From a virus: a stretch of 64,000 nt of DNA. The position numbers were made by a program, and so were the translations under genes. The DNA is taken from the IMG/VR virus record IMGVR_UViG_3300046171_000155; one strand, given 5' to 3'. Below, piece by piece: positions 1-64,000 of the stretch (positions are counted from its first letter, which is position 1; each line of letters starts with the position of its first letter). The notes under the pieces were generated by a model, which saw nothing but the letters and a program-made list of their open reading frames with translations, made no database searches and was not told the DNA's origin.

Positions 1-483
1 ATCAATCTTTTTAGTCTCGCCTTCCTCATCGGTTTTTAAGAACTCGTTTGAAATCTTAGAAATGATATCACTCCCGCTACCTGAGTAAGCCCGGTTGATA
101 TTCGTCGTCTTAGAAAGGAACGCAATATCTTCGATTAGATGGGCGACGTATTGTTCCTGATCGTCTTTAATTTTCTCAGATTTAATCAACTTGTCTAAGT
201 AGAATGTCTTCTTGATTAACTCCGGTTTTCGGCAACTGTGGTCATCTTCTTCTTGCACCATCACCTCAATCCGTACTCTTTCGCCACCGTCAATACCCAG
301 AAAGTCAATTGAAGCATCGAAACTTACAAAACTCATTACTGCTGTGAGGTAGGGTTTGTCTATGTGTTCGAAGAAATCTAGATCAAGCACACTAGGCGCA
401 ATCTCAACAGGTATGCCATCTATAACTTCAAACTCAACGCTCGAAAGTGCAATGTGTGTTTTGTATTCGGATGGACCGCTCAT
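1..483 (-). CDS. Baseplate hub/tail protein (partial, runs off window start)
   Basis: ATG at 483-481 overlaps the gp53 stop; open frame MSGPSEYKTHIALSSVEFEV...DFFEHIDKPYLTA; position after gp53 as in T4-like marine phages. Confidence 0.6.
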   Translation of the reverse strand, partial: MSGPSEYKTHIALSSVEFEVIDGIPVEIAPSVLDLDFFEHIDKPYLTAVMSFVSFDASIDFLGIDGGERVRIEVMVQEEDDHSCRKPELIKKTFYLDKLIKSEKIKDDQEQYVAHLIEDIAFLSKTTNINRAYSGSGSDIISKISNEFLKTDEEGETKKID

Positions 484-1202
484 TATGACCTAGCCGCTCT
501 AGCAAACATAGAAGTGACTGTAGCGATTGAACTTGGTTTAATCGCGCGGATCTGCCTTGAGTCTTCATTCTGTTTCTGATAGTATTCAAGGTTTGTCATT
601 TCAAATAGACCAGTATTCCAACCATCTTTGGTTCGGTAGTCTGTAAGGTTGCCCTCACTATCTACATAGTGGTGAGCAGAAAGGTATTCACTATTAACAG
701 ACATCAACGTTGGTGTTTGTGTAACAATACCATCAAGGTCTGATATAGTATCGCCAGCAACAAACTCAGAATCGTCAATAGGGTCTATGACAACTTGACC
801 CATGCTTGTATCGATACGTATAAGTCTACCAGTAGCACCGCTTTGTGATACGACTTTCGTTACTTTTGAAAACATATCAATATCGTCTTGGGTGTTTAAC
901 GTAACGTTAGGAAAGTCTTCTTTCGCTTTCTCTATGATTGCTGTTTGAGTCAACGGCCACCCCTGTTCGCGTATGTGGTTGTTCATTAGATAGAACGTCC
1001 AATGTAATGTAGGGTTATTATACAATCTATGTGAGACATTGTCTGGACGTTCGCCATCTCGTATGTAGAAGTCTTGATAGAACGCAGAGTTTTCTTTTAA
1101 TTGATCTATGATCTCAACGTACAGAGAAATATTCTGCATGAGTGCGGTATCTCCGTTCGCGAACTGATAAAACTCTTTTGGAAATTCTCGGAAGTATGAC
1201 AT
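483..1202 (-). CDS. gp53: Baseplate wedge subunit gp53-like
   Basis: MSYFREFP start, LysM-like IRDGERPDNVSHRLY..LHW motif, HHY and C-terminal NE..R.I..IKP typical of gp53. Confidence 0.85.
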   Translation of the reverse strand: MSYFREFPKEFYQFANGDTALMQNISLYVEIIDQLKENSAFYQDFYIRDGERPDNVSHRLYNNPTLHWTFYLMNNHIREQGWPLTQTAIIEKAKEDFPNVTLNTQDDIDMFSKVTKVVSQSGATGRLIRIDTSMGQVVIDPIDDSEFVAGDTISDLDGIVTQTPTLMSVNSEYLSAHHYVDSEGNLTDYRTKDGWNTGLFEMTNLEYYQKQNEDSRQIRAIKPSSIATVTSMFARAARS

Positions 1203-2449
1203 TAGTAACCGTCCTTAACATCTCTTCTGCTGATAGTTTCTTCTTCAACAAAGTTTAGCGATAAGTCTATCTCAACTGGGCGACCGTCTGGGTGGAATGC
1301 CATAGAAGATGCGTTATAGTTAGTGGAAACAGATCGTAGGTAACAATCTTTGATTTTGTTACCAACAAGAACCTGTTTAGTTTCTTCTACTTCGGTCTTA
1401 TTTCCTTCTTCATCCACCTTTTCGACCATTACCTTTTGCTCAACATAAACACTAATACTGAACAGGTCAGGGTATTTGTATCCGGCAGCAACTGGTCCCA
1501 TATCGATCACTTCTGGATATGAGTATGTTCTAAAGGTTCTGATTATTTTCTCGACTATTTCTGCCTCTTTCTTAGATTTCGGCAAAAACTTGAACTGGAA
1601 AGAATACTCACGCAAGTTCACACCTTTGAAGACACTTCGTAAATTAGGGTTTACTGTAACACCTGCGGCGAGAGAAAACGCTGAAGCAACTTCAGACGGC
1701 GTGAATTTACTTGCCAGTCTCGCGGTAACTACAGCAGCTTGTGATGCGTTCAAGTTTCCCTTCGCCATATCAAATACACTTCCCAACCCTTGTGAGAACT
1801 GATCCATGGTGGACTTAAGCAGACCACTTCCAGAATTCATCCCCGCAAGCGCACCTGCACCGAGTAGACCCAACTCTGTTCCAGGGATAGAAAAACTATC
1901 GTTTTGCTGAAACGCAACAGGTAGGTATAGTTGTATGGTAGGAACACCGTCTCTTTTTATGACCTTTCTATCGGTAAAATTTGAAGATGATGTGAAATCA
2001 TCGAATGCTTCTTTTAAGGATTCCTTTCCCGCAGTAGAATGCTTCAATGAATTTTCTTTTAACTTTTTAGCGGCGGCAGAATTTCGTTTTGATGATTGCT
2101 CCAATGCTCTTGATATAGCTTGTGCTTCGGCGTCATCTTTTAGTTTTCCTAAAGTCTTAGATCGGTTAAGATGTGTATTAGATTTATTCTTCGCTTCTCT
2201 GGACCTCCTGTTGGCGTCTTTCGCTGCTTTAAAAGACTCGTTCGCCTCTTTGATATGTTCGCCGCCTTCGTTACCTATGGAAACGGGTGAGATAACTTGC
2301 ATTATATTAAAATCTATTTTTGCTTTGTGACCATCGTTTTTAAGCGGATACTGCAATTTTGACTCAGCAGCTATATCCTCAATCATATCATCAATAGACT
2401 CGGAACTATATTCTGAATACTCGACTGTTGTTTTTGTAGTGTCTGCCAT
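1202..2449 (-). CDS. gp48: Baseplate tail-tube cap gp48-like
   Basis: LYLP, NPN...FKGVNLREYSFQFKFLPKS..EA, YP..F and LSLNFVE motifs; next to gp53. Confidence 0.85.
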   Translation of the reverse strand: MADTTKTTVEYSEYSSESIDDMIEDIAAESKLQYPLKNDGHKAKIDFNIMQVISPVSIGNEGGEHIKEANESFKAAKDANRRSREAKNKSNTHLNRSKTLGKLKDDAEAQAISRALEQSSKRNSAAAKKLKENSLKHSTAGKESLKEAFDDFTSSSNFTDRKVIKRDGVPTIQLYLPVAFQQNDSFSIPGTELGLLGAGALAGMNSGSGLLKSTMDQFSQGLGSVFDMAKGNLNASQAAVVTARLASKFTPSEVASAFSLAAGVTVNPNLRSVFKGVNLREYSFQFKFLPKSKKEAEIVEKIIRTFRTYSYPEVIDMGPVAAGYKYPDLFSISVYVEQKVMVEKVDEEGNKTEVEETKQVLVGNKIKDCYLRSVSTNYNASSMAFHPDGRPVEIDLSLNFVEEETISRRDVKDGY

Positions 2450-2465
2450 ATCGCATAACCCAATC

Positions 2466-2490
2466 TATAAATATCGTTAGACTATTTATA
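2466..2490. promoter_or_regulatory. Back-to-back T4 late promoters (TATAAATA + at 2466-2473, - at 2483-2490)
   Basis: Exact gp55-type late consensus on both strands between divergent gp48 and gp4. Confidence 0.85.
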
Positions 2491-2502
2491 CTCGAAATTC
2501 GA

Positions 2503-3015
2503 ATGAAGACTTACAAAGGCAGATACAAACCGAAGAACGCATTCAAGTACGCGGGTGACATTGACAACGTCGTCTACCGATCAGGGTGGGAACGTCACGT
2601 CATGAAGTGGTGCGATGATAACTCTGACGTGGTCGAATGGATGTCAGAAGATCTCGTGGTACCTTACATCTGCGAGACCGACAAGAAACCTCACCGATAC
2701 TTTGTAGACTTCGTGATCAAGTATAAATCAGGACGCGTTGTACTCGTCGAGGTCAAACCTGCCAAAGAGACGAAGCGACCTGAACGTAAACAAGGAAAGT
2801 CTCGCCAGACTCTATTGAACGAGGGTCTGACCTACATCAAGAACCAATCCAAGTGGAAGGCTGCAAAGCAATATGCAGACGACCGTGGGTATCATTTTGA
2901 GATCTGGACAGAGAATGAACTCACCGCTATGGGTATCATGCCCAAGTCCACGCAACGTATGCGTACTAAGAAACCACTCAAGAAATTGCCTCCGTTCAGA
3001 AAAAAGAAAAAATAA
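2503..3015 (+). CDS. gp4: Head completion nuclease gp4 (TnsA-like PD-(D/E)XK)
   Basis: YKGRYKPKN..KY.GD...YRSGWE, HRYFVDF, EVKP, NQSKWKAA motifs. Confidence 0.9.
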   Translation: MKTYKGRYKPKNAFKYAGDIDNVVYRSGWERHVMKWCDDNSDVVEWMSEDLVVPYICETDKKPHRYFVDFVIKYKSGRVVLVEVKPAKETKRPERKQGKSRQTLLNEGLTYIKNQSKWKAAKQYADDRGYHFEIWTENELTAMGIMPKSTQRMRTKKPLKKLPPFRKKKK

Positions 3016-3017
3016 CG

Positions 3018-3025
3018 TATAAATA
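3018..3025 (+). promoter_or_regulatory. T4 late promoter
   Basis: TATAAATA upstream of gp2. Confidence 0.8.
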
Positions 3026-3052
3026 CAAATACGAATTTTAACGGAAGCGCAC

Positions 3053-3638
3053 ATGTCTAAAATATTTCAGAACCTAGAACTGCAGGCGTTTCGTGCTGGG
3101 ATCACTCCGCGTACCAAGGAGTCCCGTGAGTGGTTCAGAAAGAAAGCATCGAGTCTTCGTCGTCTCAACCGAGAAGCGTTGATGAAAGAAGATCCTCTGA
3201 AGCAGACAAATCAAGAGATCATAGGTAGCATGTACATGTTCTTCTATGACCCAAAACATAAAGAGACTTTACCATACTACGATAAGTTTCCGTTAGTTGT
3301 AGTGGTCGGTCCGGCAGAAGGTGGGTTCTATGGTTTGAACCTTCACTACCTACCGCCGATTCTACGTGCGAAGATGTTAGACGCGTTGATGGAAATTACA
3401 ACGAATACCAAGTTCAACGACTCAACACGATTCAAGATGTCGTACGAGTTGTTGGCAAAGACTGCGAAACTGAAGTACTTCAAACCGTGCTTCAAACATT
3501 ACTTGAACGAGCATGTCAAAAGTAAGTTCGCGATGGTACCCGCACCAGAGTGGGAGATCGCAACATTCTTACCGACTGCAGCAGTTCGAGAAATCGGGTA
3601 AGAATAAAATCTATAATGACTCTAGGAAGATGATCTAA
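3053..3638 (+). CDS. gp2: DNA end protector gp2 (single extra base near 3581; corrected C-terminus ...PTAQFEKSGKNKIYNDSRKMI)
   Basis: YDPKHKETLPYYDKFPL, GLNLHYLP motifs; the conserved C-terminal tail is in another frame and ends at TAA overlapping the next ATG. Confidence 0.85.
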
Positions 3639-4264
3639 TGGCATCAATAGAAGATCTAAAAGGCAAACTGACATCTAAGAACGGCATTGCTGCTGCTAAC
3701 CAATACCGAGTTGAACTGCCGCGTTGGAGTGGTGCAAGTTCAAGAACACTCGATGTCGTATGCAAAGAAGTCAATATGCCTGGAAAGCAGATTTTGACTC
3801 TAGACAGACAGATGGGTATCTTTCAAGAAAAGGTTGCAAATGGATTTGCGATTGAAGATGTTACAATGGTCTTTCATGTTTTGAACGACTATGGCGTCAA
3901 AAAGTGGTTTGACTCTTGGCAGAAAAAAATCGTAGGGGATTATGGTTCCATGTCGGGGTTCGTAGGGTATAAAACCGACTATGTAAAGTCCATCAAGATA
4001 CATCAGCTGAGAAAACCGATCGCAAGGTTCGGGTTCGATCTTGGACCACTTGACATAAACTTCGATGCTTTTGGTTCTACTATATACAGTGTTGAGCTAG
4101 AAGACGCGTTCCCTACGACAATAACTTCTATTGCATTGAGCAACGACCCAGACGGTCTTGTTGAGGTTTCAATAACATTCTCTTATACCAAGTGGAGAAC
4201 AGTCAAGGATGAAAGAAGTTTACTAGACCTAGACCTAAACATTAATCTAGGCAAATATATCTAA
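3638..4264 (+). CDS. gp54: Tail tube initiator gp54 / gp19-like fold
   Basis: NQYRV, MPGK, LEDAFPTTI...V.ITFSYTKW tail-tube fold motifs; synteny gp2-gp54-gp26. Confidence 0.7.
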   Translation: MASIEDLKGKLTSKNGIAAANQYRVELPRWSGASSRTLDVVCKEVNMPGKQILTLDRQMGIFQEKVANGFAIEDVTMVFHVLNDYGVKKWFDSWQKKIVGDYGSMSGFVGYKTDYVKSIKIHQLRKPIARFGFDLGPLDINFDAFGSTIYSVELEDAFPTTITSIALSNDPDGLVEVSITFSYTKWRTVKDERSLLDLDLNINLGKYI

Positions 4265-4280
4265 ATTATAGGAATACATC

Positions 4281-4988
4281 ATGGCATTACCCCAGTTAAA
4301 TAGCACACCAAGTTACCGTATCACGATACCCTCGTTAGGAAAGCAAACTACCTTTCGTCCGTTTCTTGTCAAAGAACAGAAGGCGCTATTGATCGCATAT
4401 GAGACTCAAGATAAGACCGACATCGTACGTGCAATCACTCGCACGATCCACGCGTGTATAGAAGAACCTATCGAAGAGTCGCTTACCACATTTGATGTTG
4501 ATTATCTCTTCACTCAGATTCGTGCCAAGTCAGTAGGCGAAGTCGTAGACCTGTCTATCAAATGCGAAGAGTGTAATATGGCAAACGACATTTCTATTGA
4601 ACTTGACGATGTCAAAATGACACAGGAAGTACAAGAAAATATCATCCAACTTACCGACGATATTTCTTTGAAGATGCGATATCCAAGTTATGACGACTTC
4701 ATACAAAATGAGAAGTTGTTGAGCACCGAAAGCATGACCGAATCGCTCATGGAGTTGATCACTGTATGCTTAGACTCCGTACTGACCGAAGAAGAACGGT
4801 TTTCGATCAAAGACGAATCGCGAGAAGATGTGGTCAACTTTATAGATTCGATGACTTCGGATCAATTTGAGCGTGTCACTGAGTTCGTGCAGAACATGCC
4901 AGCAGTGTCTAAAGACATTGAGTTTACATGCGCAGGGTGTAAGCACGAGAACAACCGAACACTAAGAGGAATGGACGATTTTTTTTAA
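4281..4988 (+). CDS. gp26: Baseplate hub assembly protein gp26
   Basis: MALPQL..P.Y, FRPFLVKEQK, FD..YLF..IRAKSVGE, CxxC pairs, ends G..DFF. Confidence 0.9.
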   Translation: MALPQLNSTPSYRITIPSLGKQTTFRPFLVKEQKALLIAYETQDKTDIVRAITRTIHACIEEPIEESLTTFDVDYLFTQIRAKSVGEVVDLSIKCEECNMANDISIELDDVKMTQEVQENIIQLTDDISLKMRYPSYDDFIQNEKLLSTESMTESLMELITVCLDSVLTEEERFSIKDESREDVVNFIDSMTSDQFERVTEFVQNMPAVSKDIEFTCAGCKHENNRTLRGMDDFF

Positions 4989-5173
4989 TTAACCTCTCTC
5001 ATGATAACCTGACGAATTACTATCAGGTTAACTTCCAACTAATGAACAACTACAGTTATTCGTTAGACGAAGTCGAAATGATGATACCATGGGAGAGAGA
5101 AATTTACTTGACAATGTTGATTGATGATATAAAAGAAAAAAATCAAAGAGCACAACAACAGCAAGGTTTCTAA
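4985..5173 (+). CDS. gp51: Baseplate hub assembly catalyst gp51-like (no proper start; in the -1 frame of gp26)
   Basis: Frame reads LINLSHDNLTNYYQVNFQLMNNYSYSLDEVEMMIPWEREIYLTML, the gp51 signature. Confidence 0.8.
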   Translation, partial: LINLSHDNLTNYYQVNFQLMNNYSYSLDEVEMMIPWEREIYLTMLIDDIKEKNQRAQQQQGF

Positions 5174-6775
5174 ATGAGTATCCGAACAGTATCAGAAAGA
5201 ATAAAGCAACAGAACGAGTTGCTTCTAGAAATGAGGGAGGACGATAACAAGAACTCCGAAACGATGAATCAATCCCTTAACGAGATGAAAGAGGTATTGA
5301 TAGGCATTCAAAAAGTTCTTTCTGATCAAGACACCGAAGAGGACACTGAAGAATCTAGGAGAAAACTTCAGGATAAAGATAAAGACGACCCTAAGAAGCC
5401 AGGTTTTTTGGGTAGGATGTTCAGCGGGAATGATAAGAAGGACGGCAAAGGATTACTCGGCGGTATCTTCAGTAAATCGCTAGGGTTTTTGGTCAAGTCT
5501 CTTCCTTTGATCGGTCTTGCGAGTATGTTCTTTGGTGATGTCGTTTCTGGTTTATTTGCTTCAGCACTTGGCGATTATGATGCAGGCGCACTTGCTCAAA
5601 GAATGTTAACAGGTGGTCTATTAGGATCTTTCTTTGGTGTTAAGGGCGCGTTGATCGGCGCATTACTAGGAGCAATTTTAACCCCAGAAGCAAAGGAGCA
5701 ATTACTCATTCTTAAAGATTGGTTGGTAGAAAATGGCCCTTCTATGTTATCTTGGTTCGCAGAAGGTCTTACTTCAGTCCTCACTGGAATTAACGGTATA
5801 CTTAGCGGCGACATCTTAGGAAACCTTGGGACTTTCGTAGGACTCATAGGTGCAGTTGCATTCGCCTTTGCTCCATTCAAAACAGCAGGTCTGATATATA
5901 CCGTGATCAAAGGTCTCGGTACTTTTCTTATAGGTCTCACAGGATTACCCACTCTTTTTGGCAGGATATCCGCAAGTATTGCGGCAATGTATGCTACTGC
6001 TCGAATGGGCGGCAGATTAGGTCCAGGCGGAATGGGTCCGCCTTTACCTCCAGGAGGAAGGCCGCCTGCAGGCGGACCAAACCCAGCACCTCCAAGAAGT
6101 GGGGGTCGTGTAGGCGGATTCTTAAGAGGTGCTGGGAGTTTACTATCAAGAGGCGCAAGAGGTGTGGGTGGTGCTTTAGTCACAGGCGCAATGATGGCTC
6201 CAGGACTAGTAACTTCTGCCGCACGAACCGCAGGTTCTGCGATTGCTTCTGGCGCTTCTGCTGCAGGTTCCGCAGTCCGATCAGGGGTTTCGACAGCAGT
6301 ACCAGCGGTGCGTGGTGCTGCAGGTGGACTAGCGAGGTCTTTGACTGGACCTGCTGCTAAAACCGCAATCAAGAAAGTTCCTGTCATTGGTGCTCTCGCT
6401 GCATTGGGATTTGGTGCGAGTAGACTATTCAAGGGAGACCCAGTAGGTGCAGGATTAGAAATCGCTAGTGGTGTCGCTTCTATAATCCCAGGGTTTGGTA
6501 CTGCAGCAAGTGTGGGAATTGACGCTGCACTCATTGCAAGAGATATATCAAAGAATAAAACTCAAGAACTATCATCTGCTATTGACAACAAGTCCGAAGT
6601 GTTGAATGACGCAACTCGTGAGAGAGATGAACTTGTTGCTAAAACTTCTTCAAACGTTATTATGGATAACTCTACGACGAACAACGTATCCGGTGGCGGG
6701 GGCGGTGGAGTCTCTATCAGTTCGCCGATCACATTCTTCGACGATCTAGACCCTTATCTCAATTCTGGTAGATAA
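5174..6775 (+). CDS. Tape-measure/baseplate hub gp29-like protein
   Basis: Coiled N-terminus, hydrophobic Gly/Ala-rich segments, KKVPVIGALAALGFG motif; follows gp26/gp51. Confidence 0.6.
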   Translation: MSIRTVSERIKQQNELLLEMREDDNKNSETMNQSLNEMKEVLIGIQKVLSDQDTEEDTEESRRKLQDKDKDDPKKPGFLGRMFSGNDKKDGKGLLGGIFSKSLGFLVKSLPLIGLASMFFGDVVSGLFASALGDYDAGALAQRMLTGGLLGSFFGVKGALIGALLGAILTPEAKEQLLILKDWLVENGPSMLSWFAEGLTSVLTGINGILSGDILGNLGTFVGLIGAVAFAFAPFKTAGLIYTVIKGLGTFLIGLTGLPTLFGRISASIAAMYATARMGGRLGPGGMGPPLPPGGRPPAGGPNPAPPRSGGRVGGFLRGAGSLLSRGARGVGGALVTGAMMAPGLVTSAARTAGSAIASGASAAGSAVRSGVSTAVPAVRGAAGGLARSLTGPAAKTAIKKVPVIGALAALGFGASRLFKGDPVGAGLEIASGVASIIPGFGTAASVGIDAALIARDISKNKTQELSSAIDNKSEVLNDATRERDELVAKTSSNVIMDNSTTNNVSGGGGGGVSISSPITFFDDLDPYLNSGR

Positions 6776-6806
6776 GAAAAAGGGGACTTAGTGTCCCCTT
6801 ACTTTT
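6776..6806. terminator. Bidirectional intrinsic terminator
   Basis: AAGGGGAC-TTAGT-GTCCCCTT hairpin with A-tract before and T-rich tract after, between convergent genes. Confidence 0.8.
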
Positions 6807-7057
6807 ACTTTAGATGCGTTTCAATCTCTGTGGAGATTCGTGATTTATTCCAAGATTTACGAACCACAACTCCATTCCTCTCAGCAGTCTCAATCAACTC
6901 CGCCTTTGAAAGGTTTGTTAGATCTGGTTGACTAGGTGTCGTGGGACGCGTACTGCCCCCACCTGTAGTCTTCTCTGGTTTGTTTGATACTGATCGGTAG
7001 ATCAGACCAAATGCGACTAATCCCTGCTAGGATTAGAATAATCATATTTGTATCCAT
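6805..7057 (-). CDS. Small membrane-anchored protein with C-terminal Rho-N/HeH-like motif (two apparent indels)
   Basis: MDTNMIILILAG/LVAFGLIY...DLTNLSKAELIETAE/RNGVVVRKSWNKSRI, readable only across two single-base shifts. Confidence 0.5.
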
Positions 7058-7059
7058 TT

Positions 7060-8010
7060 TTAGTCCTCCGCAGCCATCTGCGCAAAGTAAGAAAGAGTGT
7101 CATCTTCTTCTGCAGACGCGGCAGCAACAGGTGCTGGTGCAGGAGCAGAGACGATAGTCGGTTCAGACGCTTCACGCGCAGGGGCAGATTCAGCAGACTG
7201 TGCTACTGCCTCGTTACGTAATGTTGCGCCAGCACCAGTAGCGACACCAAGTACAGTTTCAAGTTTGTTCTTCAGATCGTCATAAGACTTGAACCAGTTC
7301 GCGTCATGCGCGTTCGGGTAGTTAGGAATTACAAACTCATTCAGATCGTATAGCGAGTTATAGGTCGCTTCCAATCGCGTTTCGTCGGCGTCTGCAAGAG
7401 GTGCAGGAGATTTGAAGTCCGACTTATCGTAGTTACGATACCCAGCGACATTACGAATCTTTAGTTCGAAGTCTGCGCCAGTCCAGAAGTCAAATGGGTT
7501 GACCGGAGTCTCTCCAGGGAATTCTGGTTGCATCATATCCATGATCTTATCAAAGATTTTCTTACCGAACTCATAGATGAACACTTTACCGTTGTTCGCA
7601 GGGTTCGCAGGATCATTAATCACTTGGATGTTAGTGACATAGTGTAGACGGCGCTTCTGGCGACGTGCGGTCTCTTTGTCTTCTTCGATGCCTGAGTTCC
7701 ACAGACGGGAGTTCAACTCACCGACTGGATCGTTCTGACCAAGGGTAGTGAGCGATCGCTCGATGTACCACTGTCCGGTTGGACCCTTGAACGCGTGATC
7801 CCAGTAGCGTACCCACGGAAGATCTTGACCTTCAGTAGCAGGAAGAAAACGAACCACAGCGTAACCATTGCCCTGTTCATCAACAGTTGGCTTCCACTTG
7901 CGATCGTCTTGGTATTTGTTGGTATTAGATACTTGACCTGACGCTTCGGTCGCGGCAGTGACAAGTTTGGAGATGTCCATAGATCTGGACTTTAGATTTG
8001 CAAAAGACAT
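7060..8010 (-). CDS. gp32: Single-stranded DNA-binding protein gp32
   Basis: MSFANLK, DDRKWKP, GNGYAVVRFLP, HAFKGPTGQWYIE.SLTT, FGKKIFDK, acidic tail DDTLSYFAQMAAED. Confidence 0.95.
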   Translation of the reverse strand: MSFANLKSRSMDISKLVTAATEASGQVSNTNKYQDDRKWKPTVDEQGNGYAVVRFLPATEGQDLPWVRYWDHAFKGPTGQWYIERSLTTLGQNDPVGELNSRLWNSGIEEDKETARRQKRRLHYVTNIQVINDPANPANNGKVFIYEFGKKIFDKIMDMMQPEFPGETPVNPFDFWTGADFELKIRNVAGYRNYDKSDFKSPAPLADADETRLEATYNSLYDLNEFVIPNYPNAHDANWFKSYDDLKNKLETVLGVATGAGATLRNEAVAQSAESAPAREASEPTIVSAPAPAPVAAASAEEDDTLSYFAQMAAED

Positions 8011-8079
8011 AATATGTACCTTGTATAAACTAAAATATAAACTTAAGTATGAATCGCCTCTAGGGCATATGTATTTATA
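8011..8079 (-). promoter_or_regulatory. gp32 leader: late promoter (8072-8079), small hairpin and AU-rich putative autoregulatory operator
   Basis: TATAAATA, GCC-CTAGA-GGC and a repeated AGTTTATA before the ATG. Confidence 0.5.
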
Positions 8080-8311
8080 CATCTAGAGTGTTCTGTTTCG
8101 GCAGAAAGTTTAACTGCCTTGCCTCAGATTCAATGTGTTCGAGTATCGTTGTACTGAGATACTTTCTCACATCCTCTAGTTCTAGGTTGTTCTTTTCGCA
8201 CAAGTGCAGAACACTATCCAAGTAGGATAGTCTGTTCTGATACACGAAAGTTTCAACCATAGATGAAAAAGACTTTTTTGTTAAGAACTGATCATCAATT
8301 TTGTCATTCAT
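8075..8311 (-). CDS. gp33: Late transcription coactivator gp33
   Basis: FS..VE......SYLD.VLH.CEKN.LE......IE.EA..LNFLPK; next to gp32. Confidence 0.9.
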   Translation of the reverse strand: MNDKIDDQFLTKKSFSSMVETFVYQNRLSYLDSVLHLCEKNNLELEDVRKYLSTTILEHIESEARQLNFLPKQNTLDV

Positions 8312-8570
8312 TCAAAACCTCGATGTTGGTGACGTTCTCAACGCGGAACGAACGCCATGCTTGCTTATCGATAGCAAATGCACGAATTACAGATTTATTG
8401 ACAGAGAACTGCTCGACCTGAGTCACTTTCGTTTCCGAAATTTCAGGCATGTAGTTCGTCTGAAGGGTGCAAGGCATGACACGCTCTTCCCCATCAACTT
8501 TCTTAAAAGTTACTTGGAGAACACTAGAGCGCAATTGATCGATAATTTTATCATAATCAAAAAATGTCAT
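8304..8570 (-). CDS. SH3/Sm-like (WYL_2/DUF2693-like) small protein
   Basis: V.FKKVDGEERVMPCTL...D..AWRSFR motif. Confidence 0.65.
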   Translation of the reverse strand: MTFFDYDKIIDQLRSSVLQVTFKKVDGEERVMPCTLQTNYMPEISETKVTQVEQFSVNKSVIRAFAIDKQAWRSFRVENVTNIEVLNE

Positions 8571-8580
8571 ATCAAACCCC

Positions 8581-8877
8581 TTAGAACCGATCAAACTCTT
8601 CATCCTCTGCAGACTCTTCTTCACCAGCGTCTTGGTGGACATACTCAAGGAACTCTTCACTCTGGTCGAGTACTGCAATCGTGTGTTCGAATGCTTCGAG
8701 AGTTGCCAAGACAGCTTGACGCGTTTCATCTTCTTCTGATTTAGAAGCGTGTTCTTTTACGAAGGTATCGAGAGTGTCTAAGTATGCGCAGCGCATATAC
8801 TCTCGGGTGATTAACTCTACGTCATTACGTGAGTACTGACCGAGATCGATCAGATTTTCAGGTTGCGAAAGTGCCAT
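8581..8877 (-). CDS. Hypothetical acidic protein
   Basis: Coupled ORF in operon orientation. Confidence 0.6.
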   Translation of the reverse strand: MALSQPENLIDLGQYSRNDVELITREYMRCAYLDTLDTFVKEHASKSEEDETRQAVLATLEAFEHTIAVLDQSEEFLEYVHQDAGEEESAEDEEFDRF

Positions 8878-9101
8878 TAATTCCATTCCTCTTTCATGGT
8901 TGAATTGTAAACATCCGAATAACCGTCTTTGACGAAACGGTCATCATCTTGCCAACGCACGTCGGCTTTATAGTCTTGCTCATCTAGACGCACGACTTCT
9001 TTTGTCAGTTTAGCGCTTGATACTCTAATCTTGTTACGCTTCTGAATTTTCATTGCCGCGCGACGAATCATTGCATAACGCTCTTCTTTACTGACTGACA
9101 T
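8877..9101 (-). CDS. Hypothetical protein
   Basis: Coupled ORF in operon orientation. Confidence 0.55.
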   Translation of the reverse strand: MSVSKEERYAMIRRAAMKIQKRNKIRVSSAKLTKEVVRLDEQDYKADVRWQDDDRFVKDGYSDVYNSTMKEEWN

Positions 9102-9197
9102 AATTATACTCCAATTAAACTCTTTTGTCAAGAGTGTTCGTTGTTAGGATAGAGGGTATCTTCGGGATACCCTCGTTTCTTGACCTCTTTCTTACGA

Positions 9198-9674
9198 TCA
9201 ATGTGGGTGGATGGCCGATTGAACTTCGGTGAGTGCTTCGCCACCGGATTCGACCGACGCGTAGATTTCCTCTTCATAATGATACGCCTCATGTTCCCAA
9301 GGGTGATCTTCATAGGCAAGGTTTTTATACTCAACGCCATCGAATATATGATTATACGACAACATGCCGTTTTCGTCAAGCGTAAGACCTACATGAATGA
9401 GTCGACCCGATAAAATTTGCACAGCATGAACAAACTCGTGTGCAATATTAATCTTGAGTGATTGGTCATCTTGGTCGTGAGTTGAAAACCGAATGTCCAC
9501 TCGATCTTCATCACCATCTGTCTCACCAGAAAAATTGCCGATCATCTCTTCTTCAAATACAACCTTTACATAACCCCCCAGTCGAGTGATTCCGATAGAT
9601 TCTGCGCAACGGAAGATATAATCAGAAATCTCAAAACTAGGGGCGTTCTCTACAATAACATTCTCAGCAGTCAT
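9198..9674 (-). CDS. Zincin-like metallopeptidase
   Basis: AHEFVHAVQ plus downstream PWEHEAY motif. Confidence 0.7.
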   Translation of the reverse strand: MTAENVIVENAPSFEISDYIFRCAESIGITRLGGYVKVVFEEEMIGNFSGETDGDEDRVDIRFSTHDQDDQSLKINIAHEFVHAVQILSGRLIHVGLTLDENGMLSYNHIFDGVEYKNLAYEDHPWEHEAYHYEEEIYASVESGGEALTEVQSAIHPH

Positions 9675-9683
9675 ACCCAGTCC

Positions 9684-9896
9684 TTAATGAATCGTTACTT
9701 CGGGCATGACTTCATCGAACGCTTCGAGTAGATCAATCTCATCTTGGATTGCTTCTCGAATCTCGACTTCACTCATACCAATAGCTTCCATACTGGAAAC
9801 TGCCATCTCAGGGGAGATCATATCATCGATCACCGAATCAAAAAGATCACGAAGATACTCACCCGTCTCACCACGCGCATACCATGCTGTCATCAC
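9684..9896 (-). CDS. Hypothetical protein
   Basis: ORF with SD, early cassette. Confidence 0.6.
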   Translation of the reverse strand: MMTAWYARGETGEYLRDLFDSVIDDMISPEMAVSSMEAIGMSEVEIREAIQDEIDLLEAFDEVMPEVTIH

Positions 9897-10117
9897 TTCA
9901 CCTCAACTAACTTATTGTCACGGAACTCAGTCCCTTCTGGACCGACCAACTTACCAAGCAACCACCAATCTTCTGCCTTCAACTTAGCAACTGAGTTGTT
10001 ACCTTCATACTCAGAACCCATCTCGTTGTACTCATTTAGATACTTGACTGCTTCTGTTACAGTGTCAAACGTCTGTGCGTCATGGCTGTTATTCAACTTC
10101 GGTTTTGCATAAAACAT
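9893..10117 (-). CDS. Hypothetical early protein
   Basis: GAGAGAG SD directly after an early promoter. Confidence 0.65.
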   Translation of the reverse strand: MFYAKPKLNNSHDAQTFDTVTEAVKYLNEYNEMGSEYEGNNSVAKLKAEDWWLLGKLVGPEGTEFRDNKLVEVK

Positions 10118-10148
10118 AATAAACTCTCTCTCATCAATTTGGACTGAC

Positions 10149-10210
10149 ATTATACTATAATGGAGAATAATGTCAAGATTTTTCTGAAACTTTTTTGTAC
10201 AAATATTCAC
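10149..10210 (-). promoter_or_regulatory. Early sigma70-type promoter module (family A)
   Basis: TTGACA-16 bp-TATAAT, A-tract UP element, upstream box. Confidence 0.8.
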
Positions 10211-10336
10211 GTTTTAAAAACCACTTGTACTTGGCAAAATAATCTTTTGCCTTGTAGTCCGGTCGCTTTCCCGTATAGATCTCAACTTCATCACAATGGG
10301 CAAACCACATCTCATTGCACCAACTTCTAAAACTCA

Positions 10337-10885
10337 TCATGCGTACCAGCTCCTGTAGAACGACTTGCCTTCTTCGGCAGGACCAGCGTGACGTACATCG
10401 TCGATGTTGATGTACTTACCAGTGATTCGCTTCTTGAACTCATCACCGATGAACTCGTTCTTGACGGGAATGACACGATCACTCATGAAACTCTCAGAAC
10501 CCTCAACAGAAGCGACAGCGATCTCACGCAGAGTGACAGTCGCACCCTTCTTGGCGATGACTTGGTAGGCATCGATGTTAGTCTGTTCCCAACCCCAAGA
10601 CGCGACATAGATGTCACCCTCTTTGACAGACTCAAGAGCGGCAGCCTTTGCGGCAGCACGAGCGATCTTGCGTTCCTGCTTCCACTGATCAGCACGATCA
10701 AGATCAACAAGGAACTGCTCAACGTGTTCAATCATACGGGCGACAGTACCGTAACGGTAAGCGAACTCAGTCTTGTAACCCAGACGGGCGCGTTTAGTAG
10801 GACGCTTACAAACCGCAGTGATCTTCGACTCATCGATCTCTAACTCAAGACCACGCGCTTCGTACTTCTCAATCAAATTCATCAT
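10337..10885 (-). CDS. Hypothetical early protein (SWGWEQTNIDAYQV family)
   Basis: Strong SD and own promoter; GDIY..SWG.EQTN.D.YQV motif. Confidence 0.7.
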   Translation of the reverse strand: MMNLIEKYEARGLELEIDESKITAVCKRPTKRARLGYKTEFAYRYGTVARMIEHVEQFLVDLDRADQWKQERKIARAAAKAAALESVKEGDIYVASWGWEQTNIDAYQVIAKKGATVTLREIAVASVEGSESFMSDRVIPVKNEFIGDEFKKRITGKYINIDDVRHAGPAEEGKSFYRSWYA

Positions 10886-10981
10886 AACTATTTCTCTCTC
10901 AACTCAACTTTATGTACCCATTATACTACAATGGAGAAAATGGTCAACACTTTTTTGAAAGTTTTTTTAGTAAATAATACC
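10886..10981 (-). promoter_or_regulatory. Early promoter module (family A), near-repeat of 14308-14400
   Basis: TTGACC-16-TATAAT; shared leader AAAGTTGAGTTGAGAGAGAAATA. Confidence 0.8.
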
Positions 10982-10984
10982 GTT

Positions 10985-11581
10985 CTATAAATCATACAAC
11001 ATACGCTCTGCGCGTCGTGAAGACTCCAACCAAGCAACTGGCTCCTTGGGTTTCGACGGGGTCACTCTTAGACCCTGTTCCTTGAAGTTCGCCTTCAGGA
11101 TCGTGGCGGTCTCACGACCAAGGAACCTCGACACTAACTTCAATAGAGTCTGTCGAAAGGTCACGTGGTGGTGGCTGTGTCCTGCACTGTGCGCGAGTTC
11201 GTGTAGGACGATGTACTTGTTGAAGTCGAACGCGGGAGAGATCTCGATCCACGAACCATGAGACCTACCCATGTAAGCGGCACGACTTCCCATGTTGCGT
11301 GACTGGACGACTCGCACCTTACCGTGGTATCGGGACACCTTCTCCCACGTCTTGGATGCGGTCACTTGTTTTACAAACTTCTCCACGTCTTTGAACTCAT
11401 TGAGTGGACCTATCAACTCAGGGTGTTCGTTTTCGAGTTTCCACTCTGCGTTGTAGGTCTTGGTCTTCTCGCTGTCGCGTTTTGGTAGAACCGTCTTACG
11501 ACGGTAGTAGTCAGAATACCTTTGAGCCTGAGATCTAGTCAGACCCGCGTCAATCGCTCTACGATATGCCACCCTTTTCAT
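10985..11581 (-). CDS. SprT-like HExxH metallopeptidase
   Basis: VLHELAH..GHSHHHVTF. Confidence 0.65.
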   Translation of the reverse strand: MKRVAYRRAIDAGLTRSQAQRYSDYYRRKTVLPKRDSEKTKTYNAEWKLENEHPELIGPLNEFKDVEKFVKQVTASKTWEKVSRYHGKVRVVQSRNMGSRAAYMGRSHGSWIEISPAFDFNKYIVLHELAHSAGHSHHHVTFRQTLLKLVSRFLGRETATILKANFKEQGLRVTPSKPKEPVAWLESSRRAERMLYDL

Positions 11582-11946
11582 TTTTTCTTCGCGACCCTTT
11601 TCTTGGGTGTCGATTTCGTACCTCCGAATTTCTTTCTTACCACCTTTTTCTTGGCAGGTGGTTTTTCAGCGATAACCTTTTTCTTTACGGGAGTTTTCTT
11701 TTTGACCGGAGCCTTCTTTTTAGGTTTGGTCGACTCCCATTCTTTGGATAAAAACTCTTCGACGGTTAGTCCACACTCGCGAAGAACTTTGTGAAACCTT
11801 TTAACGTCTGACATCTCCCAAATGTTATCGATAAACGACCCGAAGTGATCAGTGATCTTCTCACCTAACTGCGCGTTCTCATCGGTCTCCTTGTCGAAGA
11901 TGTACCGTACCTTCTTAGAGAAGTTTAGTTTGATGACCTTAGACAT
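11578..11946 (-). CDS. Hypothetical protein with Lys/Pro-rich histone-H1-like tail
   Basis: KKKAPVKKKTPVKKK repeats. Confidence 0.65.
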   Translation of the reverse strand: MSKVIKLNFSKKVRYIFDKETDENAQLGEKITDHFGSFIDNIWEMSDVKRFHKVLRECGLTVEEFLSKEWESTKPKKKAPVKKKTPVKKKVIAEKPPAKKKVVRKKFGGTKSTPKKRVAKKK

Positions 11947-11954
11947 AGAACTCC

Positions 11955-12137
11955 TTATGCGGTACCGTGAATGATACCGATTCGTTTCTGTTTATTGACA
12001 TTGACTGTCACAGTCGAACCGGCTGGTCGAGTTTCACCTAGCACATCATGGTAATCCAATTCTTGGATCACTCGCTTACCGTAGTAAGTGAATTCGACCA
12101 AGTAGGTCTGACGGACATATTCAGGCATTCTAAACAT
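11955..12137 (-). CDS. Hypothetical protein
   Basis: Coupled ORF. Confidence 0.55.
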   Translation of the reverse strand: MFRMPEYVRQTYLVEFTYYGKRVIQELDYHDVLGETRPAGSTVTVNVNKQKRIGIIHGTA

Positions 12138-12367
12138 TATACAACTCCAAACAATTCATCAAAGGTCATTGGAACAACCAGTTCCAACTGCATCTGTTCC
12201 TCGATTTGAGGAACGGGTTTTGGGGACAGGAGATTCTTGATCTCCGCGATGCGGCACCCGATCTCGCGAGCGAAGGGATGGTCAGTACCCACATCTTTTT
12301 GTAGGGCTTCCAATTCAACTTCTAACATGAATTTGTTTAACGATGAATAGGTATTCATTATGCACAC
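12137..12367 (-). CDS. Hypothetical protein
   Basis: Coupled ORF. Confidence 0.55.
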   Translation of the reverse strand: MCIMNTYSSLNKFMLEVELEALQKDVGTDHPFAREIGCRIAEIKNLLSPKPVPQIEEQMQLELVVPMTFDELFGVV

Positions 12368-12612
12368 TCCTCAACAATTGGTTTCGCGATCAAGTAGACA
12401 CCCATCGCACTGGGGACATCACCGAAGTAATACTCACTCGTGAGCAATCGATACTTAGCGAAGTACTTGACCTCAGAATCGTCGGCACTATTGATAGGTG
12501 GGAACCAAACCGCAACCTGTTCGCCACGGTCACCAATGACCTCACCAAGACGGGTTGTCCCACCAGAGTTAATCTGTACCACACGACCTTTCAAATTCTC
12601 CATAACAAACAC
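12358..12612 (-). CDS. Hypothetical early protein
   Basis: GAGGAG SD after repeated promoter. Confidence 0.65.
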   Translation of the reverse strand: MFVMENLKGRVVQINSGGTTRLGEVIGDRGEQVAVWFPPINSADDSEVKYFAKYRLLTSEYYFGDVPSAMGVYLIAKPIVEECA

Positions 12613-12685
12613 TCCTCAATTTCAATACAGATATTATAACATATGTTTTGAAAATAAACAAGGAGTATTTTAGGTAATATGTCAC
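12601..12685 (-). repeat. ~80-bp direct repeat promoter/RBS cassette copy 1 (family B)
   Basis: Identical to 13052-13131; TTGTTT-17-TATAAT plus SD. Confidence 0.9.
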
Positions 12686-12703
12686 TTTTTTTTGGTGAAA
12701 CCA

Positions 12704-13063
12704 CTAGGATACAAACTCCAACTTTCGAACAGTCCAACGAGAAGTTACTGATAACTTTTCTACCTCAGCAGGATCACCAGACGAATCAATGTAAGAACCC
12801 TGACACGGAACATAAGCAAAGAACTCTCGATCTATTTCCATATCATCATATTCCCAAGATGTGAACTTCCGACGAACGGATATGAACACAGACTCACGAG
12901 GTCGAACATCACCGAACTCAGGTTCAGTAAGCTCCACTTCTATTCGCTCAAGACAGAACTTTCGAGCAGCGACAACAGACTTGAAAGTCTTTACTGCAAC
13001 ACGACGATCATACATATCGTCACCACATGATTCAACTAACCAAACTGACTTCATAACAAACAC
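12704..13063 (-). CDS. Hypothetical early protein flanked by identical 80-bp repeats
   Basis: ORF between the two repeat copies. Confidence 0.65.
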   Translation of the reverse strand: MFVMKSVWLVESCGDDMYDRRVAVKTFKSVVAARKFCLERIEVELTEPEFGDVRPRESVFISVRRKFTSWEYDDMEIDREFFAYVPCQGSYIDSSGDPAEVEKLSVTSRWTVRKLEFVS

Positions 13064-13135
13064 TCCTCAATTTCAATACAGATATTATAACATATGTTTT
13101 GAAAATAAACAAGGAGTATTTTAGGTAATATTACC
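13052..13135 (-). repeat. ~80-bp direct repeat promoter/RBS cassette copy 2 (family B)
   Basis: Identical to 12601-12680. Confidence 0.9.
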
Positions 13136-13396
13136 GTTTTAGAAAAAGTACCTCGTAATGAACATCGGCAAAATAACAGCAGCGATGACAACGAATGGCA
13201 TCATCTTCAGTTTTCGTTCGAATCGGTCAGCAGCCGCATCCCATCGATCGAATGCCTCTTCCACTCTATCGAACGACTCATTCAACTTTCTTTCACTTTC
13301 TCTCATATTGATCTCCTATCAATTGTAAAATAAAAATAGGGAAGCGGTCCACATACCTGTCAGTCGGAATCTTCGAAAGACCGACTCCCCTCTTAA

Positions 13397-13861
13397 CTAT
13401 TGACTAACGAATCCAGTACCGTCACACATATAACAGTCTTCATCGCCATAGTCATCGTAACCATATCCCGAACACTCTGGACAAGTCTCATCGAGATCCT
13501 CATCGGAGTAGTCGAACATGTCTTCGGTGTTCTCCATCGTCATCAACTGAGGGTTGAAGGTCACCATCTTGGTGGTCATCTCGACAATGCGGTCGATCGC
13601 GATATGGAACAGATCGTTCTCGTATTTGCCGGAGTAGGTGCGACCCGTCGTGTAGGGTAGGACGTACTCGAACAACTCCTTGTCGATCGCCCCCTTCTCA
13701 CGTAGGAACTTCAGGGCACCGGATGTGTTGTTACCCATGCCGTTGTTGTAGAAGTCATACCGCAGTCGACCTGCGGCACGAACCATCTCACCCGCGACTG
13801 TCGCGGCGTTACCTTCACGAGGAACCAACTCCTCCCAGATTCGATCAAAAGTAGCACTCAT
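13397..13861 (-). CDS. Hypothetical protein with C-terminal DnaJ-type zinc finger
   Basis: CPECSGYG...CYMCDGTG; AAGGAG SD before MSATFD. Confidence 0.7.
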   Translation of the reverse strand: MSATFDRIWEELVPREGNAATVAGEMVRAAGRLRYDFYNNGMGNNTSGALKFLREKGAIDKELFEYVLPYTTGRTYSGKYENDLFHIAIDRIVEMTTKMVTFNPQLMTMENTEDMFDYSDEDLDETCPECSGYGYDDYGDEDCYMCDGTGFVSQ

Positions 13862-13871
13862 AACAATCTCC

Positions 13872-14003
13872 TTAGTAGACATAGGGTTCAACGGGGTGAC
13901 CAGCCGCAAGATTGATTGCGGCGTAAACAAACATCCAGAGGACTGCTTGACCGAAAAGAACTTCAACAATTCGTTGGGGACTTGCAGGCTTCAACTTAAT
14001 CAT
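13872..14003 (-). CDS. Small membrane protein (43 aa)
   Basis: MIKLKPASPQRIVEVLFGQAVLWMFVYAAINLAAG..., hand-translated. Confidence 0.45.
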   Translation of the reverse strand: MIKLKPASPQRIVEVLFGQAVLWMFVYAAINLAAGHPVEPYVY

Positions 14004-14004
14004 C

Positions 14005-14307
14005 TTAGATCACCTCCACACGATTATCAAACTCGCTAAACCCAGACATCTCAAAGGGAACGTACAAGATACAACCCAGACGTTCTACGTCATGCTCGAA
14101 CGAACCAGTCTCAGACTCAGTAACACGAACAGTGTAACCGTCGCACATGTAAACCTCGCGAGGAGCATCGGGGTGGGGTTTCGCGAAAATTGCACCCTTG
14201 TCAATGACCTCGCCGATAAGATAAGAATCGGGTCGATCTGTCGCAGGACGAAAATCATAAGCGCGGATAGTGTCTCCAACGTTCGCAGTGTTTTCAAATT
14301 TCAACAT
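14005..14307 (-). CDS. Hypothetical early protein
   Basis: SD and promoter module directly upstream. Confidence 0.7.
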   Translation of the reverse strand: MLKFENTANVGDTIRAYDFRPATDRPDSYLIGEVIDKGAIFAKPHPDAPREVYMCDGYTVRVTESETGSFEHDVERLGCILYVPFEMSGFSEFDNRVEVI

Positions 14308-14400
14308 ATTTCTCTCTCAACTCAACTTTATGATCCCATTATACCGCAATGGAGAAATTTGTCAACAACTTTTTAAAAGTTTTTTTAGTAAATATTACAC
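14308..14400 (-). promoter_or_regulatory. Early promoter module (family A)
   Basis: TTGACA(14365-14360)-16-TATAAT; box GTAAATATTACAC at 14388-14400. Confidence 0.8.
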
Positions 14401-14403
14401 ATT

Positions 14404-14739
14404 TTATCTGCGCATAGACGCAAGGTCTTTCATCTGTTGTTCGTCGATCACTGGAACAGCATTCGACTTGTGCATTGTGCCGATACCCTTCACAAGAGTT
14501 CCAGTGTATTCCTTTCGCTCGGGTTTTGCGCAAGAGTCCGGTGTTGCGAAGTCTGACCGACTGGGGTACTGATTTGACTCCGCACATCTCTGCTCTGCAT
14601 ATGAAAGGATGCGCGTTGGTTTCGTTGTCTTGATTGCACGGAACGCTGGCGGTTGGTACTTCTCATAAATCTCTCCTTTAGGCTTCACTTTTTTGATCTT
14701 ACGACCGCTAGGGGTATGTCTCATCGATCCATGTATCAC
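14404..14739 (-). CDS. Conserved T4-like hypothetical protein
   Basis: YTGTLVKGIGTMHKSNAVPV motif common in marine T4-like phages. Confidence 0.7.
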   Translation of the reverse strand: MIHGSMRHTPSGRKIKKVKPKGEIYEKYQPPAFRAIKTTKPTRILSYAEQRCAESNQYPSRSDFATPDSCAKPERKEYTGTLVKGIGTMHKSNAVPVIDEQQMKDLASMRR

Positions 14740-14883
14740 AACTCTTTCTCCATTCGACGTAGTATCTGTTGCATCGCACCCAGCTCTGCTGTTAGGAAAT
14801 GCAACTTGGTGTTAGGTGATGTGTTGTCGATGGGCAGATTCCGGATCTGGTCCATCTTGTCATCAATCTCTTCCTTGATGATC

Positions 14884-15450
14884 TTAAGCACTTGCTCTTT
14901 CATTCTTTACCTCAAACCATGATGGGACAGGACGACTAGTCCATGTCATACTAAACCGATCTTGCTTGGTCTGATAGAATGCACGATACGACTCGACTGG
15001 GCAATCTAGCATACACTCAGGGTTAGAACCCATAGCAAGCTTGAACGGTGTCCGCTCGACGCGCGGTATACGCACCGGCGGAGTCATAAGTATACTACGA
15101 AGGAGTTTGTCGGTCAAGTGTCGTTTACCATAACGATACATATATTCGTCACAGAGAGCAACGAAGTGTTTATAGTGCCAGATGTAGTTGCAAACAGATT
15201 CCATCGTCCAGATGGTGCAGGGGTGTCCGTGGTGGACTGCTTTGTAGAGTTGATCGTCTAGGGTAGGATGATCATAATACTTGATCATGGTCTTACCAGA
15301 CTTGGAAGGTTTGCGATAGGATTGACCGTCGAGCATACGATGTGCCGTTGACAACATCTGTGCAGACTCGACGATCATTTTGACAACATGCTTGTCACAC
15401 TGTTCTTGTGCAGCGATGACTGGATCTTTATTGAGTACAAAAATATTCAT
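14884..15450 (-). CDS. Pyrimidine-dimer DNA glycosylase (DenV-related) family protein
   Basis: MNIFVL..DP..AA...CDKHVVKMI.ESAQMLSTAH, HPCT.W, Y..RYGK.H. Confidence 0.75.
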   Translation of the reverse strand: MNIFVLNKDPVIAAQEQCDKHVVKMIVESAQMLSTAHRMLDGQSYRKPSKSGKTMIKYYDHPTLDDQLYKAVHHGHPCTIWTMESVCNYIWHYKHFVALCDEYMYRYGKRHLTDKLLRSILMTPPVRIPRVERTPFKLAMGSNPECMLDCPVESYRAFYQTKQDRFSMTWTSRPVPSWFEVKNERASA

Positions 15451-15507
15451 ATACTATATCCCCCGATTCGTTGGATATATTGTATTACATGTTTTGTAGT
15501 TCGTCAA

Positions 15508-15933
15508 CTATTTTTTGAAGAACTTTTTTGCTGTCGATTTGATCATTTTAAAAACAACAAGAATTGGGTCATACATCCATAGGAATTTTTTGTGTCCGCA
15601 TTGAGACTCCATCTCTTCCCAAGTTACGAATTCACGAGTCCAGTTGTCGATGTATAGATTGCCTATGCGAAGTACTACATGCCCCCTACCTTTTGTGGTG
15701 ATGACTCTACGCAATTGTGCCTGCATGGTGAACACATTGATCCAGAAGTTGACCATTGACTTGCCACTCATCAACCACAGTAGCGTCAGCGCGTAGTCTT
15801 CGCAGTCGCCTTCGTATGGCGGTTCTTTGATGATGTGCCATGTGTCAGATCCGTACTGATCGTTATCGTATAGATACTTCCATGTCTCATTAAGGTGATC
15901 GACATGGGACTCTTTGTTCGCTAAATCTAACAT
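15508..15933 (-). CDS. Transglutaminase-like cysteine peptidase (BTLCP-like)
   Basis: GDCEDYAL...GHVVL...YIDN Cys-His-Asp triad. Confidence 0.7.
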   Translation of the reverse strand: MLDLANKESHVDHLNETWKYLYDNDQYGSDTWHIIKEPPYEGDCEDYALTLLWLMSGKSMVNFWINVFTMQAQLRRVITTKGRGHVVLRIGNLYIDNWTREFVTWEEMESQCGHKKFLWMYDPILVVFKMIKSTAKKFFKK

Positions 15934-15971
15934 ATTTTTAGTCTCTGTGTTGACATACAACTTTATTTAGG

Positions 15972-15979
15972 TATAAATA
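15972..15979 (+). promoter_or_regulatory. T4 late promoter
   Basis: TATAAATA immediately before a + strand two-gene unit. Confidence 0.8.
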
Positions 15980-15984
15980 ACTCT

Positions 15985-16236
15985 ATGAAAGATATATTTG
16001 ATTTTGGTTTTACTGCAGTAGATGAGTCTGAACTCGAGGCGTTCCAACAACTCGAAGATGTATCAGAAGCTGCAGATGAGACACAAACACGCCTTGATAA
16101 TCTATACAATGCGATTCAACCATTATTAACCAATCTCAAGATGAATCCTGAGAAAGAGTACATCTTGTGGCCGAATCGTTTAGATAAGATTGAGGAATTC
16201 GAAGACTACATTCAAAACATATACAAGGGATCCTAA
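15985..16236 (+). CDS. Conserved hypothetical protein
   Basis: FDFGFTAVDE...PLL.NL..NPEKEYILWPNR motif seen in T4-like phages. Confidence 0.75.
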   Translation: MKDIFDFGFTAVDESELEAFQQLEDVSEAADETQTRLDNLYNAIQPLLTNLKMNPEKEYILWPNRLDKIEEFEDYIQNIYKGS

Positions 16237-16239
16237 CCA

Positions 16240-17115
16240 ATGTTTTACAATCCAAAAGACGAATCCATTCTTCGTGATGGCGAAGTCGCAATCAATTTTT
16301 CAGAAACTGCCAAAGGTCGATTAGTTAGCGTGATTCAAGTTATGCTGCAAAGCGTTACTACAGGTCAAGGCAAATACCTACGATACAAGAATGACGAAAT
16401 AAACATCATTGAGGAAGCATTCTCTCGTGTTCCTATGATGTGCAATGCTCTTGCTTCTCGTGGGTACAAAAATATTCTTTTCGTTGGTCACTATAACGAT
16501 CACCAAACGCACTGGATGCTAGACAAGTTCGCAGGTCGAATGGTAGATATTTTACCAGAAGATCGGGCGGATATGCAGACTTATCCAGATCTAAACATCA
16601 TTGCTCAGTTCGTACCAATCGTATGGAGACTTATGCGATTTGGATGGGACGATGTTACACAACCTAAGAGTTTTTCTATTCCACGTCCTCCAGAAGATAA
16701 GCATAAGGGTGTGATGCACGAAATTTACACGAACGTAGATGTTGCTTCAGAATCTCTATCGTGTTCTGCGCAATACAAGCATGGTATTCCTTCTTGGGAG
16801 TTAGATGCACAGAAAGAAGAAAAGTATGACGCAGTCGTGTTCCTTGGTGTTCCTATGCATGACCCAGAAGTTGGGTTCGAAGAAGATCAAGTACGAGAAA
16901 CATTTGCACCTTACTGTACTCCAGATTTTGAAATGGTCGACATCTATTACGGTGCGAACTACGAAAATAAATGGCAGAACGGCGAGTCAAAAGACTTTAC
17001 TCCACATATCGAAACCGCATTTACACTCCGCGCTTCATGGGACGAAGATTTCGGTGGCAAGTATGATTGCCCAGAAGAGTTTGACATTATGGACCGTATG
17101 TTTTCCGTTTACTAA
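16240..17115 (+). CDS. Hypothetical late protein (possible Rossmann-like fold)
   Basis: 291-aa ORF after late promoter; NILFVG and YDAVVFLG strands. Confidence 0.65.
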   Translation: MFYNPKDESILRDGEVAINFSETAKGRLVSVIQVMLQSVTTGQGKYLRYKNDEINIIEEAFSRVPMMCNALASRGYKNILFVGHYNDHQTHWMLDKFAGRMVDILPEDRADMQTYPDLNIIAQFVPIVWRLMRFGWDDVTQPKSFSIPRPPEDKHKGVMHEIYTNVDVASESLSCSAQYKHGIPSWELDAQKEEKYDAVVFLGVPMHDPEVGFEEDQVRETFAPYCTPDFEMVDIYYGANYENKWQNGESKDFTPHIETAFTLRASWDEDFGGKYDCPEEFDIMDRMFSVY

Positions 17116-17142
17116 CGGAAGGAACTTACCCGACAGTGAAAC

Positions 17143-17172
17143 AAGAAAGGGGACGCAAGTCCCCTTTTCTTT
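17143..17172. terminator. Bidirectional terminator
   Basis: AAAGGGGAC-GCAA-GTCCCCTTTT. Confidence 0.8.
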
Positions 17173-17280
17173 ATATTAAGAACAGCATCACTCCCGCAAC
17201 ACCACACCAGATTAGAACATTGGGTCTTTCTTCCCAAACATATTGGAAGTCCTTTCCTGTGTAATAGATGAAGTCTCTTA

Positions 17281-17925
17281 TTAGTCTGCTGTATCCCATG
17301 ATCCTACCTCGATAGTAACATTTTCAGGAAGATTAAATTTGATGTCCGAATGTACATGATGGATTATAAACTTGATATCACTGAACTCTCGGAAGAAACT
17401 GCTCCAAATAGGACGCCAGTTGCTTGCCATGCGATGAACATTCAATGCGCTTCGATCACTCTTCAAGAACTTATCAGTATAACTCGCAAGGTTCATATCA
17501 AACATTGAATCGAACCCATACAAGTGCACCTCTTTTGCTCTCATCGAACGACACGCATAGTCCACTGCCATGTGACCGCACGAATAGTTGGTCGCAGCTT
17601 CTTCTAACTTATGTCCTGGTAATTGCGCATATGGTGGTACATGTGTGTGAAACCCTTTGATGTTCTGAGAGTACTTGAGATAGAATGTCGGGCTCTTCTC
17701 CATCCAACGGCGTGGGCGTGTACCCAAAACCCAGTCATACTGATCTAACTTTACTTCTCCCTTTTCTAGTGCGACCATCATTTTGAAATCAACCATACAA
17801 GAAGCGAACACTTCACGAGGTTTGAGTCTGATCGGGGGCATGTTACATACAAGCAAGTCTCCTGGAGTGCCTTGTTCAAATAGAGGCCAACTGTCTCCAT
17901 TCCCTAAAATATTAACGCGTCTCAT
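17281..17925 (-). CDS. DUF115/MptE-sialyltransferase-like Rossmann protein
   Basis: NILGNGDS, SCG..AV..A, VHLYGFD motifs. Confidence 0.55.
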   Translation of the reverse strand: MRRVNILGNGDSWPLFEQGTPGDLLVCNMPPIRLKPREVFASCMVDFKMMVALEKGEVKLDQYDWVLGTRPRRWMEKSPTFYLKYSQNIKGFHTHVPPYAQLPGHKLEEAATNYSCGHMAVDYACRSMRAKEVHLYGFDSMFDMNLASYTDKFLKSDRSALNVHRMASNWRPIWSSFFREFSDIKFIIHHVHSDIKFNLPENVTIEVGSWDTAD

Positions 17926-18275
17926 CTTTCGCCTTTTTTATGATATGATCCGTAAATGCAATGTGCTAGTTCATGACCCCATGTAGAGAGAGTTCCTGTG
18001 TCTCTCACTCCAGAAGGTTCTACTACGTATATATTACACCTAGTAACTTTAGTTAGGTCGTCTTTAGGGTGCACCCATCGTGCTAGACCTTCAACTTGTT
18101 TGTTCGAGTAGTTGTTAGATTGTAAAAACTTGTTTAGTTGCCTTTCAGTCGCAAACGTGGTGACACGAATGTCAATGTACTGTTCGGTCACGTCATGTGT
18201 CTTTTTGATGACTGTAGGTTGATCACATGATACTAACACAAACGCCATCAACAACAATATTATCTTATTTCTCAT
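17922..18275 (-). CDS. Lipoprotein with HExxH (paralog of 55004-55384)
   Basis: Lipobox LVSC; GHELAHCIYGSYH. Confidence 0.6.
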   Translation of the reverse strand: MRNKIILLLMAFVLVSCDQPTVIKKTHDVTEQYIDIRVTTFATERQLNKFLQSNNYSNKQVEGLARWVHPKDDLTKVTRCNIYVVEPSGVRDTGTLSTWGHELAHCIYGSYHKKGER

Positions 18276-18600
18276 ATCTGACCGCATGACCCTCTACAGT
18301 GAGTAGAGTATTTAAATTTGTATCCCCCACAAATATCTCACCTAGAATGCGACCATACTTATCGTCTTTGTATGTTTTGATAACAACCTTTGACCCCACC
18401 GGAGCTTGTTCATTTACATACGCGGTCGCAGCAAGTCCTCTTTCCTTTTCCACAAGGTCTCGTGTGCGCTGCTCAGGAGCATCAATACCATAAAGACGAA
18501 TCCGCTGGTTACTGTAAATAAGACCAAACCCAAGATCAATATCAACGTCAACGGTATCGCCATCAACCCATCTACGAACTGTCGCTTCATACTCGTACAT
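18265..18600 (-). CDS. Thermonuclease (SNase-like)
   Basis: VDGDTVD, RIRLYGIDAPE, DKYGRILG. Confidence 0.85.
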   Translation of the reverse strand: MYEYEATVRRWVDGDTVDVDIDLGFGLIYSNQRIRLYGIDAPEQRTRDLVEKERGLAATAYVNEQAPVGSKVVIKTYKDDKYGRILGEIFVGDTNLNTLLTVEGHAVRYEK

Positions 18601-18815
18601 TAGTCTGATGGAATTTGAAATGCGACTTCGAGCATATCTTGATACTCGGCAATCTGCTTAAGTTCATGTTCAAACGACTCCATAATATCGGAGTGTTCCC
18701 CAATACCCGCAGGGTTCTGCAGATATACTTCCAAGTTCGCTTTATGATAGGCGATCTTGCCTTGTAGATGCGAAACCGTAGCCTCGATCATTCGTGTGCG
18801 TAAAGGTGTGTTCAT
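18600..18815 (-). CDS. Conserved hypothetical protein
   Basis: YLQNPAGIGEHSDI motif. Confidence 0.7.
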   Translation of the reverse strand: MNTPLRTRMIEATVSHLQGKIAYHKANLEVYLQNPAGIGEHSDIMESFEHELKQIAEYQDMLEVAFQIPSD

Positions 18816-19276
18816 TATCTATCCCTTGCTTTCTCTATTGCGCGAGAACCAAACCAGAACGAAATGATGGCGGCAAAGATTGCCTTGGTGTCATCATCCC
18901 ACAGAATGTTTAGTGCCTGTGTCAATGACATTCCGTTGTTGATTGACTCTCGCAGTAATGTAATCTCAATTGCAGCGAACAGCATGAAGAATGCATACGT
19001 GATCACTGGTCGTACTGACTTCTGCAGTGCGGACATAAACCCTGTCCCCTGAGAAATTGCTGTGTCGTGTGCTAGAAGCGCCTTCTGCTCTTCGTGCAGA
19101 CCCATCTCTTGGAACCGCTTGATCTCATGGTCGTACCCCTTCATTTGGAGTTCAGCCATCTTTTCCATTTTTTTGAGTTCAAACTCCATCACTCTCTTAG
19201 ATTTGTAGTGTTCTGTGATCGCGGGAACAACTGAACTACCAAATCCAAGTATCGAACCTATTAATCCACTTAACAT
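18815..19276 (-). CDS. GTA-type 3TM holin-like membrane protein
   Basis: SVRPVITY...IISFWFGSR. Confidence 0.6.
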   Translation of the reverse strand: MLSGLIGSILGFGSSVVPAITEHYKSKRVMEFELKKMEKMAELQMKGYDHEIKRFQEMGLHEEQKALLAHDTAISQGTGFMSALQKSVRPVITYAFFMLFAAIEITLLRESINNGMSLTQALNILWDDDTKAIFAAIISFWFGSRAIEKARDR

Positions 19277-19277
19277 A

Positions 19278-19958
19278 TTATTTCCTCCAATGCTTACTTA
19301 CCCACTCTTGTGGTTCGTAAGTTGCCATGGGTGTCTTTACAGTTTCTGTCATGGACTGTATGATACTAGGTCTTCCATGAAAACAGACTATAGACGCCTT
19401 TCCAATATTATTTGGATACACATCATACTTATATGATTTTATCTGTTGGGGAAATACGCGTTGCAATAAAGCCCTTTTATGTGTGGGGATAATAGACTCT
19501 AGGTATTCCCCATCTCCCCTAAATGCGCTAGTCGCCAGACCCTTTCTAAAATTGAAATCGTTCCAAATCCAGTCAGCTTCCTCGGATTCCCACGCCATCA
19601 CTCCACTCTGAAACTTACCCTTGAGGTGGTGTTGATGTGAGTTGACCGATCCCAGATCTTCAATGCCTGCAAATGGACCATCATAGGTCAGTAACCAATC
19701 TATATTATCGGTAATCAAGGTGTCTAGGTCTAAGTATACGATGCGACCTTTTATACGACCGTCGAACAGTTGCATCTTGTTCCACCAACCTTCTAGTCCT
19801 GGACGCAGAATCAAAGTGTCTACGCCTTCTAGTACTTGATCGGTCAGACAAACGAACTTGTAAGGCACCGTTGAGTTTCTATCAACTGCAGCCTTCAGAT
19901 TGTACACATACTCTTTTGAAAACTTGTCGCCCCATAGGACGCACATTACCGTTACCAT
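19278..19958 (-). CDS. Glycosyltransferase (GT-A)
   Basis: CVLWGDKF, FVCLTD, GWWNK, YLDLD (DxD), GDGEY, FHGRP. Confidence 0.8.
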   Translation of the reverse strand: MVTVMCVLWGDKFSKEYVYNLKAAVDRNSTVPYKFVCLTDQVLEGVDTLILRPGLEGWWNKMQLFDGRIKGRIVYLDLDTLITDNIDWLLTYDGPFAGIEDLGSVNSHQHHLKGKFQSGVMAWESEEADWIWNDFNFRKGLATSAFRGDGEYLESIIPTHKRALLQRVFPQQIKSYKYDVYPNNIGKASIVCFHGRPSIIQSMTETVKTPMATYEPQEWVSKHWRK

Positions 19959-19966
19959 AATATATC

Positions 19967-20620
19967 TTAAACCTCTAAGATTTCATATTCTTCACTGTTA
20001 TTGTGTTTTGCCGCACATCCCCTCTTGTGCTGGATAGTAGTAAATCTATCATCAGCATAAGCACAATAAGGGTAATACTCTTGCAACCAACTGAATCTAC
20101 TTATATGCAAATAAACATCGGGTGTCATTGCTTCTTTTCTTGCTCTCTTGACCAATAACTTCGCACCCATTGGTGTTACTATGTATGCGTGTGCTCCAGG
20201 AAAATAAGGTTTGGATACTAGTCCGCCCCAACCTATTGTAGATGGAGTATTAAACTTTCCGTATGACGGTGCCCCTATGTTACCACAGAAGTTTGGGAGA
20301 GTAGTGGGTAATGGTGATGTTATGATCGCATCGTGTTCAAAGATTGCAATGGGTTCGTTTAGGTGTAAACATGTGTTCCATAGACTGTAGTGAGACAAGA
20401 AACATGCCATTTGGTTTTCTAGTCGGGAGTATGTATCACTAAAATGTTCGGTGCTGATGCCCGACCTTTCGCATATTTTAAAAACATCATTCTTTGGTGT
20501 GATTGCCGCAAACTTTTCGACAGATACTCCGTGAAGTTTCCCTGACTTGATACATCGATCGGCGGCTTGTTGTGACTTGTCATGTCCACCGATAGCAATT
20601 ACAACTGATCTCATACACAT
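19967..20620 (-). CDS. Glycosyltransferase family 25-like
   Basis: ACFLSHYSLW, IFEHDA, GAHAYIVTP.GA..L. Confidence 0.8.
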   Translation of the reverse strand: MCMRSVVIAIGGHDKSQQAADRCIKSGKLHGVSVEKFAAITPKNDVFKICERSGISTEHFSDTYSRLENQMACFLSHYSLWNTCLHLNEPIAIFEHDAIITSPLPTTLPNFCGNIGAPSYGKFNTPSTIGWGGLVSKPYFPGAHAYIVTPMGAKLLVKRARKEAMTPDVYLHISRFSWLQEYYPYCAYADDRFTTIQHKRGCAAKHNNSEEYEILEV

Positions 20621-20630
20621 TCCTCAAAGC

Positions 20631-20660
20631 AAAAAAAAGACGGGTCGCCCCGTCTTTCTA
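20631..20660 (-). terminator. Intrinsic terminator
   Basis: AAAGACGGG..CCCGTCTTT stem followed by T-run on the - strand. Confidence 0.75.
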
Positions 20661-20679
20661 TTTAGATAGTCTTTAAACC

Positions 20680-21372
20680 TTAAAGTGACGCAACGAATTC
20701 GTCCACTTCTGCGATCTGATCTTCGGTTAGGAATTCTTTGTGAACACCAACCGACTCAAGAAAACCACTTCCTGAACCATTTCGAAGATCTCGAATTTGA
20801 GAATCTTGTACAACAAGGTCTATGATATCCGAGTTAATTATTCTTTTTTTATCACCAAAACTTGGTAGTTCTGGGTTATCTTGCTGCGGTAAGATGTCGT
20901 GAATAAACTCAGATAACTCTTGATGTGGTTCTGATACTAGTTTCTCGTACGATAGAGTTTTCGTGAAAACTTTATCAGCAACCGCAGACTCAAAAGCGGT
21001 GATTTGCGGAAACCCAAATACGCTATCACGGAACTCTTCCCATGTGGAATCTGGAGAAGTAGTTTTCCAAGTTTGAACTAGGGCATCTTTCCAGTCCCTT
21101 TTGATGGCATATACGTGAGAAGTAGCAACCGTAGAGACTGACTCTTCTGTTACATTGTCCTTCACAGGGGTGTGCCCCAAAGAAGTTGACCTTAATGGCT
21201 TATACAAGAATTTATGCGCATCGGCCGCGACTCCAATATTAGGAGCATCACCTGTGTACATCTGATCCTTTGCAACATACATCCCATAGATGTTCTGTAC
21301 TAGATCAGCACCATGACCAGCACCGCCGACAAGAAAGACATCTGATAAATCTGTCATTGATACAGTAGACAT
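20680..21372 (-). CDS. Sulfotransferase-fold protein with degenerate PAPS motifs
   Basis: VFLVG.., AIKRDWKDALVQ, LSYEKLVSEP..EL, VG..KEFLTEDQ follow sulfotransferase layout. Confidence 0.55.
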   Translation of the reverse strand: MSTVSMTDLSDVFLVGGAGHGADLVQNIYGMYVAKDQMYTGDAPNIGVAADAHKFLYKPLRSTSLGHTPVKDNVTEESVSTVATSHVYAIKRDWKDALVQTWKTTSPDSTWEEFRDSVFGFPQITAFESAVADKVFTKTLSYEKLVSEPHQELSEFIHDILPQQDNPELPSFGDKKRIINSDIIDLVVQDSQIRDLRNGSGSGFLESVGVHKEFLTEDQIAEVDEFVASL

Positions 21373-21453
21373 TTATTTTTTCCTTTTTGAACGTTCTAAG
21401 TTAGTACCTATTAGAGATTTCCTTTTTGGCCAGAAGAAACCCCTAGGTGTTAG

Positions 21454-21461
21454 TATTTATA
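21454..21461 (-). promoter_or_regulatory. T4 late promoter
   Basis: TATAAATA on the - strand. Confidence 0.7.
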
Positions 21462-21665
21462 CTAATTCTGTTCCTTATACATCGTCCAAAGTCCATAAAG
21501 TACACCGCCATATGCGCCAAGTGTAATAATAGACTCAAAAAGAATGTAACTACCGCACAATGCGACGATAACAACACCATCATATGTGGTGCGTTCCCCT
21601 AGACGTGACATCACCCATTGCTTTGCAAGTGATGCATATACTGATACCGCTGAAAGATTAAACAT
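21462..21665 (-). CDS. Small membrane protein
   Basis: RL.ERTT.DG followed by two TM segments. Confidence 0.65.
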   Translation of the reverse strand: MFNLSAVSVYASLAKQWVMSRLGERTTYDGVVIVALCGSYILFESIITLGAYGGVLYGLWTMYKEQN

Positions 21666-21667
21666 AG

Positions 21668-22654
21668 TTAGTCCCTATAATCGTTAAGTGTAAAGTTAGT
21701 TCCGTGCATCTTCATCAAATCTCTCTCGTGATTGGTATAAACCAATACTTCTGGATCATCAATGAGGAAGTCACAGTTTTTACAGAAGTCTGGATAGTCT
21801 CCTGTACGATGTTGTTCACGAAGTTTTTCGTACTCTTCACCAAAGAAGATATCTAAGATGTTATCTTCTGAACAGTGACCAAGTACGGCCTCTTCATCGC
21901 GACCTAGAACCTGACAACAAGGGTGAACTGCACCCGTTTCGCCTTCTAGACCACCGGCACGAATCACTACATCGGGCGAGAACGGACGACCACAAGTCTT
22001 TACTTGCCCCTGTCGTGCGTTGTCTCCGATATCCCATGCGCCAGACCAGTTGTGCATTTTCCATATCTCAGTCTTAACGCCCAACTCATCAACGAGTAAT
22101 TTGTACTTCTCTAGTTCTTCATCGATGTTGTCGTTGTCTGTGATTAAGTGATAGGTTGACACTACACAGTCAGATCCAGACTCTTTGACATAGTCAACCA
22201 TCTCCTGAATGTTACGCTTGATCTGCGCGTAGTGGCCACCTACAGCGTTGTACATCCACTTGGTGTAGTCTTGTTCGTCTGCACCAATGAATGAAAATCG
22301 GTAGAAGTCCAGTCCCGCATCGACACAGTCGCGCATGTACTGACCTTCCATTTTAAATCCGTTAGAGAAGATGAAACACTTCGCTCCATACTTTTTTGTC
22401 ACCTTGATATACTCAGGCAGGTTCTTTGCCATCGTCGCCTCACCAGATCCATCTAGGTTGACAACATTCAGTCCGTACTGAGCACAGTCTGCGACATACT
22501 TCTCGAACTCATCTAGTTTCATGATGCGGCGAAACCCTTTGTGTCGGCCGCCCTCACGTAGATCTTGCGGACACATCGAACATGAGTAGTTACATCCACC
22601 CGCGACTTCGATTACTGCACGGTCAATCTGAAATGTTTCTCTAGTCATTTCCAT
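21668..22654 (-). CDS. Radical SAM enzyme with SPASM/twitch domain
   Basis: CNYSCSMC; C-terminal CGRPF, PCC, CKNC. Confidence 0.9.
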   Translation of the reverse strand: MEMTRETFQIDRAVIEVAGGCNYSCSMCPQDLREGGRHKGFRRIMKLDEFEKYVADCAQYGLNVVNLDGSGEATMAKNLPEYIKVTKKYGAKCFIFSNGFKMEGQYMRDCVDAGLDFYRFSFIGADEQDYTKWMYNAVGGHYAQIKRNIQEMVDYVKESGSDCVVSTYHLITDNDNIDEELEKYKLLVDELGVKTEIWKMHNWSGAWDIGDNARQGQVKTCGRPFSPDVVIRAGGLEGETGAVHPCCQVLGRDEEAVLGHCSEDNILDIFFGEEYEKLREQHRTGDYPDFCKNCDFLIDDPEVLVYTNHERDLMKMHGTNFTLNDYRD

Positions 22655-23531
22655 AGTATTTCTTCATCCTATTTTCGTATTTTACTGACTCTTGTTTAGC
22701 GTTAGCAAATAATAGTTTTGTATTATCTAACCACCACCATGCATCTTTACCGTCACGAACATTATTTCTATCTGGACTTATTCTAACCGCATTCGGTGTA
22801 TGATATTTAGTCACACCTTCGCCACTGATTACAACCATAGGTCTTGCAAAGTTTTTCGCGACATAATGCCAGATCCCATCGTAACAGATGACCATACGCG
22901 CAGTAGAGATAAGATACATGGCTTCGGATGCGGGTGTTCGATACGATAGTTCATGCATCTCAAACCCCATCGATTTGAATTGTGCGATTAACCGATCCCA
23001 GTCGTCGTTCTCGAATAGACGTTTCCATGTACGAGGTTTCTCAGCGTTCCATGTGGGACGCCAGAACACAATTCGTTTATCGTCATAATCTTGAAACGCA
23101 TTTTTACGAAAGATCCAATCGTTATCTGGTGCCTTCGCGCCTAAATCATCTGTGTAAAAACCAGACTGAAACCAAAATCTATTTTTTTGACCCTTTGCGT
23201 TTATAGCGGCAATTCTTCGTTCGCCGTTTGATTCTAACACCACATCATCGTTAAATTTCCAATCTCGGTATCGACCATTAGCATTGAAGCAATGGTGTAT
23301 TTGTACGCGTTCCTGTTGATGGTAGAAGTTGTGGATGTAGTTGCAGCGTTCGATGATCGTCTCAGGATCTTCGAAGTGATGTAGATATTCAGGTCCGTGT
23401 TCCCAGTGAAACTCTAGGTTGATTTTTGATATATCGTTGTCTGCAGCATATCTGTGGGCAGAGTTGAGCGCCCACATGAAATCCCCGACGCCTGGGGTAC
23501 CGCGCCAGGTCACGAGTTCGGATGGTTTCAT
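22641..23531 (-). CDS. GT9/heptosyltransferase-like (GT-B) protein
   Basis: GVGDF..AL at N-terminus; ICYDG..H.A..F.RP.VV at C-terminus. Confidence 0.5.
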   Translation of the reverse strand: MKPSELVTWRGTPGVGDFMWALNSAHRYAADNDISKINLEFHWEHGPEYLHHFEDPETIIERCNYIHNFYHQQERVQIHHCFNANGRYRDWKFNDDVVLESNGERRIAAINAKGQKNRFWFQSGFYTDDLGAKAPDNDWIFRKNAFQDYDDKRIVFWRPTWNAEKPRTWKRLFENDDWDRLIAQFKSMGFEMHELSYRTPASEAMYLISTARMVICYDGIWHYVAKNFARPMVVISGEGVTKYHTPNAVRISPDRNNVRDGKDAWWWLDNTKLLFANAKQESVKYENRMKKYYGND

Positions 23532-23870
23532 TAGTTCGTCTTAATACTCTTGACTTTACGCGCAGAACCTGTAGATGTGTACAGACCAAACCATGCAGCC
23601 CCCTGCACCGACTACAACAGAGATAAGACCTGCCTGTGACGCGTTAGGTTCTGGTAGAGACATAAACCACTGAGTTGTTTGGATAAGCAGGTACAGATAA
23701 GTGCCAATGAATGCACGAGGGAATAATCTGTATGCATCGATTACATCTGCGAACTGTAGTAGTGGTTCGAACCTATTGTGCTCTGGTGCTTTCTGAGTTG
23801 TGTCTAACTCAATTTCTACTTGCAGTTTCTTTTTCTCTACTACTGGTACTGCTGCTGCTTCTTCGGTCAT
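23531..23870 (-). CDS. Two-TM holin-like membrane protein (extra G near 23600)
   Basis: ID.YRLFPR, WFM.LPEP..QAGLISVVVGA; AAWFGLY continues in shifted frame to TAA 23531. Confidence 0.6.
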
Positions 23871-24031
23871 TTCTTCACCTTAAAATCTTTTGGATCACCG
23901 TTGATCAATTCTTTTGCTTTGGTCTCCCATATCCAAGGGCACAATCCATGTACAAACGAAACAAAAGAGATTGTCCAAGCCCTTCGTAGATGTTCGAAGT
24001 AACCCAGTTCAATCTCTTTCAGGTGTTTCAT
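23867..24031 (-). CDS. Small DUF6356-like protein
   Basis: HL.E...GYFEHL..A......HGL.P. Confidence 0.55.
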   Translation of the reverse strand: MKHLKEIELGYFEHLRRAWTISFVSFVHGLCPWIWETKAKELINGDPKDFKVKK

Positions 24032-25536
24032 TAGAAGACCTTTACGTCGTATTTTTGTTGCCATAGTTCTGCGTCGTGTTCGTCGTTGACCATTGGTCTT
24101 CCACGTATGTTGAGACTAGTATTTAGTAACATAGGCACACCAGTACGGTCATGATATTCTTCGATGACCTTACGGAACACCGATTCGCAATCTTTGCGCA
24201 CAATCTGTACTCGTGCGGAACCGTCCACGTGTGTGACGGGTGCATAGTCATGCTTCGCCCACGAAGTAAACTGCATGTGTTCGTTCATCGGACCATCGAA
24301 ATACTCCTCTGCATATTCCTCTAGGATTGCAGGGGCGAATGGACGGTACTTCTGACGACGTTTGATCGTATTGACCGTGTCCTGTACGTCGAATCTTACA
24401 TCAGCGATAAGAGATCGGTTGCCAAGAGCTCTAGGGCCAAATTCAGCCCTTCCATTAGCAATACCACAATACTTATGTTCAAGCAGATGGTCAACGACAG
24501 CACTGGGATCAATAGGATTGGTAATATCATATCCCGCATATGGACTCCAAATAAGTTTATCCTTACCTGTTGCTTTTGCCCATGAACGTGCGGCAGTACC
24601 TAGACCTGAACCAGCGTCCGTTGGTGATACTGCAATGTGCACTTCATCGAACAACTCAAACAAACGCGAGTTGATTACGACGTTCTGTGCGCACCCCCCA
24701 GAGTAACACAACTTCTTACCATATTTAGCAGCTTCGCGCATTATACCCATGATCGCGTAGTCTGCGAAATCTTGAGTTGCTCTTGCGGCGATCTTATCTT
24801 CTACAGATAGGATGCGTCGTTTAAACTCAGATCGGAATCTCAAACGGTCTTGTTCACGTTTCGATTCTGAACCGCCGACGGCAACGCCCATCGCAACTTC
24901 TGGTGCGATGTCTTCTAGGTTGTCATACCAGCGGATCAACCAGTCAGTGATTGCTTTAGACTTAGCACACGTCTCGTGATATGCAGAGAGACCCATGACC
25001 ACATACTCATCTTCGAGTGGACGTAAACCTAGAAACTTAGTGGTAAGGGTATAGACTAGACCTACCGACTTAGGGTAGTGCCATTCTTTGATCAGGTTGA
25101 ACTCAGAGTCCATGATACAAGCAGTCTGCAACTCACCAACACCGTCGATTGATACTAGGACGGTGTCCTCTTTCGAATCCCATGGGCGCGTGTAGAAAGC
25201 AGAGGCGCAGTGTGACTCATGGTGTAGGTGGTGTGCGTCATAAACAGATGCTTCTGGATAAGGGAATGTCTCGAATGACTCGGACGATTGAATCATCTCT
25301 GGACTTCTTGCAGTGGCGTTGACGCCACCTCGCATATCAAACTTGATGCCATGATCTTCATAGAACGATACATGGTCATTGTCGTTAATCATGTCCCAAA
25401 GTTCATCCGGAATATTAGGATCGTTTTTCTTTTTGGAGTAACGTTCTCCGTGCGTAGCAAATTCTACCGTACCATCTTCATTAATGATAGCAAATCCTGA
25501 GTCGTGATAAAATTCACTATAACCTACGTATCTCAT
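24031..25536 (-). CDS. O-carbamoyltransferase (NodU/CmcH family)
   Basis: HDS, ERYSKKKND, HHESH, SIDGVGE, EFGPRALGNRS, RPFAP, THVDGSAR.Q, LLNTSLN. Confidence 0.95.
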   Translation of the reverse strand: MRYVGYSEFYHDSGFAIINEDGTVEFATHGERYSKKKNDPNIPDELWDMINDNDHVSFYEDHGIKFDMRGGVNATARSPEMIQSSESFETFPYPEASVYDAHHLHHESHCASAFYTRPWDSKEDTVLVSIDGVGELQTACIMDSEFNLIKEWHYPKSVGLVYTLTTKFLGLRPLEDEYVVMGLSAYHETCAKSKAITDWLIRWYDNLEDIAPEVAMGVAVGGSESKREQDRLRFRSEFKRRILSVEDKIAARATQDFADYAIMGIMREAAKYGKKLCYSGGCAQNVVINSRLFELFDEVHIAVSPTDAGSGLGTAARSWAKATGKDKLIWSPYAGYDITNPIDPSAVVDHLLEHKYCGIANGRAEFGPRALGNRSLIADVRFDVQDTVNTIKRRQKYRPFAPAILEEYAEEYFDGPMNEHMQFTSWAKHDYAPVTHVDGSARVQIVRKDCESVFRKVIEEYHDRTGVPMLLNTSLNIRGRPMVNDEHDAELWQQKYDVKVF

Positions 25537-25563
25537 ACCTATTCCATCTTGAGGGTAAATTTG

Positions 25564-25571
25564 TATTTATA
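25564..25571 (-). promoter_or_regulatory. T4 late promoter for the carbamoyltransferase cluster
   Basis: TATAAATA just downstream of a terminator. Confidence 0.75.
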
Positions 25572-25572
25572 C

Positions 25573-25600
25573 AAAAAAATGGGGGGTCCGAAGACCCCCC
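25573..25600 (-). terminator. Intrinsic terminator with UUCG loop
   Basis: GGGGGGTC-TTCG-GACCCCCC-ATTTTTTT. Confidence 0.85.
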
Positions 25601-25623
25601 GACATGCTACCTTGAGCGGGAAC

Positions 25624-26217
25624 TTACTGTCCTAAAACATAGTCGTATATATCTTTCCAATTACGCATCAATGGGAATTCACTATCCTGATTGTAATTAT
25701 GAGACATAACCACAGACTCTAGACCTACCTTCGCACCAGCGATGGCATTCTCTACCTTGTCTTCTACCCACAGACATGCGGTACCACGATATGCCTCTAG
25801 TGCTTCGTCTTTGTCCGCTCCCGTATCGAGATAAACGTACTTCTCGAAGACGGTTGGACCAAAGAGTTCTTGGAGATTCTTGGTGCGCAGGTGTTGCGCG
25901 TATTCGTCGTTACTCAACGAAGTGATTGCGTGAAACACGTAACCGTGTTCTTCGTGCAACTTACGAACGTACTTGATTGCGTCACGGAGTGGTGGGATCT
26001 TACGAATCGTCGCACTCTCATTAAACATTCGACAAAGCCGTTGCTTCTCATTGCGTTCTAGTCCGTACACGACACTCACGTCATACACTTCACCTTCTTC
26101 GCCTGATTGATAACCTTGCCTTGGCACGTAACCATGACGGTTCATCCACTGCCTGAATGCATACATCCAATCGAGCAGTACTCCGTCACAGTCTACCAAT
26201 ATCACCTTCTCATTCAC
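25624..26217 (-). CDS. HAD-family 5'-nucleotidase-like (T4 30.2-like)
   Basis: LVDCDGVL, AITS, WVEDK. Confidence 0.8.
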   Translation of the reverse strand: MNEKVILVDCDGVLLDWMYAFRQWMNRHGYVPRQGYQSGEEGEVYDVSVVYGLERNEKQRLCRMFNESATIRKIPPLRDAIKYVRKLHEEHGYVFHAITSLSNDEYAQHLRTKNLQELFGPTVFEKYVYLDTGADKDEALEAYRGTACLWVEDKVENAIAGAKVGLESVVMSHNYNQDSEFPLMRNWKDIYDYVLGQ

Positions 26218-26370
26218 GAATAAACTCCCTCCTCTCGTGCATCATTCATTACATTATAAACTTCACTTGGCGTCAACCCCTCATCATACAATGCGACTTG
26301 CAGGTTAGCCCAGTCAGGTGCGTACTCGGTTCGGTACATGTAGTGCTCTACGAGATCTTTTATTCTTTCT

Positions 26371-26556
26371 TCAGTCATGACTTGCCTCTCTTAGGTGTTT
26401 GTCGGCGCGGTACACCAGTTTATGGTGGTCGTTGCCGAATTCTACAGCGGTTGAAAGATCGTCTTGATACATCACTAGACGGTACTTGTACTTCGGGTTT
26501 GGAGACTCACTGATCACAGCGCGTCTCCGAGTTTTTGGGTTGAATGCTTCGTACAT
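26371..26556 (-). CDS. Hypothetical protein
   Basis: ORF after a TTGACA/TAGAAT promoter. Confidence 0.5.
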   Translation of the reverse strand: MYEAFNPKTRRRAVISESPNPKYKYRLVMYQDDLSTAVEFGNDHHKLVYRADKHLREASHD

Positions 26557-26623
26557 CTCTTACTTCAGAATAGGTATTCTATAACATTTAGGTGTGTGTT
26601 GTCAACACTTATTTTTAAAAAGT

Positions 26624-27178
26624 CTAACATTTTTTTACTAGTGTCATTTGATTACGCGAGACCTTTCCTTTGAAGTTGCAAGAGTATGAAAACTCTCGTA
26701 TCACCTCTATGTCTCCAATTGCTTCTAGGTTGTATATCATGTCACGTATACCTTCCCACTCAACATTGTCATAGATGCGATATGGTATGTCTAGTCTATC
26801 GCACATAACAGTATCTTTGATTACATTTTCTGTGACATGACTGCCGTCTATAAATGCTAGATCAAACGATCTATTTTTGATTGTGTTGTATATGTCTGGC
26901 GAGGCGGTTAGATGCACTTCTACATTTGGGTACTTCTCCATGACAATAGGTCCGTACTCACGACCCCTAGGATGATCTGGACAACAACTTACGATTTCAC
27001 TGTCGTCTGACATCAACTCTGCCCAGTACGATGTAGAGTGCCCCGCATAGAATCCGATCTCAAGCAGTCGTTTGACTTCGGTGATTCGTATTGTTTCTTC
27101 TAGGATGTCAAAGACCTCTGGTGTGTTGGGTAGATATCCCCAACCATCTTGGTCCCACATCAAATGACTCAGGTCCAT
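26624..27178 (-). CDS. Class I SAM methyltransferase (Methyltransf_24-like)
   Basis: LEIGFYAGHS, FDLAFIDGSH. Confidence 0.85.
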   Translation of the reverse strand: MDLSHLMWDQDGWGYLPNTPEVFDILEETIRITEVKRLLEIGFYAGHSTSYWAELMSDDSEIVSCCPDHPRGREYGPIVMEKYPNVEVHLTASPDIYNTIKNRSFDLAFIDGSHVTENVIKDTVMCDRLDIPYRIYDNVEWEGIRDMIYNLEAIGDIEVIREFSYSCNFKGKVSRNQMTLVKKC

Positions 27179-28005
27179 TATTGTTGTGTTTTATACCTTT
27201 TCTCGTTCCAGTGGCGCACCATGTCTACTTTCCATTCGCCGCCTGTGTAGTGGCAGAACTTCGCTTTCTCAAAGAACTCTTCTTCGGACGCATAGTGCGG
27301 GCTGTCATTCCATGTTTGGTCGATGGTCTCGACATCAAAGTCGTGTTTCATCAGCTGAGATGAAATGTAGGGTTGATCGTTCATTATGGACATATGGAAG
27401 TCGCCTGTGTAGCACCAGTCTTCCCAGTTTAGGAACTTCTCTCGCGCACGGAGACGCGCCTCACGCGTCCAGAGAACAACCCCTGTATTCATTATCATTA
27501 TTTTAGAGGGTCTGTTAGGCGGCATTACAGGGACGATAGGACAGTCGTGTAGCATGAACTTGCTACAGAAATCCAGATAGACAGACTCTTTGCTGTCCCA
27601 TGAGTTGTACCCACCACCTGATGCGGTAACGAAGTCTGACTCTAGGACACCGTAGACATCGGCACCAGACTCCATTACGTCAAATATGTTTTCTTCGGTA
27701 TTGACTACGATGTCTGTATCTGCGAACAACAGATTATCGTAACTGTCAAAGATTGGATCTAACCAGACACGAGCGCACTCGTGTAGCAGAGAAGTAGAAC
27801 AACCGTGACCCTTTGTGATCACTCGTTCATCTGAATAGAAATGGTCCGCACCTATTTTATCAGCGTAGTCCTCAAAAGACTCTCGCGAGATTCGTGCGAC
27901 TTCTTGATAGAGTTCCGAACGCGTACCGTCCCAACCTCTAATCCCCCCACGAGCATCTACCGCTTGACTCGTTATCATGTACTGAAACATCACATTCTTG
28001 GACAT
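27178..28005 (-). CDS. Glycosyltransferase (GT8/GT34-like)
   Basis: LFADTDI (DxD), MNTGVV, NDQPY, WN, HYTG. Confidence 0.8.
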   Translation of the reverse strand: MSKNVMFQYMITSQAVDARGGIRGWDGTRSELYQEVARISRESFEDYADKIGADHFYSDERVITKGHGCSTSLLHECARVWLDPIFDSYDNLLFADTDIVVNTEENIFDVMESGADVYGVLESDFVTASGGGYNSWDSKESVYLDFCSKFMLHDCPIVPVMPPNRPSKIMIMNTGVVLWTREARLRAREKFLNWEDWCYTGDFHMSIMNDQPYISSQLMKHDFDVETIDQTWNDSPHYASEEEFFEKAKFCHYTGGEWKVDMVRHWNEKRYKTQQ

Positions 28006-28441
28006 TTTCTAACCTTGTCATAAGTCGTTCGGCACGATTGCCTACTTGACGATACCATCTTGAATCGCGACCTTCAATAGCCGCATTTTTGTAATCACCA
28101 TTCTCTAGGTGACCGTTCATTTTCTTAAACTTACTTAGTCTTGGTCTACCAAGGTTAAACATCATGTTGACCAAGATCTCTTTGACCTCATCTGGAAAAC
28201 TAGACCACCGGAATCCGTATAGCACACCACATTCTCGTAGGGTGACGTTGAGGTCTTCCTCGAATACTGCTTCGACTCTTTCTTCGGAGACAGGCGTTCC
28301 TTCTGGCTCTCCGTACTCGGAGTCACTTTTTGTGATGAGGTGGCCAACGCCGAATGTGAGGTACCCTGCAGGGCATCTGTAAATCTCATACACTACTCCT
28401 TCGTCAATCTTGAGCTGTTCGTAAACAGATTGCCTATTCAT
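27938..28441 (-). CDS. Phage lysozyme (GH24, T4 e-like)
   Basis: DEG...Y.C..GYLTFGVGH, NMMFNLG, DSRWYRQV..RA. Confidence 0.9.
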   Translation of the reverse strand: MNRQSVYEQLKIDEGVVYEIYRCPAGYLTFGVGHLITKSDSEYGEPEGTPVSEERVEAVFEEDLNVTLRECGVLYGFRWSSFPDEVKEILVNMMFNLGRPRLSKFKKMNGHLENGDYKNAAIEGRDSRWYRQVGNRAERLMTRLENVQECDVSVHDNESSGRCSWGD

Positions 28442-28445
28442 GATC

Positions 28446-28631
28446 TTACAGCTTGATTACTAGCGCCGTTAGTATAGCAGCGAGTAGAACATTCGTCATG
28501 AGTAGTTCTAATGCTAGAATAGTATGATACCAGATCCAACGTGTCTTATATGCGTTGTTCACAGAGATGTCTGCAGGATCTGGATCGTTCTCGATCTTAT
28601 TACTTTTTGGGGATTTTAACCATTTAAACAT
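28446..28631 (-). CDS. Small membrane protein
   Basis: NAYKTRWIWYHTILA plus TM. Confidence 0.6.
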   Translation of the reverse strand: MFKWLKSPKSNKIENDPDPADISVNNAYKTRWIWYHTILALELLMTNVLLAAILTALVIKL

Positions 28632-28866
28632 CTATCGTACTGCCCTTACCAGCATTTTGTTTGATATTCTTTAAATGACCTTCCCAGTCTTTGCCCGCCA
28701 TAGTCATTGCCGACTTTGTGCCAGAAATTAGTTTAGGCGTCGATGCAGAACTATGGTATCGTTCCCAGCTAGGATTATCATTCTTCCATTTATCGTACTC
28801 AGAAATCCGGAGAGTCACTTCCATGATCTCTCCGGTTTCATTATTTTTGAACTCATACTGTGGCAT
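28624..28866 (-). CDS. FmdB-like small protein
   Basis: MPQYEFKN.ETGE. Confidence 0.6.
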   Translation of the reverse strand: MPQYEFKNNETGEIMEVTLRISEYDKWKNDNPSWERYHSSASTPKLISGTKSAMTMAGKDWEGHLKNIKQNAGKGSTIDV

Positions 28867-29145
28867 TATGTATCCATTCCAAAATTTGATCATTCACTAC
28901 GACAAAGAACTCATGCGTCTCTGAAGAGATAGATCACCTCCTATCCAGAAAGTCGTTGAAGAGAAACTAATATATTCTCGTAGTTAGCGAAACTAAAATT
29001 AGACCGATTACTCTGTGAGTATATGGATTGTTTTCTCGTATCGTGTACGAACCTTTGTAGTTCGTTTATTTCTTTGTTCAACTTTTTTTCTGCTATCGAC
29101 ATAAGGTACTCCTTGTTGTAGTTTTGTATAGTCGAATGTAAAGTG

Positions 29146-29586
29146 TTACTCGCTGATCAAATTTGGAAATGCCTCCTGTACAATTTTCTTGGTGATGTAA
29201 CGGACAGGTGGTTTCTTTGCCACCATCTTTAGGACATATTCAGCGTCTTCGGGATGAATCCCCTCCAACAACTCAATAAATTTTTGTTCGCGTTTATACG
29301 CGGGAAGTGAGTCTCCGCGACTACCATGCACAAACAGACCGAAGTCTCTATGCTTTTTCAGCAGAGTCGTCGGTACAGATTCTGGTCTATTGGGAGTAAA
29401 GGGAGGGCGACCTTCAGGAAGATTGAACTCTAGCGAGTCATCGAAGGTCCCCCGTAGAATATCTCGGAACGCATAGTGTTCGGAGTATTTTTTCAAAACA
29501 TTCAGTCTTGATTCTCGCGAGTCCGCATTCTTGTACTCTTCGAAGACTTCGAAGACTTCAGTTTTGGGAATAACAACATTGCTCAT
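29146..29586 (-). CDS. Conserved T4-like hypothetical protein (DUF6433-like)
   Basis: LPEG.PP, KREQKFIELLEGIHPEDA, EAFP. Confidence 0.7.
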   Translation of the reverse strand: MSNVVIPKTEVFEVFEEYKNADSRESRLNVLKKYSEHYAFRDILRGTFDDSLEFNLPEGRPPFTPNRPESVPTTLLKKHRDFGLFVHGSRGDSLPAYKREQKFIELLEGIHPEDAEYVLKMVAKKPPVRYITKKIVQEAFPNLISE

Positions 29587-29588
29587 GA

Positions 29589-29858
29589 TTATGCCTTTTC
29601 AATTGGATAACAGACGTATCGCTTCCTCTCTATGAGTATTTCCTGTTTCGTAGTACAAGCAAACAAGAATTGCCTTAGTCCGATATCATACCTAATAATA
29701 GTATTGCGATCTTGACCAACCTTTCTCTCTAGTTGAGTGATTCGGTTGTTCTTCTGATCTATCACCTTTATATATTCATCAAGTAACTTTGTTGTGCCAC
29801 CAATCCAGACCAAAGAGCACAACAAGGCACTAAGTGCCGCTGTATATAAGGTGTGCAT
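29589..29858 (-). CDS. Membrane-anchored coiled-coil protein (spanin-like?)
   Basis: N-terminal TM, coiled coil, two C-terminal Cys; late promoter. Confidence 0.5.
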   Translation of the reverse strand: MHTLYTAALSALLCSLVWIGGTTKLLDEYIKVIDQKNNRITQLERKVGQDRNTIIRYDIGLRQFLFACTTKQEILIERKRYVCYPIEKA

Positions 29859-29860
29859 AC

Positions 29861-29904
29861 GACTCTCTCCTTTAGTCTACAATTATTTATAGACAGAGAG
29901 AGTC
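29861..29904 (-). promoter_or_regulatory. RBS-sequestering hairpin with a late promoter in its loop
   Basis: GACTCTCTC...TATAAATA...AAGGAGAGAGTC-GT-ATG. Confidence 0.7.
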
Positions 29905-29905
29905 T

Positions 29906-30103
29906 CTAGTCGGGTAGTTTGTCCACCTTTTTCTTGATGAATGTACGACCCTTGGTTGAAAAAAGTCGCGACTTGAATGGGATGAATTCACCACTCAATT
30001 CTTTCTGATACCCGTGTAGATAGGTATTGCGCTCGGAAGTGTAGTAGATGTAGTTGCGAGCGGCACCATCCCAGTCGGTTGTTTCAATCAGTTGGTTATA
30101 CAT
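29906..30103 (-). CDS. Hypothetical protein
   Basis: ETTDW...NYIY...F.TKGRTF motif. Confidence 0.6.
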   Translation of the reverse strand: MYNQLIETTDWDGAARNYIYYTSERNTYLHGYQKELSGEFIPFKSRLFSTKGRTFIKKKVDKLPD

Positions 30104-30299
30104 TACGCATTGCCTTTATCAAATCAATAGAGTAAACGAGACCATTGATCTCGCCCTCAAGTAACATCCACGAAGTCTTGCGAGTCTCAATCTTCGTACT
30201 CGCAAGAACTTCGTAGTTTACGATATCGATTTGAGACTGAAAGTCTCTCAACCCTCTCAGTCTCTCCTCGAGTCGTGCTAGTAGCAGGTCTACGTTCAC
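30096..30299 (-). CDS. Hypothetical protein
   Basis: GTG start overlapping the upstream stop. Confidence 0.5.
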   Translation of the reverse strand: MNVDLLLARLEERLRGLRDFQSQIDIVNYEVLASTKIETRKTSWMLLEGEINGLVYSIDLIKAMRNV

Positions 30300-31255
30300 G
30301 CAGCGACTGCCATCTCGACTGCGAGTTCCGCAGCCTTCTTCTTCTTGACACCGTTGGCACCGTACCATGCAGAGGTCATACGACCGTCAGCAGTACGACC
30401 CGCAACGTGGTCTGTCAAGTAGGTCACAGAGTTGAATGCTTGCCACCATGAACCACGACCGAACTCAGCGCCTGGTTGAGTCTCTAACAACTCGTATGCC
30501 TTCTTCGCATTTGGTGCGAGATCTTTATATGCAAGTACCTCATGAGCAGGAGACTGTGATGGGAACAACGTGTTGTAGTAGTTGATTAACGACTCTGCGG
30601 TGAACTGCTTGGACGACAGGAACTGTGCCATCTCTTTGTACTGGTCAAACTTCTCGTGTGCAAGACCCAAGTGTTGCTTGACCATCTGTGGGTCAAACGC
30701 ACGTCGGTGGTTCACTTTGATTCCGTTGTTCGCAGAACCCTTGAGTGCAAGTGTCAGCGTGTTCATACAAGTCACACGGATCGGTGTGAATCGGATGTCA
30801 ATAGACTTACCGTACTCGTGTGGGTTAGAGAACAGAAGGTATGAATCGACTTGATCACCCTTCAACACATCGAATGACTCTTTGATCTTCGCGAGTGCGT
30901 AGACGAACTTGCCATCTTTGAGTGAACCCGCAGAGTTCATCTCCATGTCACCAGCGGCACAGTACTCGTTAAAGAAAGTGAACGCTTCTTCGTTCTGACA
31001 AGGTTCCCAGTTACCACCAACTTGGGTCAATACTTTATTGTCAGACGAACGCACGAGTGCTTCCATGCCTGTAGGGATCAGATCAACACCCTCTTTCGCG
31101 GCATAGGTAGGAACCTTCTCAACTTCCCAGTTTACACCAGCCTTTTCCATCATTTGTATCGGAGTCATGTCGTTAGACACCTCAGTTCCGATACCCCAAG
31201 GACATCCACCTACTGTGGCAGAAGTTTCGATTTGCAAAATATCATTCATAGTCAT
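30296..31255 (-). CDS. DUF932 family protein
   Basis: PWG.G, QNEEAF.FF, AGSL..G, TPIRV.C.NTL, W.AFN.VT...DH. Confidence 0.85.
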   Translation of the reverse strand: MTMNDILQIETSATVGGCPWGIGTEVSNDMTPIQMMEKAGVNWEVEKVPTYAAKEGVDLIPTGMEALVRSSDNKVLTQVGGNWEPCQNEEAFTFFNEYCAAGDMEMNSAGSLKDGKFVYALAKIKESFDVLKGDQVDSYLLFSNPHEYGKSIDIRFTPIRVTCMNTLTLALKGSANNGIKVNHRRAFDPQMVKQHLGLAHEKFDQYKEMAQFLSSKQFTAESLINYYNTLFPSQSPAHEVLAYKDLAPNAKKAYELLETQPGAEFGRGSWWQAFNSVTYLTDHVAGRTADGRMTSAWYGANGVKKKKAAELAVEMAVAA

Positions 31256-31257
31256 AA

Positions 31258-31467
31258 TTAAATTCCATCCGGTCGGTAAGTTTCAAATAGTTCTTTGGCT
31301 TCGGTCTCAAAACCAAGTTCAGCGAGACGATCCATCGTCACACGAATGCGTTGCGATTCATCACGCCCCTTCACGTAGTAACGATGATCGTCAGAAAAGT
31401 GATAGAACCAATCGTGGTTCTGAAGCATCTGCTCAAGCAGATCTAACTGGACATCTTGTTGAGTCAT
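31258..31467 (-). CDS. Hypothetical protein (HDW.Y..SDD family)
   Basis: HDWFYHFSDDHRYY. Confidence 0.65.
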   Translation of the reverse strand: MTQQDVQLDLLEQMLQNHDWFYHFSDDHRYYVKGRDESQRIRVTMDRLAELGFETEAKELFETYRPDGI

Positions 31468-31763
31468 TACGCAGCACTCCTTTCACGGACATCCAAGATC
31501 ATTTCACAAACCAACTCACGGTCGGTAGTGTCACCGTCAAAGTCAATAGAAGGACGGTAATTGAATCGGTCGATCATGCCTTGACAGATCTCAGCGATAG
31601 TGAACTCGAAAGGGTAGATCGCATCTTCACCGCAGTAGAACAACTGCATGTACTCGATGAAGTCAAGGACTTCGGCAACGGTCAACTCTGGATCGTTGGG
31701 GCGGAACGCACAACGGTAGTACTCAGTAACAGCGTGGATTTCTAAAATGTCAGTCATAACCAA
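31467..31763 (-). CDS. Hypothetical early protein
   Basis: Follows a promoter module; FDGDTTDRE motif. Confidence 0.65.
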   Translation of the reverse strand: MVMTDILEIHAVTEYYRCAFRPNDPELTVAEVLDFIEYMQLFYCGEDAIYPFEFTIAEICQGMIDRFNYRPSIDFDGDTTDRELVCEMILDVRERSAA

Positions 31764-31788
31764 TTCCTTATCATCAAATTACACAGTA

Positions 31789-31852
31789 ATTATACACGGT
31801 TTTAAAACGTCTGTCAACAAGTTTTTAAAAAAAGTTATAGTAAATAATACAC
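31789..31852 (-). promoter_or_regulatory. Early promoter module (family A)
   Basis: TTGACA-17-TATAAT; box GTAAATAATACAC at 31840. Confidence 0.8.
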
Positions 31853-32047
31853 ATTTTTAGAAACGTCCGATCGGTTCAATTACGGCATCAACTATCTGGA
31901 TTGTGTTGTTCTTCCAGTACTTGTCATACACCACACTTTCAAATCGTTTCTGTGCAAGTTCAAAAGACTTGTAGTAAGCCGCATTGAAAGTGCACCCCCT
32001 CTTGTCCGTTAGGACTATTTTGAATTTATTATTATGCATAACTCCCC

Positions 32048-32569
32048 TTATGCCATCATTGCCTCAAGTTCGTCGAACTGCTCTTCGACACCATACATAC
32101 CCATCTCTTTCTTGACACGCCACTCCTCGCGGACAGCTTCGTCAAGGTTGGTAAGAGAACATGCGTCCTTACCCATAGAGTCCTGTTCCCAACGGCGAAT
32201 ACCGACAACCTCGTTCTCGAAGTTGAGTGCCTTCTGCTCGCAGTACAACTGACCGAAGTCTACCGACGCGTAGATCGCGGACTCCCAGAACTCGATGTGG
32301 TCTTCCTCACGGAAGTCGATAAGATCGATCACCTGCTCAGAGATGATGTACTCCTCAGAGTATGCGGATGAGTGCTCGATAGAACGCTCAACGTCGACCC
32401 ACCACTGAGTGTTGGCGACATCATCCGCCGACGCGTTGATGAAGTAGGTGTCGCCACCCTTAGACTTCCAGTGCTGAGGGCAATAACCCTCACCGTTCCA
32501 ATCGTGGGCACCGTAGTTCTCACGGAACTGAGTAGAGATAACAACAATAATTGAATTAGACATAACCAA
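32048..32569 (-). CDS. Hypothetical protein
   Basis: TQFRENYGAHDW.G.G.CPQHWKSKGG motif seen in marine phages. Confidence 0.7.
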   Translation of the reverse strand: MVMSNSIIVVISTQFRENYGAHDWNGEGYCPQHWKSKGGDTYFINASADDVANTQWWVDVERSIEHSSAYSEEYIISEQVIDLIDFREEDHIEFWESAIYASVDFGQLYCEQKALNFENEVVGIRRWEQDSMGKDACSLTNLDEAVREEWRVKKEMGMYGVEEQFDELEAMMA

Positions 32570-32718
32570 ACCCTCTTAAGTGTAAAGTAGACCGTAACCG
32601 AACAAAAAACCTAGTGCCATACCCATCGCGATCAGAGACAACCAAGCGACGAAACCTTCACTAGGCATCTCTGGATTTTTCTCGGTGCGGGGTCGAAAAT
32701 CTCTCATAGAACTCATGA

Positions 32719-32880
32719 TTAAACCACCTCTTCCCAACGGACGATGAAGTCTTGAAGGAACTCAACTTGTTCTGGTTCCAGACCACCAACAACCAACAGT
32801 TCATCAGCACTCATCAAAGGCAACTGGTTCTCAAAACAGAACTGTCGGAACTCATTAATCAAACTATCAACAATATTCAT
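32719..32880 (-). CDS. Hypothetical early protein
   Basis: SD plus promoter module; MSADELL. Confidence 0.6.
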   Translation of the reverse strand: MNIVDSLINEFRQFCFENQLPLMSADELLVVGGLEPEQVEFLQDFIVRWEEVV

Positions 32881-32905
32881 AACTATCTCCCTATCAACAG
32901 TACCC

Positions 32906-32968
32906 ATTATACCTGTTTTAAAAATAATGTCAACAACTTTTTAAAACTTTTTTTCGTAAATATTTCAC
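32906..32968 (-). promoter_or_regulatory. Early promoter module (family A)
   Basis: TTGACA-16-TATAAT; box GTAAATATTTCAC at 32956. Confidence 0.8.
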
Positions 32969-33113
32969 GAATCTGATTTTTCGAGTTTCTCGATTTTGAG
33001 TTGGAGTGCGAGGATCGCATCCTCGACACGTGCGTTGTCTTCGGGAGACAACTCCCCACGCACCTCACAGAGGCACATCAACTCGTTATAAAGACCACCT
33101 AATACTGCATCCA

Positions 33114-33299
33114 TTACACAATCTCCCGTGGATTAATGAACCCATACTGCGGGTTCTCGAACTCATGATCAAACATACCGATCTCATTGAACCCAAACAG
33201 GGTCATGGCGGTGCTAGTGTCGCCCCTTTCGAACACGACCATCTCGTGTCCTGCTGGAATTGAACCTACAAACTCATTAATATTTTCAATCAAAATCAT
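33114..33299 (-). CDS. Hypothetical protein
   Basis: AAGGAG SD. Confidence 0.55.
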   Translation of the reverse strand: MILIENINEFVGSIPAGHEMVVFERGDTSTAMTLFGFNEIGMFDHEFENPQYGFINPREIV

Positions 33300-33311
33300 T
33301 ACGATATCTCC

Positions 33312-33488
33312 TTACTTCGCAATTGATGCGACAGCACACAAGTTCTTGATTTCAGTTTCGCCGTTGAGCAGTTCAACATACTGACGAATCGCAGAAGCAC
33401 AAGCACCATTCTTATGCTCAGCCTCAACACCTTGGAAAATCCAAGAAAGGTGCGTATCTTCTTTTACCACAACGTCATACAATCTCAT
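33312..33488 (-). CDS. Hypothetical early protein (start MRLYD)
   Basis: GAGAGAG SD after a family B promoter. Confidence 0.55.
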   Translation of the reverse strand: MRLYDVVVKEDTHLSWIFQGVEAEHKNGACASAIRQYVELLNGETEIKNLCAVASIAK

Positions 33489-33504
33489 ATCAACTCTCTC
33501 TGTC

Positions 33505-33574
33505 TCAATTTCAATACAGATATTATAGTATATGTTTTGAAAATAAACAAGGGTTAATTTAGGTAATTTGTCAC
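33505..33574 (-). promoter_or_regulatory. Early promoter module (family B), third copy of the 12.6/13.05-kb repeat
   Basis: TTGTTT-17-TATAAT; box GGTAATTTGTCAC at 33562. Confidence 0.8.
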
Positions 33575-33990
33575 TTTTTTTGAGGGAGGTGTTTTGCGTG
33601 GATCTTACAACCGATGAACGCGTTGTAGTAGTCGTCTCGCAGGAGTACGTCGTACTCGAACTGGAGTTTCGCTTCGTAGTAGGAACACTCGCCTTTAGTA
33701 AGGCAGAGCTTGAGGATTTCTCGTTTGTAGTTATCGGCACCGCGTTGCGCGACTGCCTCTTTGAGTTCTTGACTTGAACCGTAATATTTCATCCAGTCGG
33801 ACCCTACTCGCGTCTTCACTCGACGTTTTCGGGTCTTGGTCACTGGCAGTGTTTTAGGTTTCCAAAAGAACTTCTTACCGATGTACTTCATTCCGGTATC
33901 AAGTTCTGTAATCTGATAGACGAACCCTTGGTAAGGTTCAAGGAAGTCTTCGTCTGGGGTGAATTCTTTATCTTCGTATAACCAAGTCAT
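33571..33990 (-). CDS. GIY-YIG nuclease-family protein
   Basis: GFVYQIT...KYIGKK, YYGSS, REIL, Y.E, YYN. Confidence 0.75.
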   Translation of the reverse strand: MTWLYEDKEFTPDEDFLEPYQGFVYQITELDTGMKYIGKKFFWKPKTLPVTKTRKRRVKTRVGSDWMKYYGSSQELKEAVAQRGADNYKREILKLCLTKGECSYYEAKLQFEYDVLLRDDYYNAFIGCKIHAKHLPQKK

Positions 33991-33994
33991 GCAA

Positions 33995-34525
33995 CTATAT
34001 AGAGTTGCTATAAACCTCTATAAAATGCGATTCACCGTTGGCAACTGTCTTGCTCCATTCCTCTGCTGCACCGTCGTCTGCCTGATCACTGACGTACTTG
34101 TAGCATCGAAACTCGACACCAGCATCCTTACAGACTTTGGCAATTGCGTATGCCTCCATCTCGACTAGATCTGCTGGGATATCAAGGTTTGGGTCTGCAA
34201 CGAAATCATCACCTGTACTGCAAGTGAGTCCCTCACCTTCTCCAAGAACAACTCCGTCCTCGAACGGAGTCTGCCCTAGACTGTAACCCAATCCAGCGCA
34301 AGACATGTCTCGTTGTACGAATTGTGTCACTTCGTGGATACCACCATCTACGGTGATACCACCTGCGGTGCCGAAATTCCAAACCACATTCGGTTTGTGT
34401 CGTTCGATCAGTTTCGCGGCAGTCATTGCCGCATTGACCTTACCGACTCCGGTAAAAAAGACGTTGTCCCACTGGGACATTTTTGGTGCCTCTAACTCCA
34501 AGGCAATGAGGATGATGTCAGACAT
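33995..34525 (-). CDS. mtnN: MTA/SAH nucleosidase (PNP/UDP fold)
   Basis: GVGKVNAA, NFGTAGG, STGDDF, VEMEAYAIA, KYVSDQAD. Confidence 0.8.
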   Translation of the reverse strand: MSDIILIALELEAPKMSQWDNVFFTGVGKVNAAMTAAKLIERHKPNVVWNFGTAGGITVDGGIHEVTQFVQRDMSCAGLGYSLGQTPFEDGVVLGEGEGLTCSTGDDFVADPNLDIPADLVEMEAYAIAKVCKDAGVEFRCYKYVSDQADDGAAEEWSKTVANGESHFIEVYSNSI

Positions 34526-34526
34526 C

Positions 34527-35063
34527 TTACTTATCATATGTAACCACGCTGTAGGTTTTGATTTGTTGGCCACGGAGTTTCTCCGTGCCTCCTAGGAACT
34601 CTAAATCGATGACGCAACCATAAGAAACCTTCGTGACATCGAATGTCTGTAACAGTTCTGCGATGGCAAGTGCAGTACCGCCTGTCGCACTTACGTCATC
34701 AATGATGCACACCTGACTGTTCTTGTTCAACGGTGCAGTTGTTTTTATTTCAAGTGTGCGTGATGCATACTCGCATTTGTATTTGCGAGACTTCACGGGC
34801 GGGGGCAACTTGTTAGGTTTACGTACGATGTGTAGAGGTACACCCAAATACAAGGCAATAGGCGCACCCCATAAGAATCCTCGAGCGTCGGGGGCAACGA
34901 TATCCGTGTACCCCTTTCCTTCAATCTGATTCACAAGAGTACGGACACTCTGCTGGAATGCCTGCGGGTTCTGTAGGAGACTTGTCACGTCCTGAAAGTT
35001 GATTCCCTCTTCAGGCCAGTCTGGGACAGATTGTATCACTTGTTTTAAATTCATATCACTCAT
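34527..35063 (-). CDS. apt: Adenine phosphoribosyltransferase
   Basis: PDWPEEGINFQDVT, DARGF, VRKPNKLP, EY, IIDDVSATGGT. Confidence 0.9.
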   Translation of the reverse strand: MSDMNLKQVIQSVPDWPEEGINFQDVTSLLQNPQAFQQSVRTLVNQIEGKGYTDIVAPDARGFLWGAPIALYLGVPLHIVRKPNKLPPPVKSRKYKCEYASRTLEIKTTAPLNKNSQVCIIDDVSATGGTALAIAELLQTFDVTKVSYGCVIDLEFLGGTEKLRGQQIKTYSVVTYDK

Positions 35064-35214
35064 CGTCTCTTGAGAGACTGAAAGAATATCCAGTCTCAAA
35101 GTCTGCGTCTGACCCGCACATAGGACAGTGCCTTGGCACCTCTTCCTCATACGGGACTTGAACGATGCTTACCATATCACAGATAGGACACTCTAAAGTG
35201 TATTCAGTATCCAT
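35056..35214 (-). CDS. Small zinc-ribbon protein
   Basis: CPIC...CPMCG. Confidence 0.6.
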   Translation of the reverse strand: MDTEYTLECPICDMVSIVQVPYEEEVPRHCPMCGSDADFETGYSFSLSRDDE

Positions 35215-36188
35215 TATGCCACCTCTAACTCTATATCCTCCCAACCGAAGTCGTCGCCGTCCATTCCAGCAACTGAGTATTCGGTCACACGTTTCTCAAA
35301 GAAGTTGTCGTGTGATGCTCCGTTCAGTACCCAGTCCAACCACGGTAGTGGGTTATCTTTTTGTTTAAACTTTGGTTTCAGACCTAACTGAAGCAGACGA
35401 CGATCCGCAATATGACGAATGTAGTCAGTTACTTCCTGCTTCGTTATGCCTTGTACTTCGTTACCGTCAAATGCAAGATCAATAAACTTTTCTTCCAATT
35501 TGACAGCGTTTCGTGCCATCTTATATATCTTGGACTTAAGTTCGTCGTTCACGATGCGAGGGTGTTCCTCACAGAACTCACGGAACAACTTTGAGTTACC
35601 TTGTACATGGATGGTCTCATCACGGATGGACCACTCTACGATTGTTGCCATACCCTTCATCTTACCGAACCTCTGGAAGTTCAGTAACATGACGAACGAT
35701 GCGAATACAGACATACCTTCGTTAAACACCGACTGTGCTAATGATAGTGCAAGTCCAGTGTGAGAGTTATTATCTCCGTCCTTCATAAAATCGATCTTGT
35801 CCGCCATCTCCTTGTACTCTAGGAACTTGTGAAAGTCTTCGTCTGGCAGACCAAGTGTATCATTGAGGAGTGCGTACGCACGTTGGTGTACTGCTTCTCG
35901 TGCCGCAAACGATGACAACATGTTGCGGACTTCGTTGTTCTTGAACTTTGGTATCAACAGTTCGTGGTAGTTCTCCCCTACCTGTACATCTGACTGCGTG
36001 AATAGTCGCAGTACATGAGTAATAAATTCTTTCTCGGAATCTGACAGTTTGGTCTTCCAATCCTGTACATCTTCTGACAGTTCCGCTTCATCTTCAATCC
36101 AGTGTATTTCCTCGTGTTTCTTTGATAGTTCAACCGCCCAAGGATACTTGAACGGCTTGTATGTTTCCGATGTTTTTAGTAATGACAT
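35214..36188 (-). CDS. nrdB: Ribonucleotide reductase class Ia beta subunit
   Basis: EAVH, EG..F.SF, IRDETIH, NFFEKRVTEY. Confidence 0.95.
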   Translation of the reverse strand: MSLLKTSETYKPFKYPWAVELSKKHEEIHWIEDEAELSEDVQDWKTKLSDSEKEFITHVLRLFTQSDVQVGENYHELLIPKFKNNEVRNMLSSFAAREAVHQRAYALLNDTLGLPDEDFHKFLEYKEMADKIDFMKDGDNNSHTGLALSLAQSVFNEGMSVFASFVMLLNFQRFGKMKGMATIVEWSIRDETIHVQGNSKLFREFCEEHPRIVNDELKSKIYKMARNAVKLEEKFIDLAFDGNEVQGITKQEVTDYIRHIADRRLLQLGLKPKFKQKDNPLPWLDWVLNGASHDNFFEKRVTEYSVAGMDGDDFGWEDIELEVA

Positions 36189-36213
36189 ACTAATCCTTTA
36201 TTTGAATTGTTTA

Positions 36214-38223
36214 TTAACCCTCGCAGGCCCGACATTCATCGCCACCTTCAATTGGTTCGTACTCCACTTCACCTTTTAGATGCATCATAAGATCTTCATA
36301 ACCACCTATGTACTTGCCCTCCAGATAAATTTGAGGAACTGTCTTGACCTTTCGTCCTGTAACTTCTGCAGCCGACTTTCCAATCTCTTCAAGGTCGACG
36401 TAGTCATATTCTATGCCGCGTAATGACAGTTCCTCTGCGGCCATTTTGCACCATGGACAGTCTTGCTTTCCATAGAGTAGTGTTCGGTTGTCGTCTTGTA
36501 ACGCCACCCGTTCAACTTTGTCAGATACCGTCTCCGCACGAGACTTTGCCTCGGTGCGTAAATAGTATAGTCCCTTGAGACCTTTCTTCCATGCGTTGAA
36601 GTGTACTTTATTGACATACCGCTTCGGTGCACCTGACGGGAAGAATAAATTTACTGACTGACCCTGACAGATATATTGCTGTCGGTCAGCCGCGTGTGTT
36701 ACTACCCAGTTCTGGTCTAGTTCTTGAGCGGTCTTGAATACCGCCTTCTCTCCTTCGTTAAGGAATGGTAGGTGTTGCACCGACCCTTTTTTAGTAATGA
36801 TACTAGACCATGTAGATTCGTTGTCGTGACCCTTTTCTTGCAACAGACTGGTAAGATACGGATTCTTCACTAAAAACGAACCAGCGCGAGTTCTGTGCGT
36901 GTAGGCGCATGCCTTACTTGGTTCAATAGATGGTGATGTAGACAGAATAACTCCAGACGATGCATTCGGTGCGATCGCTAATAAGTGAGAGTTTCTGCGT
37001 CCAGTACCTTCTCCGTCTAGGTACTCACCACGTTCTTTTGCCAATAGTTCTGTTTCAGCAACAGCTTCTTCTGAGATGTGAGAAAAGACCACTTGATTTA
37101 TTTCACGTGCCTTGTCGGATTCCCAAGATACACCGTGTTTTTGTAGGAGTGAATGGAAACCCATTGCTCCAAGTCCAATGCTTCTTTCACGTGCCGCCGA
37201 ATAACGGGCGCGGGAAATACTATCTGGCGCATGACCGATGAAGTATTCGAGAACGTTATCCAACATACGAATAAGATCCCGCACGATATTAGTGTCTTTC
37301 CATTCATCATAATATTCTAAGTTTAGTGAAGACAAGCAACACACCGCTGTCCTCTCAGCGGAAGTAGGTAAGTGTATTTCGTTACATAGATTTGATCCGT
37401 GGATGCGCAGACCCTTCTCTTTGAGAGACATCGGTAGACCACGATTCGCGGTGTCGATGAAGTTTAGATATGGTTCGCCAGTTCGGAAACGAATCTCAAG
37501 AATGCGTTCCCATAGTTTACGTGCGTTGACAGTGTCTTTTACTGCACCGTCTTTTGGATCACGCAAATCAAAATCTGTGTTGTTCATTACAGCAGCCATG
37601 AACTCATCGGAGATGTTGATCGCATTGTGGATGTTCAGCGCCTTACGTTGTACGTCGCCTGTAGGAATGCGAATGTTTAGAAACTCCATGATGTCTGGGT
37701 GTGATATGTCTAGGTATGCCGCATAAGACCCCTTACGCGTTCTCCCTTGACGATACGCAATCATGTCTGCGTCTACAGTATGCATGAACGGAATAGGTCC
37801 TGGAGCAATGTCAGAGACGGTTCTTACGTCTCCCCAGTGACCGCCTACCCCACCGCCCATAACAGACAACCAACGTAACTCTGAAGAGTGCTCGATTAGT
37901 CCTTCGAGTGTGTCTGGAACATAGGTTAGAAAGCAGGAGATGGGAAGACCTTTGCCTTTGGTTTCACCGTTCTTTGGGGCATTAGACAGTACAGGCGATG
38001 CAAACATGAACCACTTTTTGCTTACATACTCGTAGAGACGTTCTGCAAGGCCTTCGTCTACAACACCCTCATATCGTGACCATGCGATCGCCGCTCTGGC
38101 ATAGGCATCTTGCGGAGAGTGTTCTCCATCCATCATGTAAAAATCTTTCAACATACCCACAGCGTAGTCAGTCAATAGATCGTCACGATCATAGTGTATA
38201 TCAATCATATTATTGTTGCTCAA
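36214..38223 (-). CDS. nrdA: Ribonucleotide reductase class Ia alpha subunit with inserted glutaredoxin domain
   Basis: ISCF, SNLCNEI, VCCLSS, APNASS, LYYLR; CPWC...TVPQI Grx domain; C-terminal ECRACEG. Confidence 0.95.
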   Translation of the reverse strand: MSNNNMIDIHYDRDDLLTDYAVGMLKDFYMMDGEHSPQDAYARAAIAWSRYEGVVDEGLAERLYEYVSKKWFMFASPVLSNAPKNGETKGKGLPISCFLTYVPDTLEGLIEHSSELRWLSVMGGGVGGHWGDVRTVSDIAPGPIPFMHTVDADMIAYRQGRTRKGSYAAYLDISHPDIMEFLNIRIPTGDVQRKALNIHNAINISDEFMAAVMNNTDFDLRDPKDGAVKDTVNARKLWERILEIRFRTGEPYLNFIDTANRGLPMSLKEKGLRIHGSNLCNEIHLPTSAERTAVCCLSSLNLEYYDEWKDTNIVRDLIRMLDNVLEYFIGHAPDSISRARYSAARERSIGLGAMGFHSLLQKHGVSWESDKAREINQVVFSHISEEAVAETELLAKERGEYLDGEGTGRRNSHLLAIAPNASSGVILSTSPSIEPSKACAYTHRTRAGSFLVKNPYLTSLLQEKGHDNESTWSSIITKKGSVQHLPFLNEGEKAVFKTAQELDQNWVVTHAADRQQYICQGQSVNLFFPSGAPKRYVNKVHFNAWKKGLKGLYYLRTEAKSRAETVSDKVERVALQDDNRTLLYGKQDCPWCKMAAEELSLRGIEYDYVDLEEIGKSAAEVTGRKVKTVPQIYLEGKYIGGYEDLMMHLKGEVEYEPIEGGDECRACEG

Positions 38224-38571
38224 TTATTTTGAATAGTCGTAAAACGGTTCATCACGTTGGAACTCATAGTCCTCGATGATCATTTGTTTTCCGGTCTCAT
38301 GGAACTTTTTACAGCACTCTTCTATGTAAAAAGTCTTTTCTTCGTCACTGAAGAGTTCTTCCCACATCATATGGTTATTGAAAGAACTACTAGGTTTAGT
38401 GATCAGGAATCTTTCGGGTGAAAGGGAGTCGCCCGAGTACCCGTCGAGAGGAACATAGATCAAGTTTTCTTCGGAGTAAGATGAGAGAAGAAGATCTTCA
38501 TCTATGATAGAGGTTTCTAAAATGACTACTTTATAGTCACCATAATCCGTAATCTTCATCTTGCATCCCAT
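38224..38571 (-). CDS. Hypothetical acidic protein
   Basis: ORF upstream of nrdA. Confidence 0.55.
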   Translation of the reverse strand: MGCKMKITDYGDYKVVILETSIIDEDLLLSSYSEENLIYVPLDGYSGDSLSPERFLITKPSSSFNNHMMWEELFSDEEKTFYIEECCKKFHETGKQMIIEDYEFQRDEPFYDYSK

Positions 38572-38616
38572 TAATTTAGACGTAAGATTATATAGTATTA
38601 TGAGGACTTCGTAAAG

Positions 38617-38805
38617 CTATTTTTTGAACTTTTTTGGTAGGATTCGACGTAAAATTTCTACGTTCTTTTTGCGCTTGTTCTTGCGATCACCCTTCTTCCG
38701 AACGATCACAGTAGAGGAGTCGTCTCCAGCGCCAGGGACTCCTGAAGTGTTGTTTGTTGGTACATCTTCGCTGAACTGCTTTTCAAATTCTTTGAATGAC
38801 TTCAT
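38617..38805 (-). CDS. Small putative internal head protein
   Basis: CTS-like MKSFKEF...FSE then DVPTN. Confidence 0.6.
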   Translation of the reverse strand: MKSFKEFEKQFSEDVPTNNTSGVPGAGDDSSTVIVRKKGDRKNKRKKNVEILRRILPKKFKK

Positions 38806-39395
38806 TTAGCAATCTCGTTCGCCGTGAATAGTACTCTGTGTCCAGTTCGCATATGGACGCCTTCATAGACAGGAATACCTAAAACATCGTAACATAAATT
38901 ATTTTCTACAACGCGAACCTTGTCGTCCTTTCGTACAACTTCATGGCATTGGTCTGTCATAGAATCATTTCGCATCCTATACATGCCTTGTCCAAGGTTG
39001 CCATCTTCCAACACATACCATCGGGAATTCTCTAATAGAACGTCCATGATATCGATACCAGTTTCTTCGTGTATCTTTTGTAGGTTTTCGTCAGAGAGTT
39101 CTCCGTGTTCTTTGATCAGTGCGAGTGCTGCACCATAACGTGCGACCACAGATGATCCGCCTGGTGCCTTTGCCATGAGTTTCTTTAGATTGAATACGAG
39201 ACGATGAAATGCGGTATAGTGTGATCGGTATGCGTCACGATTATCCATCGTGTCCATTGAGAAACTTTTGATCTTGTTTCCGTCGGCGTCAATGATTCCC
39301 GCTTTGTATGCGCCTGTATCCTCGAACTTAGTGACAAGTAGTTTTAGAAAACGAATTGTATAGACTAGATCAGCCGCTGATTTTAAGATTCCCAT
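38802..39395 (-). CDS. Conserved T4-like hypothetical protein
   Basis: DLVYTIRFLKLL...AYKAGIID..G, YT.FHRLVFNLKKL. Confidence 0.75.
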   Translation of the reverse strand: MGILKSAADLVYTIRFLKLLVTKFEDTGAYKAGIIDADGNKIKSFSMDTMDNRDAYRSHYTAFHRLVFNLKKLMAKAPGGSSVVARYGAALALIKEHGELSDENLQKIHEETGIDIMDVLLENSRWYVLEDGNLGQGMYRMRNDSMTDQCHEVVRKDDKVRVVENNLCYDVLGIPVYEGVHMRTGHRVLFTANEIAK

Positions 39396-39751
39396 CTAAG
39401 TTCTCTCAATTTACTCACTACATGTTTGTCCATTTTGATGCCAGTGATATCGTCATTTTTTATTGCGTTTAGAAAAACGAGAAAGGGCTTCAAAGTGGGC
39501 CACTGTTCTAGGGGTATCTTTAGCGCTAACATCTCAATGCCAGCTTCATGCCCGAAGACATTGAAGATGACGATGAGATGATTCAGTATAAGTCTTTCCG
39601 ACAAATTACCGTTCTGATGATACCTGTTGATGAGTCGTTTAAGATATTTGAACCTCTTTAGATCATCAAAAAACTCATCACCATCAATACATGTTGGATT
39701 GTAGTAATGCTTTGCTGCATACACCACAAGGTTCTTATTGTTCAATTTCAT
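39383..39751 (-). CDS. Conserved T4-like hypothetical protein (DUF7207-like)
   Basis: YYNP.C....F.DDLKRFKY.KRL, ERLILNH. Confidence 0.75.
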   Translation of the reverse strand: MKLNNKNLVVYAAKHYYNPTCIDGDEFFDDLKRFKYLKRLINRYHQNGNLSERLILNHLIVIFNVFGHEAGIEMLALKIPLEQWPTLKPFLVFLNAIKNDDITGIKMDKHVVSKLRELRWES

Positions 39752-39798
39752 ACCGTGAAACTTAAAGATTATGTTTCAGATATTTAGTGAAGCAATAA

Positions 39799-39996
39799 TT
39801 AATCGTCTTCAGGTTCTTCTACGTCTTCAACTACAGGCGCTGGTTCAGGTGCTGGAGCAGGGTTCTTTGCACCATGCCACTCTGCAATCTCTTCGTGAGA
39901 AAAGTTTTGAACCTTCAACAACTCGCCAGTCCTTGCGTCAGACCAACCTGCTTTGACAGGGACCGCGTCTTTACACCACTTAGGGGCCTTAATCAT
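39799..39996 (-). CDS. Hypothetical protein
   Basis: PKW..DA....GW....TGELL. Confidence 0.6.
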   Translation of the reverse strand: MIKAPKWCKDAVPVKAGWSDARTGELLKVQNFSHEEIAEWHGAKNPAPAPEPAPVVEDVEEPEDD

Positions 39997-39998
39997 GA

Positions 39999-40784
39999 TT
40001 ACTTTCCTTTTACTGGATTGACGACTGACTTATCGCCATTAGATAGATTGTCTGCACCGCTTCGTGCAGGTGCTTGTTTCTTGACTGCTTTAGCCGCAGC
40101 GAAAGTCTTAGTGTGACCGTCTTCTTCGTTGTCTTCGATTTTCTTATCAGACTTCTTGTGCTTGGCAATGACTTCTTTGTCATGCTTAGAAGAGTGGTCG
40201 TCATACTTCTCTGGAGCAAGTGCGCCTTTCTTAGGGTTCGCAGCTTCTGAGATTGCGTTCCATAGAGACTCAAAAGAATCTGTTAGATCGATATCTAGAG
40301 ACTCACGTTGATGTTTCTTCCAGTCGTCCATAGACAACTTACCACCAGCACGTTTGTAATCTGCGTACTTCTGAGAAGGAGTCTGAGAATCTTTCTTAGG
40401 GGCAGCAGGGGCAGGGGCAGGTGAGTCTTTCTTTTCATCATCGGCTTTATTGATCGCAACCTTGTCCGCTTTCGCAGCAGCCTTTGCAAGATCAGCAGAT
40501 ACTTCGTCTACTTTACCGCCTTTCTTCTTGGCATCGATAGCATCGTCTGTTGCGGCACGCTTCTTATGTAGGTATTCGTCAGAAGAATCTACATCGCCGT
40601 CGTTATCGATGTCCTTGTCGTCACGATTCTTGAACTCTTTATCGTTCTCTTTATCGTCTACTGGATCAAGTTTCTTGCCTTCTTTCTTAGGATGTGTTTT
40701 CCCGCAACCCTCATCTAGTTCGGCGTTACGCTCGGAGACCATTCCCAAATACGCCTCCATAATTTTATTGATATCTGACATCAT
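39999..40784 (-). CDS. Charged putative internal/virion protein with EF-hand-like DIDNDGDVD motif
   Basis: DKDIDNDGDVDSSDEYL; LDE/VDE/ISE-type protease sites. Confidence 0.6.
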   Translation of the reverse strand: MMSDINKIMEAYLGMVSERNAELDEGCGKTHPKKEGKKLDPVDDKENDKEFKNRDDKDIDNDGDVDSSDEYLHKKRAATDDAIDAKKKGGKVDEVSADLAKAAAKADKVAINKADDEKKDSPAPAPAAPKKDSQTPSQKYADYKRAGGKLSMDDWKKHQRESLDIDLTDSFESLWNAISEAANPKKGALAPEKYDDHSSKHDKEVIAKHKKSDKKIEDNEEDGHTKTFAAAKAVKKQAPARSGADNLSNGDKSVVNPVKGK

Positions 40785-40799
40785 AGTCTCCGTTGGTTA

Positions 40800-41111
40800 T
40801 TATGCATCAAAAAAAGTTTTGATGACTACACCGGCAAAGATTGTTGCAGATAATGTAATAATGTATTGCATTACTTTTACAGTCTTGCCTTGTTCTTGAA
40901 CGTTATCTTCGAGATCGTCCATTCGTTGAGAGAAACGATTCATTCGTTCAAAGTGTTGCGAGTTCGCTTTCTCAATGTTAATAAGCTTTTCTTCCGCTCT
41001 TGCAAGATCAATCATTGCATCGGAAAGCTTGTCTATTTTGTCCTCGATTCTTGCGAGGCGTTGCTCTTCACGTTGCACATGCTCTTGTAAAATTAGGTTG
41101 TTGTCTGCCAT
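40800..41111 (-). CDS. Coiled-coil protein with C-terminal TM
   Basis: RL.RIEDKIDKLSDAM..LARAEEK. Confidence 0.65.
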   Translation of the reverse strand: MADNNLILQEHVQREEQRLARIEDKIDKLSDAMIDLARAEEKLINIEKANSQHFERMNRFSQRMDDLEDNVQEQGKTVKVMQYIITLSATIFAGVVIKTFFDA

Positions 41112-41222
41112 GTTTCGATCAGCCCATTAGTATTGATAATATAAGTCATATGATAATTATAATTTAATGTAATATAATTAGTTGACTTACGGTTAAGGTT
41201 TATGTTTATTTATAACGATCAA

Positions 41223-41540
41223 TTACCATGCGCGACACGACCAATAGCGTGCCTTCCACTTCGGGCCAGGATCTGCACAATTGTGCCTAGCTCGAAAACT
41301 TTTACGACGAGCGGGATTGCTTTTCTTAATTTTCATATTCGGATCACCGAATGAGACCTTCACGACATTTCCCTTTTCGTTTTTTGTATATACGTAGAAC
41401 TTCTTAGACCCACCACGTACAGGTTTGTTCAATGTAACAGTCTTACCCTGATACTCTGCTTCGGTCAGTTCTAACTCTTCGTTGAGAGACGCACACGCCT
41501 CACAACATCTTTCTTCTACATACTGTTTAAACTTTTTCAT
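41223..41540 (-). CDS. Putative internal head protein (VSFGDP family)
   Basis: CTS-like MKKFKQYVEE; EAEYQGK.V.LNKP, KVSFGDP, SFRARH.C, YWSC. Confidence 0.7.
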   Translation of the reverse strand: MKKFKQYVEERCCEACASLNEELELTEAEYQGKTVTLNKPVRGGSKKFYVYTKNEKGNVVKVSFGDPNMKIKKSNPARRKSFRARHNCADPGPKWKARYWSCRAW

Positions 41541-43789
41541 TTTGAAAGTAATGCCTTTGCTTTGGCACGATCGTGGAAAGCGAATGTATAAGACTTACCG
41601 TCTTTTTCGTCCTTGACCACATAACCAGATTTGGTCATCTTAGTGATCTTACCCATTCTCTTATCGCCATTCTTAGGTTCATAGTAATCAACGTCTCGTC
41701 CAACGTTTATTGAGTTCTTTGTCTCTGCGCCCATGCCTTTAGTTGCAAGTGTACGGTAGTTTTCATCAATAAATTCGACTTCTTCACGCATAAGTTTACC
41801 ACCTTTCACTCTGAATCCGTTATCCTTTAGGATCTTAGTGATAGTAGTCCTCTTCGTAAAGTCGTCCATGTCTTTCAACATTTTGGTCAAACCCATGAAT
41901 GCTTTGTCTTGGACATTGACACTAGAGTTATTGTGGATTGCACGAACGTATGCTGCAGCCTTCTCGAACTCAATGCCCTTACTCTTGTGCTTCAAGAGTT
42001 CTTTAGACATCTTCATGAAGTCTACTGCTTCGTCAAGTTCGATATCTTCTTTTCTTGGGGTGCGACCTTTGAGTAGTGAATGAATGGCTTTCGACTCTTT
42101 GCCTTTGATACGGCGATCTTTTTTGATCTCTTTATCGACAGCGCCTTTGTTGTACTTGGATTCACCAAGTTCGACTGACTCATTTGCAGAACGTTTTTTC
42201 AGGGCCTTATCAAAGTGCTTCTTTTGTCGTCTGCTTTTATCCGCTTTATCTAAGTCTTTCAGAGCTTTGATGCCGTGACCACCTTCTGGGGATTTCAAGT
42301 GCTTCTTTGTATTCTTCGTGGCAGAGTTTCTCGCGTCAACAGTATTTTTACTTGCTTTATCCCTTGCCCTTTTCAATAAACTAGTAGAGATTTCATCTAG
42401 GTTTTCTTCGACCGACTCATTTGCTTGTTGAAGTGCCGCTTGTACTGCCTTGTGTTTAGACAGACCTTTCTTCATTTTCTCAATCTCGCGAACAGCACCT
42501 GTCATATTACCGCCCATTTTTTCGGCAGTTTTGATTGCTTTGATAAGTAGGTTTCGGTCAGCGATCTTGTTGTGAATACCCATATCAGAAAGTTTTGCTT
42601 CAGTGACTTCTTCAACGTGACGAATAACAGTATATTTGCCACCAACCTTATCGACTTTGTTACCCATCGACGCCTTTTTATCTGCTGCAGACTTAGACAT
42701 AGGACCAGTCGTTCTACCTGACTTCTTGTCGGTTGGGTGAGTGTACTTTACTGCATACTTCTGTTCTTCTAGATCTGCAGATTCCATCTTGTAGTTGCCA
42801 GTCTTTCTCTGCTTTTTCATCAGAGCATGCAACTTTGCCAATTTGTCTTTTTCGTTTGGCGTTAGGGAGTCACGAGTCTTCTTTGCTTGAATACGGTTTA
42901 CTGACTTACCATATTCTTTTGTTGATTCTCTAAACTGATTACTGTGGATTTCTATGCCATGACCCTTAACTGCTTTTTGAATTGATTTGTCATCAAGTTT
43001 GCTTGGGTCTTCTCGTGTTCCGATTGTTACAGTTCCGACCCACTTGTTTCCTCTGGATGGCGATATTGTGTTTGTAACAAGTCCGCCCATCTTCTTAACA
43101 GCATCTCGCAAAGCAATTCTGTCTTGTTTCCACTCATCTTTTATCGCACCAAGGTCCGATGGTTTAGGGCTATTCGGTAACTGGTCCCTGTAATTGAATT
43201 CAACATCAGTGACCTTCACTAAACCTTCTTCTAAGTTCGATGCAGTTTCTTCTTTCTTAAGGCCGCCCATCGCATTACCATACATCTTTTTCTTCATGCT
43301 CTTATATCTTGCAGAAGAATCTGGACCTTTGCTTCCTGATGCCTTACGTTCCTTTGCCTTATCTGCCGCGATTTCTGCTGCAGTTGGCTTACGGTATACT
43401 TCATCAAGTTCGCTGGCATTACCATAAGAAGACCTTCCTATGATAGCACGTAGGAAGTCATTCAACTTACCCTTTGGTCCGCTGATAGAAACGTGCCCGC
43501 CTTGAGCCTTTGCCTTTAGACCAAACCGTGTTGCGCCTGAAGCAACTTTGTCTGGCGCAGTTGTCTTGATCTTTGACGTTGCTTCGTTGACTGACTCAAG
43601 CGCACCAGCAGGTTGACCCTGTTTCTGGTTTTGGTCTAGTGAGGCAGGTTGATTCGGATACTGGGTCTTCATTTTCTTAACAGCATCACGACTATTATTC
43701 GCCTTGGTCTTAACGGTCATAGAGTCGCGGCCGCTTCCTACCTTGACGAAGAATATCTTGTTCTCTCTCAATTCAAAAAAATCTTTCAC
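41537..43789 (-). CDS. Modular basic putative internal polyprotein
   Basis: CTS-like MKDFFELRE; basic modules separated by acidic linkers ending (L/V/I)xE. Confidence 0.65.
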   Translation of the reverse strand: MKDFFELRENKIFFVKVGSGRDSMTVKTKANNSRDAVKKMKTQYPNQPASLDQNQKQGQPAGALESVNEATSKIKTTAPDKVASGATRFGLKAKAQGGHVSISGPKGKLNDFLRAIIGRSSYGNASELDEVYRKPTAAEIAADKAKERKASGSKGPDSSARYKSMKKKMYGNAMGGLKKEETASNLEEGLVKVTDVEFNYRDQLPNSPKPSDLGAIKDEWKQDRIALRDAVKKMGGLVTNTISPSRGNKWVGTVTIGTREDPSKLDDKSIQKAVKGHGIEIHSNQFRESTKEYGKSVNRIQAKKTRDSLTPNEKDKLAKLHALMKKQRKTGNYKMESADLEEQKYAVKYTHPTDKKSGRTTGPMSKSAADKKASMGNKVDKVGGKYTVIRHVEEVTEAKLSDMGIHNKIADRNLLIKAIKTAEKMGGNMTGAVREIEKMKKGLSKHKAVQAALQQANESVEENLDEISTSLLKRARDKASKNTVDARNSATKNTKKHLKSPEGGHGIKALKDLDKADKSRRQKKHFDKALKKRSANESVELGESKYNKGAVDKEIKKDRRIKGKESKAIHSLLKGRTPRKEDIELDEAVDFMKMSKELLKHKSKGIEFEKAAAYVRAIHNNSSVNVQDKAFMGLTKMLKDMDDFTKRTTITKILKDNGFRVKGGKLMREEVEFIDENYRTLATKGMGAETKNSINVGRDVDYYEPKNGDKRMGKITKMTKSGYVVKDEKDGKSYTFAFHDRAKAKALLSK

Positions 43790-43794
43790 TTTAT

Positions 43795-43974
43795 TTAACT
43801 TCCTCTTGATGCGCCTCGAAATACCTTCGTTCCCGCAACTGGATTGACTGATTTAACTTTACTATTTATAGGGTTGAAATTAGTGCCACCGTAGTTGTTA
43901 TCGGTTGCCTGTTGCAGTCTTTCTTTTTTTGCAGCAGACATCTTCTTGTTACGTGGTTTCTTCGATTTGCTCAT
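43795..43974 (-). CDS. Small basic protein (contains late promoter 43863-43870)
   Basis: Hand-translated MSKSKKPRNKKM... Confidence 0.5.
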   Translation of the reverse strand: MSKSKKPRNKKMSAAKKERLQQATDNNYGGTNFNPINSKVKSVNPVAGTKVFRGASRGS

Positions 43975-43991
43975 ACGTTACCCTTATTTAA

Positions 43992-44183
43992 TTATTCTAC
44001 TGCGTAACCCATCTTCTTCAATTCTGCCTTAGAGAAAGATGGTGGTGGTTTACTGAAAAAGTCAGCCGACTTCTTGATCTTGTCTAGTCGCTTCTGCGAA
44101 CCAAGACCATGTTTCGCCGCACGAGCGGAAAGACGGTCTTGTGCAGACCGCCTTGCTTCTCTTATTTCAGTAAACTTTTTCAT
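43992..44183 (-). CDS. Small putative internal head protein
   Basis: CTS-like MKKFTEIRE, then basic. Confidence 0.6.
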   Translation of the reverse strand: MKKFTEIREARRSAQDRLSARAAKHGLGSQKRLDKIKKSADFFSKPPPSFSKAELKKMGYAVE

Positions 44184-44185
44184 AA

Positions 44186-45416
44186 TTATCCTAATGCAAC
44201 AGAAATACCAAATCGATCATCCTCGGCACCATCAAATGCAGTTAGTTTCGTTGGTTGAGCAGAAAGATCATTCGCGTCATAGACATAGACTGAACCAGAC
44301 CTAAATCCGTTATCGCCGTCAAACTGTGCACCAACAACAATCTGATCACCACTAACGGCAATTGAAATACCAAATCGATCATCCGCAGCACCATCAAACG
44401 CTGTTAGTTTCGTTGGTTGAGCAGAAAGATCATTCGCGTCAAAGACATAGACTGAACCAGATGCAGACCCATTGTCGTCGTCAAACATTGCACTAACGAA
44501 GATCTTATCTGCATTAGCAGCAACTGAGTAACCGAAGATATCACTCGCAGCACCATCAAACGCTGTTAGTTTCGTTGGTTGAGCAGATAGGTCATTAGCG
44601 TCAAAGACATAGACAGAACCAGAATTATATCCATTGTCGTCGTCGTTTTGCATACCAACAAAAATCCTATTGTCGGTAACAGCAACTGCGGTTCCAAAGT
44701 AATCACTCGCAGCAGCATCAAACGCTGTTAGTTTAGTCGGTTGAGCGGATAGATCGTTCATATTATAAACGTAAACTGAACCAGAACTAGTTCCGTCGTC
44801 GTCGTCACTAGGTGCACCAACAACAAGATTATTGTCGGAAACAGCAATTGCTTGCCCGAAAACGTCGTAATCAGCAGCATCAAACGCAGTTAGTTTGACC
44901 GCTTGCGCTGTTAAGTCGTTTGCATCATAAACATAGACTGAACCAGAAAAATTGGGATCATCATAAAGTGCACTAACAACAATCTTATCATCCGTAGCGG
45001 CAAGTACCTCTCCGAATCGGTCTTCTGCATCACCATCAAACGCTGTTAGTTTAGTCGGTTGTGTAGATAAATTGTTTGCGTCATAGACATAGACTGAACC
45101 AGAACTAGATCCATCGTCGTCGTCTCCCCAAGCACCAACAATTATCTTATCTGCATTAGCAACTACTGAGTTTCCAAAGTAATCACTCGCAGCACCATCA
45201 AACGCTGTTAGTTTAGTCGGTTGTGTAGATAAATTGTTTGCGTCATAGACATAGACTGAACCAGAGTTAGATCCATCGTCGTCGTCAAACCGAGAACCAA
45301 CTACCACCCAGTTTGCAGATGGTGCTGGTCCTACATATGGTGGGTTGTCTGCGTCAACACCGGCAATTACTTGACCAGGCCTGAAACACAGCACCCGCTA
45401 AAATTTGATTTGCCAT
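44186..45416 (-). CDS. FG-GAP repeat beta-propeller virion protein (indel near 45385)
   Basis: Tandem ~56-aa repeats DDDG..SGSVYVYDANDLSAQPTKLTAFDGA..D.FG; true start MANQILAGAVF at 45416. Confidence 0.8.
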
Positions 45417-45442
45417 TTTTGTTAAAAACCTCTATTTGAGTT

Positions 45443-45716
45443 TTATGCTAAGTCTTTGTCATGGTTGAGGCCGCCTTTCTTCTTCTTGACGATGAAAGCG
45501 TTAACCCTTGCCATTCCCCATTGTTGTGGTGTGGTTCCTGGACGGTGCCCTGTTTTCCACGCCGCCATACCACGATTATAAACTTTTTTAAGTGTACCCT
45601 ACAGAGATGCCAGACTTCTTTGCCTTTGCAGCAAGACCGTCTGGACCTTCTTCTAGGTCAACACTATCATATACTGAATATCGCTTTTCTTCAAGATAGT
45701 TCTTAAAAGATATCAT
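45443..45716 (-). CDS. Putative internal head protein, GHRPG family (extra G near 45597)
   Basis: MISFKNYLEE...LEEGPDGLAAKAKKSGISV/GTLKKVYNRGMAAWKTGHRPGTTPQQWGMARVNAF. Confidence 0.7.
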
Positions 45717-47116
45717 GCCAATTTCCTTATCATTCCGGCAAGCACTTTTGCGTCAATATCTAGACTGAACTTGCGAATAGTATCAGCAGCGGCAAACTCT
45801 GGAGATGTGTATTTACCTTTACCCATCTCACGTTTGATGTGTTGCGCTACTTTCTTATACTTGTCCTTATTTATAGTTTTTGAACCGAGGCGACTCATTA
45901 GATCAGTCACCCAGTTCTCGAAAATATCTTCTTGGCCTGGTGTGTCTTTGAAGTAACTTCTTGCGTAACTTGTCAGTACCTTCATCACCCGCGCCATGTT
46001 CTTCTGGACACAGTCTGGTACCATCTTGTTACCTTTCTTCTTCATACCGACCTGCTTGTAACCGTCCCAACAATCTTCGTCATACATGTCCTTGAATGAC
46101 TTGGTATACTTGGATGGTTTAGTCTTGGCAGTCTTATCTCCAGGCGCAGGTTTATAGGCAGAAGAATCGTCATCTGCTTTCTTACCATGTTTCTTGAAGT
46201 GTGCATCGCGCTTTGATTTGGTGGACTTTTTCAGTCCGGCGTGGTATCGTGCAGGCTGAGTTCCTTCGCGATCTTTGATGTCTGGATCTTGTTTCTCAAC
46301 AATCTCGACAGCATCTAACCACTTACGCATTTTCTTACCGTCAGATGTTTCTACGATGACATAGTTTGCACCTAGGACGGATACAGTAGCAATCTCATCA
46401 CTTTCTTTGATCACTACTGTATCACCAACTCCAAACAGTTCACCCGAAACATATTGTTCACGAGTTTCTGATACTGTTTCTAGTTCTAGGTGATTACGGA
46501 ATTCACTAGCTTCTTTCAGACCCATGCCCTTACGCACATCGTTGAATAATGTACGTGCGTCTTTATCAGACATGGACTTAGGTGTGCCCTGAGAGAATGC
46601 AACAAAGTCATTCTTCTGTGCGTTCTCTCTTTGTTTAGAGGCAGACATGCCTTCAACTCCTGCAGAATCTGGATCTCTCTTTCCTGCAGATACTACCTTG
46701 ATGCTTTTGAAGTTGTAAAAACCATGTCTTGCTTTTTGTCCGTTGTATTTGTTCAACAGGACTTCGAATTCTGTAATACGGTCTGCACCGACAACCATAG
46801 TGACTGACTTGTAACCTTGGTTGTACAGTGTAACCATTGCGTTGATTGCGGTCTTCACCGACTTATCAACCATGACATTTCGCGCATGTTTTGGAAACAT
46901 CTTGCGAGTATGTTTTACTTTCTGTTCGTATGTAAGTGGATTCTTCTTGGAGTCCGAAGACTGCGACATGAAGATCTTATAGTCAGACTTACCAGACTTT
47001 TGCGCCAAAGTGTCCATCACTTTGCCGTGTCCGACTGTAGGTGGATTCATACGACCGAATGTAAAATATACTTCGCGTTCTTCCTCGACTAGGTACTGGG
47101 AGAAGTTCTTAATCAC
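45713..47116 (-). CDS. HIGH-superfamily nucleotidyltransferase ('cytidyltransferase'), NMNAT/PPAT-like, with C-terminal modules
   Basis: FTFGRMNPPTVGH, KNPL, VVGADR, SAG.RDPD, MSASK; CTS-like MIKNFSQYLVEE. Confidence 0.85.
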   Translation of the reverse strand: MIKNFSQYLVEEEREVYFTFGRMNPPTVGHGKVMDTLAQKSGKSDYKIFMSQSSDSKKNPLTYEQKVKHTRKMFPKHARNVMVDKSVKTAINAMVTLYNQGYKSVTMVVGADRITEFEVLLNKYNGQKARHGFYNFKSIKVVSAGKRDPDSAGVEGMSASKQRENAQKNDFVAFSQGTPKSMSDKDARTLFNDVRKGMGLKEASEFRNHLELETVSETREQYVSGELFGVGDTVVIKESDEIATVSVLGANYVIVETSDGKKMRKWLDAVEIVEKQDPDIKDREGTQPARYHAGLKKSTKSKRDAHFKKHGKKADDDSSAYKPAPGDKTAKTKPSKYTKSFKDMYDEDCWDGYKQVGMKKKGNKMVPDCVQKNMARVMKVLTSYARSYFKDTPGQEDIFENWVTDLMSRLGSKTINKDKYKKVAQHIKREMGKGKYTSPEFAAADTIRKFSLDIDAKVLAGMIRKLA

Positions 47117-47565
47117 TTCTGTACACCACCTTGTCGCTTGGCACGTTTGCGTTCCATCTCTTGCTTACGTACCGTTTTGATTAGTTTACGAGCGACTCTA
47201 TCGATGCGATTTTTTACTGCAGGTTTGTCTAGTCTCTTCTCGATTTCTTTTTTACGAGCTACAGTAAGATCACTCTTAGGAATACCTTTGGTAAGTTTCT
47301 TAGCAAACTGCATCCTTGCTTGACGACGGGCACGTTTCTTCAACGTGTCCATGTTAGCAGTCTTTCTCTCTGCACGTTTTCTTGCCATTGCAATACGAGC
47401 TTTATTTCGCTTCATGCGCATGCCAAGTTTACGTCGTTGAGAAGCGTCTAATGCTTCTGAAGTGTCTATAGACGTTTTTCTTTTCTTTGCGTTATATGCT
47501 AACTGTCCATCACCTGTCTGAGTGTAATCGACATTAACAAATTGTTTAAATGACATTGGTGCCAT
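47113..47565 (-). CDS. Highly basic putative internal/core protein
   Basis: MSFKQF, SEALD..QRRK, Arg/Lys-rich. Confidence 0.65.
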   Translation of the reverse strand: MAPMSFKQFVNVDYTQTGDGQLAYNAKKRKTSIDTSEALDASQRRKLGMRMKRNKARIAMARKRAERKTANMDTLKKRARRQARMQFAKKLTKGIPKSDLTVARKKEIEKRLDKPAVKNRIDRVARKLIKTVRKQEMERKRAKRQGGVQK

Positions 47566-47594
47566 CTAATAATCCTCTATTGGTTTATTCCATG

Positions 47595-48815
47595 TTATCT
47601 ACGGGCTGAATCCCAACCCTTTAATATATCGGATGAAAAGTTGTTGTATGAAAATTCCATACGGTCAACCAATTTCACCGCGTCACCACCAAGTGTATCA
47701 ATTGCAACGTATCCTTCTTCGCCAGTCACTTTGTAACCATTAGAAGTTTTTACGAAAGTATCAATTGACTTAAGTTTGTCTAAACTATTTATAAGCTTTA
47801 GTTTCGCAAGTACAATCAATTTTTGCAATTCGAACATTTTTACTAAGTTTGCGCGATTTTTAGGTGAGAAGAATGCCATTTCGTCTTTCATTTTAGCAGT
47901 CCACGCATCCTTACCGCGTTGAGATTTCTTACTCGCAATCTCTTTCTTGTAATACGCTTGCCTATTACTTATAAGACCGTTAACATGTCTAGTTGAGTCT
48001 GGTATCACCGTTCCTGCACGAACAAACTTATTATTGTATGTCTCGATCGCCTGTGCGAACTTAGGGTTTTCTGCCACAGTCTTGAGAGTAGAAGAAGCAG
48101 TCTGTCTGAAGAGTGTACCGATCTGCGACAATATCTCGTTGACATCTTTAGTCTCTCGTTCAGACATCGTCGCATTAGTCACGTCGGTCAACATCGCATC
48201 TTGCGACCACACGTTGCGTGACTTTTTCAACTTACTTACATCAACACCGTAGTCCGCTTTCATGTTCTCAAAAGATGTACCAGTGTATGTTGTGTGCCAT
48301 ACGATACCGATCTTAGCAGCGCGTACTTCTTTCGCTTGATCATAGGGAACTGCGTATGCGATTGTGTTTGGGTGAAACACGCTGTACTTCTGACCGTCAA
48401 TGGTCTTAGTAGTCACATCGCCACTGCCAAACAAAAAGTCGCCTTGTATGACGCCTTTGATGCCGAGCGCAGGAAGGTATCGCAAAGCATCTTTCAACTT
48501 AGAGTTTAGATCACCCGAAGTGTCCGCATCGATATCTGCGTCTGTCTTGTAGACCTTTGGGTTCTTGTTGAAGATGCCTTTCTTAGCGACAAAGAACTCG
48601 CCGTCTGAAGGGTCAGTACCACAGAAGATCGCAGGCGCACCGTCCCACTTTACAGAGATGCGTCCCTTTGATGTGCCAGATAACATGTCACGTAGTCCAC
48701 GCAAGGCGTTGATCGCCTGACGTGTGCCGTCAACTCCACCGTACAAAACTTTGTCCTCGATGTGAGTCATGTGTGTATTCTTCTGTTCTGTAATAAAGTT
48801 GCTAAAGGTTTCCAT
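47595..48815 (-). CDS. DUF6267-like protein with ligase-superfamily motifs
   Basis: METFSNFITE start; KWDG, QGDFLF, EGYV, VKLVDR. Confidence 0.7.
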   Translation of the reverse strand: METFSNFITEQKNTHMTHIEDKVLYGGVDGTRQAINALRGLRDMLSGTSKGRISVKWDGAPAIFCGTDPSDGEFFVAKKGIFNKNPKVYKTDADIDADTSGDLNSKLKDALRYLPALGIKGVIQGDFLFGSGDVTTKTIDGQKYSVFHPNTIAYAVPYDQAKEVRAAKIGIVWHTTYTGTSFENMKADYGVDVSKLKKSRNVWSQDAMLTDVTNATMSERETKDVNEILSQIGTLFRQTASSTLKTVAENPKFAQAIETYNNKFVRAGTVIPDSTRHVNGLISNRQAYYKKEIASKKSQRGKDAWTAKMKDEMAFFSPKNRANLVKMFELQKLIVLAKLKLINSLDKLKSIDTFVKTSNGYKVTGEEGYVAIDTLGGDAVKLVDRMEFSYNNFSSDILKGWDSARR

Positions 48816-48816
48816 A

Positions 48817-50226
48817 TTAGTATAGTTTCGCAAATGGTCCAAAGAGTTCACCCTTTTTCTGACCAAGATATGATATGTCAGAAAGTAAATCACTCAATTT
48901 TTTTACATCTCGTATAGAGAATATTTCGTTTAGAAGATCTAACTGCTGTAGTTTACTGTTCGCAACAGCGCGTTCGTTATCATTCTTCGCGGTGTCAAAT
49001 ACTGCAGCAACATTCTCAGTGAATTCTTCTGCGGTCTTGATGCTCATATCAACTTTACCCGTCGCCTTCAAAGACTTGAATCGTTTGATATGAGTCTCTT
49101 CATCATTCAGAAACTCATCTATATTCTTCGGATAGTTTCTCCAAGATCTCCATCGTTCAGTTTCTCTGATGCCGTATGCTCTAAGTGTCTGACTTACCAT
49201 ATCAAGCGGTGCCTTTCCTAGTCGAGCAGCTCGGGCACTAACGTCAGTGCCTTCCAATTTCAGGTTGTTGTACCCTCGTGAGTTCTGTCGAATCTGAAAA
49301 GCAATGGTGATCTTGCTGGATGATATCTTGAATGATGATTCTGTGTTTTCAAAATATCCTTTACCGTTAGTCTTTAGGTTGAGTTTCGCTTCGTCAAAAC
49401 TAAATGCGTAATCATCGCCGTCAAACACTTCTTCAGTATCAAAGTTCACCAACTCCCATCGAGCGGTCTTACCCGACATCTTTTTGAGTGAGATACCTAC
49501 GATCTGACGTTTGTGAAACAAGTCTTGCAGAATCACGTTGAACTCTGTAAGCGATGTACTGTTGTCTAGTATCTTCGCGTCTAGGTTTCGCTTGATTCTT
49601 TCTAGGTCTGAAACTAACCAGATATCCGCTGGGTTCCATGTGTCTTTCTGATTGATGCCGTAGAGGTTCTTGCACCGTTCAGTAATGTAGTCCATGAAAC
49701 CATCATCGCGACTGTAGTGACCGTACTGTGTATTGCCAACTTTCTGTTGCGTCAACTTCTGTTGCTCAAAGAAAACATTCTCCCAATACTCATCCATTCC
49801 AGGGTATTCTTCTAAAAGTTCTGCTCGGTACAGTTTCAGAAAAGTCTCTTTATTTGAGTACCCGTTGTTCTCGATACCTTTCTTAATCGCGAGCAGACTT
49901 GCTCGTTCTTGCATCGCAGTGGTCTTGCCGTCAGGTTGACCGAGACCAGCGCCACCACGACCACTAAACTGAGACTTGTCAATCTGTGACCAAGTGTATC
50001 CATTGAAGATGGGAGCATACTTCGAACCAGACTTTGCAACTCTGGTAATTGCAGTCATATCTTGTTTGCCGACTGCAGTTACGAACTTCTTTACTTCGTC
50101 AGTATGATTGACCTTCTGAGAGACATTGCCCTTGAATTTGACATCATCACCGTTAGTGATACTCTCAGCGAGCATATTCAAATATGGTTTTGCAAAACCA
50201 AATTCATTCGCTCCGAGCATTGCCAT
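48817..50226 (-). CDS. PD-(D/E)XK nuclease-like protein
   Basis: TAMQE, WNPADIW, GISLKK; late promoter at 50265-50272. Confidence 0.55.
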   Translation of the reverse strand: MAMLGANEFGFAKPYLNMLAESITNGDDVKFKGNVSQKVNHTDEVKKFVTAVGKQDMTAITRVAKSGSKYAPIFNGYTWSQIDKSQFSGRGGAGLGQPDGKTTAMQERASLLAIKKGIENNGYSNKETFLKLYRAELLEEYPGMDEYWENVFFEQQKLTQQKVGNTQYGHYSRDDGFMDYITERCKNLYGINQKDTWNPADIWLVSDLERIKRNLDAKILDNSTSLTEFNVILQDLFHKRQIVGISLKKMSGKTARWELVNFDTEEVFDGDDYAFSFDEAKLNLKTNGKGYFENTESSFKISSSKITIAFQIRQNSRGYNNLKLEGTDVSARAARLGKAPLDMVSQTLRAYGIRETERWRSWRNYPKNIDEFLNDEETHIKRFKSLKATGKVDMSIKTAEEFTENVAAVFDTAKNDNERAVANSKLQQLDLLNEIFSIRDVKKLSDLLSDISYLGQKKGELFGPFAKLY

Positions 50227-50267
50227 GTGATAGTCTCCGTTAGTTAGATAAGTATAACAGATACTAT

Positions 50268-50946
50268 TTATATGTCAAGCGTATTCCCAGAATTTTCTGC
50301 GTTGTATTTTGCTATTGTCTCGCGCAAGGGACGGACCCACGTATCTCTATGTTCGATAAAGATTTGCGGTTCGTGGTTGTCAACTGAGACAATCGTCACT
50401 AACTGAGTGATTGGTTGTTTAGTACGCTCTTCCCACATGATTGCGTAGGCGGACTCTTGCATGAAGTAATTGGTGATCCAATCCTTTCGTTTGGGTTTCA
50501 TAGATGTTTTGAAATCAATGATAGAAAGACTACCATCGAACTCAGCAACGCAATCGACGCGACCAGCCACTCCCAAGTGGTTTGAGTAGAGAGGGGCTTC
50601 CTGTGCGATATACTCGACCGATACGATTATCCAAAATGGGCTTAAGATCACCAAAGCTACTAATAATGTCTGGAGTATATCCATCTTTAAAGTTCTCCTC
50701 GTTGTTGATATACTTCTCTACGATCTCGTGGACTCGCGTCCCACGCGAGGATGCGCGGTGCGAGATACGATTCGCTTCTTCATGACCTACTCTTGCTCGC
50801 CACTTTGCAATAGATTCACGGGACAGTATCGAAAGAACTGTTGTGATGGATGGAAGGTTGATGCCTTCAGGTGTGCGGTACTGTCGCCCCTTCTCAGTGG
50901 TGACAGCATTCATTTCGGTTAATTCTGTAAATACGTGTTCAAACAT
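50268..50946 (-). CDS. Cas4-like/PD-(D/E)XK exonuclease (extra base near 50607)
   Basis: PSITTVL, RGT.VH, QE..LYS, AGRVD, IIDFKTS, Q..AY across two frames. Confidence 0.85.
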
Positions 50947-51105
50947 TATATATCCAAGTCTTTTTGGTCAATTTCTCTTCGCTCTTTTCTCACAAGATAT
51001 GCCGCAACGATAAAACCAGTTGTAGACAAAAATCCAATGAAAGCAAAAAAGTATAGTAGATATTGTAGCATAAAAACTCTCACGTGTCAATAATAAAAAA
51101 AGAAT

Positions 51106-51253
51106 CCTCACTGGCGCGGGACCATAATTAGCACATTATATTTGAAGCCGAACCCACTATTCATTGCTAGGCATACTTACATGCGCTATTGAGAGATCGC
51201 AACTTTCGTGTCTCTGGTCTTCGTGCTAGGTCTGCAGACCACGCCGAGTGAGG
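51106..51253 (-). ncRNA. Unassigned ~148-nt structured RNA downstream of tRNA-Ala
   Basis: 14-bp closing stem, nested helices, GAAA tetraloop, trailing U-run. Confidence 0.6.
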
Positions 51254-51257
51254 AAAC

Positions 51258-51333
51258 TGGTGGAGCTAGAGGGAGTCGAACCCACGACCTCTTGAATGCA
51301 AATCAAGCGCTCTCCCAACTGAGCTATAGCCCC
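51258..51333 (-). tRNA. tRNA-Ala(UGC)
   Basis: Cloverleaf, anticodon TGC, encoded CCA; late promoter at 51343-51350. Confidence 0.95.
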
Positions 51334-51352
51334 TATATTTCCTATTTATACT

Positions 51353-52766
51353 TTAGTCGCACCCAAGATCTTGACGCGACAATTCATCGTTGTTGATAGG
51401 ACAGTTGCCACTTGGTAACGACTCTGGCACATATCGCATCAACTCTGGATCATGCAAACCGTTCTCAAGGAACGCAACAAGGTTCGCAATCTCATCTTCG
51501 GTCAAGTCGAGCGGCGTAAACCGATAGTCAAGATCTGAGATCTCTACTTGCGGATGTTGGGGGACAGCATCGACTTTGTATCGCACGACATCTTCTACAC
51601 TAGAAAACGAAGCACCGTGACCGAATACGGTAGTATCTATAAGGTTGTAAAGAGGCGGAACTTTGAATGCGAACTTCTCCATCTCATCACCAGTGAACCC
51701 ACCACGACCCTCTCTAGTCGCATCGTTGACTTCACCTACTGTATCTTCCCAGATGTCCAGATCATGGAACCCGACAGTCATAAACACTTCGTCAGCCATC
51801 GCACCGACAGGGTGACGACAAGGCAGGTCCGTTGTGACATGTGTGACAGTTGCCTTTACCAAAGAACACCTCTGCGCCTGCGACTTCAGATTCAGTCATC
51901 GCAGTTTCGTCGCCTTTCAAGTATGCTTGGAAGGGTGCTTGGTTCGCAAGAATGGTTCGTTCGTATGCAGCGATTGCTAGTGCAGTTGCCTCTAACATAT
52001 CGTCGGGTTCTGCAATACCATACGCAGCCTCATACATCTCACGATAAGTTTCGTTGGTGCGCAGAATAGAGTCATCGGTGTCGCCCATACGATGCACACC
52101 TAGACCCGCAACTGCTTGTGTCTCTAGACCAGCGAAGTTACGCAGATTTGCTTCTTTAGGAGTGCCTTCTGTGAAGTGACGATCGGGATCAATACCGACG
52201 TTTACATTACCAGCGATGACGTTACCGAACTGACCGTTCCACAACATCACTTCTTGGTATGCGGTGTTCAATACTGTAGGTGACGTAACGGGTTGTACGT
52301 CGATGTCTTCTGGATTGACACCAGCTGCAATCATGCGGTGATCGAAACCGACACCACCCTCACCGATACCCTGACGAATACCAGACTTGAATCCGTTCTG
52401 TGCGTTGTGACAAGATGCACAAGAGAAAGTATCTTCCATACCCGCGATGTTGCCGTCGGTGATACCAGTCTCATGATAGATCAACTGACCGAGCGCAACT
52501 TTCTCTGCAGTAATAGGATTGCTTGGATCTTGTGGAATGCTGTCGAAGTCATCACTCTCTGGGAGAATGTACTCTTCATACGAACCGATCGTTGATGTCG
52601 AATCAAGTAATGTGAGCAGATTGTCACGCGCCTCGACTGCAGGGTCAACTGGAGTTACGGTTGGGGGAGTTACGACTACGGGGTTGGGAGCGGATGCGTT
52701 ATCTGCACCCCCTGAACACGCACTCAGGAGTGCAGTAGACACAGCTACAGTTAGTAGTTTCTTCAT
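51353..52766 (-). CDS. Di-heme cytochrome c peroxidase (CCP/MauG family) lipoprotein (extra C near 51812)
   Basis: Lipobox LSAC; CASCH and CHTCH; FKVPPLYN, FGHG, LT.DE..NLVAFL in the second frame. Confidence 0.85.
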
Positions 52767-52810
52767 AATATAAGAGTCCTCTCAATTACTCTTTTTCAAT
52801 TTAGAACAGA

Positions 52811-52855
52811 ATTATATAATAGTCAGATAGTGTTTGTCAAGCGGTAATTTTACAC
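52811..52855 (-). promoter_or_regulatory. Early promoter with adjacent 13-bp box
   Basis: TTGACA-18-TATAAT; GGTAATTTTACAC at 52843. Confidence 0.65.
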
Positions 52856-52869
52856 TTTTTGAAAATAAA

Positions 52870-52957
52870 TGGCGGTGGGCGTAGGATTCGAACCTACGGA
52901 ACCTCTCGGTTCAACGGTTTTCAAGACCGCCGCTTTCGACCGCTCAGCCAGCCCACC
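52870..52957 (-). tRNA. tRNA-Ser(UGA)
   Basis: Long variable arm, anticodon TGA, CCA. Confidence 0.95.
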
Positions 52958-52962
52958 TAATT

Positions 52963-53211
52963 TTATGACTTGGGTTCTCTATAGAACCTTTTAGAAACTG
53001 CGTCCCACTCTTGTGGAGAGATATCATTGATTGATGACCTTGGTTTGGGATCTGCAAGATCTACAGTATTTCGTTCACGCAATTCGTTAGGATACTCTGG
53101 TGGAGTTCTAGTGTTTTGGTATCGATCAACACTTTCTGTCAACGCTTCGAATGTCTGATTCAACTCTTTGATGTTCTGTTGCATTCTCTGCAACTCTGCA
53201 ATGAAACTCAT
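52963..53211 (-). CDS. Hypothetical protein
   Basis: GGAGG SD; SINDISPQEWD motif. Confidence 0.6.
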   Translation of the reverse strand: MSFIAELQRMQQNIKELNQTFEALTESVDRYQNTRTPPEYPNELRERNTVDLADPKPRSSINDISPQEWDAVSKRFYREPKS

Positions 53212-53299
53212 ATTGCCTCCATAATAAGAAAGGGGGGTTACCTCCCCATGTTGCTCCTGGGCACCACTGATTCAGTTATTTCAATAGGGGAATCAGACC

Positions 53300-53677
53300 C
53301 TAAGTCAATTCATCTTCACTCACATACCGATTGCGGTATGTCATTATAAACGCACCTATACTTAGTAGTACAATACCACCCGCTTCAAAGAGAATGATCG
53401 CAGGATCAAACTCTTTACTCTGCAAGATGATCATACGACTCAATGCAGTAGTTGCAATGATGATAGGTAATGTTGCAGGGATGCGGTGACTGCGATAGAA
53501 TATCGCAACCATGCCCACAACCTCTGCATAGATGAACAAGAGAAGCAGGTCAGTCAGTGCGACTGTCCGCGCAAGAATCAAAGTGTATATCTCTTCACCA
53601 ACAGCAAACACTGTTGCGAAGACGATCACACTCAAAATTAGTTTTTCAAACAAATCAAAAAAATGTGTCATAATCAA
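53300..53677 (-). CDS. psiE: Phosphate-starvation-inducible PsiE-like membrane protein
   Basis: L.DLLLLFIYAEV.GMV, P.IIA.TAL.R.II; four TM. Confidence 0.75.
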   Translation of the reverse strand: MIMTHFFDLFEKLILSVIVFATVFAVGEEIYTLILARTVALTDLLLLFIYAEVVGMVAIFYRSHRIPATLPIIIATTALSRMIILQSKEFDPAIILFEAGGIVLLSIGAFIMTYRNRYVSEDELT

Positions 53678-54002
53678 ACCTCATATTTGAACCTTTCTGC
53701 AACAACATGGACGTATCCTGTTTGTGTCAGATTAGTCGGTATGCCATAGGTCTCGCAGTATTTCTGACAAGCACCTTCACTAGTGATTGCAGATACGAGA
53801 CCCATGAACTCGCCGTTGATATAAATTTTCCAAACCCCAGTCATGCTCGTTTTGCAAAGATGTCGTCAAAAGAGAGACCAGAGTATTTGCTCGCACTTCT
53901 GCTGTGTATGTTATACCAGCGTTCTCGTGCTCCGTACTCTGTTAGTGAATAGGTTAGACCTACTTGAATACCCTTGTAGAAGATTTTCCATTCGTGTATC
54001 AT
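53674..54002 (-). CDS. Two tandem small paralogous proteins (53674-53844; 53841-54002 with indel)
   Basis: Both read WKI...G...GL....T..GA. Confidence 0.5.
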
Positions 54003-54015
54003 AACATTTCCTTAT

Positions 54016-54092
54016 TGGTCGGAGATGTAGGATTCGAACCTACGACCCCCGCATCCCAAATGCGGTGCGCTACCAGACTGCGCCAATCTCCG
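54016..54092 (-). tRNA. tRNA-Pro(UGG)
   Basis: Cloverleaf, TGG, CCA. Confidence 0.95.
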
Positions 54093-54305
54093 TTAACTGT
54101 TTGAAACAAACTCGTTGATGACTTTTACCCTTTCCATGATATCTTCCATAGTGGGATATGTCGGAAACTCTGGGATGGTATCAACGCCACCAGTTTCAAT
54201 CAAGACTTCTCGGCGATTTACTTTAGCCCAGTACTCATCTGTTAGGACATTTCTTGCTTCGTTAAAAATTTGGAACCGAAGTTCATATGGATTTGTATTA
54301 GACAT
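54093..54305 (-). CDS. Conserved small phage protein (PYELR...YPT family)
   Basis: CA-rich leader plus AAGGAG; NPYELRFQI...YPT.EDI....NEFVS. Confidence 0.7.
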   Translation of the reverse strand: MSNTNPYELRFQIFNEARNVLTDEYWAKVNRREVLIETGGVDTIPEFPTYPTMEDIMERVKVINEFVSNS

Positions 54306-54333
54306 AATTGTCTCCTTGTGTGTGTTGTGTGTT

Positions 54334-54401
54334 GAGCAGTTTTCCACATACTCAGGTGACGGGCGTAACGACCAGAGTGAGTTTAGAGTCATCTCAGGAC
54401 T
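54334..54401 (-). ncRNA. Two tandem abiF-like pseudoknot RNA motifs
   Basis: AGUCCUGAGAUGACUCUAAACUCACUC and CACCUGAGUAUGUGGAAAACUGCUC. Confidence 0.5.
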
Positions 54402-54404
54402 AAT

Positions 54405-54488
54405 TGGTGGGGAGGGGTGGATTCGAACCACCGAAGCTCTCGCGTCAGATTTACAGTCTGATCCATTTGGCCGCTCTGGAACCTCCCC
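54405..54488 (-). tRNA. tRNA-Tyr(GUA)
   Basis: Cloverleaf, GTA, CCA. Confidence 0.95.
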
Positions 54489-54493
54489 GATGT

Positions 54494-54691
54494 TTAGTCG
54501 AGGATAATCTCCTCGCGATTCTTCTTAGCGGGTTGACGAATGCCAAGGTAAGTTTCGAGAATCTCGATCTCCTTGTCCTTACGCTTCTGCCACTGTTTCT
54601 CAGTACGTCCGTTCTTCTCAAAGAACGTTGACGTCTGAAGACGTTCGAGTGCACCTTCACGTCGGCGCTTAACTACATGCTTACCTCGCAT
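54494..54691 (-). CDS. Small basic hypothetical protein
   Basis: GAGGAG SD; RRREGALERL. Confidence 0.6.
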   Translation of the reverse strand: MRGKHVVKRRREGALERLQTSTFFEKNGRTEKQWQKRKDKEIEILETYLGIRQPAKKNREEIILD

Positions 54692-54692
54692 A

Positions 54693-54911
54693 TCACTCCT
54701 CTTCTTTTAGTGGTTGAAGTTCTTCATAGAGAACACACCAAGTTTGAACTTTCTCTTCATCGGCACACATTATTGTGCCATAATAGGGAATACATCTCTC
54801 TTGAACTATTACCCTAGACTTCCAATCAAGACATATTCTTTCATCTTCATTGGCAACAATTATACTACAACCTACTATAAATGTCAATACTGCAACAACA
54901 AGAAATCTCAT
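54693..54911 (-). CDS. Small Cys-rich secreted/lipoprotein
   Basis: Signal with IVGC; four further Cys. Confidence 0.55.
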   Translation of the reverse strand: MRFLVVAVLTFIVGCSIIVANEDERICLDWKSRVIVQERCIPYYGTIMCADEEKVQTWCVLYEELQPLKEEE

Positions 54912-54927
54912 AATTTTCTCTCAAAGT

Positions 54928-55004
54928 TGGCGGAGCGGACGGGACTCGAACCCGCGACCCCCGGCGTGACAGGCCGGTATTCTAACCAACTGAACTACCG
55001 CTCC
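54928..55004 (-). tRNA. tRNA-Asp(GUC)
   Basis: Cloverleaf, GTC, CCA. Confidence 0.95.
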
Positions 55005-55384
55005 TAATAAGGTTTGAGGCCTTCTTTGCCCCGATGGTATCTCCCCCATATGCAGTGTGCAACTTCGTGTCCAATCAACTCAGGTTCCCACTGCCACTCG
55101 GGATCCTTTATGTACACGGTGCACTCGCCGGTCTCAGGAATCCAGAGAGTAAACGCACTCACTGTGTCCCATTGTATGCCTAGTTTCTGTCGTCTGGCTG
55201 AATTGTACTCGGCTTCGTTTTTGAGTAAAACAAAATGAACTTGTGGATGCAAGTTCTCGTATTCCTTTTCTAGGAACTTATAATCATCCGTACCGTAACG
55301 GTACGCATTGGTGACTCCTGTTCCGGCACAACCGGAGAGGATTAAACTAATCGCTATCGTGAACGTGTAGTTGAATAAGCGCAT
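55004..55384 (-). CDS. Lipoprotein with HExxH (paralog of 17922-18275)
   Basis: LSGC lipobox; GHEVAHCIWGRYH. Confidence 0.6.
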   Translation of the reverse strand: MRLFNYTFTIAISLILSGCAGTGVTNAYRYGTDDYKFLEKEYENLHPQVHFVLLKNEAEYNSARRQKLGIQWDTVSAFTLWIPETGECTVYIKDPEWQWEPELIGHEVAHCIWGRYHRGKEGLKPY

Positions 55385-55628
55385 AATGCAAAACCTTCAT
55401 TAGATCTTTCCGCGCATCGTCACGAGTCCCCTTCTTTCCGTAACGCTGTGCGTACTTTAGTACATTACCGATACAGAAACCTGTACCATGACCCCCATCA
55501 ATAATAAATTCTGTCGCCTGAAACTTCTCTTTGGCGTAGTGTTGGTTATATGTAGCGTCCACATAAGACTTGAATTCTGCGATCAACTTATCTTCATTGA
55601 ACTTATAATCAATTTTTTTAGATGCCAT
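55347..55628 (-). CDS. DUF3310/SaV-like nucleotide kinase-like protein
   Basis: TY..HY, GFCIGNVLKYAQRYGKK, DL.KVLHY. Confidence 0.75.
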   Translation of the reverse strand: MASKKIDYKFNEDKLIAEFKSYVDATYNQHYAKEKFQATEFIIDGGHGTGFCIGNVLKYAQRYGKKGTRDDARKDLMKVLHYALIQLHVHDSD

Positions 55629-55936
55629 TACCACTCCCTCAAAATAGTTGTTGCAATCATAAACCCAGAGACCGCATTCAGCATAATGAGTGCGCGATCT
55701 TTCCAGATAACTGATACCCAAGTCCATAGTATAATACCTACGAACCCGATAGTCAAGTCATACATTCGAAATTCTGGTCCAGCAGAACGCATCGCAAGAG
55801 ATGCGAGAATAAGAATAGACGCAGCCCACTTCAAGTACCAATCGAAGTTCTCGGGCCACCACTCTCTGTCTGGTTTGTTGCGACCGTCCGCTCTCACCAT
55901 CGGGTCACCTCTTCCTGTCTTAGGCATTTTCTTCAA
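55628..55936 (-). CDS. DUF6552-like membrane protein
   Basis: DWYLKW.AS, W.DRALI.LN. Confidence 0.65.
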   Translation of the reverse strand: MKKMPKTGRGDPMVRADGRNKPDREWWPENFDWYLKWAASILILASLAMRSAGPEFRMYDLTIGFVGIILWTWVSVIWKDRALIMLNAVSGFMIATTILREW

Positions 55937-56520
55937 TAACCTCCAAGGTTAAGTTGTTTTGTGCACCATTCTATGTGCTCTTTCATCTGCTGTACAGTCA
56001 ATGCCTTTGCATACTCTTTGATCATAACCTCTGGACCCTGACGTCCATCTAGATCAGGGAGTGATCCATAAACACTCTTATACTCTTTCAGCATTTCTGA
56101 CTCTTTCGCATGAGCGAGAAGTTTTACTGCATCACCATAACCCATGGGGAAGTATGCGACATAAAGGTGTCGCTTATACTCTTCACCAAACATAGCACGG
56201 AAGTACATGCCATTCTCATAAGGGTTTTTCTGAGACAAACCTCGCATAATAGTGCCTGAAAAGTCTAAAGTTCTCGAGCAGATTCCACGAGCCTTAGAAG
56301 AACCACCAGTACCAATATACTTAACACGAGGGTCTAAATGATCAGGAGTATCGTTCATGATCTCTCCAGTTTCATCATAAGCATAGAGGTAACAACCGCC
56401 CATGTTAAAACCGTTGGAATCTTTTTTAGCGAACCCCACATACTTATCGTCGAACTTCGCGCGAGTATCGTTAGGGAAAATAGGAACCCACTTAGTCCAA
56501 ACATTCAAATCATTCATCAC
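55933..56520 (-). CDS. GIY-YIG-like protein
   Basis: GCYLY...YIG, R, E; own family B promoter. Confidence 0.5.
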   Translation of the reverse strand: MMNDLNVWTKWVPIFPNDTRAKFDDKYVGFAKKDSNGFNMGGCYLYAYDETGEIMNDTPDHLDPRVKYIGTGGSSKARGICSRTLDFSGTIMRGLSQKNPYENGMYFRAMFGEEYKRHLYVAYFPMGYGDAVKLLAHAKESEMLKEYKSVYGSLPDLDGRQGPEVMIKEYAKALTVQQMKEHIEWCTKQLNLGGY

Positions 56521-56546
56521 TCAACTCCTCATCAATTTACACATAT

Positions 56547-56599
56547 AGTATAGTACATGTTGTAAAAATAAGCAACAGGCAATTTAGGTAATTTTACAC
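56547..56599 (-). promoter_or_regulatory. Early promoter module (family B)
   Basis: TTGCTT-17-TATACT; box GGTAATTTTACAC at 56587. Confidence 0.7.
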
Positions 56600-56613
56600 A
56601 TTTCTTCGAAGGA

Positions 56614-57084
56614 TCAAGCTAAAAACTCTTCAAGTGTAGAAGGTGTAGAAAGTTCCAAAATAGGTTTCTGTTCGCTATAGTAAACAGATTTATTTTTACT
56701 TCTAGAAACCCATCTAAGATTTTCAGCGCGAAAATCATTCTTAATAGCATTGATGTGATCAATTTCCCAAAGTTCTTTGTCTATCAAGGATTTTACTGAT
56801 GTTGGGGTTTTAATCCAATCTTCTTTGGATATCCCTTCAGGTATTGGTTTTTTGACCCAAGCAGATGCCACTAACTGATGTACATTTGGATTCTTAGATT
56901 TACCGTTCATCCTAACGCCTACTTTGGGGTATGGTGTGTTGCCGCACACCCGAGGCGTCATGAACTTATTTGTCAGTAAACTATAGATTTTTCCACAAGA
57001 AGAAACCAGATAATTTTTCAGCATCTCTCCTTTATAATAAGGGTGTCTATATTCTATTCTGTTGATCGTCCGTTCTGCTTTCAT
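56614..57084 (-). mobile_element. Free-standing NUMOD4/HNH homing endonuclease
   Basis: YLVSSCGKIYS, VHQLVA, IDHINAIKNDFRAENLRWVS. Confidence 0.8.
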
Positions 57085-57155
57085 GTCAAAGTTCCTCATC
57101 AATTTACAAAGGAATTATACATAATTAAAACAAGTTGGGCAACAACTTTCTGATA

Positions 57156-57722
57156 CTAATTTGGAATAGTGCTATAACTTTTCAGTATATAGTCTACGAT
57201 AGTCTTAGTGTCTTCGGGTGTTTCGTGTTTGAAGTCGACAACACACCCTTTCTCCTCGCCGAAGACTGTTTGCTTATCACCAAATTGCTCAATGATGTTC
57301 TGGCATTTGGTTTGAGTCGTCTTGATGAATTTCTCTGATTGGTTTGACCCTCTCTTCTCATACCGACGTTCACGTTCCTCTTTGGAGGAAGTTATGTGGA
57401 CTATGGTTAGGTGAGGTTCACAACAATGGAAAAATGTCTTGTTGTTAAGCCGGTCGCCTTCTCCGACTATGAACTCATCAGGTCGAGTCGAGATCCAGTC
57501 TACTGCTCTAGGTGGCACTGCCATACTTAACCTGTCAGTGCCGTCGAAAGTCCCTTCGTTGTCGTCTTCATACTTACCCAGAACACGCAGGTTTCCTGCC
57601 ACATGCGTATCAAGCAACTCAACAACCCGCTCTTGTTTCCAATCATTAAACCGACTCATCAGTTCTTTCATGATAGTCGACTTGCCAGTTCCAGGCATAC
57701 CAATGATGTAAAAGATCTTCAT
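57156..57722 (-). CDS. P-loop nucleotide/DNA kinase associated with base modification
   Basis: GMPGTGKS, LGKY, GTDRLSMAV, EGDRL, RGSNQ. Confidence 0.8.
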   Translation of the reverse strand: MKIFYIIGMPGTGKSTIMKELMSRFNDWKQERVVELLDTHVAGNLRVLGKYEDDNEGTFDGTDRLSMAVPPRAVDWISTRPDEFIVGEGDRLNNKTFFHCCEPHLTIVHITSSKEERERRYEKRGSNQSEKFIKTTQTKCQNIIEQFGDKQTVFGEEKGCVVDFKHETPEDTKTIVDYILKSYSTIPN

Positions 57723-59137
57723 GCGAAAAAGTCCTCAAGTGATATTTCTTCTTTCATCGCAACTGCTTCAGGATGATAGAGACGAAGCATATCTTCTCCA
57801 CCGCGTTGAGTCAAGTACTCATACCACTCTTCTTCACCCCACATACTTGGAGAAACGCCATTCCAATATGGTCTCCAGAGTCTATGGTCTTCGTTTTTAC
57901 GACGGTCGTCGACATAATCGCGACGTAGATGCTCATAGTCCCAAGAACCAAGTTTCATCATATCCTCACGGAAGTAGAACACGAGCGACATACGCAGTAG
58001 ATCATCTACACCGGAGTCTGGTGCCTCAATAGGAGTATTACCATGAATGATGCGCATGTTATCGACCAGAAGTAGATCGCCTGGACGGACATTAATAGCG
58101 GCACGAACCTCTGGTGTAACAAGATATCCACCCTTCCAGTCTTTCTTACCGTCGCTGATCACAGTCAGGTTTGAGAACCCTTCGTTAAGTGACCCAGCAT
58201 CTCGGTGACATGCCATCCGAGCATTACGTTCGCTAGTAGTGGTGTTGACGGTGATCGTGGTAAAGGTTGTGTCCTCGCCAATCAAGAACTTGTTATCAAG
58301 TTGGTCCGAAAACCCTTTCTGATTACCGTATCGACTTGGCAGTAACTCACGGAATACTTTGTCGAGTCGACGCGCAAACGGATAACACTTCTCAAACTTC
58401 TCACGGTGATGGTCGGTGTATGCTGTCGCACGACCATATGGGATGCGAGGGTATCGACCATAGAACCCAGCGATACCGGACCAGATAGCAGTAGCATAGT
58501 TGGTCGAAGAGATCATCTCCTTTCTAACACTTTTAGCATAAGCAGAAGCTTCCTCAATAGACATACCCGCCAGCTTATCCATCATCTTCGGGAAGAACTC
58601 TTTATATGAACCAAACTCTGGTTCAACCTTGGTGCGCAACCAAACACCACCACGGATCTCATCTTCTGCTTTCTCGTGTTTCTTCTCAAAATTCTCGAGC
58701 ATATCTCCACCTTCTAGATCAAGCGGTTGATTCTGCTCATACCAAGCAAGAACGTCTTGCTGGAATCCAGTCACCCAATCACGGTTGCCCTGAGTTTCTT
58801 CGCGTGGACCTGCTGCCATACCTCGGTTGTTAGACTCGATCGCGGCATCGAACAGACCTTCGAACGCACCGTCTTGCTCATCTTGTGTGAATACGTTTTT
58901 GCGAAACTTAAACGCGACATTAGACTCATCCTCTACGGGAGTGTCGTTGAACATCGCATTACCTGATGGAAGATAGAAGTCAGTATCCCCATCAACTAAA
59001 ATATCATATGATTCTTCGTTCGCGAACTGCCCCAAGATCTTTTCTTGTGGTTCTACAAACTGGGCAACATAAACATCCTGCCCTTCGTCACCCTTGTACT
59101 TCTTCCAAGAGCGACCATTAATTTCAATTAATTCCAT
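57719..59137 (-). CDS. TET/JBP-family 2OG-Fe(II) dioxygenase
   Basis: FTTITVN, HRD (HxD), HGNTPI, RMSLVFYFRE. Confidence 0.8.
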   Translation of the reverse strand: MELIEINGRSWKKYKGDEGQDVYVAQFVEPQEKILGQFANEESYDILVDGDTDFYLPSGNAMFNDTPVEDESNVAFKFRKNVFTQDEQDGAFEGLFDAAIESNNRGMAAGPREETQGNRDWVTGFQQDVLAWYEQNQPLDLEGGDMLENFEKKHEKAEDEIRGGVWLRTKVEPEFGSYKEFFPKMMDKLAGMSIEEASAYAKSVRKEMISSTNYATAIWSGIAGFYGRYPRIPYGRATAYTDHHREKFEKCYPFARRLDKVFRELLPSRYGNQKGFSDQLDNKFLIGEDTTFTTITVNTTTSERNARMACHRDAGSLNEGFSNLTVISDGKKDWKGGYLVTPEVRAAINVRPGDLLLVDNMRIIHGNTPIEAPDSGVDDLLRMSLVFYFREDMMKLGSWDYEHLRRDYVDDRRKNEDHRLWRPYWNGVSPSMWGEEEWYEYLTQRGGEDMLRLYHPEAVAMKEEISLEDFFA

Positions 59138-60119
59138 AAAATTCCTCTAAACCTATAGATTGATTACGGGGATCGAAATCTCCAGTATCCAAGAATAACT
59201 CCATTCTACTCTTATCAATCGAGTTTGTCAAGTACTCTACTGGTATTTTTTCTTGCCTAGCATCCCACATTGGTCGCCAATCAATACCAGACCAATTGTC
59301 TTTCTCGACCTTCTTAATTTCTTCGGCCTGTCTGTCAAGGTAGTATCCAAGATACCTACCGTCTCGTTTTCGGAACAACTTCTTGAAAGAACACAGCGCG
59401 GTTTCCATAGCAAAATAGTCTGCGGTTCCTTTTACTTTAGGAAATTGTTGCTTCACTTCCGCAAGTAACTCCCGTCCTTCAGACTCTAGAAAATCGACCT
59501 GAGTTTGGTCGAGTTTTTGATCGATCCATTCTTCCTTGCCTACCGCATAGCACAACCCATTGCGGTGAGACCTAGAACCGCTGTAGTCATGTAACCACAA
59601 ACTGTCTACGTCGACGTCAATATTACAGCACTGCTTCAGCGTCTGGATATAGAACCATGAAGAGTATCGACCGAACTTATGCCAAGAGTTTACTGTATCC
59701 CAAAGCGAATAAAAGTCTTTGGTCGGATCACCTACAAAGTTCTCGGTCAATGCCTCACGTTGCGTGCGCTCTCCAACAAACTCTTTGTATGAGATAAACT
59801 GTGACGGTAGGTGTCCCTTGTTCCACTTAGTGTCGGTCTGATACCGGAGACGTTTGTAGTTTTCGTTGTTCCACTCGGTGAGTCGTTCGACGCCAACGAG
59901 TTCCATATCAGGGAATTCGTTCCAGACAACATAGGAAGTCGGCCAGTAGTATGTTGTCCCATATAACCAAGACAACCAAAGTTTTTGCTCTGTGTTGTAT
60001 TCGAACCGATCGAAGAAGTAGTTTGTCATAAACAGCGCGGAGTCGCAGTCTTCTATTTCTAAAGACTTTCCGAACCAATCAACAAACGCTTCCTTACGGT
60101 TTTCGCGGTAGTCAATCAA
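59124..60119 (-). CDS. alpha-glutamyl/putrescinyl-thymine pyrophosphorylase (aGPT-PPlase2)/amino acid:DNA transferase-like
   Basis: HhH-glycosylase-like KFGRYSSWFY, METALCSFKK, RY.GYY.DRQ. Confidence 0.75.
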   Translation of the reverse strand: MIDYRENRKEAFVDWFGKSLEIEDCDSALFMTNYFFDRFEYNTEQKLWLSWLYGTTYYWPTSYVVWNEFPDMELVGVERLTEWNNENYKRLRYQTDTKWNKGHLPSQFISYKEFVGERTQREALTENFVGDPTKDFYSLWDTVNSWHKFGRYSSWFYIQTLKQCCNIDVDVDSLWLHDYSGSRSHRNGLCYAVGKEEWIDQKLDQTQVDFLESEGRELLAEVKQQFPKVKGTADYFAMETALCSFKKLFRKRDGRYLGYYLDRQAEEIKKVEKDNWSGIDWRPMWDARQEKIPVEYLTNSIDKSRMELFLDTGDFDPRNQSIGLEEFYGIN

Positions 60120-60758
60120 AAGAAAGATTCCAATGTGTTTTCATTAAAGAGTGCGTCACGCAACCAGTATTCGCCGACGTCATTAATCGCCTTCTCGACT
60201 TTCTCGGTTTTCTTCGCACCGAACCCATGCGACTCAAGCGAGTCTGACTTTAACTGCTCTCTCACCTTTGAGTCAGGCAACGCTGAGTCCGGATCTTTTA
60301 CTGCCAACTCTCGGAATGTTAGTTGCTCGTGTAGGTTGGGAAAAATAGGAACATTACAGCGAAGTGAACCAGAAGGATCGACGCCCCAGAAGAGTGTGCC
60401 ATTGCGTTTATGCCAAGTCACTGAGCTAGGTGTGCAAGACATCTTCAATCTCTGCATACCCTGTCTGTGCGCCTCGCCCATTACTTCCCAATAAACTTTA
60501 GAGGCATACCCATTACCCTCCATACCTTCAAGGGTTACGATCTCATACAAGTTAGCATACTTGCTTCGGGCACTAAATGTTATGAAAACAAGAGCGACGG
60601 GGCGGCCTGTTATCTTCGAGGACAAAGGGCGCTTGCTTTTCGTAGTTTTTAAAACGAAACCAAAGGTTGTGGGCAGACTTTAAGAACTTGGTATTTTGCC
60701 CCTCTGGTTGCGATTCTAAGAGAGACTCAACTTGCTCTTTAGTATATCGAATCAGCAT
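60116..60758 (-). CDS. GNAT acetyltransferase (extra A near 60609)
   Basis: YANLYEIVT..GMEGNGYAS (motif A); fused frame VLEDNGRPVALVFI. Confidence 0.7.
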
Positions 60759-61423
60759 TGTAGATCTTCCAATTGTGGATCATAATATGTTTGGTCGGCG
60801 ATCAAAGAACTGCTCACGTCATACTTATAGTGGACCATAGGGTCACATTTTGAAATGCCAAAGGTAAGTCCGGAGCGAACGAAAATGTCTCGCGTCGAAG
60901 CGAATATGTAACCGTTCCATCTTTCTGCTCGCCACAAGGGTCTTTCGTGATTACGGAAAGCGTGGAGTCGGTCCTCTTCAAGCGCAACTACAGACATACT
61001 TCTGTCTTTGTAGGTATCTAGTGGGTGATCACCTTTCTCGATGCAACGCAGAATCAGTTCGGAATCATTCATCGTCTGAGTCTCATATTCCCAAACTTCT
61101 GGGTCCTGAGAGATGACACCGTTATGAGCAATAGAAATTCCATTACCCTGAAATGGTTGGTTGTATCGAAGGTCTGAGGTTGAATATCGGATATGACCGA
61201 TCAACTTCAGTGAGTCGTTAAAAACGAAGTCTTTGATGCTATGGTCTTTTAGGAACTCGGTGACGGGAACTGGTTCTTTGATTGTCTTCAGACCATGCTG
61301 TGTCACATAAGTAACACCAGTGGCATGCTTACCACGGATCATGGTTTGTCGAAAAATACGATCAACTAGGTTAATATCTTCCTCGACAATATCAGTCAGA
61401 TATACACCAATTACGCCACACAT
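60752..61423 (-). CDS. Class II (Ntn) glutamine amidotransferase
   Basis: MCGVIG (Cys2), RG.HATG, GHIRYST, QP, HNG.I, NDSE, RPL. Confidence 0.9.
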   Translation of the reverse strand: MCGVIGVYLTDIVEEDINLVDRIFRQTMIRGKHATGVTYVTQHGLKTIKEPVPVTEFLKDHSIKDFVFNDSLKLIGHIRYSTSDLRYNQPFQGNGISIAHNGVISQDPEVWEYETQTMNDSELILRCIEKGDHPLDTYKDRSMSVVALEEDRLHAFRNHERPLWRAERWNGYIFASTRDIFVRSGLTFGISKCDPMVHYKYDVSSSLIADQTYYDPQLEDLQC

Positions 61424-61448
61424 AATACCCTCACTTGATCATAATAAA

Positions 61449-61533
61449 TGGTGCGAAAGGAGAGACTCGAACTCTCACGCCTTGCGGCACTGGTACCTAA
61501 AACCAGCGTGTCTACCAATTCCACCACTCTCGC
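61449..61533 (-). tRNA. tRNA-Leu(UAG)
   Basis: Long variable arm, TAG, CCA. Confidence 0.95.
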
Positions 61534-61537
61534 AAAA

Positions 61538-61613
61538 TGGCTGGCGAGGCAGGGCTCGAACCTGCGACAACATGATTAACAGTCATGCGTTCTACCAACT
61601 GAACTACTCGCCA
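61538..61613 (-). tRNA. tRNA-Asn(GUU)
   Basis: Cloverleaf, GTT, CCA. Confidence 0.95.
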
Positions 61614-61625
61614 AATTATGGGTAT

Positions 61626-61654
61626 ATTATAATACATTAGGGGCCGTTTGTCAA
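61626..61654 (-). promoter_or_regulatory. Consensus sigma70 promoter driving tRNA-Asn/Leu and the modification operon
   Basis: TTGACA-17-TATAAT. Confidence 0.8.
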
Positions 61655-61670
61655 CATCCCTTAAATCTTT

Positions 61671-62264
61671 TTATGCCACCTCTTCTGCTTGTGGTATTGC
61701 ATTGCGCAAATACCCAAGTATATTTTCAGGAGTGGTCATTTCATACGGATCATCATCCGCGTTATCTCGGATACTTGCTTCACGGAACAATGCCTCGATC
61801 ACACCATCGGTGACGACCATTGCGTATCGCCAAGAACGGTATCCAAATCCTAGATTGTCTTTGTCAACAAGCATTCCCATCTCACGTGTAAAGTGACCAG
61901 ATCCATCTGGAATCACTTTGACTCGCTTGAGTTCTTGTTGACGTGCCCATGCGTTCATCACGAAAGAGTCGTTCACGGACATACAGTAAATGTCGTCAAT
62001 ACCAAGATCAACAAACTGATCAAACTTCTCTTCGAATGTCGGTAACTGCATAGTGGAACATGTCGGCGTAAATGCGCCAGGCAGTGAGAAAATTACAACA
62101 CGACGACCTTCTGTGTAGTCAGCCATCGTAGTCTCTTCCCAACGATATGGGTTAGGACCATCTATCTCATCATCACGTACTCGTGTCTGAAACGTTGCTT
62201 CGGGCAACGTATCGCCTACTTTCATTCCGGTGATTTTCATCCACCGATCATCATTATCTGTCAT
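61671..62264 (-). CDS. Peroxiredoxin (Prx5/PGdx-type)
   Basis: SLPGAFTPTCS, SVNDSFVM.AW, GFGYRSWRYA. Confidence 0.9.
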   Translation of the reverse strand: MTDNDDRWMKITGMKVGDTLPEATFQTRVRDDEIDGPNPYRWEETTMADYTEGRRVVIFSLPGAFTPTCSTMQLPTFEEKFDQFVDLGIDDIYCMSVNDSFVMNAWARQQELKRVKVIPDGSGHFTREMGMLVDKDNLGFGYRSWRYAMVVTDGVIEALFREASIRDNADDDPYEMTTPENILGYLRNAIPQAEEVA

Positions 62265-62641
62265 CAATCCTCCATCTCTGACAAATCTATGACTCCATCG
62301 TGAAGCCACTTCTCTTCAAGTTGGGTTAACTTCTCGTTCTCATACTGTCGTGCTTCTAGTTCGTCGGGGTGATTCTGATACCCTTTGAGAAAGTTCAACC
62401 AAACATATCGTATATAGAACTTGATTATACCCATGCGTTTGATCTGATAGCAGTGCTGCAACTCATGTCGATACAACTTAACGAGCGATCGTCGTGTCAT
62501 CAACTCAGACTGCGCAACTGATCCAGTCGCATATTTCTTAGGTCGCATGATCACATACGGCCATAGGACCACACCACGGAAACGAGACTTCCAAGGAAAG
62601 ATTGATTGAGATTCTTCCCTATAGACTATCTTAAACTTCAT
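62264..62641 (-). CDS. HExxH hypothetical protein
   Basis: RHELQHCYQ, P.E.EA. Confidence 0.6.
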   Translation of the reverse strand: MKFKIVYREESQSIFPWKSRFRGVVLWPYVIMRPKKYATGSVAQSELMTRRSLVKLYRHELQHCYQIKRMGIIKFYIRYVWLNFLKGYQNHPDELEARQYENEKLTQLEEKWLHDGVIDLSEMED

Positions 62642-62758
62642 CCTTCCCCCACCTACGTAGTGTCTCTCTGTGTATGGTTTTATGGGAGTAGTACATCGTA
62701 ATACCGCCAAATACCATAGGACACATAAAGACTGCGAGAAGACCAAACATCCCTATAC

Positions 62759-63019
62759 TCATTTATAAAGATTTCCGTACAGAGTTCCCATTATTCTATG
62801 ATGGACAACTTCACGACCTTCGGTGTCTTCAGTACCGCCACACCAAGTACACTCTTCATCTTTACCGATCCAGATGTCGCCTTCAAACATGCAGTTATGG
62901 TTCCACACTATGGTTGACATATTTGTCCAGAAACACTCGTTGAATGTCTTATCCCAGACTTCGTTCCCTGTTCTTGAAATAGGTGACTCTGCGATCTGTA
63001 TTAAATTATCCCAACTCAC
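62759..63019 (-). CDS. Hypothetical protein with Zn-finger-like motif
   Basis: W.HNC...ECTWCG. Confidence 0.55.
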   Translation of the reverse strand: MSWDNLIQIAESPISRTGNEVWDKTFNECFWTNMSTIVWNHNCMFEGDIWIGKDEECTWCGGTEDTEGREVVHHRIMGTLYGNLYK

Positions 63020-63234
63020 CTTGAGTCCTCGCGCTCTGCGATTGCCTCCTGACTAAATCCGCGCATTGCAAGTTCATTGCGCATCTTTCTTTTTTGTTTC
63101 TTGTTACTTGTACTGAAGAACTCGTTCCACAATTGTGTGTTGTCGAGTTGGTGCATATAGTAATGCTTGTTAGTGTTACGCGAACGCGCAATCACACTCT
63201 TGTAGACTTGACTTTGCTTGTACTTTACTGGCAT
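63016..63234 (-). CDS. Hypothetical protein
   Basis: MPVKYKQS...K.RNEL..RG. Confidence 0.55.
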   Translation of the reverse strand: MPVKYKQSQVYKSVIARSRNTNKHYYMHQLDNTQLWNEFFSTSNKKQKRKMRNELAMRGFSQEAIAEREDSR

Positions 63235-63248
63235 AATATAGATTCCTT

Positions 63249-64000
63249 TTATCCTGCAGAGATTTTGAGTGTTCCCAAATCGTTCCAAAGTTGACCCGCA
63301 TTCAATGGGTCTGTTGTAGGTAAGTTACTGAAAACGACTGTCGCGCCGCTTGCAGTAAGATCTGTCATCGTTACGCCAGCACCAAACGTCCAATCGTTTG
63401 TAGTGTTGTACGTTAGCGAACCAGCAGCAGATGTACGAATGTCAATTCCGTACTGGGTTGCAACGGCAGAATTACCACCTGTTGCTGCAAGAACGATAGT
63501 ATTGTTCGCATTCGCCTTAGCGCCACGACCGAGCGCCAAAGAAGCACTACCCGTTCCACCTGCGAACGGGCCAACTGCTGTGGTTTCTGTTCCTGTTGTT
63601 ATAGAGGAATTGGTACCAATGGCAACACTTGACGCTGAAGCTTCGGCGTTTTGTCCGATTGATATGCCTTGCGCACCTTTCACTTCAGTATTAGATCCAA
63701 TTGCAATACCATCGGTATTTGTATTAGTGTCAGCAGATAATCCAATTGCTATAGCATTTGTTGATAATGCCTGTGCACTATTTCCTAATGCTACAGAAGA
63801 CGTACCAGTGGCATCTGCCCCATTACCAATTGCGACTGAACGCGAAGATGACGCTACTGCCGAGGTGCCCATCGCAATAGTGTCTGCCTGAGATGAAGTC
63901 GCAGAACGACCAATAGCAATTGCATCTTCATAAGTGGCATTCGATCCTCTGCCCAATGAAAGGGTAAAGAGCGCAGTTGCGTTAGCATCATAACCTATCG
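63249..64000 (-). CDS. Tail fibre/adhesin with YadA-like head repeats (partial)
   Basis: (S/A)(V/I)A(I/L)G 14-aa repeats; C-terminal LPTTDP..AGQLWND.GTLKISAG. Confidence 0.8.
   Translation of the reverse strand, partial: IGYDANATALFTLSLGRGSNATYEDAIAIGRSATSSQADTIAMGTSAVASSSRSVAIGNGADATGTSSVALGNSAQALSTNAIAIGLSADTNTNTDGIAIGSNTEVKGAQGISIGQNAEASASSVAIGTNSSITTGTETTAVGPFAGGTGSASLALGRGAKANANNTIVLAATGGNSAVATQYGIDIRTSAAGSLTYNTTNDWTFGAGVTMTDLTASGATVVFSNLPTTDPLNAGQLWNDLGTLKISAG

Follow-up and report, generated by a model that had tools for sequence, protein, structure and literature searches.

Eight neighbouring genes of a marine T4-like phage begin with leaders resembling the T4 capsid-targeting sequence

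The window analyzed here, a stretch of 64,000 nucleotides from the viral record IMGVR_UViG_3300046171_000155, derives from a marine T4-like myovirus, whose closest relative in GenBank is Phage C48C1, a complete genome of 156 kb that shares 84% DNA identity with it. Between 38.6 and 50.3 kb the minus strand carries a block of 16 genes, eight of which begin with a leader that resembles the capsid-targeting sequence of T4. An initial annotation had proposed T4-type leaders on these eight genes, and all eight N-termini are indeed found at the proposed starts on the minus strand, yet only four of them are canonical: MKKFKQYVEE (start 41540), MISFKNYLEE (45716), METFSNFITE (48815) and MIKNFSQYLVEE (47116, a GTG start), the last with one extra residue. 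The other four are variants, namely MKSFKEFEKQFSE (38805), the short leaders MKDFFELRE (43789, GTG) and MKKFTEIRE (44183), and MAPMSFKQF (47565/47556). Start 48815 is an ATG internal to the longest open reading frame, and homologues confirm it as the true start. The eight tagged genes are neighbouring, late and mostly unrelated, and include two enzymes and one modular protein of 750 residues; seven of the eight products are basic (pI 9.3-11.6), as T4 internal proteins are.

In the direction of transcription, all on the minus strand, the block opens with a gene for a 469-aa protein of unknown function (48817..50226; phrog_1462), which has no leader, followed by the tagged 406-aa DUF6267 protein (47595..48815), a 150-aa very basic protein (47113..47565; pI 11.6) with the variant leader ..MSFKQFVNVD, and a 467-aa nucleotidyltransferase (45713..47116). 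The small protein with leader MISFKNYLEE (45588..45716; 42 aa) represents the 5' part of a gene of ~90 aa that is split by an indel, the remainder lying at 45443-45568 in another frame. An acidic FG-GAP repeat protein without leader follows (44186..45416), its true start being the ATG at 45416, with a +1 insertion near 45376; then come a 63-aa basic protein with leader MKKFTEIRE (43992..44183), a 59-aa very basic protein without leader (43795..43974), the 750-aa basic modular protein with its GTG start and short leader MKDFFELRE (41537..43789) and a 105-aa basic, Cys-rich protein (41223..41540; leader MKKFKQYVEE, phrog_7595). Five leaderless genes (38802..41111) code for proteins of 103 aa, 261 aa (with a DNDGD motif), 65 aa, a DUF7207 protein and a protein of 197 aa, and the block closes with a 62-aa basic protein (38617..38805) that carries the extended leader MKSFKEFEKQFSE and resembles T4 gp61.1. 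Most of the block genes are translationally coupled, and the regions upstream differ from gene to gene.

Late promoters near the tagged genes, another element of the initial annotation, were recovered as copies of the late-promoter motif TATAAATA, which occurs 14 times in the window where 1.85 copies would be expected. The stretch from 41.2 to 51.4 kb holds six of these on its coding strand: one ahead of the first block gene (50265..50272, minus strand; 39 nt upstream of the gene and overlapped by a sigma-70-like site), four within the block and one before a tRNA-Ala. The site at 43863-43870 falls inside the 59-aa gene, and that at 41207-41214 is upstream of the five leaderless genes. In C48C1 the motif precedes structural genes, is found in 5 copies in the syntenic block and lies just upstream of the homologue of the 469-aa gene too; this genome also encodes late sigma and co-activator genes. 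From its promoter motifs the block is predicted to be late-transcribed. C48C1 further encodes a gp21-type protease (Peptidase_S77, E 1.2e-40) and a scaffold, and we infer the corresponding protease of the present phage from C48C1, because the head module falls outside the window.

The specificity of the leaders was assessed with a strict pattern derived from T4 MKTYQEFIAE alone (M, two or three residues, F/Y, two residues, F/Y, I/L/V, one residue, E). Across all six frames of the window it matched four open reading frame starts (41540, 45716, 47116 and 48815), all inside the block. The leader profile scan suggested at the outset gave the same picture: with a scoring matrix built from relatives, the window left out, the four canonical leaders stood out at 24-34 bits; among 2438 candidate starts, the runner-up reached 10.7. 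In 80 related loci the strict pattern was found at 188 starts on the sense strand versus 2 on the antisense strand, whereas a loose pattern (F/Y..F/Y only) was as frequent on the antisense strand as on the sense strand. In C48C1 the strict pattern marks only the syntenic block plus one neighbouring gene that is absent from the window. When back-translated, the pattern is found in T4 only in ipII, ipIII and gp61.1, in S-SM1 only in SSM1_190, and in C48C1 in four block genes and one off-pattern site; the reversed-pattern control gave no matches in these three genomes, and 1-2 in P-HM2, Melnitz and HTVC008M, equal to the pattern's own matches there. Since T4 gp61.1 fits the pattern yet is annotated only as hypothetical, a pattern match alone is no proof of packaging.

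At the level of single residues, aromatics at positions 4 and 7 are strict in four proteins (the 47116 leader being one residue longer) and are also present in the 38805 leader, which has a longer tail; in the two short leaders position 4 is aromatic and position 7 hydrophobic, and the 47565 leader is shifted in register. The leaders end in aliphatic-x-Glu in the four canonical cases (VEE, LEE, LVE and ITE) and in the short ones (LRE and IRE); this ending is absent from the 47565 protein (VNVD) and not clear in the 38805 protein (FSE). The four non-canonical leaders score low in the matrix, but their homologues carry conserved variants (MKTYEEFMKQFDEE; MK[TD]FxELRE; ..SFKQFVNVD). In the 47113..47565 protein an Asp stands in place of the expected Glu, and its C48C1 orthologue begins MLSFKQFVSE, matching the strict pattern; in T4, Asp at the cleavage position allowed targeting and blocked processing (PMC9026906). 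By every sequence test available, the identification of the leaders as T4-type capsid-targeting sequences is supported.

The leader is portable. Strict-pattern reading frames in the 80 loci form 23 clusters, 2 of which comprise short frames only, and in relatives the leader occurs on ~20 unrelated families. In cyanophage P-HM2 the orthologues of both enzymes begin (MSKNTH.. and MKKVYVTFGR..) exactly at the end of the window's leaders, and among the 150 best of 2552 cluster representatives of DUF6267, 44 carry a strict leader and 28 lack a leader altogether. The 54 distinct N-termini of DUF6267 homologues have F at position 4 (52/54), F/Y at 7 (50/54), I/L at 8 (54/54) and E at 10 (54/54), with positions 2, 3, 5 and 6 variable; in T4, positions 4 and 7 are needed for targeting, and 8 and 10 for processing (PMC9026906). 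At these constrained positions synonymous codons are free, with six Leu codons, three Ile codons and both codons of Phe, Tyr and Glu in use. The leader shows selection that acts at the protein level.

The early claim that two enzymes are among the tagged proteins is borne out by fold and motifs. The 406-aa protein (Pfam DUF6267, 2e-107) carries the motifs of covalent nucleotidyltransferases, namely motif I (KxDG, here KWDG, with the catalytic Lys), IV (EG) and V (K), and K56, D58, G59, E367, G368 and K381 do not vary across 113 sequences. In its predicted model (pLDDT 93.8) residues 1-9 are disordered, and its best matches among multi-domain folds are RNA ligases at Z 6.8-8.2, a Z near 8 being rated middling: REL1 (8.2 over 196 residues), NgrRnl (8.0), T4 Rnl2 (7.9) and Trl1 (7.7). 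The top Foldseek match is a DNA ligase (E 0.12). By its motifs the protein is a covalent nucleotidyltransferase, probably of RNA-ligase fold. The 467-aa protein, with CTP_transf_like (Pfam, 1e-5) and PHROG matches, has an SH3-like barrel after the leader and variable C-terminal modules, and an alignment of 34 homologues (332-630 aa) shows conservation of PPTVGH and GMSASKQR. Foldseek matched its model to NadM, PPAT and NadD (E 4e-5 to 1e-4, probability 1.0), and the model is disordered at residues 1-11, 274-286, 335-353 and 372-396, the leader being disordered in both enzymes. Modelling and motifs identify it as a HIGH-motif nucleotidyltransferase, an NMNAT/PPAT-like adenylyltransferase.

The 750-aa protein consists of modules joined by ESVxLxE-type linkers; in relatives these modules are permuted or stand alone. 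Its C-terminal module, NYRTLATKG.., occurs after MKTFKELRE as a stand-alone gene in two of the related loci (L031 and L032), and within longer proteins it is preceded by ..IDE, ..LDE or ..IVE. Tagged reading frames show an approximately three-fold enrichment of the linker motif, and when module boundaries in general were compared with aliphatic-x-Glu sites the enrichment was only two-fold.

Evidence from virus particles exists for a cyanophage relative. According to Sullivan et al. 2010 (PMC3037559, Table S8), purified S-SM1 virions contain T4-GC190, annotated as a cytidylyltransferase, with 25 peptide counts, and GC1455 with 7 counts, while the leaderless DUF6267 protein of S-SM1 (GC71) is absent from that virion list; the annotated GC190 orthologues of Syn9 and S-PM2 were not detected in virions. 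The consulted sections of that report hold no remark on the leader. T4-GC190 of S-SM1 is SSM1_190, the sole strict-pattern protein of that phage and the orthologue of the window's 467-aa transferase, with 41% identity across the catalytic and barrel domains. Its sequence opens with MKKFSAFLNE, and its gene lies in the syntenic block, where it adjoins the DUF6267 gene. It differs in having an 80-residue spacer after the leader, and its DUF6267 neighbour has no leader. GC1455 starts MLSFKELQEK.

Because the eight leaders are of the T4 head-loading type, it is very probable that the virion carries the tagged proteins, and their packaging in the virus particle is likely. The reading we favor, and with good confidence, is that these leaders target the tagged proteins into the prohead; a gp21-type protease would then cleave them, and the cargo would leave with the DNA. 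By analogy with T4, the 9-13 N-terminal residues would bind the assembling scaffold core, with contact via the aromatics at positions 4 and 7, and the tagged protein would thereby be enclosed in the prohead. The prohead protease would then cleave the tag off just behind the Glu preceded by an aliphatic residue, and the mature proteins would remain in the DNA-filled head until they exit with the DNA at infection. As aliphatic-x-Glu recurs at conserved linkers of the 750-aa protein and in the nucleotidyltransferase tail, both may be polyproteins, cut into separate small basic modules. The cargo would comprise the two enzymes, of RNA-ligase fold and of NMNAT/PPAT-like type, a number of small basic proteins and the modules that are shuffled between relatives.

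A chance or compositional resemblance to ordinary MK-rich phage N-termini can practically be dismissed: M-K starts are common, and the loose pattern has its antisense counterpart, but the ratio of 188 to 2 for the strict pattern, the confinement of window matches to block genes (C48C1 adding one neighbouring gene) and the empty reversed-pattern control in C48C1, T4 and S-SM1 all speak against it. It is also improbable that the shared N-terminus serves another purpose, whether as a nucleotide-level cassette for translation start or recombination, or as a tag that directs proteins to a membrane, to degradation or into a different assembly. Conserved regulatory cassettes are indeed shuffled together with genes in T4-like genomes (PeSLs; PMC4122927, PMC2839356), and Lys/Phe-rich starts are A/T-rich. 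However, a nucleotide-level role sits poorly with the freedom of synonymous codons and with the dissimilar upstream regions and translational coupling. The identical residues are functional in T4 (PMC9026906), the cleavage-type motif recurs at module junctions inside proteins, and the tagged S-SM1 orthologue was recovered in virions.

A further reading opposes the effector function that the initial annotation proposed for the cargo and not its targeting, and we regard it as possible, if rather doubtful: the tagged proteins would be packaged as head-core or DNA-associated filling, such as scaffold accessories, charge-neutralizing basic peptides or DNA ejection aids, and many fragments may leave the head after cleavage, as do those of T4 gp22, gp67 and gp68. 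It would account for the very basic, lysine-rich and low-complexity nature of most of the tagged mass and for the free shuffling of modules without recognizable domains, and T4 core proteins are indeed cut to fragments that mostly leave the head. Much of this basic, modular mass may just as well be DNA-associated filling as an effector cassette. Against it stand the two well-folded enzymes with intact catalytic motifs, the retention of the S-SM1 orthologue in mature virions (25 peptide counts) and the T4 precedents, Alt and IPI-III, which enter the host by injection and act there.

The capsid-targeting sequence of T4 is described for T-even enterobacterial phages and has been used as an engineering tool, while relatives of the very abundant ocean phages considered here include isolates on SAR11 and OM43. 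The leader sequences suggest that the same address label works across these phages. Targeted loading of this kind would mark a large and fast-changing set of virion-carried proteins, enzymes included, and provide a rule by which packaged proteins of uncultured T4-like phages can be predicted from sequence; it could explain the presence of a 'cytidylyltransferase' in the 2010 cyanophage virion proteome, points to polyprotein processing as a route for loading many small modules and singles out specific candidates for a time-zero counter-defence role in marine hosts. More tentatively, the T4 tag and the protease-site linkers may form a plug-and-play system in this abundant marine clade (C48C1, Melnitz, HTVC008M-like phages and, in part, cyanophages), whereby any gene, or any module of a polyprotein, that gains the tag or linker becomes virion cargo and the conserved enzyme pair acts at time zero. 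If so, the injected proteome would be readable from sequence and would evolve by module shuffling around a conserved core of the RNA-ligase-fold enzyme and the NMNAT/PPAT-like adenylyltransferase, which might, for example, mend cut RNA or replenish an exhausted nucleotide cofactor to counter host defences.

The closest known system is that of the T4 internal proteins. IPII and IPIII (and IPI) bear the leader MKTYQEFIAE, which is removed by the prohead protease gp21 (Mullaney and Black 1996, reviewed in PMC9026906 and PMC3012670), and the T-even repertoire is covered by Repoila et al. 1994 (cited in PMC12373910). Both systems have a leader of ~10 residues with aromatics at 4 and 7, an aliphatic at 8 and Glu at 10, placed on otherwise unrelated, mostly basic proteins whose late genes cluster in a variable region, and a T4-type protease and scaffold are encoded in the marine lineage too, namely by C48C1. 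Unlike the Tevenvirinae, the lineage described here is a distant marine clade, with eight tagged genes in one block, with short (MKxFxELRE), extended and Asp variants of the leader, and with a cargo that includes two nucleotidyl-transfer enzymes and the 750-aa modular protein. T4 Alt, an ADP-ribosyltransferase packaged in ~40 copies, processed by gp21 at both ends and injected, is likewise a head-carried enzyme behind a short cleaved propeptide (cleavage being predicted here), but the enzyme families in the window, of RNA-ligase fold and HIGH adenylyltransferase type, are unrelated to it. The inner-body and ejection proteins of phiKZ, 201phi2-1 and SPN3US undergo several S/A-x-E cuts by a gp21-like protease (PMC9026906, PMC5694885, PMC7411985) and offer a parallel to the processing predicted for the 750-aa protein, being large head-internal proteins cut into fragments at several Glu sites that are redundant in linkers; in contrast, the motif here is aliphatic-x-Glu, the leader is a T4-type decapeptide, and the small, basic modules change their order from one close relative to the next.

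The initial annotation credited at least eight genes of the late block with N-termini like the capsid-targeting sequence of T4 internal proteins, and the eight leaders that it listed are all present at their starts on the minus strand. A strict pattern derived from the T4 peptide MKTYQEFIAE alone (Met, two or three residues, Phe/Tyr, two residues, Phe/Tyr, Ile/Leu/Val, one residue, Glu) was applied to all ATG-, GTG- or TTG-initiated ORFs of at least 40 aa in the six frames of the window, and matched four starts: 41540, 45716, 47116 and 48815. In a profile scan, which had been proposed as a check, a scoring matrix built from relatives only gave these four window leaders 24-34 bits, against 10.7 bits for the runner-up among 2438 candidate starts. 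T4 served as positive control for the pattern back-translated into DNA, which yielded exactly three sites, by annotation ipII, ipIII and the hypothetical gene 61.1; the reversed pattern, used as negative control, yielded 0 sites in T4. A review of T4 head assembly (PMC9026906) assigns targeting chiefly to leader residues 4 and 7, and processing to residues 8 and 10; the positions constrained in the clade of the window are the same four.

The closest public record to the window is Phage C48C1 (OQ984149, 156 kb, filed under Kyanoviridae), in which 47% of the region is matched at 84% DNA identity and in the same gene order. This T4-like myovirus carries genes for a portal, a scaffold, a major head protein, a late sigma factor and its co-activator, and its head maturation protease is of the gp21 type (Pfam Peptidase_S77, E 1.2e-40); the 64 kb of the window do not include the head module of its own phage. 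The complete C48C1 genome contains six strict-pattern genes, all at 57-68 kb, of which five are syntenic with the window block, while the sixth, CDS0081, adjoins the block and is without a window counterpart. The GenBank start of the C48C1 'cytidyltransferase' (63514; gene 63448-64857) misses a GTG start at 63448 that gives the leader VIKNFSQYLLEE; such leaders can thus be hidden by automatic start calls. The block genes of the window all lie on the minus strand, and the phage genome carries seven scattered tRNA genes. Late promoters near the leader genes, also noted earlier, are borne out by the motif TATAAATA, of which the window has 14 copies where 1.85 would be expected; on the coding strand, one copy stands 39 nt upstream of the first block gene and four more lie within the block. 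The motif also stands ahead of structural genes in C48C1 (adaptor, sheath, tube, baseplate and fibre), where the block has five copies of it.

Compared with C48C1, the window has single-base (net +1) indels at ~45376, ~45598, ~50607 and ~51806, the first two also seen against other relatives. They split, respectively, an FG-GAP repeat gene, a leader gene of ~90 aa, an exonuclease gene (50268-50946) and a di-haem cytochrome c peroxidase-like gene (51353-52766), and reflect either assembly errors or a genome in decay. The last of these genes, an unusual phage auxiliary gene with a lipoprotein-type N-terminus, lies between tRNA-Ala and tRNA-Ser, and its C48C1 counterpart is intact (473 aa). A ribonucleotide reductase large subunit with a C-terminal glutaredoxin-like extension (CPWC motif) is encoded at 36214-38223.

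The claim of eight T4-like leaders stands in canonical form for the four strict matches only; the other four score low on the matrix, yet are backed by the sequences of relatives. The leader starting at 38805, MKSFKEFEKQFSE, corresponds in relatives to MKTYEEFMKQFDEE, MKTFQEFMKQFEEE and similar peptides, which come close to the T4 leader but have a longer tail. Those at 43789 (MKDFFELRE) and 44183 (MKKFTEIRE) belong to a short form, MK[TD]FxELRE, which heads many different modular proteins of related contigs, from GTG or ATG starts. At 47565, the leader ..MSFKQFVNVD has counterparts in ..SFKQFVNVDY, with Asp in the expected place of Glu, while the C48C1 orthologue fits the strict pattern with its N-terminus MLSFKQFVSE; a T4 leader with Asp at position 10 is still targeted but no longer processed (PMC9026906). 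T4 gene 61.1 (NC_000866, 18966-19130), which lies beside primase gene 61 and encodes a hypothetical protein of 54 aa, begins with MKTFKEFIKE, a perfect targeting-type leader. Its product is 36% identical over 53 aa to the 62-aa protein of the window at 38617-38805 (E 5e-4, in a small search), and gp61.1 may be an internal protein that has been missed so far and that T4-like phages have in common.

The leader is widespread and portable among relatives. The DUF6267 protein (start 48815) served to gather 80 related viral contigs from a total of at least 599. In these 80 the strict pattern was found at 188 sense-strand starts versus 2 antisense ones, and the corresponding ORFs fall into 23 clusters, two of them consisting of short ORFs only, with no detectable similarity outside the leader. 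Among 54 distinct N-termini of DUF6267 homologues, selected for similarity in the protein body alone, Phe occupies position 4 in 52, Phe/Tyr position 7 in 50, and Ile/Leu position 8 and Glu position 10 in all, whereas positions 2, 3, 5 and 6 vary freely. Synonymous codons are used freely at the conserved positions, and selection thus acts at the level of the peptide rather than the DNA. Among 1.84 billion cluster representatives searched, 2552 DUF6267 clusters were found, and in the best 150 of these a strict leader directly precedes the domain in 44, a loose one in 7 and none in 28, with a recognisable variant in many more. In the relatives available in culture, DLP_6, Melnitz and HTVC008M, several proteins encoded in the syntenic block begin with such leaders; the DUF6267 protein itself has a strict-type leader in DLP_6 (MMKFTQFLAE) and looser variants only in Melnitz and HTVC008M. 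The DUF6267 proteins of cyanophages S-SM1 (147295-148269) and P-HM2 (145134-146354) are leaderless, and the P-HM2 orthologues of both enzymes start precisely where the window leaders end (MSKNTHLEHLED and MKKVYVTFGRLNPP). On the DUF6267 enzyme, the tag was seemingly acquired or lost lineage by lineage.

Published experimental support for packaging comes from a related phage, in purified S-SM1 virions, analysed by Sullivan et al. 2010 (PMC3037559), whose Table S8 lists the 'cytidylyltransferase' of gene cluster T4-GC190 with 25 peptide counts, together with GC1453, GC1454, GC1455, GC425 and GC426 from the same block. The GC190 protein, SSM1_190, is 41% identical to the window transferase and starts with MKKFSAFLNE, the sole strict-pattern site in the 174-kb S-SM1 genome; SSM1_192 (GC1455) starts with MLSFKELQEK. 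GC71, the DUF6267 cluster, is absent from the S-SM1 listing in that table, so that one tagged orthologue is a proven virion protein while its untagged neighbour went undetected there. The same study reports GC190 as undetected in Syn9 and S-PM2 virions, and in virion proteomes the leaderless cyanophage DUF6267 proteins (S-SM1, P-HM2) went undetected.

The 750-aa protein starting at 43789 consists of segments that match relatives in permuted order: its residues 575-669 and 674-750 correspond to residues 283-377 and 206-281 of a protein in one related contig (L023), and in another (L074) four segments recur with their order changed. The segments end at recurring linkers of the form (K/N)ESV-x-L-x-E. 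The C-terminal module, NYRTLATKG, is preceded by ..EFIDE in the window and by ..SLDE, ..PIVE or ..NDLDE in other contigs, and in two contigs (L031 and L032) it forms a separate 90-aa gene directly after the leader MKTFKELRE; the first module, NKIFFVK.., follows the leader in the window and ..ESVDLEE within longer proteins elsewhere. Since the same modules follow either, leader end and internal linkers are interchangeable, as would be expected if both were protease sites. The linker motif is ~3 times commoner in tagged ORFs than in others. Segment starts from all BLAST matches show a weakly positive, about two-fold enrichment at aliphatic-x-Glu sites, diluted by ordinary proteins, and the case for module boundaries rests on the explicit examples rather than on this general test.

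Two tagged proteins had been described as enzymes, and motifs and predicted folds agree. The model of the 406-aa DUF6267 protein is confident (pLDDT 93.8) with its first nine residues disordered, and all 113 sequences compared keep the KxDG and EG motifs and a later Lys. Its best large structural matches are RNA ligases, with middling Z scores (REL1, 8.2 over 196 residues; NgrRnl, 8.0; T4 Rnl2, 7.9; Trl1, 7.7; T4 Rnl1, 6.8); matches of this kind were consistent only in the wide VIA search, and Foldseek found nothing significant in the PDB. The protein is here called, from its modelled fold, a putative RNA-ligase-fold covalent nucleotidyltransferase. The 467-aa protein (start 47116) has a HIGH-type adenylyltransferase domain in which the motifs PPTVGH and GMSASKQR are conserved and which Foldseek matches to NadM, PPAT and NadD (E 4e-5 to 1e-4); the domain is followed by an SH3-like barrel and variable C-terminal modules. 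Its residues 1-11, 274-286, 335-353 and 372-396 are modelled as disordered, and the candidate cut sites LVE, IVE and IFE lie in or beside the first, second and last of these, the last within a few residues. PDB sequence searches gave no match for either enzyme, nor did NCBIfam for seven block proteins. PHROG 455 covers both enzyme families, and several representatives, such as P0180, P0205 and P0266, are natural fusions of the HIGH nucleotidyltransferase with the DUF6267 ligase-fold domain; this shared family and these fusions argue that the two enzymes work together in one pathway.

By analogy with T4, the most economical explanation is that the leaders are capsid-targeting propeptides, which the scaffold core would read and a gp21-type protease would then remove; the block would thus encode the head-internal protein set of the phage, with two enzymes and with polyproteins cut into small basic modules among its members. 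Packaging of the tagged proteins is well supported by this analogy and by one published proteome, while leader cleavage, injection and any anti-defence role are what we infer. All but one of the eight tagged proteins have a basic pI (9.3-11.6), and a structural or DNA-packing role of the basic modules is a live alternative. The literature searched, with most subscription papers outside its reach, makes no mention of capsid-targeting leaders for cyanophages or for T4-like phages from the sea, which does not prove that no such account exists. The leader mechanism itself is already known, being that of T4; new with respect to that literature are the presence and breadth of the tag in the marine clade, its enzyme cargo, the short and Asp leader variants, and the modular polyprotein architecture.
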